Part shown: piece after piece, positions 1-64,000 of the stretch
Layout: every line of letters begins with the position of its first letter
Position numbering within the stretch: position 1 is the stretch's first letter
NCBI GenBank assembly: GCA_000934665.2
Contig: KZ538462.1
Span: 1-64,000 of the forward strand
Length of the DNA stretch: 64,000 nt
Reading direction: 5' to 3'
Source: Catajapyx aquilonaris
Taxonomy: Eukaryota
The notes under the pieces: model-generated
The model's input: only the letters and a program-made list of their open reading frames with translations
Told to the model about the DNA's origin: nothing
Databases searched by the model: none
Program-made: the position numbers and the translations under genes

Positions 1-639
1 CGGCCTAGAAGTGACCTTTTCATCGAGTTGAAGTGAAAGGAAAATGACGTTCCCCAAAAGCCCATTTGAATGGCGGCAGGAACGCGACAAAGTCGGGGAA
101 TGCTTCTGCGCCCGTATGTCCACAATTTTAATGCAATCATATCGAGTATGGTACCATATAGTAAAGGCCAAACCTTTGCGCAGGGCACCTACTTCTTGAT
201 TTTTCCGATTAACGGTGCGTTTTGCCACAAAAAATTTTAATTCCCTCAAAAATGCACCTACCGTATTTTTACTAATGCGCCGCCTTAACCTTAACGTGGT
301 GGTGGGCCTTGAGTACTCCAGCGACCCCATAGCTGCCTGCTGGCACAGTCATCCAGGCCAGGTTTGCCATTATTTTTGGGGTTGGGGAATGACTAAGAGA
401 GGTGCCGGTCTTTCAATGCTATTCTACATTTACTGCACAACCTTCAATTTTTCATTATAAACTTTTGCTGGATTTTTAAGGCGTATTGTGTACTCTCTTA
501 CAATCTGACATCCGCAGTTTGGTGTTTGGACTTCATGCAAATGCAATATGCTTCATGTAACAGGTATGCCAACATTGTATAGCAATAATTATTTCAAAGA
601 TTACTACCAAATCAATGACTTACACCTACATGGAAAAGT

Positions 640-676
640 ATTTCATAACCCGAGCAACGCCGGGTATCCTGCTAGT
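640..676 (+). mobile_element. Helitron 3' terminus (subterminal hairpin + CTAG); upstream 1-640 may be the element body
   Basis: Hairpin ACCCG-agcaacgc-CGGGT (648-665), then CTAG (672-675) followed by T, the canonical Helitron 3' end. The 5' end is not visible. Confidence 0.6.
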
Positions 677-709
677 ATAAGATAATATAAGATTGTTATT
701 CCGTATGTT

Positions 710-1019
710 ACCGAAGCAGTAGTGGTGGAGTGGATAGGGTATCCGACTGCTAATCGGGAGGTCCTGGGTTCGAATCCCGGAGGCCGGCGACCCTGACCAT
801 GGTTTTCTGTGGTTTCCCATGGTCCTTGCAGGATAATTCCGGGGTCGTTACCGTAATATAGGCCACAGCCGCTTCCTTCCTTCCCTTTCCCTGCTCATTC
901 CGAAGATGAGAAAAATAGTAAAAAATGGAAGAGTTCCAGACAAAAAAATTGGGAGAAATCCCCCCCTAGGAAGGCCCGTAGGCTGATAATGGGGTATCAA
1001 ATTATAATAATAATTATTA
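710..1019 (+). mobile_element. tRNA-derived SINE, full length, with 14-bp TSD
   Basis: Pol III A box-like TGGTGGAGTGG (~723) and B box GGTTCGAATCC (~767). The body GGTTTTCTGTGGTTTCCC...GGCCACAGCCGCTTCCTTCC resembles insect SINE cores. It ends in a 3' stem-loop and AAT/ATT tail. Direct repeat TTATTCCGTATGTT at 696-709 and 1020-1033. Confidence 0.85.
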
Positions 1020-1631
1020 TTATTCCGTATGTTTTAACGTATTTCATAATTAAATCAGTCAAACAGTTGGCCGGCAGTATACTCGAATTTCGAGTTTTTA
1101 CAGCGAAATTTTTGAAAATTAATTTAGGGATTTCTGTGGGAGGCAACTGTAGTTTCCAACACATTCATAATGCTTTCCACGAATGGGTAAGTATAGCTGT
1201 TAATATTATTTTGTAAAACATCTTGTTTGTATCTTGAGTTCACGGCTAAGCGGAAAACTAGGCGACGCGACGGTGGGTATAGCTGGTACTGCCCCGTCGA
1301 GTTCTCATTGCCTAGATTCTAGATGGCTGGGGGCGAAAGGGCTAAAGGAAGTTTCGTGCAGATTAGCTTTGTAACATAGTAAAAAAGCCCAAAGAAAAGT
1401 TTACAAGCGTATTATGTAATAGGCTTGCTCTTGGTTGTAGTAGTACGGTATATCCAATTATCATCATTCACTGCTCAGGTATGACTTTACACGTTCTGCA
1501 ATTATAAACATGGAATGAAGGCATCATTTCATGTGGGCTATACTTTAAAGACAATCCATTCGAAGATTACTGTAGTTGACTGGCCATTATTTGCATGACA
1601 ACGTATCACTCCAACCAATTACAAGAGTTGC

Positions 1632-1704
<73 letters not shown>

Positions 1705-1830
1705 GATACCCCGTGATAGGCCCCTTGGGCCTCTTAGGGGATAATCTTTTGAATAACCGATTTTAATCATTTGCCTGTAATGTGATGGATTTTGATAGTG
1801 GGAGGAAACGGGAGAACCCCGTGATTGGTT
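1632..1830 (-). mobile_element. 3' fragment of a SINE/LINE ending in an (ATT)n tail
   Basis: Minus strand reads CCCCTAAGAGGCCCAAGGGGCCTATCACGGGGTATCC(ATT)n, resembling the 3' end of the 710-1019 SINE (CCCCTAGGAAGGCCCGTAGGCTGATAATGGGGTATC). (AAT)n run at about 1632-1702. Confidence 0.6.
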
Positions 1831-2453
1831 CATGAATGGTTTTGCTTGCTTGTAATGTTTTACTTACTGACCCACATAGTCAATGAAATCTTAGAGTAGG
1901 ACGTTAATTGGACAATCATCCTGTGTCTCTGGAACATCCTGATTAAAATCTGCAGCTCCCAACTTCTTCAAAGTGAGATAATTGATGACAGTATGATGCT
2001 CAAAACTGCCAATACTGAAATTTGCAGTGCTCTCGATTTTTTCCATATCTTTTACACGATTCATATGGGGATGGTGACAAGACATGCCTTGTGATCAGGG
2101 CAGGAATGCCAAGGGAATGCCTACGGTGATCAATTTTCGTGTCTATTTAAAAACTTGGTCATGGAAACACTCATTACTCTCCTGATGACCCTCACAGATC
2201 CGCATTCCCCAAACTGCACTGCTTAAATTGCAACACTGTACAATCACCTGAATGAAATTCAAGTACTGGATTTCTTTTCCTCCTTTATTTAAATAACACA
2301 CTTGTTTTTTTGGACGGTCTCACTACAAACAACAAAGACTTGGAAAAATGGCATCATTGAAAATCACAACATGCAAAAAAAACTTCCCTCTCAAGAAATG
2401 TGTGTCCAAGTGGGAAAGATGCGTGGATGAAACAATTTGGGCTGCAGATCTTC

Positions 2454-5400
2454 TTAATAAATGACGTTCATGGGTGACCCTTTGCAAGATGAAGTCACTG
2501 CTTCTTCCAGGGTATTGTCCAGCTTCCTGTAGTTGTTGCTGTTTGGCCTCTTTCCTCGGGAATTGCGAACTTTCCTGCCTTCTATCACAAGTGCAATTAT
2601 CTGAGGAAAGAGCATTATATTATCGAGTCTGATTCAAATATAGCGACTGCCACATGACACGATTTAAACCCCAACAACAAAATAACATTAGGAAAACTAC
2701 CCATATGTATTACTGGTAATGATGAACTTTTTACAAGCATAACAAGTACATGACCGCATTTAAAAATTTAAAAATTGCAAAATTCCATTGAACACTTGTG
2801 ACACTCCCCTTCTCATTAGCGTCACCGCACATTCCTCCAAGTAACTAACCTTCCAAGTGATGAGTTCATTGCTCTCCATAAAGTAACTAACCTTTTGTTT
2901 GTTGTGGAACAGTAGGTACCCAATAATGCACATGATGACCATTGTTAAGAAATATGCAAAGAAGTGTGAATCTTCTGCATCTTGAAAACTTTGCACTGGT
3001 TCGACAGGAACCTGGTTCATTGGCCTACTCTCCTCCTTGGGGCTTTGTTCTGAAATGAAGTGGATCATTGGAAAGAATGACATTGCATTAATCATAATAT
3101 GCAGATGAGCTACTTTCGACAAAATGCTAAATCATTAGTAGTATCGTGCATGTAACGACCGCCAAAATGCCACTGATTCTCAGGCTATTCATGTGCATGG
3201 TAGTTGATTAGGTCTTCATGCATTTTAAAAGCATTACACCCATCTCACCATTCATGGACATGTGTAAGGAATTGTCGTGTCAATGGCTACAGTTGTTGTA
3301 CCTGTTGTTTGAGTAATGGTAGGCTATGTTATTTTTTCTGGGCACATAATCTTACAGAAAATATTAGGGAACAACGATATGCAGACAATCAAGAATGTGT
3401 TACACCTCTTCTATCATAAGTTTGTTGCTAATTCTCCTGGGACACTCGTATAATAATGTTGATCATTTCTTGCAGCAAATACAAAATATAGTTATTCAGA
3501 TATCAGCCAGTGGTCACTTACAAATCGGCATGTCTGCATTCTTTGAACAATAACTTTTTTGGGCACATTTTCTGACAAAAATTAGCACCTTTGCATGGTG
3601 TACATGTTGAAAACTCACTGCAATGCAATGATGCAAAAAAAAAGTTGGAATTTTGTTGTGGACAATTATTATTCTGTAAAGTTTTTTCAGCACATACTGA
3701 GTCTGTAAATTGGGGATGGATGCATGCTGCATGTGCAAGGTGACACAACTGTTGACTAAAAGCACACTGGTTTACACAGATAATTATCTCATGGCCAAAG
3801 GGAACTGAGTGTACAGTGTGACAAAGTTAGAATTTCCATGTAGATAATAGCAGTAGGATACTCATAGGAGCAATCCAAGAACATGTTCTAGACTCACAAG
3901 TTGGAGCAATGAATAAACTGTAGCTGATCTCTGCCTTCAGAGAAGGCCTGCTCTTCGTGACATTTGCAAAAGCAGTCTGAAGCTTGCTACTGTTCCGTCT
4001 CAACAACATACACTCTCAATTCCTTCTAAGCCACATTTAGACACGCAGTGCATAAAATTTAACAATTAATCCCACGTGTATTAGGAGAAAAAGTGAAGGT
4101 TGGTTATTAACATGTCTGCAGATGTGTGCACAAAAGATTTACATGCTCAACAACTTCACAATAAACATGCAAATCCTTGTTCTGCCCTCGTAGTGAAAAA
4201 TAATGACACTACACAGGCATGAATAAGGGTTTTGCTAATTTTTTTTTCTCCCGTGCTCTGCAAGAAAAAGGTGAATAACAGCTGCAGAAAAATCAGGAAA
4301 GATGTACAAGTTCTAACAAGGAGGATTCAGGCCTAAGACATATTAGTCTCGTGAAAAATTACACCATACCTAGCTTTTCGGTGTACTCGTCATCATAATC
4401 TGCATGAGGAGGTAAAAGAATTAAAAAATTTATGATTGTACAATGTACGAGGGATTTAAATTATTTTATTCTTTACTGGCTCCTGATTTATGAATTTATC
4501 CACTTATAAAAGCAATTATTTTGCCAGATGCATTGATTTTTTGCGCTTTTCCCCCTTAATTGGTAAGTGTGGCCAAGGCAGAATTATTTCTTAATGCAGC
4601 TTGATATGCTTCAGTTTTTCACTGGCAGAAATTTCACTTAAAGAGGACGATGAGACGAGAGCCAGTAATATCATTTCACGAGGGACGATGAATTGAGTAT
4701 GTGTACCATATCTCACTTAACCAAAGTCTTCTTGACCCTTCCTGGAATATGTCACATTAATTCAACATCGACACTGAATCACCACATATTACGAGGCATC
4801 AAATATTGGACTTGAAGTCAGATTTGCCAAGAAAGCACCACAGATATAGCACAAGTCAATCAAGAAATGGGTCACATACTCAAATCATCTACTTAAACTT
4901 AACACTAGTCTACAGTAGTTTATACATACAAGCAGCCTCTGACTTGTGTAAAAATTTTGGACACGAGGAAATTCTATGGAATGAACTAGTAATGTTTTAT
5001 GCCACCGATTTTCAGAAAATATGCTCAATTATTGCGGCAACTGCACACATGAACTTGCCCACCAAGGCTTACTTTCTCACTCACTCTACATCGACTACAT
5101 GTGATAGACATTTGCACATATTCTGGGCCTCGCAAGGAATCCCTTTTCACTCAGAATGACCTCAATAGAATACAACAGAGATTCCAGTATTGATATATTT
5201 ATGAGGTACAGAAAAGGTACACTAACGAAATGGTTACGTAAAACTCGAATTACGCATAATGTTGCGGAACTATCCACTTACTTAAGTCAGGACTGCCTGT
5301 AAAAGACTGCATTGTGTGTGCCACTTGCATTATAAAAATAATCCAAAAATACTGAACACTGAAATTAAATGAGAGTATCATATGGAGCACATGGAAGCCT

Positions 5401-7133
5401 AAATTTTGGCATTAAAAATTCATACAAGTTCAATTGTGGCATTCTGCAACTTAGATCAATCTCACACCTTATGACCTACAAAGTCCACTACAGCCTTGCA
5501 AGTCAATTCCTTGCAAAAAGGTATAGGAAATCTTAATATCTTAGCATATTCAGAATATTAATTGTACAAGAGAATAAATCACTATTTACAGTTGTGACTC
5601 ATACAACATTTAAGTAACAAAAATCCATCCTCTCATTTTTAACAGAAAAATCTACAATAATAGCAATACACCATAGTTATGCAGAAATTTACAGCCCTCA
5701 CAATATTACTACTCCACAGTTCCAATATATTTAAATTAAATTTAAATTTAAAATCCAGCCCAACAATACAATACCTCTGGCACTCATACAATACCCTAAT
5801 ATAATTTAATTACACAAATACTTTAAAAGAAGTGAATTGGCACCTATATTTACCCTCAATGTTTGAAACCTCAACATTCGCTGTCTGCTTTCCCATTTCA
5901 TTTTCTTCGTCTTCATTGGCCAAAGTCAAGGATTCTTCCCCTTTCGTCTGTCCTGTTTCTTTAGGAACTGCATTTAAGGCCGGTTTCGTATCAGGTTTCT
6001 CAGCTTCAGCAGGTGCCTCTTGCTGGGCAGGAACTGATTTAGGTGGCACTGGCTCCTTTTCTGGGGCATAATGTGAGCTCCCTTGATCTTTGAGACCATC
6101 CCCTACATCACTTGCTTCATGGCCTGCGCTTGCGGCACTTACTACATCCTCATTCTTCTTAGGTTTCACTTCAGGCTGAGCTTTAGATGGTTCCTCATTC
6201 TTTGTGGCTTCCTGAGGGTTAGGGCCTTCAGACAATGCTGCAGCATTTACAGCATCTAGAGCGGTGGTGCTCGCTTGGTTGACTTTGGCTGATGCAGGTC
6301 CTGTCTTTGTTGAGATGGGTGATTCTGGTTCATTCCGAGGTAACGGGGAATCCAAATTGGTTTCACCAAGTCCTTGTTGATTACCTTCTACTGCATTGGG
6401 TGTGGAAATGTCTATTGGGCTGGATTCATCTTGGGGTTCTGAAGAAGAAAAAAAATCGGCTGTAGACAATAGGCTGTACACCTAGTAATTTATATCAGGT
6501 GTCCATTTTCCCCACAACTTAACATTAACTTAACATTAACTAGTATATTGTTAATGTTTACTATTGTGCCAAGATTTGAAAATGCAACACACACAGTTGT
6601 AATTAATTGCCCCTAAGAATATAAAATTCTTTGTGTGTTTAAAGCATGACAAAATAATTTTCAGTGAAATCAATGACACTCAGGTCATTTTTCTTAATGA
6701 GATGGACAAAAAAAAAATCACAATCTATGCAGGTGTTCCTAATAAAACACTCCTAATAGTCATAAATTTTGGCACCAAGCTGCTTTATGTAGCAATTACT
6801 TTTTCATATTTACTTTCAGTGATGGGATCAACTGGAATGTTTTCAACTAATTGTTCATTTGATTGTTCGAGCCAGATGAGTGCAGTGCCTCCTAGATCAA
6901 TCAATCAAATGATTAATAAGTCAACCAGCCCAGCAGAATTCTCCCATGCCATAATTAATTGAGGGAACAACACTGCTATTAATCAGGACCAGCTGAGAAC
7001 AGCAACATATCATCTCACATGGCAATAGCTTCTCTTCCTTTATGCCCCTTTAATGTGCCTTTGAACAAGACACACTACCATTTTCTTTGATTACCCTTGA
7101 AATATTTAGCCAAGTGTATGGCTCTATTGCAGG

Positions 7134-7185
<52 letters not shown>

Positions 7186-9407
7186 AGCCAAGTGTGTTTT
7201 CACATAAGGAACCATGAAAACATGCACAGCATGCAGTCCTTAATTTCCGCAGATATATCCTTCGCAATAGCAGCACACGTGAATTATTGCCTGGTTTGTG
7301 ACATTTGAATAGACCTTGCATTGAAGGCCATATAGCCAATGCCTCATTAGGAATTCAAATCCAGCATGAAAAGCCATCATAAAAATGCACCTGTTTCATC
7401 CAGACGCCTTTGAGGCAACAACAATATAAAATTCTGATCTAACATCATGCAGGGAAAATGGAAGAGTGCAGAGAAGCAATAAGAAAATGCAGCACACTCT
7501 TGCCAGAAATGAAACCTATTGAGAGGTCTCGATTTGCAAAACAATGACGTTGTCAGTAAAATGCATTACAGTGAAGCTACAAGCACGATGCAGGGAAAGG
7601 CGTGGCACTCATCTTGGTCCTCCATTCCTTCGATTTTCTTTAAGAGGAAATGCCTCTTGTTGATTTAGGCAATTTCAGCACTATTACAGAGATAATGACA
7701 ATTTTCATGATGCCACCCAAATGTACTTTAGAAAACATCCTGCCCTGTCAGATCACCCTGCAAACATGTGGGATTAGGGGTTAGAGTAACAAAAAGGATG
7801 TTTCTAGCCATTTAAGTGGGTGATGTCATGACATTTTGCAGGAGCTGAAACACCCTATGGTATTTTAATATTTTAAAAAATTTCCCAATGTACGGCCAAG
7901 ATTAAGTGCACCACCTTGTATATCAAGAGTGTGTGTAACATGGACTGCCTGCATCTGGTTTTCCTATAATAAGGCTCCACACTAACTCACAAAACATTCT
8001 CCCCTACAGACATCATGCACTGCATTCAATGGAGAGTTCCACTGAATTTGACTTTCATAAAGAGCAGTGCAGCACCAAAATACGCCGCATTAACCAGACA
8101 GATTAATCAGCAGGAAATCATAATACCATACTTGTCCTTGCCAAGTGCAAGGAATGACATTATCTGACCACTTTTTATCACACCGAGCACTCATCTACAC
8201 ACCACTGAAATACTAGAAATTAGGAAAACGCTAACGCAGCAATTCTGACCTTCATGATCGGCTTCATCTCCAGCACCTGGAGCTGCCTGCTGTTTATTCC
8301 CATTGGCAGGTTTATGTTCCTTTTGTAGTATGTCCAGTCCCCAAATCAGTGCGGTGCACAGCTGATTTACAGGGGCACATCCCAGCTGGCATGAGCTGCT
8401 GTTAGTCACAATTTGATAGAAGTTATTGTAATCATTATCTGGTTTAATGGTCACCAAGGACAGGATTGTTGAGCAGAAGTTTTCTGCCGTGAGACCATCA
8501 ACATCTTTGGGTAAAGTCGTAAACAGACTTGCATCTGAAGGCATGTCAGCAACATTGTTAGGGACATGACATGCCCTCTTAATGGTGTCAAACAGGCCGT
8601 AGCAGAGGAATGGCATTGGGACGCGCAGGGAAAACCTGCAACAAAAGAGTATCATTTTAACACATTTTTAAATATTTTCAATGGCTCTCTAGGAGGAAGG
8701 CCACATAAGGGTATGTAGCAATGACACTGAGGGGTTAGTCACTTGATTCTACAGTATAGTGTATAATGGACTCTACGAACTTCGACTGAACTTCACGAAC
8801 TTTTTCAGAACTTTAGTAGGACTTTTAGTCTCGGTGTGTGATGGACTTTAAGAGCGACTAACCCCTTGCACTGAAGGATTTGCCGAAGAGATGTCATGGC
8901 AAGAGGCCATTTAGAAGAAAATAATGTAATCATCAGAAGTTTGTCCCTTCCTAACTGCTCTCTGCGCCAGACATTTATGTTTGGACACAATCATAATAAC
9001 ATTACCCTGCTCTGACCATCCCCTCACCTGCTATCAAACTTGTTCTGGATGGGTTCGTCGCAGAACACATTGAGCCATTCCTGGAAGCCCCACGTTTTTT
9101 CACTCTCGTTGTAACTCTCAATGGGAGGGAAGACACAAGGAGTCCCCTTCAACCTCTCCTTGTCCAGAAACGCAACGATGAGCTGGGACAGCATGTCCTC
9201 TTCCTTCTTCTCCTTCTCCTCCTCATTTGTAATAAGATCCTGCACACTCTTCAGCAGTGCTGTGTGCTGCACTTGATGCCCAGACACTTCGGGTTGTTGC
9301 CTGGAAATCGCCTCTTGTTCCTGTCCCCCAGGCGGGATCATCGGCGGCGGGGCAGCGGCACACGCCCAGAGACAGGCTGCAAGAAGGAGGCACCCCGCCG
9401 AACCCAT
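2454..9407 (-). CDS. TGN38/TGOLN2(KCT2)-like type I membrane protein with Cys-rich N-terminal domain, about 560-590 aa
   Basis: Phase-consistent exons 9028-9407, 8250-8635, 5854-6438, 4370-4399, 2892-3049, 2454-2600; optional 6814-6891 and 5282-5296. Signal peptide (MGSAGCLLLAACLWACAA), 8-Cys domain, Pro/Glu/Ser-rich stalk, EDSHFFAYFLTMVIMCIIGYLLFHNKQKIIALVIEGR TM/juxtamembrane signature, and cytoplasmic YRKL (YxxPhi) ending NVIY*. Confidence 0.85.
7118..7183 (+). mobile_element. Extremely 5'-truncated poly(A) retroposon insertion
   Basis: 23 nt plus an A43 tail, flanked by the 12-bp direct repeat TTAGCCAAGTGT (7106-7117, 7184-7195). Confidence 0.75.
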
Positions 9408-9489
9408 CGCGGTCTTTCCTGCCCGCCTCGCACCGCTGTCTGTAGGCCTCGAACTTCACGGAGACGTGCCAGAAGAGGACAGTCGAATT

Positions 9490-9645
9490 CAGTGGGCCGC
9501 CATCTTGGTTTTGGGCACGTCAACTGCTACTCCAACAAGTCAAGCCGGTAGCATAGCTGCTACATTCCGTTGCATGTGATTGGTCCGATCTGTTCAATCC
9601 AGCTTCGTTATTGGTCAGTTCATCCGAGCTGTTTACACGTGAACA
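9490..9645. promoter_or_regulatory. Probable bidirectional housekeeping promoter (TGN38-like / RNF181)
   Basis: Lies between head-to-head genes. YY1-like AAGATGGCGGC (minus, 9496-9506), two CCAAT boxes 31 bp apart (minus, 9579-9583 and 9610-9614), E-box CACGTG 9636-9641. Confidence 0.5.
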
Positions 9646-10125
9646 TTCTCAATTTTTTAATCGAGTTGAATCATGAGTTAAATATTGCAAATTTTAATTA
9701 TGATTCGAATTTTAAGCTGCGTGCTTATTTTTAAACGGTTTAAATCTACTGTCATGATGAGATGGGTTAATGATGCTTCGTTTTCAATTAGTTGACGAAA
9801 TTAATTATTTGGCATTAAATTAGGCAAGCCGACAATCACGTGCGGAATGATTTGCAGGAAAGGTTTGGAAAGCTGATTCCTTCAGGTCGGGAGTCAGAAC
9901 CAGCTGATTTTTGTCTTCTTTGTGAAAGTCATCTAGGTGAGAGGCACAGAGTGTTTAAGGTTAGAAAATTAATGTCATTCATACTCTCTCGGTGTCGCAC
10001 TTGTCAGAACACACATGCATTTGCAGATCATGCAGCCACCGCAGTAAAGAAAGAAAACATTGCATATTAAACATTGTCAAGTACGTGGCTGCAGAACGCT
10101 GAGTTTCTTGCATGCATGCCTTTAG

Positions 10126-10183
<58 letters not shown>
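10126..10183. repeat. (AAT)n microsatellite
   Basis: Perfect trinucleotide run of about 19 units. Confidence 0.95.
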
Positions 10184-10185
<2 letters not shown>

Positions 10186-10290
10186 GCATTGAATATAGAG
10201 TTACCCCGACAAGTTAGATGTCGCAATGGCAGCGATGTGTTTCAAAAACGTAGCTGAAAATTAATTAGTATCCTTCGTTGCAGGTGAAAC

Positions 10291-10918
10291 ATGAGCGGTT
10301 ATTTTGAGGAGCACAATTGCGAGCCACTGGCGGCGGGGCAGCAGCCTGACCATTACCTTCACTTTGCCCGACTTCTGCTGGACTCAGGGCACTGGCAGGA
10401 CATGCAGCTGGAGTTCTCGCAGCTGTTTGGGGATGGGCAGCGTCCGCCCCCTGCTACGTCAAAGGCCGCTAAGGAGGGTCTGGAGGAGAGGAAGATACTG
10501 GAGGACAACACGGGGAACAAGCAGTGCCCCATTTGCCTGAAGGACTACGAGGCAGGGGAGACGGTGAAGGTGCTTCCTTGCAGACATGATTTTCATCCCA
10601 CTTGCATCGGGCCATGGCTTGAAAAGGTTTGTATGTCATAAAGCAGTGTGCTACAATCTCGCAATTTTGTCACTTGACTAGAGATTTTGTTTACATGTTG
10701 TAATGACTGGTTGGTGATTTATATTATGTTATTTTTACGTTTTATTTAGGAAAATGTCTACATTTCCATGTGTTTTGTTTCAGACCAACTCATGCCCCCT
10801 CTGTCGTCATGAACTTCCAACAGATGACCCTGACTATGAAATGTATCGCAAGCAAAAGGAGAGGGCTAAGCAACGTGATGCTGATATTGAAGTACTGCAT
10901 AACTCTATGTTTTCGTAG
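10291..10918 (+). CDS. RNF181: E3 ubiquitin ligase RNF181-like, 156 aa
   Basis: Exons 10291-10626 and 10784-10918 (GT-AG, phase 0). N-terminal [17 protein letters not shown]2 CPIC...[34 protein letters not shown]-terminal LHNSMFS*. Confidence 0.9.
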
Positions 10919-11505
10919 CTCTATGCAATTGCATAAAATTGCACAATTGTTAATACAGATATCGGTGTGATATTTGTGTGAATTAGAGTATTATACCGGT
11001 ATATTGATTTGAACTGGTTGTGGAAGAACAGTTAAGCTACCTAGAGTGGTAGAATCATTCAATATGCAAATAGTTATAATTTAAATTAATGTACTGTACC
11101 AGGTTGCCAATGGAAGTGCATATAAAATCACTTGATGGGACCAAAGGAAAGTTTCCTAATGGACATGCATCTGCCATATCTGTTCAATGTGTTACTGTTA
11201 AGCATCATTTTGTATTAATCACATTATGAAAGTCCTGGTGATGGAAAATAGTTCATATTATAATGAATAAATGGCTCATGTCTAATTGATTGCTTTTGAA
11301 TGTCAGTTAATTGAAAAAAATTACACACTGCCATATGTTTGGTTCTACAGTTGCAGAACATAATAATGTTGCACAATTAAAAACATTCCCTCAATACAGT
11401 CACTCTCATTTAAAACTTTGCTTATGTCTTGTCCAAAAATTTGTTGCAGGTTTTTGGCTGTTCGATTAACTTGTCATTTTCTGAATAGTGGTCAGAATTT
11501 TAAGG

Positions 11506-11585
11506 TACAGTTGAATCCAGATGTAACAGACTTCAAGGGACCACGGAAATATGTCTGTTATAACCAAGGTCTGTTATATTGAAAC
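11506..11585 (+). mobile_element. Possible pogo/Tigger-type MITE end (degenerate)
   Basis: TA|CAGTTGAATCCAGATGTAACAGACTTCAAGGGACC with internal TCTGTTATA repeats. No partner TIR was identified. Confidence 0.35.
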
Positions 11586-12334
11586 AAACTGATGCATTTA
11601 GATGGCTAGTGATAAATCTACAGCATATAGGTTTAGGTGATACAACAAGCTTGTGTGGTCATTCACAACTTAGGTAGTGTAGTATGCAATCTTCTGTGAC
11701 AATCAAGATATTACATGACTGGCATGTCAACAGGAAGGTTGTGAAAGGGAGAATACTACTCTATATCCCTCAACTGAAGAACAAACAATGAGTCAGCCTG
11801 TGCAAGTGAATCACATGCATCAGATTTTGCTATCTCTACCAGGAAAAGAAACAATCCTGTCCATAGTGCTATATAATAAAAATAATGCTGATATTGATGA
11901 ATCACAGAAGTTTAAAAGACTAATCTAATGAGTGGAAATATTTTATTCAGATGACAATAATATTAATATCTTTAAATAGCAATTTCAGTGATAATGCTAC
12001 AAAAAACAACTCCACATGTGAACACATAATTATGTTGCTTTCTCTTATGGTTTCTGTATGGATATTTGGAAAATTTATACACATACGTAATCATGATGAA
12101 CTAGATTTATGACACTTTATTCGTACACCATACAAGTATTGATAAGTCAAGGGGCAAGTTCACTTGCAATCACATTAACATTTTAAAAGGAGCTTGAGCA
12201 GTGATAATACATTTTCACATGCATCTCTAATACTATTGTACATATAAATAAAATGCAGATCTTGTACTGTACAGAGCCTTTCTTTTGCAGTAGAGGCCTA
12301 AGGGCATTAGTTCTTTCCACTTTTATTCTCACTT

Positions 12335-13669
12335 CTATACACCATGGTTATGAGTGATGACGTATGTGTTGCGTTGAATTATGTATGTGTTGTACACATT
12401 TCCAGAAGAATCAGTTCTTCTAATGACGTTATTGCCATTTTCATCTTTTGATTTTACACCACTTAAAACTGCCTGCAAGTCCTCTTCAAGTGACTCGTGT
12501 AGATCCACGACTGGCATTGTTGTTGCTGTATCCATTGAGCTTGAGGTTGTCGTCACCTCCACCTGTCGCTCTGATGCTCTGTGGTTCTTGATGTTGTTAT
12601 TGCTGGCGACTTTGTGGCCACTACTGTCAAGTGCAAGGTGGCCCAGGTGACCCATTTTAATCACAGGTTGACTGTTTTTATCTTCCACCTTTATTGCCTC
12701 CGCACCATCTGAAATTGATAAGCCAGTCAAAGAATGCCGATAACATATATCAATTAATTGTTGGGTAACCACATTCCTGGCAGTGAATATAATTAAGTTA
12801 CTTGCTACTTTTTCAATCCTTCAAGTTAGTGTTAATATTACTATCATATTTGGTTAACATACTGATATGTCTTATGTGTTTAGTTCCTTCCTCGTGCACA
12901 GACAAGGGGGTTAAATAAAGATTGATTTATTAACTGAAATATTATTGTATTGACATGCTTAAGCCGGCTTAAGTTAATATGCAGGTATAACTAGTTACAG
13001 TACCTTTAAAGCAATTGACTATTGAATTGATTATTACTTATTAGTATTAATGATCTTCAATTCTGACTATAACTTCTCCCAACTGGTCATCAAGTACTTA
13101 CTGCTGTTGTCCATCTGTTGGTCATCTCGAACATTTCTGTAAGCCGTAAGCCCCCAGAGCAACGTGACGCACAACGGATTCCCATCAGCACAAGCAGCTT
13201 GGCACGTCTTCTCGTTGCTAATCACCTTTCGAAACACGCCATACTCGTCACTCTCACTAAAATCGACAGTGGGCAGCAACACCCTCATCGTTGCACAAAG
13301 AGTCTCCTCCGTCACCAGGTACTTCCCAATTTGACTGGGCAGCTTGACCATCGATGCCTCGTCTTCAGGGATATCCATCGCTTCCTCCAGAGTGGCACCG
13401 CACGTCTTTTCAACAGTGTGGTATAATCCGTAGCACAAGTACTGCGTGGGCTTGTTGAATGCGAATTTCTCTGATTCCTTGTCCGGAATCCTCTCGTCGC
13501 ACAGGTTGGTCAACCACGCCCGGAAGTCATCGTCTTTGGCCACTGCTGGCGATGGGAAATCGCATTTGCTGCGAGTCAGAAGGTGGAGGATTCGGTGACC
13601 TGTTGACCTGGGGGCTGGGGTCACTTGGGTCACCGCGATGACCAGGAGAATCAGACGCAACCCGTACAT
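12335..13669 (-). CDS. Secreted paralogue of the TGN38-like 8-Cys N-terminal domain, 313 aa, no TM segment
   Basis: Exons 13102-13669 (donor GTAAGT) and 12335-12708 (TTTCAG acceptor), phase 1. Signal peptide MYGLRLILLVIAVTQVTP. All 8 Cys align with gene 1 (CDFP/CVFP, WL..LCDE/WL..FCDE, LCYGL, CQAAC/CQLGC, LCVTLLWGL/LCTALIWGL). Confidence 0.85.
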
Positions 13670-13699
13670 GGTGACGTCTCTGGCGTGATAGTGTCGGCC

Positions 13700-14300
13700 A
13701 GGTATAAATGGTCTTATAAGGTGCTGGGTATCGGTGCAAGTGATGACTCACGAGGAGATAAGCCCACTGATATGTCTCCTGGACGTTTATATCGAAGCAG
13801 ATGCCATACTGGTACAAACACTCTCATGTGACTGAATTTCAAGGGTTTTGTGAATAAAGTTTTTCGGGGAAAACGCTGCGCTGTGCTCCAGGGGATGTCC
13901 CCTGACACTCAAAATCCCCTCTCGGGCTGTTTAGCATATTCGCACACGCCACTTATTTGGCTCATACAGTACTTGTTAGCCCTTGACCTCTCTCATAGCC
14001 TGTTATTATCAGGGAGAAACTTTGCGAAAAAACGGCTTAAAATCAGTGCATCGTACACTCTTTAGTATAGACCGGTTCGGCTAAACCGTAGGCTACTCAT
14101 GTACTGCACGAGTAGGCTACTAAAAATATCCCGTATTTAATTTCCTGCGGAAACGACTCAGCGACACGTGATAGTTCGTAAGATTATCTGGGCAATAAAA
14201 CCGTCGAGGATAAGGGGAAATTGAGTATCGCTAGGTATCTAAGGTATATGTTTATCTATTCGGGGAAAATACAATATGACAACGGATATGGCACTTTTTC
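13700..14300. promoter_or_regulatory. Cluster of kappaB-like, AP-1 and GATA motifs between divergent genes
   Basis: TGACTCA 13744-13750, AGATAAG 13756-13762, GGGGATGTCCCC 13891-13902, GGGGATTTTG (minus, 13910-13919), GGGGAAAACG 13866, GGGGAAATTG 14214, GGGGAAAATA 14262. TATA-like CTTATAAG at 13713-13720. Confidence 0.4.
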
Positions 14301-15154
14301 CAAGCCTGTGTAGTCTATATTAAATTTTTTTTTTAATAAAAAAGAAATCGCAGTTTTATCATACCGCACCGGTACGTATCTAATTTTAAAACAATTCTCA
14401 TTAATCTAGGTTTGCGAATTGAATTTTATAGGTTATTTTCAGATTAATAAGTTACTGCTGGTGACCATATTAGCAAAACTATCATGTATGTATACAGGTA
14501 TCAGAATATAATTATTATCACGTATATAGCAACAATATAGTTTTAGTTGGCATTAATTTAACCTCGGTGGGGTTGTTGCAACTAAACTTTTTTCCCCGTT
14601 AATACATATTTAGTAAGCTATTGTACGCGTAGACTAATATCGATTATTAGCCTACATTATCTCTTGGCTAGCACAACACATTTGAGGCCCAGCATCTAGC
14701 GAATGAAACTGATAATTTTATTGCAATTAGGCTCCTCCTGCCCTCAATACTTGCGGATAATCCTAAGAAGTAAACAAACATCAACAAAACTAGAGGATGT
14801 GTCTACACACAACTTCCTGCACATATGTATGCAGATATGCATTAAGTTCATATTATGAACTATATAGTAGCCTACCAAGACTGTAAAACAAATGGCCGCT
14901 ATCGTTTCAGGATGTGGCGTATTGGAATTAGGATAAGATATAGTCACTCGATTAATTCATCATATCGCAATCCTATGCTAGAAGAAAAGGAGTAACTGAA
15001 GCAACAAATGGACCTTCCTAGAGTGTACTGTACGTATAGGGTAGCACATTTTGAACACTTTTGTAGGTGTAGTTATACAGTGCTAGTGTACAGAGTTACC
15101 GGTACTCATCTTCACTATAGAGGTCAAGAAACGTGCCAATAATAGGCTCCCATC

Positions 15155-15658
15155 ATGGCGGAATCACATTTGCTGATAGCTGCCGAGAATGGAAACCCGG
15201 CCATCCTGCAGTCGGCCCTGACCATGGTTCGGGCTTCAGGCGGCAACGTGAACTGTAGAGACAAAAACGCAAACACGCCCCTGATCCTGGCCGCCAAAGG
15301 TGGACACCTTATGTGCGTCATGCACCTCCTCCAGCACCCAGGAGTGGACGTCCACGCCAGGGACAGGATTGGAAGGACCTCTTTGTCGCAAGCGGCCGAG
15401 GGCGGCTACAGGCAGATCTGCGAGGAGCTGCTCAAATTGGGCGCCCTGGTGGACCGACCAGATGACCAAACCAACACGCCGCTGCACTACGCGGCTGCCA
15501 AGGGACACATAGAGGCGGCCAAGTTGCTCCTAGAACACCATGCTGATATTAACATGCGCAATAGTGACGGAAAGACGCCTGCGACTTTGGCCAGCGTAAA
15601 TGAGAAGGAAGAGATGGTCTCATTCTTGTTGGGATATCCGATGAATATGCGAATTTAA
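15155..15658 (+). CDS. Small ankyrin-repeat-only protein (5 repeats), 167 aa, intronless CDS
   Basis: Repeats LLIAAENGN, TPLILAAKGGH, TSLSQAAEGGY, TPLHYAAAKGH, GKTPATLA. Good Kozak context (ATCATGG). A likely 5'UTR acceptor lies at about 15120. Confidence 0.9.
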   Translation: MAESHLLIAAENGNPAILQSALTMVRASGGNVNCRDKNANTPLILAAKGGHLMCVMHLLQHPGVDVHARDRIGRTSLSQAAEGGYRQICEELLKLGALVDRPDDQTNTPLHYAAAKGHIEAAKLLLEHHADINMRNSDGKTPATLASVNEKEEMVSFLLGYPMNMRI

Positions 15659-15797
15659 AAGAAATTGACAGTTTGAAGTACGGTAGGTCTATTATGACTG
15701 CTTGTACAAAGGGTGTAAGGGGTAAAATCTTCAGTACAGTTCTTCATAAGCAATTATTATTGACGCGTCTTTGGATTTCTTGCAGACATTGCAGCCA

Positions 15798-17242
15798 TCA
15801 GAACTTAACGTCGCAGTCCTATAAAAAAGTTCATCAAATTAATATTAATGTGGGGTAGGAAAAGGGTGTTTCATTATATCTTTGAAATTAATGATGCATT
15901 GGTGAAGTAGTAGCTGAAGTTAACAAACAAATGTGTCTATTTCACCAATAATTCGAGTAGGTTATCTCATTATTACAAAATTTTACATTAGATACTGCGT
16001 ACGAGTATGTATATACTGCAGAGTCAACTTACCTTTACCAGTATGTCAAGCCAGCAATTCACAACTTTCGAACATACTGAGCAGTGTTTCTCAAGCAACA
16101 CCTCTGGAGTTAGGTCTTTGAAAGCTTCTCTTGCTGCAACAGCATTGGCTTTTATCAATTTACCGTATATAATTTTTTAATGATGATCTTCGTAAAGCAG
16201 GCATGCGTTTCACAAATATTGTCCTTGCCATGCGAGTGCTTATATATCTTAATATTTATAAATATTATTCATGTTATGTCCCTGATTAATAAAGTGCTGC
16301 TCACCTTCATTGTTACAGGTGTCAAAACTCTTTAAAATGAAATCTTTGGATGGTCCATACTCTGGGCCAGCATCTTTCCAATACTTGTCATAAAATACTT
16401 GGCCGCTAATAAATCCTTCCGGGCTCGCCTGCAACGAAAGGTCGATTTATCTAGGCATTTACCTTGGCATTTACTTGTAAGCGAAAGTCGAGAGTTGTGA
16501 GTACATACGCTTCCAATGGCTTGGTTGAAGCAATATTTGGTGCACTGAAATGCGATAAATATACCATTAATATGATAACATAATTTTCATCTCCTCAATA
16601 TTACTCAGTTGGTTTCTAGTTTTATATTCGAATATATAATTTGTAGGCCCCTACACCCAACGGTACACTGGAATTATGTGTAATCTTGTCTCCCTACGCC
16701 CCAGTTGTATCATCACAAATTAAGAAAGGATCTCCGATTAAATTGTGTGTAGATATCCACAATATACATAATCGAAGATTTTCAGGCTTTAATTTGCGTC
16801 AAAACAATTGGGTTTAAATGTTGGATCGGGCTGCATGCACACAAAATTCGTATAATATATATTCACAACTTGCCTCATTTTCCTGTTTAGTATCTGGATC
16901 CAGGCATCCATTCCAGACACAATCCTGCTCCTCCATTGCTATTGGGTCATCGAAAAATAAGCACTTTGGCTGAAATTATATCACATTTCAATAATATTAC
17001 ATTGTATCGTCATCTGTCACTTTGACCCTGTTGTACAGTACTTGTATGAACTCAAATCAAGCAAAATCTGCAATATTATGTACAGAAACTCATAATCAAA
17101 GATTTTCTCTTAATTTGAAATGCAGCTACGGGCATGAGTTTTGATTTATGTTGCACTGAAAATCTGAAATACTCACATCCTTCTGGCTGGACTGTTCAAC
17201 CACAGCCATAATAACAAGCAGGAAAGCAGCTGATGACAACAT
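15798..17242 (-). CDS. Secreted 135-aa, 8-Cys protein, odorant-binding-protein-like
   Basis: Exons 17177-17242, 16874-16969 (GAG|GCAAGT, GC donor), 16305-16428, 16033-16133, 15798-15818 join in frame: MLSSAAFLLVIMAVVEQSSQKDPKCLFFDDPIAMEEQDCVWNGCLDPDTKQENEASPEGFISGQVFYDKYWKDAGPEYGPSKDFILKSFDTCNNEAREAFKDLTPEVLLEKHCSVCSKVVNCWLDILVKDCDVKF*. The gene model is well supported; the OBP assignment is tentative. Confidence 0.7.
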
Positions 17243-18029
17243 TCTCAAGCACTTAGTGTAACTATTCACACTGGCGTCGACTATAATCGCGATGGACTTA
17301 TACAAACGAAACGTAACTGGAAGTAGATGACATAATATTACCAAGATTCATTGCCTCCAACTGTTCCAAGGCCATGTTGAAGAACTAATGAATGACAGAC
17401 TGAAACCTTATTATTTCACTGAATTTCTATGCGAATTAACCTTGACGACTACAATAATTGCCTAACGTTTGCCTCAAGGCCCCTGGAATTTACAAGTAAT
17501 CGTAGGCCTACTAGTACACACACAATACAAAGCCAACTGATGATGGATAAACCTTCTAATCCTGATTTTACATAAATAATTGTTACTCTTCAAATTTATT
17601 TAATGCAAAATAGAGATACGTACAACTCTTCGAAGTGAATAAAGCACATCAAACACATCGCCATGACCACTCTTGACAGGAAATGCATTATATGGTGGAA
17701 ATTGCCATAGAAACTGTTTCATGCAGTCATTGACATGTACTGACTACTGTCGTAGGCTATGCAAATCTCATAAGAAAATAACAATGAAATATATATAAAG
17801 CAAACCACTACCTGCTTTGTGTTCTCTCTGATGCCACTGGCTGCGTCCTACGACCTTGCCAGGATTATTTTCTCACTATGAGGATCTCAACGCACCTGAC
17901 CTGCATGCGTCCTTTAAAATAAAATTTCCCAAAGCATCATCATCTCCTCACCTGATTACATGACTGTTTTCTCCATAGTGTAGGTCTACTGCCCACATCC
18001 CCCCTTTCTATTGCAGACATGAAATCTTA

Positions 18030-18161
18030 TGCCTGGTTGCACCAACAAAATTACTGGTCCGATAGCTGCTAATGGACAGATGAGATAGGTAGACCTTTTA
18101 ATATGTGCTATCGGTCCGTTAGGAGCTATCGGACCGGTAATTTTGTTGGTGCAACCAGGCA
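18030..18161. mobile_element. PIF/Harbinger-type MITE
   Basis: Long near-perfect TIRs TGCCTGGTTGCACCAACAAAATTAC... / ...GTAATTTTGTTGGTGCAACCAGGCA, with a TTA 3-bp TSD on both sides. Confidence 0.8.
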
Positions 18162-19135
18162 TTAATCAACAATGTCAGCTGTTTGTATGTTACACAATAT
18201 TTATTTATTTATTTATTTATTTATTTGTGGTACCCCCTGTGGCAATGAATGTTACACAATATAGCCTACTGTCACACAGCTACATGATAACAGTATTATA
18301 TTACCTAAATTTAAATAGACAAAATAATGTGCTTGCTGTACAACTCTAATCCTGATTGGATGTGATGCTCTTCCTAGCTATTCTGTCTGAAACTTGGAAA
18401 GATATTATGTCTAGCTTCTCACTGTTTATTGGATATAACGAGACATGGGCTGAGAAACACTTTGCTTTGTTGAAAGTCATGCATGGCCTTTGGACGAAAA
18501 GGACGTATCAGTCTTTGTTGCTTCCACTTCGCCTAGTAACCAGGCCAGCTCATTTGAATAGTGATTAGGATTACAATCAGGAAGCATTTGCATACATGTT
18601 ATTTTCTCTTCTAAGTGGGAATCCACTGCCCAGGATAACAACAGGCTGTTATCAATAATTTTAGCCCACGTGGGCAATGATAAAATAATGTTATTTTAGA
18701 GAGTGGAGCAGGGAATGGCAGATCATTGGCCACAAGACTAACAATTCCATAATAATGTGTCATCACATAAGTAGCAGTCAACAAATATGCAATACAGTCA
18801 TGCTTGTATGGAAAACAGGTGCTATGCAATATCATACGCAATACACACATAATATCAATGCACAACATATTTTTCCCTTGCATAATAGTTTCTAACTACA
18901 ATATTTATTACACAACAAAAAATAAATCCAGGGCTGTCAGTTTTACATTCAAATATTTATTATAGTAATGAAATTACAAAATACACACTGCCATTATGGT
19001 CATCTAACATCAGGCACTCACGGATCGAAATATACACATAATTTTTTCTTCACCCATTAATAATGCTTTCACTTTGGTCCATTAAAAAAGCACACACTTT
19101 ATGTACATTGTCGTTGTGTAACAAAATATGGGCAG

Positions 19136-22100
19136 TTACAATTCAGTAGTTTCCATCTTTTTGGCAACCAGAGGATTGCTTAACTTGTCCAGATGGTTGT
19201 AAATGTTGTGGTGGAAAGTGTCTCCTCTGTTCAAGTCATTCTGATCGTCTGGTGTGGTGATTAGCACACTCGAACGAACCTCACTGCAAATTAGCCGAAA
19301 ATAAACAATGATTTCCGGCAGACTGTGAAAATGAGGCACTTACGCTGTGTATTCTTCGTTGTAGACATCATTTTGTGAGCAGAGTGCAGAGTGGACAGAA
19401 TGCGGGGAAGTCCCATCGCTAACAATAGCATTCTCATCCAATGAATCCCGGCTCTCTGTGTTGTGGCTGAAATATTTTAAAATGTAAGGGTTATAGTTAA
19501 GAACATCAAATATTTTTCTGTTTCCCCAGGCAAACTTTTTGAAGGTTTTGTGATGATTTTACAGTCATGGTCTAACCTGAGTGAATCTTCATCCTCCTTG
19601 TACCACTCATTCTCATACGAGTGCATCCAAATGGGATTGCTTCCTTCAACGCTGTGTATATTTGTGTTAGGCACCTGGCCTGAGACTCTGTGTAAACTGG
19701 AGTCCCGGCTTCCAAAGGCGCTGACTGTGGCTGCCTTCAGCTGCCGCCTGTACCTGTGGCGTTGTGCCAGACACAGCACCAGCACAAGCAGAAGCAATAT
19801 GGCCATAAAGATGCACCCTCCCAGCATCCACATTGCAAGCAGGCCTTCCGTCTCTTCCCTGAGGAGGATGGCTTCTGCTGGTTGGGTGTCGATGACATTA
19901 AAATCTTTGAACAATGCATCCAGTCGCTCTGTGTTCATGTCTATAAGACGCAACACTTCCTCTGCTTCTAAGACGGTGTGGTCCCCACGGCTCACAAAAT
20001 GTAGGTACACGTCAGTCTTCGTCTTGTCCACAGATCCTTCCTGATTTGCATGCACTTTGTACTCATCCACATTCACTATTGCTCCAGTCACATTGCCCAG
20101 AATGCTGAAAAATATTATTACACATAAAGGTCAGATATGCAGAAACAAAAAAGATCATAAATCTAGAAAGGCAACTCACTCTCTGAAGATCTCTATCCTT
20201 TCCCTGACTTCTGCTGGGTGCAGTCGGACAACAAACTTGACCCTCTGATCTTCTCTCAGGAGATATATGAATACTTTGGCTTCATCTGATAAACCACCAG
20301 TGTCGTTCACCAAAACCTGTGTTAACATTAGTTCGGTATGAGGGACAATTGCAAACATACACTTGGACTATTTTTATGCAATTGTTTTAAAAAGGTCGCA
20401 CTTGCACATCTGACAAATTTCGGTGCATTAACACTGCGTTGAGTAGTAACATGAGAAATATTTTTGGCTCACACATTTGATACAGGCAGATATACTCACT
20501 GTAAAGTCAAAATATCCCTTCATTCCCTTCTGCGGGTCAAAATTGAGAAGCACATTCCCAGACTTGTGCTCAACCAAGAAGGGTGGTCGTCTGATGTGGT
20601 CCAAACCCTCAGCCAATGTCTGTCTGATCCCACCTTTGAGGTAGAAGCGGAGGTCTGCATTTTCACCCACATCCAAATCTATGGCCTGAGTCAAATAAGA
20701 ATGGATTAGAAGATAATAAAGCAGGCAAACATTTTAGAAACATTTTTTTGGCTTCAAACTCTCACCTTGACCTGTATAACCTCAGTGCCAAAATTCGTCT
20801 GTGTTGTAACTCCTCCTGTGAAAACCCTCTTCAAGAAGCGAGGTGCATTGTCATTCAGATCATTCACGTACACTACCACCTTCAGCAGGGTATCATCATT
20901 TGGGTTGAAAAAGCTGGTGTTTGCAGGCGACGAGTGGCAGTCCTCAGAAGCTCTGACTAGCAGCAGGTGGGTGTCTCTCACTTCCCTGTCCAGAGGATGA
21001 GTCACACGCAACTCATGCTGCAAGGGATCGAGGGCAAAGTGTCCCCCTTCATTCCCTCCAACTATGAAGTAACACACAGTGGACGGGCGCTGGCCTTCAT
21101 CCTCGTCCAAGTCATCCCTGTCCACAGTTTCAGCAAGGAGGCGACGCTCCAAGCCAGGGACAGCATTTTCTGAAAAAGTGACTTTAGTCATAGTGCATTC
21201 TGACCCACGAATGACAAGTATGGATGAGATATCTACCGGTAAAATTGACAGTGAACTCATCCACAAGGAACTGAGGCTGAAAGTCATTCACATTCCGGAC
21301 GTAAATGGTGAGGTCCAGATCTGATGACAGTGGTGTGGGCACTCCCAGGTCATGAGCTTCCACTCTGATCTCATGTACCTTCTGCTTCTCTCTGTCCAGG
21401 GCCACCTTGAGGGACACCACACCTGTGACCTCATCCACCTCAAAATGTCTCCAGTGGCCCAGCAGGTCTTGCCTCAGGCGGTAACGGACAACACCATTTG
21501 GACCCACATCATCATCCACTGCCCGAACCTGGATCACCGCCGAGCCTACTGTGGCATTCTGTGGATTTCAGACACATTGTTGCAAAATTCATCCGATGAC
21601 TGTAGTAATACCTTTTTATATGAACATGCAAAAATGATATTATTGACAACAATCACACGGAAAGTCCAGGTCGCACCTGATACATTGAGAATTAGAAATT
21701 CTTGCCTGCCATTCTCTATTGATGGTCTGGCAATTTCCGTAAATTAGTAGATTAAATTCCTGCACATACCTCTGGAATTCGTATGGTGTAATTCTGGGCT
21801 GGACTAACGAATACAGGTGCATGGTCATTGAAGTCAGTCACACACACATCCAGCTTGGCGGCTGCCACATTTGGTGGCTTTCCCATGTCTTTGGCTTCGA
21901 TGGTGAGGCTGTAGTTCCCAAACAGCCCTTTGAGAGGCCTGGCTGGGAAAAGCCTGGTTGTCAATGGGCTTGAAGGATCTAAGCGGAACAGCCCTGCAGG
22001 ATCCCCATCCCGAATGGAGAATGAAATCTGTGCATTTGGTGTTGCAGGATCGTCTCCATCTGTAGCTCTGATGATGGCAATAACTTCTCTGGGGCTGTGG

Positions 22101-25100
22101 AATTCTGTCACTGAGGCGCACTCGGAAGGCACTTCAATTACCGGGGTCTCATCATTCACATCTACCACCGTCACTCTACAACAAGAAAGCGGAATGCAAA
22201 TTGTTGCATACACTACTACTCAGAAATGAGAACCACCAAGCTCGTTCTGCACTCTATGATAATAATTAATAAGAATCAAACTACTTGTGGTAGCTAATTA
22301 ACCTTCATGCAATAATTACCCTATCTGCTTAAATGCATTCCGACTCTCTCCACTTGCATATCCAAATTGATAGTTATCCCAGGCTTCTATGATTAAATTG
22401 TAGCTCCCTTGTTCTTCTCTGTCCAAGACATCTGTCACTTTTATGACTCCACTCTCGGGGTCAATGGCAAACTTGCCCTGAAGGAAGTAAGCAAGCTGTT
22501 AATTCATTCCTGAAAAAAATATTAGAGAGCTCTACGGAAAGTCCTTTGGTACCTTGGATGATGTTCTGTCCAGTAGGTAGGTCACTTTTCCATAGTCGCC
22601 GGCATCAGCATCTCGTGCTTCTACAGTTGCCACAACAGTACCTGTTTTGATAGCAGAAGTTTCATGTATTAGTGCAACAGCAAGAAAATCTGCTGCTGGC
22701 AACAATATTCACTATGACAAATATGAACGGAACTAACCAACTTGCACATCCTCCTTGATAGACACATTTGCCACTCTGTCCACAAAGATAGGATTGTTGT
22801 CATTCTCATCAAGCACCTGAATCACCACAGGCACCATGTTAGATCTGGGAGGCACCCCTGAGTCAGTGGCCCTGACGGTGAGATTGAGCCAGGGGAAACG
22901 CTCCCTGTCTATCCGAGTGGCAGCCACCAGTTCTCCTGTGGCCGGATCCAAGTGGACCAGTTCCCTTACTTCCTGGGACAGAGGAGAACCATCACCCTCC
23001 AGCTTGTATGTTATGCTCCGGTTCCTGTCAGGGTCGTCTGCCACCAGGTTGGCAATAGGAGCACCCATTTTGGAGTTCTCCGGGATGGACTTGCGGTACA
23101 CCCCACGGCGGAATTGGGGGGAATTGTCATTCACATCTTCCACCAGGACAGTAAGGGTAGCTGTAGGTAAGTTTAGATTGTTCATGTTAAAGTTGACACA
23201 TGGAAAGTGTTGATAGCAATGGAGTGAAAAATGTCCAAAATAGTCATATTTTCAAAATAGGCATTGTACATATTTCAGAATTTTCACCAATAAAAAGTAG
23301 GTTCAATTCTGCACACAGTCCCCAATCAAACCAAGCCCCCCAACTCCCAGTAACATACCAGTAGCACTCTGCCTTCCGCCTACAGCAGCCAAGTCCTCAA
23401 CTTGAAGTGAGAGTTTGAAAGTCTCGACAACTTCTCTGTCAAGTGGCCTGGCAACTCTGATGACACCATCAACTGCATTTAGCTCAAAGGCTGAGGTGTG
23501 ATTGAAGTTTGGGTTTCGTAGCCGAGTACCCTCTTCATTACGTGCCTCTGAACGGTTGTGATCTATGGTGTACCTATTAGTGTTGAGCAAGTACATGTAT
23601 TAATCGGCTCATGCATGTTTAATAAGGTGAGGTCTGTCAATCCATTACCTGAGAAGAGGCCTGTCGTCTGGATCCAGTGCCCTGACCTGATGCACATAGG
23701 TTCCTACTGGTGCATCCTCCCTCACTCGTACAATTCCAGGTTCCAGAAATATTGGTGACTTGTTATTAACATCCTCTACTGTTATATTCACCAACACTGA
23801 TGCCCTCCTTTGCTCTGCGCCAGGACCACCATCCAATGCCAATACCTCGAGCTCATACATTTTGACCTTTCCATCCGTCCTGTCTGGATCCAGGCTAGCT
23901 CCAGCTGCCACACTTATGGCACCAGTCTCAGGATCAATCACAAACTTATCTCTAGCTCCTTTCTGTATCCGGTACACCACAACATTATTTGGGGCAGATC
24001 CATCCTCATCAGTGGCAGTAACACGCAGCAGTTCAGTGCCACCAGGGACAGTCTCAGACACTGACCTTGCATATGAACTGCGTTCAAACTTTGGAGCATT
24101 GTCATTTGCATCCTGCAAATGAACCACTACTGGCACAAGAGAAAACTGCTTTGGTCGGCCAGAGTCTTCAGCCCGGACTGTTAGATTGATTGGTCGGACC
24201 GAGCCGCGGCCTGGGAGGACCTCAAAGTCCAGGGGCATGCGAGGAAGGAGCACACCTGTCACTGGATCGAGGGAGAAGTTGTGGTGCGGATCTCCAGCCA
24301 CAATTGAGTAACGGACCTGGCTGTTTGCAGTGCCTGTGTGAATAAGGGAACAGCTGAGAATACAGTTTGATCCAAAACACAAGTCACATAATTTTGCATA
24401 AAGCAGTCATCCACTTCTACAAGACTGGATTCAGTTCAATAGGACATGGAATCAAAATTTATGAACATTATAATCATCATTCCAACTTCATTAAGCAAAT
24501 TAATTGGGAATTACATTTTCACATGGAACAGAATGCTACCAACACCTAAGAGTAGGGAATTTTTATTACCATTAAGATCAGCATCCCTGGCTTCAACTCT
24601 GAGAGGAGTGTTGAAATTCGCCTGGTTCTCCACCAGACGCACATCATACTCCCGCTGCAGGAAGACTGGAGCATTGTCGTTGACGTCATTAATGTAAAGT
24701 GTCAACTGGACTGTGTTTCTGTTGCCCCTTCCTAAATCATCCCGTGCCTCCACAGTCAGGAAATAAAAGGGTATCTGCTCTCGGTCGAACCCATGACGAT
24801 CTGTGCGAACTGTTATGACGCCAGTCTTCGAGTTCAACTCCAGCCTATTGAAAGTGATAAATATTGAAATGTATTGAATTATGTTGAGTTCAGGTGGCAC
24901 TTAACAACTGATAATCTCTACTCACTTATCAGCAATACTTCCAGACAATCCAGTGTATCTTATGCCAGAGGAGCCATAATTCCCTGAGTCTGCATCCATA
25001 GCCTGAACCCATGCCACAGTGGTTCCCTTTTTCGCATCTTCTGGTATGGACACTTCATAGTGCGGCTCATTGAACTCTGGAAAATTGTCATTGACGTCCA

Positions 25101-28100
25101 TGATGTGTACTGTCACCGAAGCGCTACTTGACTTCCGGCCAGTGTCAACCAGCTCCTCAGCAATCACCGAAAATTGGAGTGCTGGAATGAAATGTATTTC
25201 ATTTTTAGAGATATAATAAATTAGGCATCATGAGGCTAGAAAAGGGGATTTATTTCTTGCACACATGTTTCAAAATGCAAGCATAGCTCTGCGACAGAAG
25301 CAATTTCAAAATGTTACTAGCAACTTTCCAAACTGTCATTACAAAATGATAATGTAGTATTGCACAAGCAGGTATAGTCCATCAGTAAGTTCCCTCTACA
25401 TGCAAAGATGAACATGAGTTATGTATGAATGAAGTCATTCTATATGTAAACAAGAGAAAACTCCATAGTTAGCATTAACTCACGTTCGTGCAACTGGGCC
25501 CTTAGTAACTTATGTCTTATCCATTACTTTTAAAATGTCCTTAATTTTTTATTGCTGGTAAGGAGAAAAATTAAGAACACTCACCTTTGAATCTCTCATA
25601 ATCAAGCTGCGATGGATCCTTGACTCGTATCAGAAACGAGACCTCGTTTACACCCTGGTTTGGAGTCACTTCAAAGACTCCTCCATCACCAGTCAGGTAC
25701 AATCGAAAAGTGCCATTTTTCCCCTGTGAAATTAATTTTGGTCAAAATGTGAAAATTACGAGTATATCTCCTACCATGCACTGACATATTAAAATCATAA
25801 CAACTACGATAAAGTGTTAAAGTTTTAAAAGTTTATCACTGAAATCACTGAATCACTTTCAACAGAGTAAATCTGAATTATCTTATCTTATAAGAACAGG
25901 CCATTTAAGAAGTAACTTCACAAATGCAAAAAGCCACAAGAACAGGTTGTGTCAAGCATAAATACATTCAATATAATAAAGTATGTCATACTTGGTCATG
26001 ATCAAACACTTCCGGTATGGCTCCTCCTAGGAATGTGAGTGGGACATTAAGCTGCGCGTTCTCATTAATTTGTGCCTCATACGCCAGGCTTCGAAAGGTG
26101 GGCACCTCATCATTAACATCCATCAGGATTATGGTCACCTCCGTAGTGGCAGATGGGGCTGGGACTTCACGGGTTTGCTCAACAGCCTGATGAAAAATAT
26201 ATTTCAATGAATATCGATTCAATAAACCCAATTCCTGTACGTAATCAGGTCATAACTTTTGGGGCAACATCAAAATCTATGATTGGCATGGATCCTTGTG
26301 TACATAAATAATGGGAATCATGTTAAGCAACAAAGTTGCTGAGTGACAGCCTATTGTAGCCCTTTTCATATTGATGCCGAGCATAATCACCAACTGACCT
26401 TGATTTCCAGAATGTAAGCACCGCTGTTAGAGGTGATGCTCTCCCTGTCCAGCTTGTCCTTGGAATACACTACTCCTGATCTGGGGTCAATTGCAAACAG
26501 TCCTCGTGCCCCTTCTGTTATGGATAAGGTCACATTGTTGTTCACCCCTCTGTCACCATCTACTGCTTGTACTGAAATATAAGCAGACACACATTCAAAT
26601 GTCATATTTAAGAATTTTCATAACATATTTTGTAATATTTCAAGCCAGTAAATTGAATGTACAAAGTTGAATCAGAGATGGTTCCATCACCAAAATTAAG
26701 CAACTCACAATTAAATTGGACAAGGTGGACATAGTGTGATAATAATTTCCCATAGCACATCAAAGAATTATTTTCTTTAATCATACCTTGAAGAATTGGT
26801 GATCCAATAGGTATATTTTCAGGCACACGAGTAACAGATGGAACTACAATAAATTCAGGTGGTTGATCCTCCTCATCCTCCACTTTTACCAAAATTGCTG
26901 CCGTGGCTGTGTTGACCTAAATGACATGATGAAACATATTTACATGTTAAATCCAGTACATTAAGTGCATAGGATATCTATGATGAAACTGCCAAGAAAA
27001 GAAAGATGTAAGCTTCCCATATTGTGCAGGTGTGTTAACATTAACAATGTCACAACGTACTCTTCCGGTGTTGGCTCTGTCGACAGCTAGGACCCTCAAC
27101 TGATAGACCCTCTGTCGCTCGTAGTCCAACTCCTTCAGCAATCTGATGACTCCTTTGCCCTGGACTGTACTGATTGCAAACGTCCCACGCTCCCCTTCTG
27201 CCTCCTGGAGCTTATACACCACCTTGTGAAAGTTACGATTAAAAATATCAGTACAAGCATATACATGTTACACTGGTCACATGAACGATGAAACATAATG
27301 ACATTTCCCTTAGCATGGGTCAGTGATGACTTTCTTACCTGGCCGTAAGGCCCTTCATCCCTGTCCATGGCTTCCACAGTGGTTAAAACTGTTGGAGGTG
27401 TATTTTCCCTGACTGTTATGGTGGCTTGAAATGGTCTAAACACGGGCTCATTGTCATTGACATCTTCCACAAGAAGGAGCAGGCTCTGGGTCACATAGAC
27501 ACCATCACCCAAGCGTCCATCAGTCAAAGTCAATATTACTTGAAAAGCATCTTGCTCCTGGAAAAGATCATTTGTGTTGATGTAGGATGAATGATTAAAA
27601 AAAAGCAGTCCTCTGATGCACTATGACAAATTATTGCCACTCTAAACAAGTTGCATGGGAAGTATAGGAAAGGTCATGAGAATGACGACTTGGACTGGAT
27701 TAGGTAAGATGCAGATAGGAACGAGACATGCCTGGGAAAGATGTCAGGGCACAAGTGAGACAGGTTAAGATTATGGGGATGGGAAGGAATATAGGTAATC
27801 CCTTCATTACACATTGACCTAATGGAAAATACCCCCAAGCTAAAAGTATCATTAGCACATCTGAACAGGATGTGTCGGGACGTGTCAAGTGTGCCATATC
27901 TTGATCTGTTGTAACAAGTATTCAGTAACTCATCACATTTTCATCAACCATGAACAAATGTGACCATTGACCTTGATCAGAGGCTTAACGTGGTCAATTA
28001 CAATAGCTCCTGTGTGATTATTACTCACTACTCCTCCTCTTAATTGCTGTGTGAATTTTAACATGCACAAGGCATCTTGATCAAGTGATATAAACGTCCT

Positions 28101-28902
28101 ACTTCTCTTTCTCTCTGATGTGAGATCAGACGGATCTGATACTAACTACAACAGCAGCAAAACCTGCCTACAGTCTCTTCGCAAAGGATTTCCTCCAGAA
28201 TCCCTTTTTGCTACTACCTTCCAAGATTATTTTGTGCAAGTTGTTGCTTTTTCACCTTAAGTCTTTAGGTAGACTTAATTGCATTTAAAACACCTTGACA
28301 ACTTACTTCTCTATCCAACTCCTTGGCCAGGTACACATCAGCTTCGTTAGTCCCCAAGTTCTCAATCCTGAGGATATCACTTCCGGGCTCCTTCACCCCG
28401 AAAATCAACGGATCCCCATCTGGATCATGGCCTTTGAGTCGATACAGATGACTTCCTGCAGAAAATCACGGGAAGGTTAGAAACCCAATAAAGAGTGACA
28501 GTACTGTTACCCATAACCGCGGTCAACACCCCCCCAGCAACCAGTGTAAAGAGAACTTCTTTCCTTCACACTGATTGCTGAGATGAACAGTCAACAACAT
28601 GACGTACCAACAGGAGTTTCAGGACCTTCCTTCAACCGAAGCACAATCTCACTCTGGTCCTTCAGCACAAAAAATGGCGGCTGGTTGGCACTGGCGCCCT
28701 CCAGGAAGGTACAGCAGGTGCATATCAGCACCATCAGGACATGCCATCTCCTCCACCTCCACCATCGTCGGCGGCAGGTACTCACAGGCGACGTCGCTTT
28801 CCACCGACTGTAGGTCCGGTGCATCGACTCCTCGGCATACCATGATTCGTGCTGATTGTTCAGTCTGTCCTCTCGACGGTGCTTCTTCTTGCACGGTGAC
28901 AT
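19136..28902 (-). CDS. Cad88C: Cadherin-88C / cadherin-23-like non-classical cadherin, about 1940 aa
   Basis: 23 phase-consistent exons: 28608-28902, 28307-28455, 27339-27557, 27061-27222, 26787-26916, 26399-26571, 25992-26186, 25585-25723, 24926-25181, 24570-24844, 23649-24333, 23359-23573, 22738-23160, 22553-22641, 22320-22477, 21770-22175, 21237-21558, 20766-21169, 20500-20685, 20180-20316, 19577-20104, 19344-19466, 19136-19283 (5817 nt). Many LDRE/DxNDNxP cadherin motifs, one TM, cytoplasmic PNTNIHSVEGSNPIW and C-terminal ETTEL. The start codon is uncertain. Confidence 0.88.
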
Positions 28903-31900
28903 CCTCCTAGTCTCACGTGACTGACTGCAATGACGATCTCATTCTGGCGTCCTGAAATAGTGACACTGTCAATTGAAGACCGACTGGCTCTCGTTTGAAA
29001 GCAGACAAGAAAGTGACCGCAAGATATTTCTGGTGGCAGTGAACTCTCTGGATATGGTTCTGATGTGCTAACAAGGATACCAATCAGGGCAGGACAAATG
29101 GAACCCACAATACATTGAATCCGCTTGAGCAATGAACAGTACTCAATGTGTCTTCACAATGTGGTCTAGTATAATTTTTACAACTATTTAAAAACCTCCA
29201 CTAGTAGTAAGGATCATCAAAGATTTCTACTGTTAACTGTAGGCAACAAACCTAGATTTACAGTCGATATTTACTATGGATGTGAACCATGACCGATTGT
29301 TCTCATCCGGGTTAACCTTTTCCCAACAGCAATCCATGAGCAATAACAAGAGGGGGAAAAAATCAGTGCAGACAATCATGACGTCTTCTTCCCATCCCCA
29401 TCACGACTTCTTCCGTGGCACATAACAACGGTGTCCTTTCTAATCCCTCCAACTCTACCATTGTGACTAGAGCAAACCGCATGGAACCATTTTTTCCTCT
29501 TCCTTTTCTTTTTTTCCCTCCCTATACGTCGTAGTATCCGCAGACTGACACAACCACGGTCATTGCCGCAGACCGTAAATTCATGTGAGAAGAACGGTAC
29601 ACAACAGACAAGCATCGTGCATAGACACGTGCTCCTCAAAATTTTCGTAAGGCCCACACCCCAATCCCCCTCCTCCCTATTATGCACATGTTTATGAACC
29701 AACATTGCATTGTCACATTTCCTGAAAAGCAGCTCAATTACCGTACCCAAAATAACACCGAACCGCGCCCGAGCATTGTACCTCACAATAATTATATAAT
29801 ATCAAGCAGTGTCCTCCATATGAGGGGCGTAGGTCTCCTCCAGGAAATTTCTTATGACCACGAATAATTTATTAATTCATAATTTATCGACGATTTTTTT
29901 TTTTTTAAACCCGATACGTGCGTCCTCATAACATCTCCCAAAAATGGTTAAGTCCAACCTTGCTGGGTCGTATTTTAGTCACGGTTGGTCGGCCTTGTTT
30001 TTCATTCCTGGCCACGTTTCTCGCAGCTTCCAAAATGACGGAGGGCCCATGACGACCCCCAGAAGCATGACCAATCTTAAATTCAGGCTTTCTGCCTGAT
30101 TGGCATTCACTAGCATGAACCACAATTTTTTTGGCCGGATATGTATTTTTTAAAAGCCGACTAAATGGCAGCATGAAGTGCGCTTTTCCATTGTCCAGTG
30201 AGCAATAAGTTAGTGAAGTTTTTTTTTTTTCGGTGAACAATACGTGTGAGAAGATGTCTACTCTGTTATCACCCATCTGGTGGGAATTCCAGATGAAGAT
30301 GAAGGAGTTTTTTTTTTTTTCAGCTTCCTGTGTGTATGGCTGGTACGTGTCGATGTAAATCCAAATTGAATTAACACCTCGAGAAAATATGGCAGTACCA
30401 CATCAATAACATTTGTTCATCAAGTTGCAAACTTTTTTTAAAAACAATTAGGAAAATGATGGTTTGTTTAACTGTAAGTTCCCAAAACACTAAGAAAATC
30501 TGCATAAAAATAGTTTATAAAGAGCAACAATAAGGGAAACTATATTACAGCATACTGTTGCGATTGTCGCGTAATTTTATTAAAAATTCTGTTACAACTG
30601 AATATTCTTTGCGCCTACTCCACGAGACCTAATTACCATGGAAAGTGTAAGTGCGTCCCAACACAAAGAGGGTTATACAAGGTGGGAAAATAATGAAACT
30701 TTCGCTTCCTTGACGTAGTTAATGTTGGAGAAGAGAATAGTAGAATGCAGAGGAAGAGGGTTCACTAGCACCTCCCAGTCATGAATGAAAAAAAAAAAAA
30801 CTACGAAAAAAAAATGAAATGGAAAGTCCATTCGAATCGCTTCGGGATGAGACTTCAATAAATAATTTTAGGTAGAAGATCACACCGCTCTGATAAGCAG
30901 GTAGGAGACCCACGTTGTCAGCTCCACTTCCTCTTAGGATATGAGATTTTGATCGAGTAGTGTGTAATTACATTTCTTACTCAAATTATATGGTTGAAAA
31001 GACAGTGTAATTGTTTAACTTCTGATTTGAAACAGATTTCATATTCGGTCTAGCGTAAAACGTACATTTCATCTCACCCAACCGGTATATCATTTGGTCA
31101 TGAATATAGCTCAAAATGAGTTACAAAAAAAAAAACACTGTCCTCATTTTACGAAAACTAATCAGGCCTGATTATGCAATGTAAGTGGAAATATGTTATT
31201 ATTTCCCCTTACTTTAAGTTGATACAACCGATCAGTAATATCACATAGATCATCTCAAGTGATTCAAACTAGAATTGAAGGCATTACCGCAGTTGAATTC
31301 TAAGAACTACCGAGTCACAGGAAATACACCGATTTCTCCGCAAATGAAGTTAAATATACCCTGAAATTTTGACCTTATTTACACATGGATGAGAAAGCCA
31401 TGTCATCCTTTACACGCTTCCGTAATTACGACTTACTTTCAAGCAGAATCGATTTTAAGCCCCCCCATTTGCTTCAATCATGAAATTCCATATTGGATTG
31501 TCAACAGACAAAATATTCAATGCAATATTTTACAAAAATTCATTCAGACACACCAATTGCAGCTGTTATCACAATTCCATGCAGCATACAACATAATAAA
31601 GTTATATAAATACTGTATAAAATACAGTCCAGAAGCACACGATACGCACGCCAGTAAAAAGAGCACTACAAAGCACGCACCATTTTTCACCCAAACTTCC
31701 TTCCTGTCTCCTGAATCCGTCACAAACCCCCCCACAAATTCCGTGTTTTTCTATTTCCTCCTTTTTTTTTCTCTCTCTCTATTTTGGAGGTGAATGATAC
31801 CTAAACGTACATGTGATGCAGGTTTTGAACCCAAAAGCTCAGGAACAAGCCAACCGGGAACAACATACTGGAGGTGGAGCCCTCAAAAAAGTCCCATTGT

Positions 31901-34900
31901 CCAGGCACCCCATCACCGGAAGTGACGTCACCTTTAACCTCCCCCCCCCCCCTTCTTCAGTGCGGCACTTTATTTTTTTTTCGTTACACCTGGCAGAGCC
32001 CGCTGAAATAACACCTGGCATACCTGTGGCCCCATCGAGGGAGAAAAGCGAGTTTACACCGTACACTGGTACAGTTTGAAAAATTAAGGAGGCACCGAAA
32101 GTAGTTTTTGGTATTTAAAAAAAGTGAAATACGGTTTTTGCACGCGAGTGGAATAAATAACTTTGCAAAAAAAAAAAAAAGTTTGCGTGCATCTCCGGAC
32201 TTAAAACTGTTCCAGTTCCGTTTAATACACGAAAAAAATAAATTATTAATGAACCTAATTGCACAACGCAATTTCATCAGTGCTTTTCACATTTTTCCAC
32301 AAAAAAAAATTGCAACCACATTATTTATTAATCTCAACCAAAATAATTATTAATGTTCCAGATTAAGGTCGGATATTCAACGAAACGACATGAACAACAT
32401 TGTAACCCACAGATTTTCGAGAGTGAAGCCTAAACAGGCGAAAGTCATGAACGACTTTCGCTCCTTTGAGCACACTTATTTAGACACAGCTTATAAACAC
32501 CTCTTCAGCATCCTCGTAAAAAATGTCTCAACCATCTGCTCTGAATGTAGAAAGCCTATGCACCTTCTCCTAGGGGGTGCTCTTCTGCTCTAGTAAACAC
32601 GGGAAGGTAGGTAAGCCATACATCTTTTTTTTGTCCATACCATTTTAACAATCCGCGGGCGCCTTTAGGGGTCTAACTGGAACGGCTCCTGTAGCGTTAC
32701 TTGTAAACAGCATATAATTTTTTGTGTTATTATTTTCGGTCCCACTGCCCATCTTGTCTGGACAATGGCCATTAGAAAATTATGAGAACCAAATCGTGCG
32801 GTGAAGAGAAATCGAATATTCTACAATTGGGCGAGGCTGTTATTTTATGAAGTTGCAAAAAAATAATGGTCGACATGAAAAACTTTCATCAACATTTAAA
32901 CTTGCCTCTTTTCAACCAAAGGCGCTGAGGGATGTTCATGAGCATGAATAACAAATTGTCATATGCCATGCGTACTTTGCATTGCAATGTGCGTGTGCAA
33001 ATTGCATATGACATGCCAAGTTACGGTGAGCATTCTGGTCTTCCCTTTTTGGTCTCCATGGCGGTAAATTTACAAAGTGCTACTAGTTAACGGCGCACAT
33101 TTACCGGCACATCCTATGTCACTAAAATGCATGAAATATATGACCAGCAATTTAACATATAATTTTTATATGACGAAATTATCATTTCACTCAATTATTG
33201 CTTCTATAATATTCCCGAATTGCTTCATATCCACTGGCATACTATCACGTCCTTTTTATCCCATTTCCATTCCTTTTCTCCCTGCGGCTTTATCTGCACT
33301 GGTAATTCCCCCGCAAGCAAATAAGTGCAATTGGAAAGCAGTTCCAATTGGCTGCCCTTCAAAAGAACCCCCCCCCCCCCCNCCCCCCCCCAATGCTCCT
33401 TTAAAGTACGGCTCAAGTGTAACGATGATGAGAAGGAATGCTACATATAGGAAGAGTCTTTTCATCATTTTTTTAGAGCCTGAAGGCTGGTGACAGACCA
33501 GTCCAAATAGGTATAATCTGTGATCCGTTCACCCAGGTAGACGATCTTTAGTTCGAGTAAATGACAAAAAAAAAAAAAGAGACAGGGGCTCACGAACTGT
33601 AGCGGAAGGTCGAGGTCATGGACCATGACATCACAGGTCTTTCGCACCATGTTAGGTGAAGTCACCTCAACAAAAAAAGGAAGCGCAGGGTTATGGTCGA
33701 AGGCAATATATACTTCACAGTAAACTACGCAATGACCAAAATTGACATGACAATGCCCAATTCATGTCACTTTCACTTATAAATCAATGTTAATAGGTTT
33801 GATTACAATGTGACCAATCTCGCACCTGTTTCGCAACCAGGAGAAATTTTGTGTACGCTTGAATTCCGGTGTCCATCAGTTAAATGACATTGATAACTTC
33901 CTCTTTTGCTGCCAGTTTTGTAATGGCAGTCGAGTTGAAGCGGTGATTTCGCTTCTAGGCCATGGTCAGCGTCCAAACTGTTATCTCAGCCTTTTGTTAG
34001 CACAACCGAGATGCTAAATGGAACGGATTCATTCGTCGGCTCCCATTTGACGAGCGTCTCTAATTGGTCAGGTGTCGACAGATACCCCATGTGAAACAAT
34101 AGGGACATGGTCAATGAGTTGGCGCAAAAAAGAGACAATCTGCAGATAAAATCATAGATAAATATGCAAATGAATAAGAATTTTGCAGGTCGCACCTGAA
34201 TTAAATCTACAGGTTATAAAATTCAGATTATGTCACAAAACAAAGGCCACTGGTGCATAGTTAAATGGCCAACCAGGACCCTATATTTATATACGTATAA
34301 AAAAAATGTTACGTCCCATCCCTGCTAATTACACTCAAAACACAAAATTCATCGCCTTCGTGCATAATGCCATCATTACTATGCGCAGCTTCTGTAACCT
34401 GCTGTCACGGTCGTCGAGTTCTAAGTCGTCGGGTTAATAAAACCAGCTTGATAAACCAGCATCACATAAGGATTCCCCCAGTGAACGACCCGGTACCCAC
34501 TGACCCTTTCCTCTCAAGAAAATCTACGCCATCACTTCTTGGTCTGGCGCCATCACAAGACGCCATGCAGCAAGACAAAGGTCGCGGACCTTCTTTTCCC
34601 CCCTTCGTCTTCTCATGTACCTATCCCGCATCTCCGGGAGATACACTTGGAAACATTTGGGTATATCGCAACAAGGCGTGGATTGCATCCCACTTTCGGC
34701 TGACCTGACCAGTGCATCGTTATTATGTCGGTCATCCAAAGCTGGTGGACAAGTGTTGACAATTTACATGGGACGGTGACTTGAGGTGATAAAATGCAAG
34801 ATGGTTCAGTGGTCCGTACTGTAAGTCATTATACAGGTCAAGGCTGTAGGTGACTAATGGTCACGGAGAGAGACTTTATTGTCGGTATGGGTATGCAACT

Positions 34901-36475
34901 ATGCATCCAGGCCAATATGATTAAAGTGAAGCAATAAAATTCAATGTCATTTTATATAGGTTTCTTACACGGTTGTATTCCTTATTTTCCATAAAAAATA
35001 GGCAAAATTGTGGGATCCGGACTTTTCGCCCCCTGCATATTGGCCCCCGTGACAATTTCGCCCCCGTGAGATTGTATCAGTTTTATTTGACTTTGATTTC
35101 TTCTGTGTAGATAGCAACATTTCAAAATTCTATAAGATGTTACAATACGTTGAGGAATTCATGCAATTATACTGTAGTACCAATTTCTCCTTGCGTCAAA
35201 ATATGCTATCAAACAGTACTTGCAAAAAAATAAGCTTTCTCCAGGTAATATCGGACGTTGTTTTCTAAACGCTTGATTAAAGTTGTACAGTACGGTGTAG
35301 TGCAATCGGTGGTAATCTGCTTACAATTACAGTTTGAAGTGTATTCATTTAGCAATGAAAGTCTCCGTTACTGTTGTTATATACTGTTCATATAATCACG
35401 GCAAGGCAATTATACATGAGGCATATAAATGTAGTTTGGCAATAACAAACTACACCAGCTTTTGCTCAAATGACCTAACTGGCAAAAAGCGCCGCAAATG
35501 CTGTCGCGTGCGACCAAACCTCAAATCATCTTTATTACAATAATAAAAACCTGACCAATCTTCTCAGCATAAAAAGTCATTCTCACATCCACACGATTCC
35601 GGTCGCTATATTTGTCTGTCAAACCCACAATTTCATGCAAAGTCAAAAATCGCGACCAATTTTAAAATTTCAGTTATAAAACTTCAGTTTTGCAATTTAG
35701 AGCCAGTTGTGCCAACACAAATTTAACCGAATCTGATCATTGCACCTAGTAGACACTTTAAAACTAGTTGATGTCATGTGCATATACATGATAATAAATG
35801 CGTGCCGCATACATGGCTTCCGTAACACCTACATTTCTCCCCCGCGAACTATTCAACCCCTTCTTTTCATACCATATATTTTTTTTTTCCAGGCCTCATC
35901 CTGTTTGCAAGCACGTGCTGCGAATGCCTGAATCTGGTCACCCCAGCATCGCTGACCTGATTCGTACAAGGGGTTGCCCCCTTAGAAGGTGGTCATCTTG
36001 CCCAACCATCAAGACATAATTCCCATGCAGACCCCGACTAGGAAGTCCCGTTTGCCCCCATAACTATTTGGTTCCGAGAGGTCACTCACTGCTCCAGGGT
36101 TTTTTCTCTATACTCTTGAGCTGAGATCCCCCGCCATGAAACCGGTTCTTTTGCCGCCTGACCAGGTGAACGAAGGAGCGTGCTGTGATACAGTAGGCAT
36201 TTTCGCGAAAGGTGTGGCCCAATCCGGTTGACTAGCAATTTAGATGCATCATCCCAAATGGATACTAGTCACACCTATCATCATGTGCTTGACGAGCAAT
36301 TACTCATGGAAAGCTATAAAACGCACGACTCCCTCAGGATAATGTGCAAAGGCTGGTCTCATCTCTAAAAACCTCTGGTACGAGTATGTTAATCCCTGCA
36401 ACAAAGTGGTATGGGTATACGACCTATGAAACTGGGATCACATAGACTACGTAAAGGATGGTGATATACGCCTAA

Positions 36476-36770
36476 TATTATTGTTTACTTAATTTTTCTG
36501 ATTTTTATTTATTTATTTATTTTATTCATTTCAGGGATTTCTGATTTTATGAGCTATTACATCATTTTATTAGTTATTTATTTCAATGGTGATTGGTTTA
36601 TTACTTATTAATTTTATCATTTAATTCGTTGTTTTATTTTATTTATTATGTTCACATATTTATTTATTTAATTCATTTTATTATGTTCACGTATTTATTT
36701 ATTTAATTCATTTTAATTAATTGCAATTATTTCCACTCATTTGATTTTGTCAGTTAATTTTTTAAATATA
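36476..36770. repeat. AT-rich (TTTA)n low-complexity tract with a ~35-bp tandem duplication
   Basis: TTTATTATGTTCAC(A/G)TATTTATTTATTTAATTCAT occurs twice in tandem (~36642-36711). Confidence 0.7.
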
Positions 36771-38441
36771 CTGTATTTCGAACTAGTTTGCTCCCACTAA
36801 TTACAATTCGGATGAAATACTGTGCACAGCAATACCGGTATGATCAGTAATCTCGGTCGTGCCACTTCTGGACATTGAAGAACAACCAGGTACCAGTATA
36901 ACAATAATTGCAAACAAGTCGGTTGCCCTCTGATGACATGAGGCATAAGTCAGTGCCCTCCCACATGTGTATTTACTTCCTCGACATGCCCTGCAAATAA
37001 TGACACATCGTGCTCATGCATCGAGAATGTGAACGAGACGAAGGCGTTATTCCAGTCCAAGAGGTGCACACCCTGACCTTCGCATCGGAATGCCGGTGTC
37101 AGGGTCGCTTCTGAGGACACCAGACTGGTCGGAAAATCCGGTACAACTCAGGTCAGGTCATAAGATTGTATCACCTACGGTACTTCAGATCCGGCAATAT
37201 AGACGTATATAAAAAAATTGCGTGTACTTTTATCCACGCTTCCTAGCAAAAACGACTCTATTTTCCTGCCAGTTGTGTTGTCAGAACAGATACTGAAGTT
37301 GTGCTCTGTGCTGTCAGGTATCGAGCAAGACAATGCAGACAGATTAATGCACTGGCATGACGGACCCCACTTTCATCTGTATTGCTGGCTCAGATAGACA
37401 GAGTTTGTCACAGTTCGATTGCTTTACAACAATGTTCTGCTATCTTTTAGTGCGTTCTATCTACTGACCACTAGCCTTTCTTCAAAAATAACTACAAAAA
37501 TATAGCTTTTCAACAGTTTTCTTTGTCAGCAGTGAAAGGACGAGCGCGCTATACTTTCATCAATTTTTCACCACGAAAGTTTGATCCACTTGTGTTAATT
37601 TGTTTTCCCGTGACCGTCATGCGAAAATCATATTCGCACCGGTACAAGTAATTTATTAAGTGTCCTAATAGACAGCAGAGGTTATTACCCCCTTGTTTAC
37701 TTCTCACATTTGACTATATGTCACCCCCAATCAAACCCAATTACCTGTTTAAAAATAGGCTTCTAATTTGCATACGACCCGCATTATTTTCCAAGTCCTT
37801 TGACACCCAGTGCAATGGCCCAACATCATCTCCATGGAGCAGGAAGCTTGGAACACTGGCTCCACATAGAGGATGTTAATGTCCTATACACTCGACACTC
37901 CCCGTACACACTCACCTGTGTCCTCCTACCTCTCATCCCTCCCTACAAATCTCGCAGGTGAATCAGGCGAAGGTCACCGCCCCAGGTGATGCATACTCAT
38001 TTGTGTCTTCTTATGTGGGAAAATTTTCGGGGAGAAATCTCCACTTCTTCGGTCTGATGATCTTAACAGCCATGCTTGCTCACTACTACTAATGATGCTC
38101 ATTTTTTAATGTGGAAGGTGGGTGGACCTTTTTTTTTGATGACTATCTCGGTTCTTAATTTAACTCAAATTGTATGAAAAAAAAATGAGGCGACACGTCG
38201 GATAATGATGGTGTAAGTGCTGGTCCTAATTATCAGGCTTAATATTTTAATGTCAGTAATTTTAATGTGCACATATGTAATTGTAGGTTATTTCGATGAC
38301 CAATTGCACAATTATGACTGTATTATGTAAAATATAAATGTGGTCATGTTGAAACTAACTGTCGTGTGCGGTATACATGATTCTGAAAAAATTTGGACAA
38401 TTCGGCTCAATATATCGTGAACCTAAAATTAATCACATTTA

Positions 38442-38736
38442 CATTGTAAAATTTTTCGAGTGCTTTCATACTCAAAGTGAGTGATTTTCAGTTTTTCACC
38501 CGGTTTGCCTTCCACTCGTTTTGAGTAAAAAGCATTATCACTCAAAATGAGTGATCATTTCTCTCATTGAAAGAGTAGCCTTACAACCTTTTTACTCTTC
38601 TTTCGAATAATTCTCCACTAGATGTGAGTTAAAGTAAATCTTTACTGAAAATTCACTCAAAAAAGCATTTTGCGAAATTGCTACTTTTTCGAGTAAAATT
38701 TTCACTCGATTTTTTTTTTTTTTTTTTTTGGCAGTT
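38442..38736. mobile_element. Possible degenerate non-autonomous DNA transposon with subterminal GAGTG/CACTC repeats
   Basis: Imperfect inverted ends CATTGTAAAATTTTTCGAGTG ... CACTCGATTT(T)nGGCAGT and many internal ACTC/GAGT motifs. No clear TSD. Confidence 0.35.
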
Positions 38737-40474
38737 ACATGCTTCAGTAAAAATTACGCCAGAACTTATCATTTTCCACCACCATCGTGCATAAAAACAA
38801 ACCAAAATCTCCAAAAACCAAACGACAGGTACGACGATAATCACCTTACTGGAGTTGTGGTTAACATCAAAAAAAATATTGAGACCCAGAAAAAAAATAT
38901 GCCCACAAATATCCGTGTGGTTTCCTTCCACAAGAAATAAACCACACCTTGGCCCTATTCCCTACCCTAAGGTATAAGGATGGAAAAAAAGAGAAGAAGT
39001 TGGAAAACGTGTTTGATTACCTGCAAAGCCCATTTGGCGTGACATCCGACCTTTGAACTTGAAGAACGTGCGCGAATACTTTACGCAACGGGATGCGATA
39101 ACCGGTAAGGGACACGACTCCACAACTTTAACCAAAAAAAAAAGAAGGAAAAGAAAAGAAAAGAAACGGAGTCGAGGTCCTGACTTGAGAAGTTTTCGTA
39201 TTACAATCCCTGACGCAAGGAAAAGAAACGAAATGATGGGAAAAAATTAACATGTGATGAGATTAATTAGTCGTACAGCCTTGCGTTCATTGCACATAAA
39301 ATTTTTACTAATGTACATATGAATATAATTGGAATATTCTGATCTACTAATAACCTAGCCTACATCCACCTATTTTAAAAAAACAAGGTTACGTTATTCA
39401 TTCCGGTAATCGCCATGAGAAAATCTTCATACTCATCATGAACAACCCAATATTAGTGGGTCATACTTTGTTATAAAAAAATAATATGAGTAAGAACCAC
39501 CCACATCCAACCACTTTTGGGTAAAGGGGGGGGGGGGTATCCTGCGTGGTTATTCCGGTTTCCCCATGTTCATTCGACGAGTTTAGAACTTCCGTTACGC
39601 CACGGTTTGATGGTTTGACCTGATCCAAGGTGCGAGTTAATTAAGTGGTGTCAGAAGTGGACAAAAAAGTGCCCATGGCGATAGGCCAGCTGGTCAACTG
39701 GTATATGTAGGTCTACTATCTCATAACCAGATATGTTATCCTCTTAGGATCACAAGAGAGGCTGAATTACCATTTGAAATGTAAAACAATAGCAAACAAT
39801 TTGAAATAATTTCAGCGAATATCATACCAAGAAAATATTAAAACGAAAGTGAAATTCGTCTCATTATTTACCCCACCAAAAATTACAAAAGCAGTTACTT
39901 GACCAGACTACCTGTCACATTGTTGTCAATACTCAAACCTTGCTTACAATGGATTTCATACACAATCGCCACTTAGCTTCTTTGACAGTTATTCCGGTTG
40001 AAAATCAGTATGCAAATGACCAATTCAATTCCCTTGGCTTCCGCTTACAATCGTCAAAGTTCGCACAAAATGTGGGTCAAAAAAAAAATGCCGGTAGCAA
40101 ATAAGGAAACCGTGTGTGAAAATAGGAGGAGCCTCTCTGGTCAAAACAATTGTTTGGGTTTCTAAACAGCATGCGTTCAATCAATTCCATTCCCATAGCT
40201 TTCGTTTTTGCCCCAAGTCATTCCACTCGCAATCACGGTAAAAAAATAATAACAAAAAAAATAACAAAAATTCCTAATTGGAAACTATTGGTACACGCAT
40301 TGATGCATTTAGATCATTGGCGCAGGAAAAGGGGGGAAAAAATCTCTCTCACGATATGTGACCCAATGTTTAGTGAAAGTGACCGGGGATTAGACTGATC
40401 TGAATGAACTATCACTGCAATGTGCCAATGTTGATGAAATATGTAGTTATCTGTTCAAACAGTATTTTCACTAT

Positions 40475-40535
40475 CCAAAAAAAGTTTCGGCCAGATTGAT
40501 CCTTATGGTCGAATCTGGCCGAAACTTTTTTTTGG
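40475..40535. repeat. Short inverted repeat / hairpin
   Basis: CCAAAAAAAGTTTCGGCCAGATT ... AATCTGGCCGAAACTTTTTTTTGG, arms of about 23 bp. Confidence 0.8.
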
Positions 40536-43512
40536 CAGACATTAAGTGAACATTCTACATTGTTACTATAGCTATAAAACATGTGCAATTAGCACCTGCA
40601 GTACACCAACCTTTGTCTCGGTTCCACTGTCCAACAATGTGCCGGCACCTCACATTGTCACTACACCACAACAGTACAAGGAGAGTTGTTTGAGCAGCGA
40701 TCCTCCCACTTCGGAGTCCCCAACCACACTGTTTGGTGAAAAGTCAGACCCCCTTCCATCCATTGCCCATTCCCCCCCTCACAACCTCCTCCTCCCCCGC
40801 ACACCTCGTAACACACCGTTAATCCTCCGGGGGGGGGGGGNGGGGGGGGGGGGGGGGCGGACAGGGGTTCAACTCCTATCCTCTTCTTTTTTGGAGGTCG
40901 TTGTGATGACCCATACCTGCCACAAATAGCGAGGGAACACATTTGTAATTTGCATTTTTGAAATAGGCAGTGCAGCTACCAACATATCAATTAAACCAAT
41001 ATAATTCACACGCAATAAATTACTCAATCAAAAAGTAGCCTATCATTATTGCGGAATATATGAAATGCTTCACCCTTTATGCACAATATCTCCCGAGTTT
41101 CTCGCCAATATTGTGTAATAAAGGGCCATAAATATGTTGATGTGCACCATTGGTCACGAGAGGTTTCAATCTGGAAGGTGCAGTCGAAGTTCTAGTCACG
41201 AATGGTTCAACAGCGTGTCCGTGGGTACAGCTATATTCCTGCTTGATTTGAGGTTCATTCAAGTGGTCCATTGCCCTGACCGATTTGTCACGTTCAGTAC
41301 ATAACGTGGGGCTGTAATAAATTAACCAAGTGGGTTTGATAGTATTTTTTTTAAATACTGTAGTTGCACTCTACAAAGTGTACAATCCGTAGAATAAATA
41401 TAGTGTTGCACTAACCAGGCAGTTTATCCCATGCTCCAATAGTAAACACATACCATTTTTTTTTAAACGTCTTGAAGCTACTGGAGAAGGTTCATGGTGA
41501 GTGACCTGGTATGGTATGAGGATCAAGTGAATTTATGCCATCAGAAAAAACGCCAATACTCCAAATCCAACTTTCTTTTTTGAAATGCAAGTCCTCTCAC
41601 TTGACATCTTGTCACTCACAGTCACTGCTGAAATAAACAACTGAGCTGTGCTTTGGTGCTAGTAACTCCAAGATGTAAGTTCAGACTTGCATCTCTAATC
41701 TCTCCTACTCAGGTATACTCATAGATAAATTACTCAACTTCCATCAGCCTAAATGACTCTGACCTCACCTTTCATGAACAGAAATGTTACATATTTCTGG
41801 ATTGTTTAGTTCAATGTCAGGCAATAAAATAATGTGCTTCAAGGCCTGATTGGGTCATCTGTAAGTCTATTTGGAGAGTGGAAATGAATGACATAAACTG
41901 GAGAAAAACCAGAAAAGCACATATTTAATCAATTTAAACTCATTCCATTTCGTCCAATCTGGGATTCAAGCTTGAGAGCTCAAAGATGGAAAACTCCACT
42001 ACACTATGTGTCATCAAGAGCTGGTGTCATCTACTACATTTTGTAACAATGATCTCAGCTTAGACAGTTGCTCTCAGTGTGTGATGTGCTGCAGAACTGC
42101 CCATAGCTACGTACAGTACATGCATAGCTGAAATACGTATAACAAAGGTCAAGATAAGTTGCCAATGTATTGAGTCCGTGGGGATGTATTGAATTAAAAT
42201 ATTACATCTGTATTAGTACATTTTTATTGGCAATTCTACCATCTGAATTGTTCACAATTTATTAGTGGTAACCCTTTAGTCTTAATGAGAAAAAAAAAAC
42301 TCTTACAAATCCTGCTGCGTTCAAGTATTTGGCGAAAAGCAATAGTTAAAGCCAAGATTTGTTAGAACTAGGCAAATAAGCTTTACTTTATGAATCAATA
42401 TGGTGTATAGGCAGGGGAAAAAAAACACAATAAATGCTTTACATTTCTTACAATGTCATAATGGGCTTTTCATGACAACCATCATAATAGCCCCCTGACC
42501 TTCTTGCATGCTGCGGCTTTCTTGTGATGCAGGATTTCAATTATTATGTGTGACCGGTAGTTATTCATTCATTTATTGCACCAAGAGCTCTTGATTGCAC
42601 TCATGGCATATTCCCAAGATGGGGTTACCGGATAGTACCAGCGCAACCAGCAGCGATGACCAGGTACATAATCTATGTGGAAATTAAATGCTTCCTACCT
42701 TATTGGTGAGACTGTCTGCTGCTGAGGAGGCAAGAGAAGATCCAACTTCTCTCTACTACTGGGTGGATGGTACCAAGAGCTCTTGATGGTACCATGTTGA
42801 CCATTCTTAACCGGCTTTCCATTGCAGATGCTGTACACTGCAAGTTGAGTAAGTGAAACTGGCCTTCTTGTGTCCCAAACTGATACAACACTGGTAAGTG
42901 TCTTATGCAGCATCAGAGTCAATCACAGGTATCATAGGTAGGCGATGTGCTTCACCTTGTCATAAAAACTTCGATTTGAACGTGCCTTCACTTGTCATTA
43001 AGCCATTTCCATTAGCAGAGGTACCAACGTTTGGAAAATTATACTGTTTGTAACGGTTTGTAACCACCTTAAATGACATTAACAAAGCCGTTATATACAT
43101 TCACTAATAATTTGTAATTACTTACGCATCATGTAAAAATTCAATGAAGGTCTTAAAATGCGTATAAAAAATAAATGGTACTATCCCTCGTACTATCCGA
43201 TGCAGATCCGATGGCATCCGGCAATGTTGGCATGCCTGAGTACACGATGCCAGATACATGTTAACATCTACATTATTAACCACTAACAACTTTGCAAAAA
43301 TTCACAAGAAATTATTAACTTCAAGTGATATTTTCCACATTTTTATCTCCCACAAAAAATATTGCGCATGTTTCAACTTGCAAACGTGAACTTTGAGCGA
43401 TCCAAGATGGCCGCCAGTTGATGAGAATTTTTCGCGCATTTTTGCACATCTTTGTCGCTTTTGCATGAAGTCTGGGCCTCTGGGAACAGGTTTGCATTCA
43501 GGGGCCGCTGGA

Positions 43513-45524
43513 ATGGAGCCGACAGACATCGAGGATCCCATCAGGACAGTTACTGAACTCAAGGCTAGTCCTAAATAACAATGCATTACAAACATACACA
43601 CACAGATCATGAAAATATCTGGGTCTAAAGCATATCATGCTGTGTTTGAACTTCATTACTATTACTGTGGCTTTTGTCAGGAATAAGAGTGTAATTATTA
43701 CAGGTACTGGACAGTCTGCTTCGGTGCGAGATATGCTACGAGTACATCAAGACATGCGTCATCACCTCATGCTCACACTCGTGTAAGTTGAGCTCGTAAG
43801 AGGCTGTCACGTTAATTAGATGTGAAGTAACCTGATTATGTGCCTTCCAGTCTGTTCCCTGTGCATCAGGCAGTACATGAGCTACAAGTGCCAGTGTCCA
43901 AAATGCTTCGAAGAGACAACGGAAGGCCAGCTGAGGCCCAACCGACTGGTGGATGACATAGTGACTGCCTACGGTCTCCTGAGGGACAGTATTGCGAAGA
44001 GGCCATTTGCGGTTGAAGCAGGACCTGCGCAACCAGCAGCAGTGGAACCCCTGGTTGTGCATAAGCCTGTAGTTGTGGAACCACTAGTTGCGCAGGAGCC
44101 ACCAGTTGTCGAACGAAGGGTTGTGCGTAAATCCCCAGTGCTAGCGACAAAGCGCAGGAAAAGCCCAGCTGTAAAGCCAGTGTTAGCGGATGACTGTGAA
44201 AGTTTTCCATTGGAAGTGATTCTATCCAATGGAGTAGAAAATGAAGATAGAACTGTTAATAAAAGTATTGTTAGCAAACCAGCCGCTAGCAGACCTCCTG
44301 TCTTAAACTGGCAAGACTGTGAAGCAGGACCGAGCAGTAGTTCTGGCCCAAGGGCATTTGTTCGTGTGGGTTGTCCTGTATGCGGAGTAGAAGTCCCTGA
44401 CCGGACCATCAATTTACATCTAGACAAGTGCCTGTCACGAGAGCATGGGACCAGTTCTGGTCCAAAGACAAGAAGAAGGTTTGTCACTGTGATCTTCTGT
44501 TGAAGCTAATTGCATCAAATGAGATGTACTTCACAGCACTTTCAATATTATTAATTATGTTCCCTCCCTTTCAAAGCTTTCTACATCACATGTGTATTTT
44601 CAGGACATCCGATAAAGGGAGGAAGCCTCTTCCGAAGCTGGTGTATAACATTATGACAGAGCGGGACATGAGGAAGAAGCTGAAGGAGCTAGGTCTGAAT
44701 TGCAAGGGAGACAAGAAGACCATGGTCTGGAGACACCACCGATACACTTTGCTATATAATGCAGAGTGTGATTCGCTTAACCCGAGACCTGTGGCTGACA
44801 TTCTGAGGGAGGTGGAGGCCAATGAGAGGAAGCTCTCTGCTGTGGCTGGAGGATCTTCACAAGGGGTGAGGAATCTCGTTATTAAGACCATGTTAATGTA
44901 AGTTTAGTTCTATTAGGAGTGTATGTAGTAAATAGAATTCTTCAAGTTTTTTGAAGGCTTGTGAGTGTTGATTTGTAAGAAAGTTCACTCATGAGTATCT
45001 GCATTTTAAAACCAGAGTATGCTTTCCAAGAAGATATAAAATTGGTTTGGTTGATGCATATTGCAATCGCCGCAAGCTAATTACTTGATACCACACGAAT
45101 CTAACAATTTTAAAATCAATCTCCAGATTCTCCGCGTGGATAGGAAAGCCAATCCAGCTGTAATAGAAGAAAAGCAGAAGGAGTACTGTAAGTTCACTTG
45201 ATCTTCCTTGTGCTCACATTTTGTCGAAGGTTAGTTAACCATAATATTTACCTCACAGTGCAACAGAACCGAGACCACTTCCAGCAACTAGTGTCAGAAG
45301 TGAAGCGGCGCAAAGTTGTAGCTGTTCCCGAAGAGAAACCCTCAGAACCTGAAACAGTTAATGTTGAGTCGGACATTGAGGACATAGAGTCAGTTATAGA
45401 CGATGATTCAGAAGACTTTCCACCATCAAGCCAGAGTGCGTACTTCTCACACAGTCAATCAAGCGATGATTTTGAAGATGACCCTTGCATGAAAACAAAA
45501 AAAAGAAAGGCAAAAAAGAGGTGA
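43513..45524 (+). CDS. RAD18: E3 ubiquitin ligase RAD18, about 448 aa
   Basis: Exons 43513-43563 (AAG|GCTAGT, GC donor), 43704-43782, 43851-44478, 44604-44865, 45127-45187, 45259-45524. RING (LDSLLRCEICYEY...CSHSFCSLCIRQYM...CPKC), UBZ (CPVC...INLHLDKC), SAP (KPLPKLVYNIM...LGL..KGDK...RH..YTLLYNAECDS), basic C-terminal NLS-like tail. The first exon is least certain. Confidence 0.9.
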
Positions 45525-47138
45525 TGATAATTTTGTAAATACTAGTGTTTAATGAGCTGCACATATACACCTTTACAATCTAAAGTTTGTTGAGACATGT
45601 CAGGCACAGATGTTACTCAGCCTGGAAACTGTTGGAAGACCAGTAATATTTATGAACATTAAAACATTTTTACGCCATGATCATGCTTATTGCTGAATAA
45701 TTTTTGTATAATAAATAACTTATCCAATGTTCTTGATGGTATCAACCGAAATTATATTTTTTCTTTATTCATGAGACGAACTCTGAACCCCCACACAAGT
45801 CCTCTGCAATGCAGTGTTGAAATGTCACTAATCCAAGATGGAATTGTTGCTGCAGGAATTATCACTAGCGGCAATTAGGTCATATCCACGTGCCCTTCTC
45901 CCTGGAATACCCCTTTCTAATCTTTTGCAATCGCAATTACCAATCTGAGAAGTCTGACAGCAACTTGTCTCAGAACCAAAATCAATACAGTGATGACATG
46001 ATCAGGTCAAACAATTTTGTCCTGATTAAACTGATACAGATGCAAGGCATTTAAGAATTAGCAGCATGAATAAGGCTTCACAATAATTATTGATGACTCA
46101 CTTTAAATATGTGATGCTGTCAGTAATAATGTGATTACGTATCACACAGATTAACACTACAGACTGTTTGTGCATATTATTATTAACTAAAATAAATAAC
46201 TACATGTTAATGAGTAACAAAAAATATGGTGATTGAGCTCTAAAAAGTACAATATTTTGATAAATATTTGGCAAAGCTCACAATCGTACCGTTCACAACC
46301 TAGAGAGGCAAAGAGTGTATGCGAAAATTGCTGGTTACACCGGATTTCACTGCCAAAATAAGGGGACGACATCACAAGTGAGTGACAGGGAAGATGCCCT
46401 CCTGAAATTAATAAAGGACAAAATGTACACATTACTTGAGTTTTGCTCATATTTGTCTAACTCTTACATATGCTAAGATGGCTATCCTGAAATGCTACCG
46501 TACGTGTTACATTACTGTTCTGGCACCATAATCACGACCATAGGTGAAAAATAATGGCAATAACTAGGCATGGAGAGAGAGACAGAGGAATGCAATGTAT
46601 GATTACAATGGATTGTCTACCAGATCTTTCGTATTCCCCTTCTTTGTCATGTACATTCCACTTTCAGCCCATTTATTTGTACCCTATTAATTTAACCTGC
46701 GTAGTATGGCAAAAATCACCCCGTCATAATGTTCTAATAATATTAAACATTACATCAGATTCGAGGGAGCTCATTACATTTCAGTCAATTGAAGGCATGC
46801 GTCAGAACATGCTAAAGTGGAGGAACTACTTACGACTTGTACGTCATGTCATGTTAAATCTGATTGTGCAACTAGCTTGGACACAGTATTGCTACTTGAT
46901 TCTAGGGCAGTTACAGGTAGTGCTTTGGAGAGCAGGATAATTTAATTCTAGTTTAAAAGCCTGTTCATTTAAGTAAATATCCAACTCCTTAACTCGTAAT
47001 TACAACCTTAAAATTGCAGCAATCGCAATGGGATAATATTCATTTCCACCAAACTGTACATAATCTTGAGACTAACTCTGACATGTGCTGAACAAATCCT
47101 GATGTGCTCCTCTTTAATCTGGCGTGTCTCTCGACTTT

Positions 47139-47428
47139 TCAAACGTTGTAAGTCACATTTGCGCTGGAATGGTCCTCTCTCTGCTTCACCTGCCTGTACC
47201 TCCTCCTTGTTGTGGGCGCTCCCCATGACTGCCCATGAATCCTCTTCATGTGCCTGTCCAGAGTGAACTTGCGAGCAAAGCCACTGACTTGGCACACTGG
47301 ACAGGTCAAGTTAAGCTTGTGGACTTGCTGATGCTGCTGGAGGGAGACCCTGTGTGTAAATGTCTTGTGGCACAGTTGGCACGCCCACTTGCGGTTTGGC
47401 CATGGCTCTAGTTCTTCCAAGGGTAGTT
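47139..47428 (-). CDS. fru: fru-like gene, alternative terminal zinc-finger exon 5 (two C2H2 fingers)
   Basis: Acceptor TTTTTGTCCTCCACAG in phase 1, matching the common-exon donor. CQLCHKTFTHRVSLQQHQQVH and CPVCQVSGFARKFTLDRHMKRIH. Confidence 0.7.
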
Positions 47429-48855
47429 CTGTGGAGGACAAAAATGTGGTGATGACTCGCATGTTACTGGTCATAAATTGTGTGCCTGCATTACACAAAT
47501 ATTTACTCTACATCTCACATAATCTTAACAATTATATTTCGAAATCACTTTATTCACCATTGATACATGTGCTGAAAAAGCTCTACAAAATTTCCCTAAT
47601 ATGTTGCAAAATAATACAATAAATACTCTTCAAATAAACACACATTAGGAACATGCACCAGAATGCGTACTAATCAACCCTTGCATGAATGTCGGTGCAT
47701 GTTCCACATTAAATAAATCTGCTCTATGTATTTATACTTGTATCCTACAATTTGTACCTCTTACTGGGACATAATGGAATTATAATATTTTTTTTTCTCA
47801 TTTTGTAGTCTGCTCATATTGGCACACTGAACACACACGAGTCACAAAAAAATAAAGATTCCTTTTTTTTGAAAGCAAATATAAACCCCACAATTAGCAA
47901 AAAGGAAATACCACTCTCGTAGAGCTATCACAAAATATCTTTGTCCACCTACCTAACGTCCACCACAACTGTATTATATGCAGAATTGTGGCAGAGAAAC
48001 CTTAAGCAGCTAAGAGTTCAATGTAAGCAAAAAAATAAAATAAAATCATTTTGAGATAGGCACGTACATCTTTATGGAAGTAGCTAGATCATATAAATAA
48101 ATATATTAATCACTCCACACCACAGGGTCACATTATACGTAATTGCACTATAACTACATTTGCAAAGAAACTAAAGATATTACACAAACTTTTAAATGCC
48201 AAAAATGTTCATCCAGCCAAGGCAATGGACCTGAGTTTATTACGCCAAACAATGTGCTGAGTCAACATTAATTTGCCAAGTATTTAAATTTTGCACTGTT
48301 GTCTAAACATTGCAAAGAAAATGCTTTTGGCTGGCTCATGACACTTTTGTATGCAACTGGGTATGTTTCACAATTGTAGTTATTGCGTTTGTTCAGTGCA
48401 ATTCACTTTTTTTTTCATCACATAATTTTGTACACACTGACTAGTACATTTCAGCAATGTAACTTAAGCAAACTATAAAATATTCGAATACAACACTAGA
48501 GTAAGCATAGCTATGGTCGCTCATAAATAATGACATCACGACAGTGTGCAGGATACCCTAATGTTTCGATGGATCCCAGTCATTACTGAATGACTGAAAG
48601 TAATGCCATGATGACCCAACCACAATGAACATCGCTGTTGTGCCATGTACATAATGGTCAATAATGTCGCAAAAAAGATATAAGAGCCTCTTCAAAATAA
48701 ATGTAACATATATTACTAGAGTATTTCACTGGTACGTCTCTTAGCAATTATTATTGGTTGCAAGCCACTTCCTAGAATTTATGTAAGTTTTGGCCCAGAG
48801 GATAGCTCACTTAACTGAATCAAAGCAGTCATGTATAATCAATTTGTACGTTTTC

Positions 48856-49604
48856 TCACATGTGCACAGTTGCAGCTACACATGACCCGCTACCATGTTG
48901 CAAATGCACTTGCAAGTATGACCTTCGTGAGAAACATCGCTTGCATGTGGAGCACTGGTACTTCTTCAGGTGTTCCTTGTTGTAATGACGGGTCACAGAT
49001 GTTGGAAACTTGAAGCTCTTACAACACAGCTTGCAGAAGTAGAGGCGTTCTGAGGTTGACCCACCCCAATCTTTGGGATCAGGGTTATTTTGCCCCGGCC
49101 CTGCCCCAGGCCCACCCTGGGACGGACGCTCAAGGTAGCCTATGTAACTCTCACCGTGAAGAGGTGGGCGGCCACGAGGCTTTGGGTTGGGATTAGTTGG
49201 CCCGGGGAAGGACTGAGGCAAAAAGATACGCGGTGGCGCAACATGAGTCTTTGGTATGTTCGGAACAGGGGCACCGAAGCCGTCACTTGTGGTCAAGTTC
49301 AATCCTGCATTGGATACGATGCTTGGGGCTGCACTTAGGGCAGAATTAACTGCACTGTTCAAGACACCGGCAGGGCTGGAATTACTGGCAGAGATGGAAC
49401 TAGTGCTTATGTTTGGGAAGACATTTTGCATCAAATGGCTTGACTTGGCTGGCGATGTCAGCTCTATGACCGATCCCTGGCTGCTGGTTTCTTCCTCTTC
49501 TCCCATTTCCTCCTCTCCCTCCCTACCCTCCTCTTCCTCCTCGACATCTTCAACTTTGATCAGGTGGCGTTCGTCCTCAGGATCCTCATCCTGAGCACCA
49601 ATGC
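48856..49604 (-). CDS. fru: fru-like gene, alternative terminal exon 4 (acidic stretch, AT-hook-like motif, two zinc fingers)
   Basis: Acceptor TTTTTCCTCTTCCTCCCCGCAG, phase 1, open for 749 nt. KPRGRPP motif; CKLCCKSFKFPTSVTRHYNKEH; CSTCKRCFSRRSYLQVHLQHGSGSC. Confidence 0.75.
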
Positions 49605-49990
49605 CTGCGGGGAGGAAGAGGAAAAAACCAGCGTTAACTGATGCTTCTTACAGTTCCCCAAGAGAGTGCATATCACATGACTGACTTTGCAAAGCCCCTT
49701 ACTACCCTCTTGATGCTGTTAGATTATTGTTAAATAATGCATGCTGGTTTTCTAGATGGAAGGCTTGTTACCAATAGATATGTAGTTTAAGGAGTCAATC
49801 ATGTAAATTCCACGCCCTCAAGAATCTTACGACATCAGCACAGCAACTGAGGAATTACTGCTTCTGTCAATCTGTTAAATGTGCCCAAAGATGCTGATGA
49901 AAATATTTGCAATGCAAGCATTATGGTTTGATGTAAGCACATTTCCAGAGATTCATCGGAATGAGGAAATAATATCAAGTGGTCAATGTA

Positions 49991-50151
49991 CAGTCGGTTA
50001 AAGGAGTACGTTACCAGACCAGACCTAGAAATTAGCCTCCAACAGAGGTGCTGTCTAGGGGAGTGCGAGTTATTGCATCAGGGGGAAGCAGCACCTCTGT
50101 TGGAGGCTAATTTCTAGGTCTGGTCTGGTAACGTACTCCTTTAACCGACTG
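49991..50151. mobile_element. Tc1/mariner-type MITE with perfect 63-bp TIRs
   Basis: 49991-50053 is the exact reverse complement of 50089-50151. CAGT...ACTG termini flanked by TA. Confidence 0.85.
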
Positions 50152-52716
50152 TACTGTACCTTCTTTTTCATGTGTGGATGGGGCACACTATTAAACATTT
50201 CGAAGCTATCCCACTTTGTCAGTCATGAATTTGCAGAACTTTTCTCAAGTAGGCCTAAGTACGTTCCATGCAGAAATGACAACAATCGACTCGAAAGAGG
50301 CTTACACATTCTTGTCTGCATTTCAGTAATGTGATAATCTGCTCAATGTTCCCCATCTCAATAGCATATTATAAAATATTCAATACTACCGGTACATAAA
50401 AAGGATATTTAAAAACTGCCACAAATAATAATTCAGTTGAATAACTTTTTAAAATTTCACGCCTACACAATCACATCATGGTACAGTCAGCACGGAAAAG
50501 GTAACGACACATTGACGGTTCCAGAATCCTCAAAGTGTCCTTACCTTTTCCGTACCGACTGTACACTGAATGTCTCCCATTTCAAATGTTGCAAACCGAG
50601 GGGAGGGCAGGAGGAGGACACAGAAAATTTGTGCATCATCACATTCGTCATTGAGTTGAATTGGAAAATGTACAGATTTTATTTGCAACAATCAATACAA
50701 TGATTCAATGGGAAATGTCACGGTATATGTAATTCATGCCAACTTACCAACAATGAGGAGTCAATGCTATTCTCATTTCCCTTTGACTTCAAAACAACGA
50801 ATACTTGATTGCAACATAAAAAAAATTACAGACTCCAATACCCTCTGACTTACGGACTAATCAAAGTCCACGCCTTTAGACTTCAAAATTCCTTCAATTC
50901 ATAAGCAAGAGATAAATCAGGGCAGTGTAACAGCTATCAACATATATGATCGTAAATGCAATAAAATTTCAAATGGTGTTTCTCTCATTCCCAGCACCAA
51001 AGCTTGTTGAACTTATTCACATCGAAATGACCACAATAAATGCCTTAACACATGCAATATGTCACGCATGATGTCCATTAGCCGTAATAAGCAAATGATA
51101 GTTAATATTTAAAGCTGATACATATACATCTTAACAATTCTTTACACATGGACTTGGTAACATCTGATTTAAAAATATCTTGAGCACACAAGCTTATAAC
51201 ATTTTTTTCAAAAATGTCACGAGATTCTACAATATCTTCCCATTATGTCATTTCAGGAAATATTAGTTATCAATAAAGGTAAATTAATTTGAGCAAAACT
51301 TACGACATGAAATTCGGACTTATACATGACAGACATACTGTTGGATGAAAGGGCAACTTCAACAGTCAGAATACAGTTTAAAATGCAAATAGACTGGTCA
51401 TGCAAACATTACAACAATGGAATTTTAATAACACGATTCAAAAGTTGATTATCATTGTTGTATTCTTGAGCAGCATGTGTATAGTTGGATTGAAATTTCA
51501 ATCCAACTCGTGTACTGTATGGAGAGAAGGTACTGTAAACATTTAATCAGTCTTAAACACTGTAATAGGTCGTAACATCATCCACAATGGAGACCTGCTC
51601 ATCCAGAGTGAGATGAAGATCAAAAGAGGGAAAATACATTTTTTAAACAACAAGATACACAGTAGGACCTTCACCAAACAAGAACCTGTCCTAGTGCCGA
51701 GATTTTAAAGCGCCTCACTGGGAGAAAGAAAAACGCTCGACATATCGACATATCGATAGGCTCTTTACAGAAGAAAATGGCGGTGGTTAACATGTGTCAC
51801 ACTCTGAGCTCTATGTACAGTATGACTTTTTGTGCAGTTCTTTCAAAGCATTTTCAGGGCAATACCCTGGATTCAAAAGCACCCTGGAACTTGTATTATG
51901 GCTGGACTTTCTAAGTCCTTGTGAGTTTGATTTAGTTTGTGTGTGCCTCACTGATTCACATGGTCACCTATCAATTCCTAACAATTCCTGACAATTACTG
52001 CCATGGAACTGCTTTGGTTTGATGAGAACTACCAGTATGAATTTTTCTAACAACACAATTATCTGACTTCCATGGCTAGTTCACGAACACAGGACAACTA
52101 CCTTGGTCATCCCAACTTGTCAATGTGAATTAAAGTGCCACTTCACAGCCAATTATGGTGACTATTGCATGGACTAGCAATCGAAAAGAAAATATTCATT
52201 CAAAACCAATTTTACAACACTAAGAAAAAGAAGCTCCAATTTACACGGGAGGACAAACATGACTCATGTCAATGTGACGTTAAAGTTAACCACATAATTT
52301 TTCCGAAACATTTCTGCCAATTTCTAGAGTGGCACATAACAACTAGATGACCATTTCTCAACTTTCTTCTGACAACAGACAATCAAATAATCCAGCTGAC
52401 ACAAGACCTTTAGATCCCTCGACCAATTCAAATTCTTATTATTTCACACCATACGCTTTTTAAATATGCAGAAGAACCCTGTTATTGAAGGATATAATTT
52501 TCAGCACCATAAGTTCCCATCAGAGACAGGTTTCACTGTACTTTGGCATTTGAACTGGTTAAAACCTTGAAATGCAATTGGAATTTCAACAACAGACCAG
52601 TTAATACACTCAAATTACTACAGCTACAATAATGACATGGCAAAATACATAGCACTCTGCAGTGGCAGTTTACACGAAGAACTCTTTAGCACGTAACGAA
52701 GTGAAGAGAAGCATTC

Positions 52717-53045
52717 TTAGGAAAAAGCCCCCTCCCTGACAATATCCCCCAAAGCAGCGTCTGCATCCAGAAACGCCTGCAGGACGGTCTGGTGCAAGAG
52801 GCCGCTCCCACCCCCTCTCTCTGGATTGGTGGTTCCAATGAGCTCCTGCAGATGCTTGAGCTTGAGATGTGCCCTCAGGGAATCGCTGCGTGTGTAGGTA
52901 GCAGGGCACAGGGGACATCGGTGCCTGCCAGGGTTGTGCACGTGATAATGGTTCCAGTGGTTGGACACCACTTTGCCACACAGTCTGCATCTGCGCAGGT
53001 GAGGATTACTGGCTACCTTTTCAAACATGGCTTTCACCCGGGGTC
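52717..53045 (-). CDS. fru: fru-like gene, alternative terminal exon 3 (FruB-type zinc fingers)
   Basis: Phase-1 acceptor TACTTACAG. RCRLCGKVVSNHWNHYHVHNPGRHRCPLCPATYTRSDSLRAHLKLKH closely matches the remembered FruB motif (RCKLCGKVV...NHYHVH.PG...CPLC.ATYTRSD.LR.H.K.KH). Confidence 0.85.
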
Positions 53046-53540
53046 CTGTAAGTATCGGGTGGTAATGGAGGGGAGGTAATGGTGGAAGAGGCAATATTCA
53101 TTTTTATATGCATATTAAATAGTGAGAAAAATACTGTCTGGAGTTAGATGAAAAGTTAACTTGTGTCCATTTTGAATGTCAGTTCTCAAGTTTGAATGGA
53201 TGTAAGACAAAGTGTGATATATTTTCCAATACTAGAAGAGTACTGTACTTCAGGCAATAATATCAGGAATGCTAAGGCTGCAGTACACACTACATATTAA
53301 TGTGTAAATGCCCAAATTGCAGTCAGTTAATATCAACTCCCACTCGGTTTGTAACTTGGTGAATTCTACTGCATGGCGTTCAGGACAGATAAAACGGCCG
53401 TATGCGCCATATTGTGTACTCACTACACAAAGCAAATGAAGATTTATGATTTCCTTGCATTTTGGATTGCTTAATGCTTGACTTGACCAGTGAGATATAT
53501 TGCTGCTTTCAGGCTACACTCAAAACAACCTGATTGAATG

Positions 53541-53959
53541 CAGGGGCGGATCCAGACTTTCGATTGGGGGTGGGGGGGTCATGCCATCATGGTCCTGTAG
53601 GAACGTTCTGTACCATACCGCAGACTTGGTGGCATTTGCGAGGCGGGGCGGAGGCATAAGTCGTACAGGGTGAATTTTTTGGTGGGTTCAAGGTCACACG
53701 AGCTTAGGTGAATGTGGGCAATTTTAATGGGTGTGTACAGTATTTGGTGAAATTGGTAGCACTTTTCCAAAAAGTCATGAATTAGCCATTTTTGCCGATT
53801 TTTGGATAATAGCCTAGATTTCTCTGGGGGGGNNNNNNNNNNNNNNNNNNNNNNNNNNNNNNNNNNNNNNNNNNNNNNNNNNNNNNNNNNNNNNNNNNNN
53901 NNNNNNNNNNNNNNNNNNNNNNNNNNNNNNCCCCCCCCCCCCCCCAGGATCCGCCCCTG
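53541..53959. mobile_element. hAT-type MITE containing an assembly gap
   Basis: TIRs CAGGGGCGGATCC / GGATCCGCCCCTG. 8-bp TSD ATTGAATG / GTTGAATG (7 of 8 identical). Confidence 0.8.
53833..53930. other. Assembly gap (N run) between poly-G and poly-C
   Basis: 98 consecutive Ns. Confidence 1.
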
Positions 53960-55809
53960 GTTGAATGTGGTCTAACCTGTATCCAGCAATTCCATCTTTA
54001 GGAAAATGTTAACTCACATGAAATGTAATGCATGTCAGTCCCATGAAATTTGCATGAGAAATTGGTTGCACCATTGAAGGTAGATTGTCAACTTCCGAAT
54101 TTTACCTTACCATTCATCTTTGGCAACAATGAATAAGGTAAAATCCTTGGTCACAATTTGCATTCATTCGTGCATCTTGGCGAAAGTACGATTTATACGT
54201 TGGTTTGGTTTATGTTTTTCTTTTAGATAAATGCATGAGATGGTTTGCCACTTTGCTTTCTAATTGCTGGTGAGAATTTCTCTCCCTGATTTCACTGTGA
54301 CTCATTACTAAGTTAGGTTTTAAGAATTTACTGGTAATGCTTTTTCTTCAGTTTCTAATAATTCTTTGACGATTTGCCACGAATTGTTTTGCATACTGAC
54401 TTTCTCTACGAGAAGGCAAAATTTCCATTACTTCGAATTAATGGCAGAGTTTGTGTTATTACATGTCAGATATACGTGTTTTCCTTTATGTCGATTCCAA
54501 ATTTCAACATAACGGCATCATGTAATGAGCACATACCTTGTTTCAGTACAAGTGGATGTGATATTATGTGTATGGCATGTCAAAAAGAAATTCCCAGGTA
54601 CATGAAACGAATAGCACAAGTGCGCATCAAGGAGGGCTGGAACTGAACTTACAGGTCAATTCCACGTCCCTTGACAACGCAAGCGTCTTACAGTTAGGAA
54701 ATGTTAGAAGATTGGAAAGTGGATTAAAGCCATGTTCTTGCCATGCTTACGTACAGAGGGGGCAGAATAGGTAGCCAAAATGCATAACAATGGAACCATT
54801 ATCATGAACACCTGGATTTAAAAAGACATATGCACACACCCATGCCAGAAAAGGAGAAAATGATGTGAAATAAATACGCCATATCCACACTTAAAAATTA
54901 ATGCTGGCCTTTAATTAACTAAACCTTACACAAAATTGGGGTAGGGGGATAGAATCAGTATTACAATGGTACTATTACGTGATTGGCAAATTGGCATTCG
55001 CTCCCTGCTATTGTATCAGTAAAAAATCCAGTCTTCCCTGTGATGTATGTTTATAAAATTGCAATAGCATTTGCATCGTGCCAGTTTATCAACAAGATCT
55101 TAATCATAAATGCAAAAATTTGGCAAACAGCAAAATCATACTCTCTTAAATAAGCTTGAACTTGTTGCATAGCCAGGTTGTTCACTCACGGCTTTTACCA
55201 AATTTCTTCAACACATTGCGTTCAGTTGTGGAAGCAGATCATTGCATTCCGTCTGCAGACTGAGGTCAAGTTATCACTAATGCAGCATGTGCTTACCAGT
55301 TCCCATTATACGGTGAAATATTGCAGTTAGCATTAGTCTTAAAAGCCACTCTACGTTCATTTTAAATTGCATAACAGTCAGCGACTGAACTGATTTATCC
55401 AAATAAGCAGTACTTACACGTAACTAATCGAGTGGCATTCATTTGCATGTAATGTCGTAACATTAACATGAAGGCATGTAAAAAATATATTCCAGCTATA
55501 GCGCTACCCATCCATTTGAGTGACTTGGGAGTATTAACTTGTTAGGTGACACGACTTGGGCTAGAAATGCATAAAGATGAGGTAATGTACAAATCATCCG
55601 AAGATCAATAGCAGCTATGCCAAACTCGCCAACCATCCCTTAATAATAATTTAAAAATTCATCTACACCTGACACTCTCTACACAAGATTACGCACGCCT
55701 CACTACACTAACTCCCATTTTTTAAAGTGCTTGGCCACACACATTTGCAGTCAGTCTCCACCCAACTTCCCCCCCCGTTGTCGGACCACACTTTCCTTCA
55801 CGACAACAC

Positions 55810-56057
55810 CTAAGCCGCGTGCTTGCACTTGTAGTGCTGCTTGAGCGAGTCCCTGCGCTTGAACACCGCGTGACAAATGCTGCATCGGCACATTTCAGGG
55901 TTGTGGTAGTTGTAGTGGTGCCAACGGTTGGTCACCTGCTTGCCGCATATCTGACACGAGAACAACCGTGATGCAGTTTGGACAAAGATGTTATATTTTG
56001 ATACGCCTGGGGCAAAGGCCGTAAACTCTGGGCCACCGCCGCAGGCGGGGTATACAC
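55810..56057 (-). CDS. fru: fru-like gene, alternative terminal exon 2 (FruC-type zinc fingers)
   Basis: Acceptor TCTCTCTTTTCTTCCCTTGCAG, phase 1. CQICGKQVTNRWHHYNYHNPEMCRCSICHAVFKRRDSLKQHYKCKH; CGK.VTNRWHH is the remembered FruC hallmark. Confidence 0.85.
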
Positions 56058-59000
56058 CTGCAAGGGAAGAAAAGAGAGAACAGCTCAGTATATTTTGGGA
56101 GGACATTTGCAGTCAAACTCATTTACAAAATTTACCACCACGACTCTTACACCTAACATGAATCCCTAGCGAGACCAAGCGAATTGTCAGCTCTCACAGA
56201 TGCAACTCTCGTGTTGTTTCAGCATTGGGCTAGTTGAGCTACACTTTTACAAATGTAGGTCACATACTAGGCAATAATCTCCTGTCACGTAATCAAAGTG
56301 TGTCATGTTCTTGAATGTGGAATGTGTGCAAAATTTCCTTTTCGCTAATACTTTTACATTAAAATTTCATTATGTCTGTTACATTTTAATGCACAATTTA
56401 AACATTTTTCTTGCCGATAATCACACCACCTAGATTCAGTACCACAGATTATTCATTGACTTCAGAAGACCATCAAATTCCAATTGTGTGGAGCAATTTT
56501 AAAGATATGCTTTGCAGAGTTGTACTCCATTCTTGAGGTGTTAGCTAGCCGTAAGACCACATATTCAAACAAGGCTACATATTTGGAAAAAAAAAACATT
56601 AAAATTTTGGAAGCCCAATATGACACAAATTTTTTAGCAAGTGCACAAAATTTGCAGTTGTCATCTGGTGAAAAAAAAAATGTGGGTGTTTTTTTAACCA
56701 ACATGGCAACAAAAGATATGTAACCCTCCCTCACACAATATGCAAGTACGAACCCTATGGTTTTCAGTACGACACAATAAAAGAAAACTGCCAGCGAATC
56801 ACTGCAAATGTTTCCCAAAATATACATAGTTTGACACATTTCCAACAGACATATTTATTATATATTTTATTCAATAATAAAAAGGAGTGATGTACATTAC
56901 ATCGTATATATATAATTCTGTATATATATTTATCTTTAAAAAAACCAAACCACTTCATCACCAGTAAAGCTTAAAAATGGAACTTGAACCCCCTCTTACC
57001 AACAAAAAAAGTTTACAAAGTTTGAAACAATGTAACAAGTATATACAAAATTCCCATAACATAAGCTATAATTATTATATTTATGTACTTTTAATGTCCT
57101 GTTCATGTACTGACTTAGTACATACGTATTGCAGTTTGTAGTTTAAAAAAAGGAATGCATCAAATCAATAGTAAATGCAACGTGTAAAAAGTGTCGCGTG
57201 TGAAGGTAGAAAAGACTAAAAAATATCTGCAAACTACGGAACAATTTTTGCAAGTGCAAAAAACTTGGAAGATATATAATTTGGTTAAAAAGGGCTAGAC
57301 TAGGAAAAGGTAGGAGCATTTTTCTTCTTCTGTATTCAGCACCAAAGTGTAGCCGAATTATGAACATAATGCGTACGAGTGTGTGCATGTGTATGTAGAC
57401 ATATTTATACATACACGCACATGTAGATCATTTAAAGTATATATATTTTAAAAAGTTGTACCTTGAGCCACTGGCAGGAAGTTGACAACTATTACCCGTT
57501 AATGACAAAACCTGGCTTTCAACACTTACACGTCTCTTAGCACCACCCCCAAAAAATTATATCATTAAAAATTGGGCCAGCTGAGTCAGCTCACTGGGTC
57601 GTCAGACTGAACAATGAATAAATATCTTTCCACTCTTATTTACTCATGAGCTCTATTACAGCCCAATGGTCCTTAAAAACCTCCCTCATATATAATATAG
57701 TTATAATAATAAAGATACGCTCAATACAATAACAGTAATAGTAAAGATATTTAAAAAAGCACCACAAGTGTGGGGTCCATAAAACGTAATGAAGACATAC
57801 ATTAACTTTTCCGAGCGTAACCTCAGAAAGCAGTAATTCAAGGAATGCTAGTTAACTTCCAAAGAGGTTTTTTTTTTGTAGAAACAATGACATTTTAAAA
57901 AGATCCCCACAATTGCACAAGACCGCTTATAAAAAACATTTTTTTTCTCCCCCAATATCCTACACAACAATATTGAGTAATTATTAGATATATCCATATA
58001 TATGAATTAAATATGCAAACAACAAATCACATTTAACATAGTCAACAAGTTATCCAAAAAAATTAAATGAAAAACTTTGGTCCACCAGGTCCACCCCAAA
58101 AAACACCACAACTACATATAAAGCTTCATTGAGCATTACTTTGGAAAATAATAAATTAATATAGTGTTAAAAACAGGGCTCCAAAATATTTGTTCCCATT
58201 CTAGGAATCGGCATGTAACCTTTTTCAAGGTTTCAGTTACATGCTTCAAAATTAACACTTTCATTCCTACAATTATCACCACCACCACTTGCGGCAAGAC
58301 GTAAAATGATTTCAACGCCAACTGGTAACATATATGAACGTATTGCACAAGAAACAATCGTAAAACAATATTAAACAATAACAATTGCTCAACAACATCA
58401 ATGTCTGCCAATTACAACAACATTGCTAAAAATCTTTCAATAGGTAATTTGCGATTTTGAAATAATTTAAGGTATAAGAATGTGGTAACAACAGAATCTA
58501 TGATGTCTTTTAAATATTATAGTGACCAAGAAAGAAATAGTGTTAAAATTGTCTAGTTGGAACCCTGTCCACACACTTAGCACATCTTTATGAAAAATTA
58601 CCAATCAACACAACTACCCATACATTTCTCGTATTTATGTTGTATAAAAACTGGGTAAACATAACCTTTGGTATAACACAACTCCCATACAAAAAAAAAC
58701 CAACCCAATCCCCTCCCCAATCTCTGGTGACACTATGACCCCATATCTGTCGTCTTTATTTTTTTCCATACTCCAAAACCATTTTTCGCAAATAGCCATT
58801 TTCCTTTGCTTTACCCGAAGGCATGCACAAAACTTTCCAACAGTTTTCTATAGAAACCAACACACTCGTTGAAGGTAGTGTGTCAGATGAATCGCCTCTA
58901 ATTGCCACGCCCTAAGCTGGTTTACGCATTCTCCTGCTTATGAAACTGTACATGAAGCAAGTACAGTTAAAATATTAGCACCAAGTTAATGAGTATAAGC

Positions 59001-59227
59001 ACCTTCAGGACTGCCATTCATTTTTTTCAGTTATATCAACGGCATGCGCATCACATCATGAAATGTGCACTCGGCAGGTTACAACTCAATCGTTACAAGT
59101 GTTGAATTCCGCTTTGAGAATAATGTGGCTTATCGAATCTGGTTCGAGTCATTCCAATGAGAAACTGTTGCAAGAAGTTTGGTGCATGCCCCACACGGCA
59201 AAGCGCGTGTTCTCGTTTTCATTTGAG

Positions 59228-59520
59228 TCACCACTTGAGCTCGTCACCCCAACCCATGGCAGTGGCGATCACCCAGCACTTCCCAAACTTCATGTGCTGC
59301 TTGAGGTGATCCGGGCGGGTGTAAACCCGGTGGCAAACCCGGCACTTGAAGTGTCCCGGCGAGTGGTACAGGTAATGGTTGCGCTTGTTCTTTACCACCT
59401 TGTTACACAGCCTACACCGCTGGGCCGTGGGAGACACCCTCTCAAACATGTCTTTGTAGCTTGTCACCACGCCCGTGCCACTACCCTCAAAACTCTCCCT
59501 GTACCTTCCTATTTCGGCCC
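59228..59520 (-). CDS. fru: fru-like gene, alternative terminal exon 1 (divergent FruB-type, second finger C2HC)
   Basis: Acceptor CTCTTTTCTCTCCCTTGCAG, phase 1, in frame (GAEIGRYRES...). MFERV...RCRLCNKVVKNKRNHYLYHSPGHFKCRVCHRVYTRPDHLKQHMKFGKC. Confidence 0.82.
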
Positions 59521-61304
59521 CTGCAAGGGAGAGAAAAAGAGAAAAAAAAATGTGTGTGGAGAAGAGAATATGGATGGGTTTTTTTATAAATAAAATAAAT
59601 TTTGCTTCTTTTTTTGCTCTTGATGTGCATTATTAATAAGAAAAAAATATATATATGAATAAGAGAAAAGAGAGAGAGGGAGCCAAGTGTCACCAGAGAT
59701 TCCACAATAATTGGGTGTAACAGGAAAAAATTTCTTTTGAAGTGGCAATGAACTGTACATATTAGGGCCAATTCTTATTTACAGAAAAAAAGGTCTTGAC
59801 AAATTCTCACTACTGGGAAGCACTGCATCTAATATGATCGATTCTTGGCTGCTTAATGACAACCTCATTATGCACAGCGATTGTTACTAATATGCCTACG
59901 AGTCAATCACCAAGGAACATTTTCCCCATTCCCAAAGTCACTTCGACTCTAACTACAGGCCATGTTGCAACAGGTGTAAAAGCATGTTGACCTTATCAAT
60001 TCCATACCTTCAATCTAAACATCATTATCACAGCTTGCATCACGATAAGAAAATTTTTGAAACAACAATACCAATATGGTCATAACAATGAGGCCTGCAC
60101 TGTCCCACTCATTTCCTCAACCTATTACAAACGGTGTCAGTTTCCGAGCATCCTGAAATTCTTGAAAATGTATGTCGGATATCAAAACATCCTTTTGCTT
60201 CTTTCCTACACAATCACGTGAATTCTTCACAGCCGAACTGCAGATAATAATGACACATGGCGCTAACATGACTGCAAGGCATATTCAACAACTGACTTGA
60301 GCCCACGAGATCACTCAAAAAGACTGAGACGATTTTAAACAAAATTCAACATCATGTCAATCATTTTGAGGGAATTAATACGTTATCTCACATTCATCCT
60401 GAAATCATTCTTGCTACAGCAGCATTGCCTGAAGTTACGCATTTTAAATTGGGCCTTTCATTTCATGAGCTGAGCATCATAAGCTGAACTTGACCAGTTG
60501 TCAAATTAACCCTGCAACATCTTAGTGCCCGTAGTACCTGATGTCTAATTTTCAGTATTTTCATAATCGGAATTGCCTGTCTGTATGTGCACCAACATGA
60601 AAAAGCTGCTCATTCCCTTGTTGCAACTTCTTTCATCGACACTAAATTTTCTGGTGAGCAGGTCACGCATTTTCAACTGAAGAGAGCTGTTGCACCGCCC
60701 TGACCAAAAAATTATCTGCTCTTATTGAGTTTCCGCGGAAAACAATACTACTACATCACTAGGTTTGCCTAATTCGCAACAATACCAACAACAGTCAAAA
60801 ACAAGTACACCCTCCCGACCCCAGCAATGTCCTCCCAACAATACCAATATCAACATACTACAAAAAAAAACAGTGCGGAGCTAGGGGAAAGGATGGGCAG
60901 TGGACGGGAGAAAACTGAAGAAACCCAGGGACACTAACACAAAACACAAACAATTTTTGAAAAACAAAGACCACTCAACACACATCCACAATTTTTAATG
61001 CAGCTTTACCTCAATTAAAAATTGCCCTACCCTTCCGAGTAGATTTACATGAATTACTTATCGAATTTCACATATTTTGATGCTTATCCCGATCAACTGT
61101 GAACACGATTGACAAAATTATTAAACAAAGCTCCTCTCCCAACCCTTTTGCCTTCCGTAAAAAACTGAATCACAAACTGGGGCCTTTGCGTGGTCTTTAG
61201 TACACATGGTAAGGTATAAGAGATGAAATAAAACCAAGTGGAAAAGAGAGAGAAAGAGAGAGATATTAAAAATAGGGATCGATAACAAACGAATCGTCTC
61301 TTAC

Positions 61305-62529
61305 CTTCTGGGAGGTCCAAGTGTTCCTGAGTTGCTGACGTTCCTTGTTCAGAGTCTGAGTGGTGCCCCCCTCCCCCGCCACCGCCTCCCCCTCCCCCGG
61401 CGGATGAGACAGACATCTGCGATTGGTCCAATGAGCCACTGAGCGCAAGAGATTCCTCCTGTAATTAACAAGCGCGTCAATTAAAATCTTCGTGAGCCCG
61501 CAACCCAGGACAAAGTGAAAGTGCTACTCACGTTGGGCGGGTCAATTCCAAATGTGTCCCTGTACTCTTGGGCCCCAATTTGACCCAGGTCCTCCTCCTC
61601 CTTCACGATGGAATCTGGGGAAAGATTGATGGCCTCTGCGTGATGACCACTCCCGGTTCCCAAGTCGGGGAGCTTGCAGTCAGGCGAGTAAGAGGCGGAG
61701 GGATTGATCCCGCCGTCAGCGATGTTTGCATTGCCGTTGTTCGTGGTGGAAGCAGTGGTGGTCGTGGGTTGGGAGGTCACCGTCGAGGAGGAAGACGTCG
61801 ATGCAGGCTGAGGATGATCAGGTTTTGATCGGCCCTGGTTTTGTCCCACGTACTGAAAGTTGCATGTAAAGCAGTTAAGGCTACGGACATATTCAAATTG
61901 GGTCCTAGTCAACACACGAAACAAGTGGCGGCCCAATGCTACGGACTGGCCCAAGGTATAGACGCCTAAAGGATCTCGATTATGATGTTTGTTTGTCCAG
62001 ATTAGGTTTTCAGGACAACTTGGTATGTCCAATTACAGTAGTTCGCTACATGCAGTCTCACCTGTGGAGAGTTCCCGGATGGACATCTCCTCCTCTTCTT
62101 TTCAGGTGGCGGTGGAGGGCAGTCAGACACAGCAGAACCTGCGTTCCCGCCTTTCCCTCCACCCGCGTCCACTCCCGTGGAGGTCTCGGCAAGCCCCCGA
62201 ATGCGCAGTACCTCTGCGGTCCTGAGGAAGTCGCTGAGCATAGTCTGAGAGACATTGACCTCGCCGCGGTACATGAACTGGAGCAGCGCCTTCATCTCGT
62301 CCCTCCGAATGTCCCTCAGGAAGATGATTGGGTGGGGATGGACGTTCTGAAGCAGCATGGCCTCGAAGTATGGGGAGCAGGCGGAAAGGACCGTCTGGTG
62401 AGCCTTGAAAGTGTGGCCGTCGCAGGCCAGTGTCACGTCCACCAGCACCTCTCGCTGGAGGAGCGACTCAAGCACGTCTGTTAGGTTGGCCCGGTGGTTA
62501 TTCCACCGCAGGCAGAACTGCTGCTCCAT
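61305..62529 (-). CDS. fru: fruitless-like BTB transcription factor, common exons (BTB + connector)
   Basis: Exons 62062-62529, 61532-61852, 61305-61458 (ends phase 1). [56 protein letters not shown]...HPHPIIFL matches the Fru-type BTB (NLT.VL.SLLQRE, KAHQT). Fru B- and C-type finger exons lie downstream. Confidence 0.85.
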
Positions 62530-64000
62530 GGTTTGGTCAGTCAATGTACTTTCGTTTCTCGGGGGCGTCTTCAGTGTATTACAGCACTTTCAGGCAGTGA
62601 GCATTCTGCAAGGAGATTCCAAAACAATCTTTATTATGTGTATATAACGAAAGGCAAAGTTTGCCCATTTGTTTGTCCATGTTTTAGTTTCTACGGTATC
62701 AACAATGACTGATTGTTGCTGATTACATTACCACATACACATAATTATGCGTCAACTTGGGAGGTACTGGACATGCGTGCATTTCAACCCATTCTTCAAG
62801 TGCAAATATAATGATATGGATAAGACATTCCAACATGTCATGAGCCAGGTTTTGTGCCAAAATCATAAGCGCTGCAGGTGCATTTGGCAACCCTCCCCAT
62901 GGAACAGCGCCATTCAGATTCTTCTGATAAGCCTCACGTCAACTACTTTGTACGAGGTGAAACTAATGTGAGATCAACATTTATTTTAGCCCACTCGAGA
63001 TGACATGCCTCTTCACAACTTGTTAAACACATCAGAATTCAGACAATTAAATCCAAGCGACCCGACTCATTGTTGAGAAGAAACAGTAGACTCGGGATAT
63101 AACAAACTTCAAGGAACCGTGGCTATCAGTATCTTATAACTGAGGTTTCCTGTATCCAAATTTCCAATACACGAAGTTTACTGCCTGCCACATGCCTACC
63201 ATGCACACTCCTGCATTCAGATTACAGAAACTGTCCATGAAAATGAAAAATTAGCTCTCCAGTGAATTATGCGGGACCACAAGGATTTATAATTTTCATC
63301 TGCCATCCCCTCCTTGCCAAATAAACCAGAAAAAAGAATTTTGACCTTTTCGGCAAGTGTAGAGGGGGCGACAAGGCAATTTTCGGTTTCATGCTGAGTA
63401 GTATACAAGCAGCACATTTTTCCACAGAGGGAAAGCTTTACAAAGCTGACCCACAGAGGGGCCAAGAAATAGTCTGTTACAGCCAAAGTGAAAATGAGTC
63501 TGTTATATCAGGAGTAAAATACGCACGGCCTTATGGCGTGACCGTCCTTTTGAGCCTGGTAGTCAGTTCAGATATCTCGCACACTCAAAAATGCTCAGTG
63601 AACACTCCAGCTCTTTCAGACTTCCTGCCTCATGAACCTGGGCACTAATAAGCCATCCGACTAAAAATAGTGCGCATGCGATTGTATTCACTCATGTAGG
63701 CTACGCTGAGTGCGCAGGAATGCCGAGAGCCCTTTCGCATATCTAACATTACACACAAAAATGCAAGAATCTAATCTGACATTCTTCAACCCACGAGCGT
63801 ATCAGTGCGGAAGATTCCTACACCATCCTGCGAGTGTGTAAACATGTTTTTCCAAAAAGGCGCCTTGCCCACAAATATTGTTATGTTGCTGGTCATGTCG
63901 TACACACGTATTGTCGACATAAACGCGACTCATCAGTGCGCCCAACCGGATATGCATACCACTGTACCCAACAGGGCATGCGCACCGGCGTACCCAACTC

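Follow-up and report, generated by a model that had tools for sequence, protein, structure and literature searches.

A TGN38-type membrane protein gene of Catajapyx aquilonaris and an anchor-less paralogue encoding the same 8-Cys domain

We have found that two genes of C. aquilonaris encode the same 8-Cys domain. Gene 1 is a TGN38/KCT2-type membrane protein gene with a YRKL tail. Gene 2 is an expressed, spliced and constrained paralogue that carries no membrane anchor and probably encodes a secreted protein. Judged by sequence comparison, the domain is what insect TGN38 orthologues ordinarily have at their N-terminus. The joint reading that we favor, at somewhat better than even likelihood, is that gene 1 is the TGN38/TGN46 orthologue and that gene 2 is an old duplicate of its first exon, re-purposed as a secreted protein.

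Methods

The stretch of DNA analyzed (the window) comprises positions 1-64,000 (64,000 nt) of the forward strand of contig KZ538462.1 in Catajapyx aquilonaris assembly GCA_000934665.2. Transcript support was drawn from the contigs of one public run of unrecorded kind, which was taken as RNA because its contigs carry spliced joints. Hydropathy was calculated on the Kyte-Doolittle scale over 19 residues. Relatives were gathered with the membrane and tail exons of gene 1 as query, which yielded 18 matches (E 4.5e-23 to 4.9e-12); none of the 18 was anchor-less, but anchor-less proteins are beyond the reach of such a query.

Results

Gene 1 runs from 9407 to 2454 on the minus strand and encodes 561 aa in six exons, and gene 2 runs from 13669 to 12335 on the same strand and encodes 313 aa (Table 1). 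A preceding sequence-only reading had confined the pair to 8250-13669, which proved too short for gene 1, and had set the two copies about 4 kb apart; this suits the domains, which are separated by about 4.4 kb, but the coding regions lie 2.9 kb from each other. Spliced contigs confirm 6/6 introns (five in gene 1, one in gene 2), including the 13102/12708 junction of gene 2 (phase 1, 393 nt), for which a check against RNA had been proposed. Contig depth was 36 for gene 1 and 9 for gene 2, values from which no expression ranking is drawn. The RING-H2 gene that stands between the two, facing gene 1 head-to-head and gene 2 tail-to-tail, is context and lies outside the two-gene system. Genome searches with either copy as query returned no further copies; two is a lower bound, because a termite domain used as query missed even genes 1 and 2.

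Table 1. Positions of features of the two genes and of the intervening gene in the window
Feature	Position	Strand	Remarks
Gene 1 promoter-type motifs	9497-9614	-	CCAAT boxes (9614, 9583) and a AAGATGGCGG motif (9506), which we take to be YY1-like; putative function
Gene 1 exon 1, coding part	9028-9407	-	Signal peptide, linker and first quarter of the domain (C91, C116); spliced joint
Gene 1 phase-2 intron	8636-9027	-	Splits the domain; GT..AG, 392 nt; joint in spliced contig
Gene 1 exon 2	8250-8635	-	Remaining domain (C138-C220); phase-1 intron at end
Gene 1 exon 3	5854-6438	-	Low-complexity stalk, Glu/Ala/Pro-rich
Gene 1 exon 4	4370-4399	-	Acidic micro-exon, 30 nt, in frame; joints on either side
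Gene 1 exon 5	2892-3049	-	KCT2-like transmembrane helix, about 2907-2963, residues 490-508
Gene 1 exon 6	2454-2600	-	Cytosolic tail and stop codon; YRKL at about 2520-2531; aligns with insect tails
TATA-like element, gene 2	13712-13718	-	About 40 nt upstream of contig start; putative function
Gene 2 exon 1	13102-13669	-	Signal-peptide-like start and entire 8-Cys domain (about 13139-13591); phase-1 intron at end
Gene 2 exon 2	12335-12708	-	Hydrophilic Asn/Val/Ser/Thr-rich tail and stop; no membrane helix
Gene 2 spliced contig	12220-13678	-	1066 nt; begins 9 nt ahead of the ATG and extends 115 nt beyond the stop
RING-H2 gene	10291-10918 (coding 10291-10626, 10784-10918)	+	156 aa; Pfam zf-RING_2, E 7e-11; spliced joints

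The TGN38-like character that had been ascribed to gene 1 was borne out. Its product of 561 aa has an N-terminal hydrophobic stretch and a transmembrane one (2.35 at residue 490), and over the 75 residues of membrane region plus tail it shares 64-69% identity with 12 insect relatives and 56% with krill. The YxxL-type signal, cited in the earlier reading as YQRL for vertebrate TGN38, is YRKL in gene 1 (residues 537-540), in register with insect tails. Between domain and membrane stretches a Cys-free stalk of 248 residues (14% Glu, 12% Ala, 11% Pro). Exon 5 alone scored 21.4 bits against PF17818 (E 3.2e-4; cut-off 26.2), 13/13 aligned relatives of gene 1 matched this family (E up to 1; best 5.9e-11), and gene 1 was its sole match genome-wide. 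Exon 6 alone, used as a query against the protein collection, gave no useful hit among 7 candidates.

Gene 2 was correctly described as lacking both anchor and YxxL tail. Its single hydrophobic stretch is N-terminal (1.56), which by hydropathy agrees with the signal peptide proposed for it; no transmembrane helix was found by hydropathy past the N-terminus, and the HMM tail profile scored -3.2 bits. The contig extends beyond the gene's own stop codon, and no joint from gene 2 to a downstream transmembrane exon is among the 8 joints listed. As gene 2 is transcribed without a membrane anchor, its product is probably secreted. The possibility that exon 2 is a decayed TGN38 tail was considered and rejected, no kinship to gene 1 being detectable: 11/2000 and 4/1000 shuffles reached the score of the pairwise comparison with the gene 1 tail, comparison with relatives' tails fell below 0.05 for only 1/13 relatives, the score against the family profile was equalled in 78/600 shuffles, and in DNA tests the figure was 90-266 of 500.

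All 8 Cys align between the spliced products (C91, 116, 138, 149, 181, 209, 213 and 220 in gene 1; C36, 57, 79, 90, 125, 156, 160 and 167 in gene 2), and the WLxxxCDE, LCYGL and LCxxLxWGL motifs reported as common to both were found in both. By BLASTP, 126 aa align at 33% identity (E 2e-23; E 8e-21 for the exons only); overall the two copies are 28-33% identical, with third codon positions near saturation. Only one charged column is well kept; it holds Asp in 11/14 domains, gene 1 included, and His in gene 2.

The earlier statement that the domain belongs to no named family stands as far as Pfam goes, but the domain is ordinary in insect TGN38 orthologues: it is present in 15/18 TGN38-like relatives, all 15 of them insects, and is absent from the krill relative and two Timema models. 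The predicted structure is all-helical at moderate confidence (pLDDT 68), and no solved fold matched this model. Frizzled CRD, odorant-binding protein, saposin-like and CHH-type domains are helical disulfide domains that come into consideration; none of the four was matched in Pfam by the 16 alignment members (E up to 1), and none was among the fold matches listed for the model of moderate confidence. Against PDB sequences, two profiles gave best E values of 1.2 and 0.13. Searches of the ESM Atlas and JGI metagenomes returned nothing useful, and neither did a search with gene 2 exon 1 of the longer proteins of the protein collection (0/363 candidates). Neither the domain nor a secreted paralogue of insect TGN38 was the subject of any literature found in the sources covered, which exclude most subscription journals. 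Because it has neither a Pfam model nor a solved-structure match, the domain is a candidate for a new family and may even have a new fold. A 3-row profile run against 1.84 billion representatives produced a lone match, a 5037-residue Ser/Thr-rich repeat protein, which was rejected as spurious because the matched stretch is Cys-free and the insect profile gave it no score; this 3-row profile scores known insect relatives at no more than 24.8 bits (E >=1.8), and the search had no power for secreted copies elsewhere.

The domain is retained across Odonata, Ephemeroptera, Blattodea, Phasmatodea and Orthoptera. An insect-only profile of 12 domains scored gene 2 at 43.0 bits, gene 1 at 18.6 bits and krill at -2.8 bits, and the 978 shuffles reported of 1000 reached at most 8.2 bits. 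In the alignment of 12 insect domains with genes 1 and 2, the Cys columns are complete (14/14) except for C4 (12/14), which is missing from the grasshopper copies. The remaining conserved columns are mostly of the hydrophobic core, and the family has no conserved polar pocket. Average identity among insects is 25% for the domains vs 79% for the tails. With krill and the two Timema models lacking the domain and the grasshopper copies lacking C4, TGN38 can manage without it or with a degraded form. The insect relatives bear names of the type 'trans-Golgi network integral membrane protein 1/2/TGN38-like'.

In the domain tree, in which no close relative was sampled and the branches of genes 1 and 2 are both long, the two genes form one clade (100/99); both have a C7-C8 spacing of 6, vs 9-10 in 12/12 insects. 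Because they group together and share this deletion, gene 2 is best explained as an old local duplicate of the signal-plus-domain exon, in keeping with the local duplication first suspected. The phase-2 intron is confined to gene 1, as had been noted, and the whole domain is uninterrupted in a termite ORF; the intron was probably gained in gene 1, not lost from gene 2, and a domain encoded by a single exon, as in gene 2, is probably the ancestral state.

Discussion

Under the reading that we favor, gene 1 would be the C. aquilonaris orthologue of TGN38/TGN46 (KCT2 family). Its product, a type I membrane protein, would be expected to shuttle by means of YRKL between the cell surface and the trans-Golgi network. 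The folded domain, predicted to be all-helical and probably held by four disulfides, would be borne on the end of a disordered stalk some 250 residues long, as in insects. Gene 2 would have originated in a long-ago tandem duplication of the first exon, comprising the signal peptide and the whole domain up to the phase-1 intron, and would then have acquired an unrelated last exon to become a soluble, presumably secreted protein of ~33 kDa. Partial duplications that leave behind a secreted paralogue are common in evolution. The domain is most likely a protein-binding module with a fast-evolving surface, which in gene 1 would aid capture of lumenal cargo or partners. The gene 2 copy was probably turned to another partner outside the cell, with expression driven by a separate TATA-type promoter and possibly confined to particular tissues.

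The two copies may instead share a ligand: the product of gene 1 would be a receptor that cycles, and that of gene 2 would compete for the ligand in soluble form, carry it or act as its adaptor in the lumen. The identical 8 Cys, motifs of genes 1 and 2 that are absent from the insect consensus, similarly acidic pI values (4.6 and 4.7) and the presence of both genes in one run are consistent with this, as is the behavior of an engineered soluble TGN46 lumenal domain, which according to the excerpted text of PMC10928510 still enters the same export carriers. The low identity of the copies, their near-saturated third positions, the His in place of a well-kept Asp and the lack of a conserved polar pocket in the family all argue against it, and we consider a shared ligand unlikely. 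Given that identity and the His substitution, divergence of function fits at least as well as ligand competition. Similarly doubtful is the bolder proposal that the hexapod-type TGN38 domain is a new disulfide-locked, all-helical cargo- or ligand-binding fold whose secreted copy competes with the cycling receptor or feeds cargo to it. Slightly less probable still is that the domain is a structural cap, an aid to folding or secretion without specific ligand, with gene 2 encoding a structural or mucin-like protein of cuticle, gland or gut secretion in which the Ser/Thr-rich tail is no less important than the domain. Conservation nearly limited to Cys and hydrophobic core, the krill protein without the domain, the degraded grasshopper domain and a Thr/Ser run in the gene 2 tail point that way, but the domain has been kept across five insect orders and in both copies here, and the tail, at 18% Ser plus Thr, is low for a mucin.

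Far less probable is that gene 2 exon 1 serves as an alternative first exon of gene 1, its donor at 13102 being spliced to the exon 3 acceptor at 6438 to give a membrane form that carries the domain of gene 2. The two sites share a strand, match in phase (1) and lie 6.7 kb apart, and rare variants are dropped from contigs; such a joint is nevertheless missing from the 8 joints listed, the gene 2 contig ends in the last exon of gene 2 itself and goes past the stop, and a transcript of this kind would need to run antisense through the RING gene and past three AATAAA signals (12327, 12121, 11947). Least probable of all, and highly so, is that gene 2 is transcribed yet drifting neutrally. Transcript support for gene 2 comes from a single run, and searches of low power found no gene 2 orthologue. 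Set against these points, the 313-codon frame is open with 8/8 Cys, the first, second and third positions of 151 codons show identities of 75/83/46 (second vs third p 2.6e-5), the frame and all 8 Cys survive neutral drift at 0.2 changes per site in 1/5000 simulations, and gene 2 has both the shorter end branch (0.92 vs 1.61) and the higher family score.

The compact folded domain at the tip of insect TGN38 is a well-delimited unit for expression, structure determination and bait experiments, and gene 2 supplies it naturally in soluble form. Both bear on how TGN38/TGN46 recognises cargo. In human TGN46 sorting is mediated by the lumenal part, and the excerpted text of PMC10928510 describes the region needed as disordered, which suggests that a folded domain is unnecessary for sorting. 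Were the binding-module reading correct, the domain would be the first folded module of a family that in mammals has a disordered lumenal part.

Comparison with known systems

Secreted Frizzled-related proteins beside Frizzled are soluble paralogues of membrane receptors. Gene 2 resembles them by analogy, combining a signal peptide with a disulfide-rich ectodomain without anchor; no sequence or structural kinship to them was found. By description, C. elegans TGN-38 counts among the closest known systems, and gene 1 agrees with mammalian TGN38/TGN46 (TGOLN2, PF17818) in type I topology and conserved membrane and tail regions. The tyrosine-based signal is YQRL in TGN46 and YRKL in gene 1. The lumenal region of human TGN46 is essentially disordered in the excerpted account of PMC10928510, whose main text does not contain the word 'cysteine', whereas in insect-type proteins there is in addition a folded Cys domain, which lies outside the coverage of PF17818. 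The closest likeness is to predicted insect TGN38-like proteins, such as those of Bacillus rossius (XP_063244334.1), Zootermopsis nevadensis (XP_021939089.1), Ephemera danica (KAF4526445.1) and Blattella germanica (PSN57551.1). Gene 1 differs from these in having an extra intron, and genes 1 and 2 both differ in their shorter C7-C8 loop and in lacking a Trp found in 10/12 insect domains. Gene 1 nevertheless matches the insect proteins in Cys order and spacing and in its entire architecture of signal peptide, N-terminal 8-Cys domain, low-complexity stalk, KCT2-type helix and Y(R/K)KL tail.

Structure and context of the two genes

The sequence-only reading had proposed two neighbouring genes, one for a TGN38-like membrane protein (gene 1) and one for an unanchored paralogue of its N-terminal 8-Cys domain (gene 2); both are real and lie on the minus strand. 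Their domains align at all eight cysteines (C1-C8), with 33% identity over 126 residues (E 2e-23), and all eight in the gene 2 product are encoded by exon 1. The gene 1 product has a membrane helix at approximately residues 490-508, followed at 537-540 by the signal YRKL. No hydrophobic stretch was found past the N-terminus of the 313-residue gene 2 product, in agreement with the proposed lack of a transmembrane helix. Signal peptides of both products were called from hydropathy and sequence.

Gene 1, which lies head to head with the RING gene, has two CCAAT boxes upstream. Judging by the promoter motifs, genes 1 and 2 are probably regulated separately. The ATG inside the AAGATGGCGG motif starts a four-codon upstream frame.

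Genes, promoter motifs and repeats in the window
Feature	Position	Strand	Remarks
Gene 1, six coding exons	9407-9028, 8635-8250, 6438-5854, 4399-4370, 3049-2892, 2600-2454	-	Product 561 residues
Gene 2, two coding exons	13669-13102, 12708-12335	-	Product 313 residues
TATA-like element	13718		Upstream of gene 2; from sequence
AAGATGGCGG motif	9497-9506	-	Just upstream of gene 1; from sequence; presumably a YY1-like site
RING-H2 gene, spliced	9957-10918	+	156 aa; first exon non-coding; faces gene 1 head-to-head; taken to be RNF181-like
Ankyrin-repeat open frame	15146-15658	+	170 aa; divergent from gene 2; Pfam Ank_4, E 9e-31
Multi-exon gene with membrane helix	19477-28938	-	From ORF list; presumably cadherin-like
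Exons with RING-like, zinc-finger and SAP-like motifs	43826-45524	+	Assumed RAD18-like
BTB-domain exon, then several separate C2H2 zinc-finger exons	47139-62589	-	Arrangement presumably that of alternatively spliced BTB-zinc-finger genes
Long simple repeats (poly-A, ATT/AAT runs)	7138-7182, 1632-1703, 10128-10184		Introns and intergenic DNA

Identity and distribution of the 8-Cys domain

Pfam gives neither domain copy a family name, as had been supposed. Direct searches with the domain recovered no relatives, because the two-gene profile scores even known relatives at no more than 24.8 bits. When the membrane and tail exons were used as the query, 18 relatives were found among 54 candidates, 17 of them insect or insect-like and one from krill. 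Fifteen of the 18 carry a Cys domain at the N-terminus, its register unchanged; 13 of these were aligned, and the other two were placed by Cys positions common with aligned isoforms. The domain is missing from two Timema models and from the krill orthologue (P0019), which has no Cys domain whatsoever; a Timema congener (P0014) has it. In three Schistocerca grasshopper entries (P0016-P0018) C4 is gone, along with some of the domain, and C4 is displaced in P0009.

A profile built from 12 insect domains alone gave 43.0 bits for gene 2 and 18.6 bits for gene 1, with shuffled controls at 8.2 bits or less (978 reported of 1000) and krill at -2.8. These scores, together with the presence of the domain in most relatives, indicate that it is the ordinary N-terminal domain of insect-type TGN38 proteins. 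Among 16 alignment members, KCT2 was the only convincing Pfam family, found in the 13 full-length relatives. Similar Cys-rich starts probably occur in holometabolous insect TGN38 orthologues. Gene 1 belongs to an established family and is unexceptional within it, and its domain is widespread in insects yet unnamed in Pfam. A literature search, with most subscription journals outside its coverage, returned neither an account of the domain nor any naturally occurring, secreted paralogue of the lumenal part of TGN38.

Origin of gene 2

A 14-domain tree was built from 12 insects and genes 1 and 2, omitting three near-duplicates and the three domain-less relatives. In it genes 1 and 2 grouped with support of 100/99, on long branches and with only distant relatives of this animal sampled. 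Six residues separate C7 from C8 in both genes, versus 9 or 10 in 12/12 insects. The grouping and the common C7-C8 deletion support the proposed local duplication, apparently within this lineage. At least two domain copies exist in the genome. The searches made, too insensitive to pick one up, yielded no gene 2 orthologue.

A termite ORF (P0024, 10,462-nt contig) holds a signal peptide and the entire domain in one frame and, from residue 185 onward, no longer follows the mRNA-type protein, resembling read-through of a phase-1 intron; a partial Timema model begins 19 residues past C8. These two protein sequences suggest, indirectly, that the gene 2 arrangement of a single exon closed by a phase-1 intron is the old state, and that the phase-2 intron was gained in gene 1. 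Neither the stalk nor the tail of gene 1 proved reliably related to gene 2 exon 2, and that exon had no second match anywhere in the genome.

Transcription

One public sequencing run covering the stretch (X1; kind unrecorded, contigs only, one sample) gave eight joints over 2000-14500: all five gene 1 introns, the gene 2 intron and two RING-gene introns. The gene 2 junction, 13102/12708, is among them, and a 1066-nt contig spans 13678 to 12220, reading past the stop, so the paralogue is expressed. In one contig, 248 letters at the acceptor of gene 1 exon 3 (6438) could not be placed; 6430-6600 is single-copy in the genome, and the 22 loose letters tested are not present in the window. The DNA separating the RING gene from gene 2 includes a short dispersed repeat (11505-11580), which has at least 40 matches (40/40 scored, of 985 candidates) and accounts for two loose ends among the contigs.

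Competing explanations for gene 2

That gene 2 is a neutral relic is extremely unlikely. Identity at codon positions 1/2/3 is 75/83/46 over 151 aligned codons (second versus third, p 2.6e-5); in simulated neutral drift, the open frame and 8/8 Cys were kept in 1/5000 runs at 0.2 changes per site and in none at 0.3 or more; and the gene 2 branch is shorter than that of gene 1. Together these indicate that gene 2 is an old, maintained gene. It is very improbable that its exon 1 serves as an alternative first exon: no joint from gene 2 to any membrane exon occurs among the X1 contigs on 2000-14500, a kind of data that loses rare transcript forms, and the single PF17818 match in the whole genome is gene 1 exon 5.

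The anatomy of both genes is far more certain than any proposed function. On the simplest reading the domain would be a putative protein-binding module with a variable surface, which gene 2 would release in the form of a soluble, roughly 33-kDa protein. We lean modestly towards the gene 2 domain having been re-purposed for a different partner. It seems rather unlikely that gene 2 supplies a decoy or adaptor that shares its ligand with gene 1. A structural role with no ligand is improbable. Krill and, by description, mammals do without the domain, which counts against a binding module.

Comparison with known TGN38 proteins

By analogy, the gene 1 product is predicted to behave like TGN38. Human TGN46 returns from the surface using YQRL. 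Its lumenal region is described as disordered; export in CARTS carriers requires this region and needs no other, and cargo sorting is mediated by it as well (PMC10928510). C. elegans TGN-38 likewise recycles to the trans-Golgi (PMC10166553). The tyrosine-based signal of gene 1 is YRKL rather than the YQRL of TGN46. Whereas the TGN46 lumenal region is described as disordered, insect-type proteins carry a folded domain at the distal tip of the stalk, a position that should let it meet lumenal cargo or extracellular partners.
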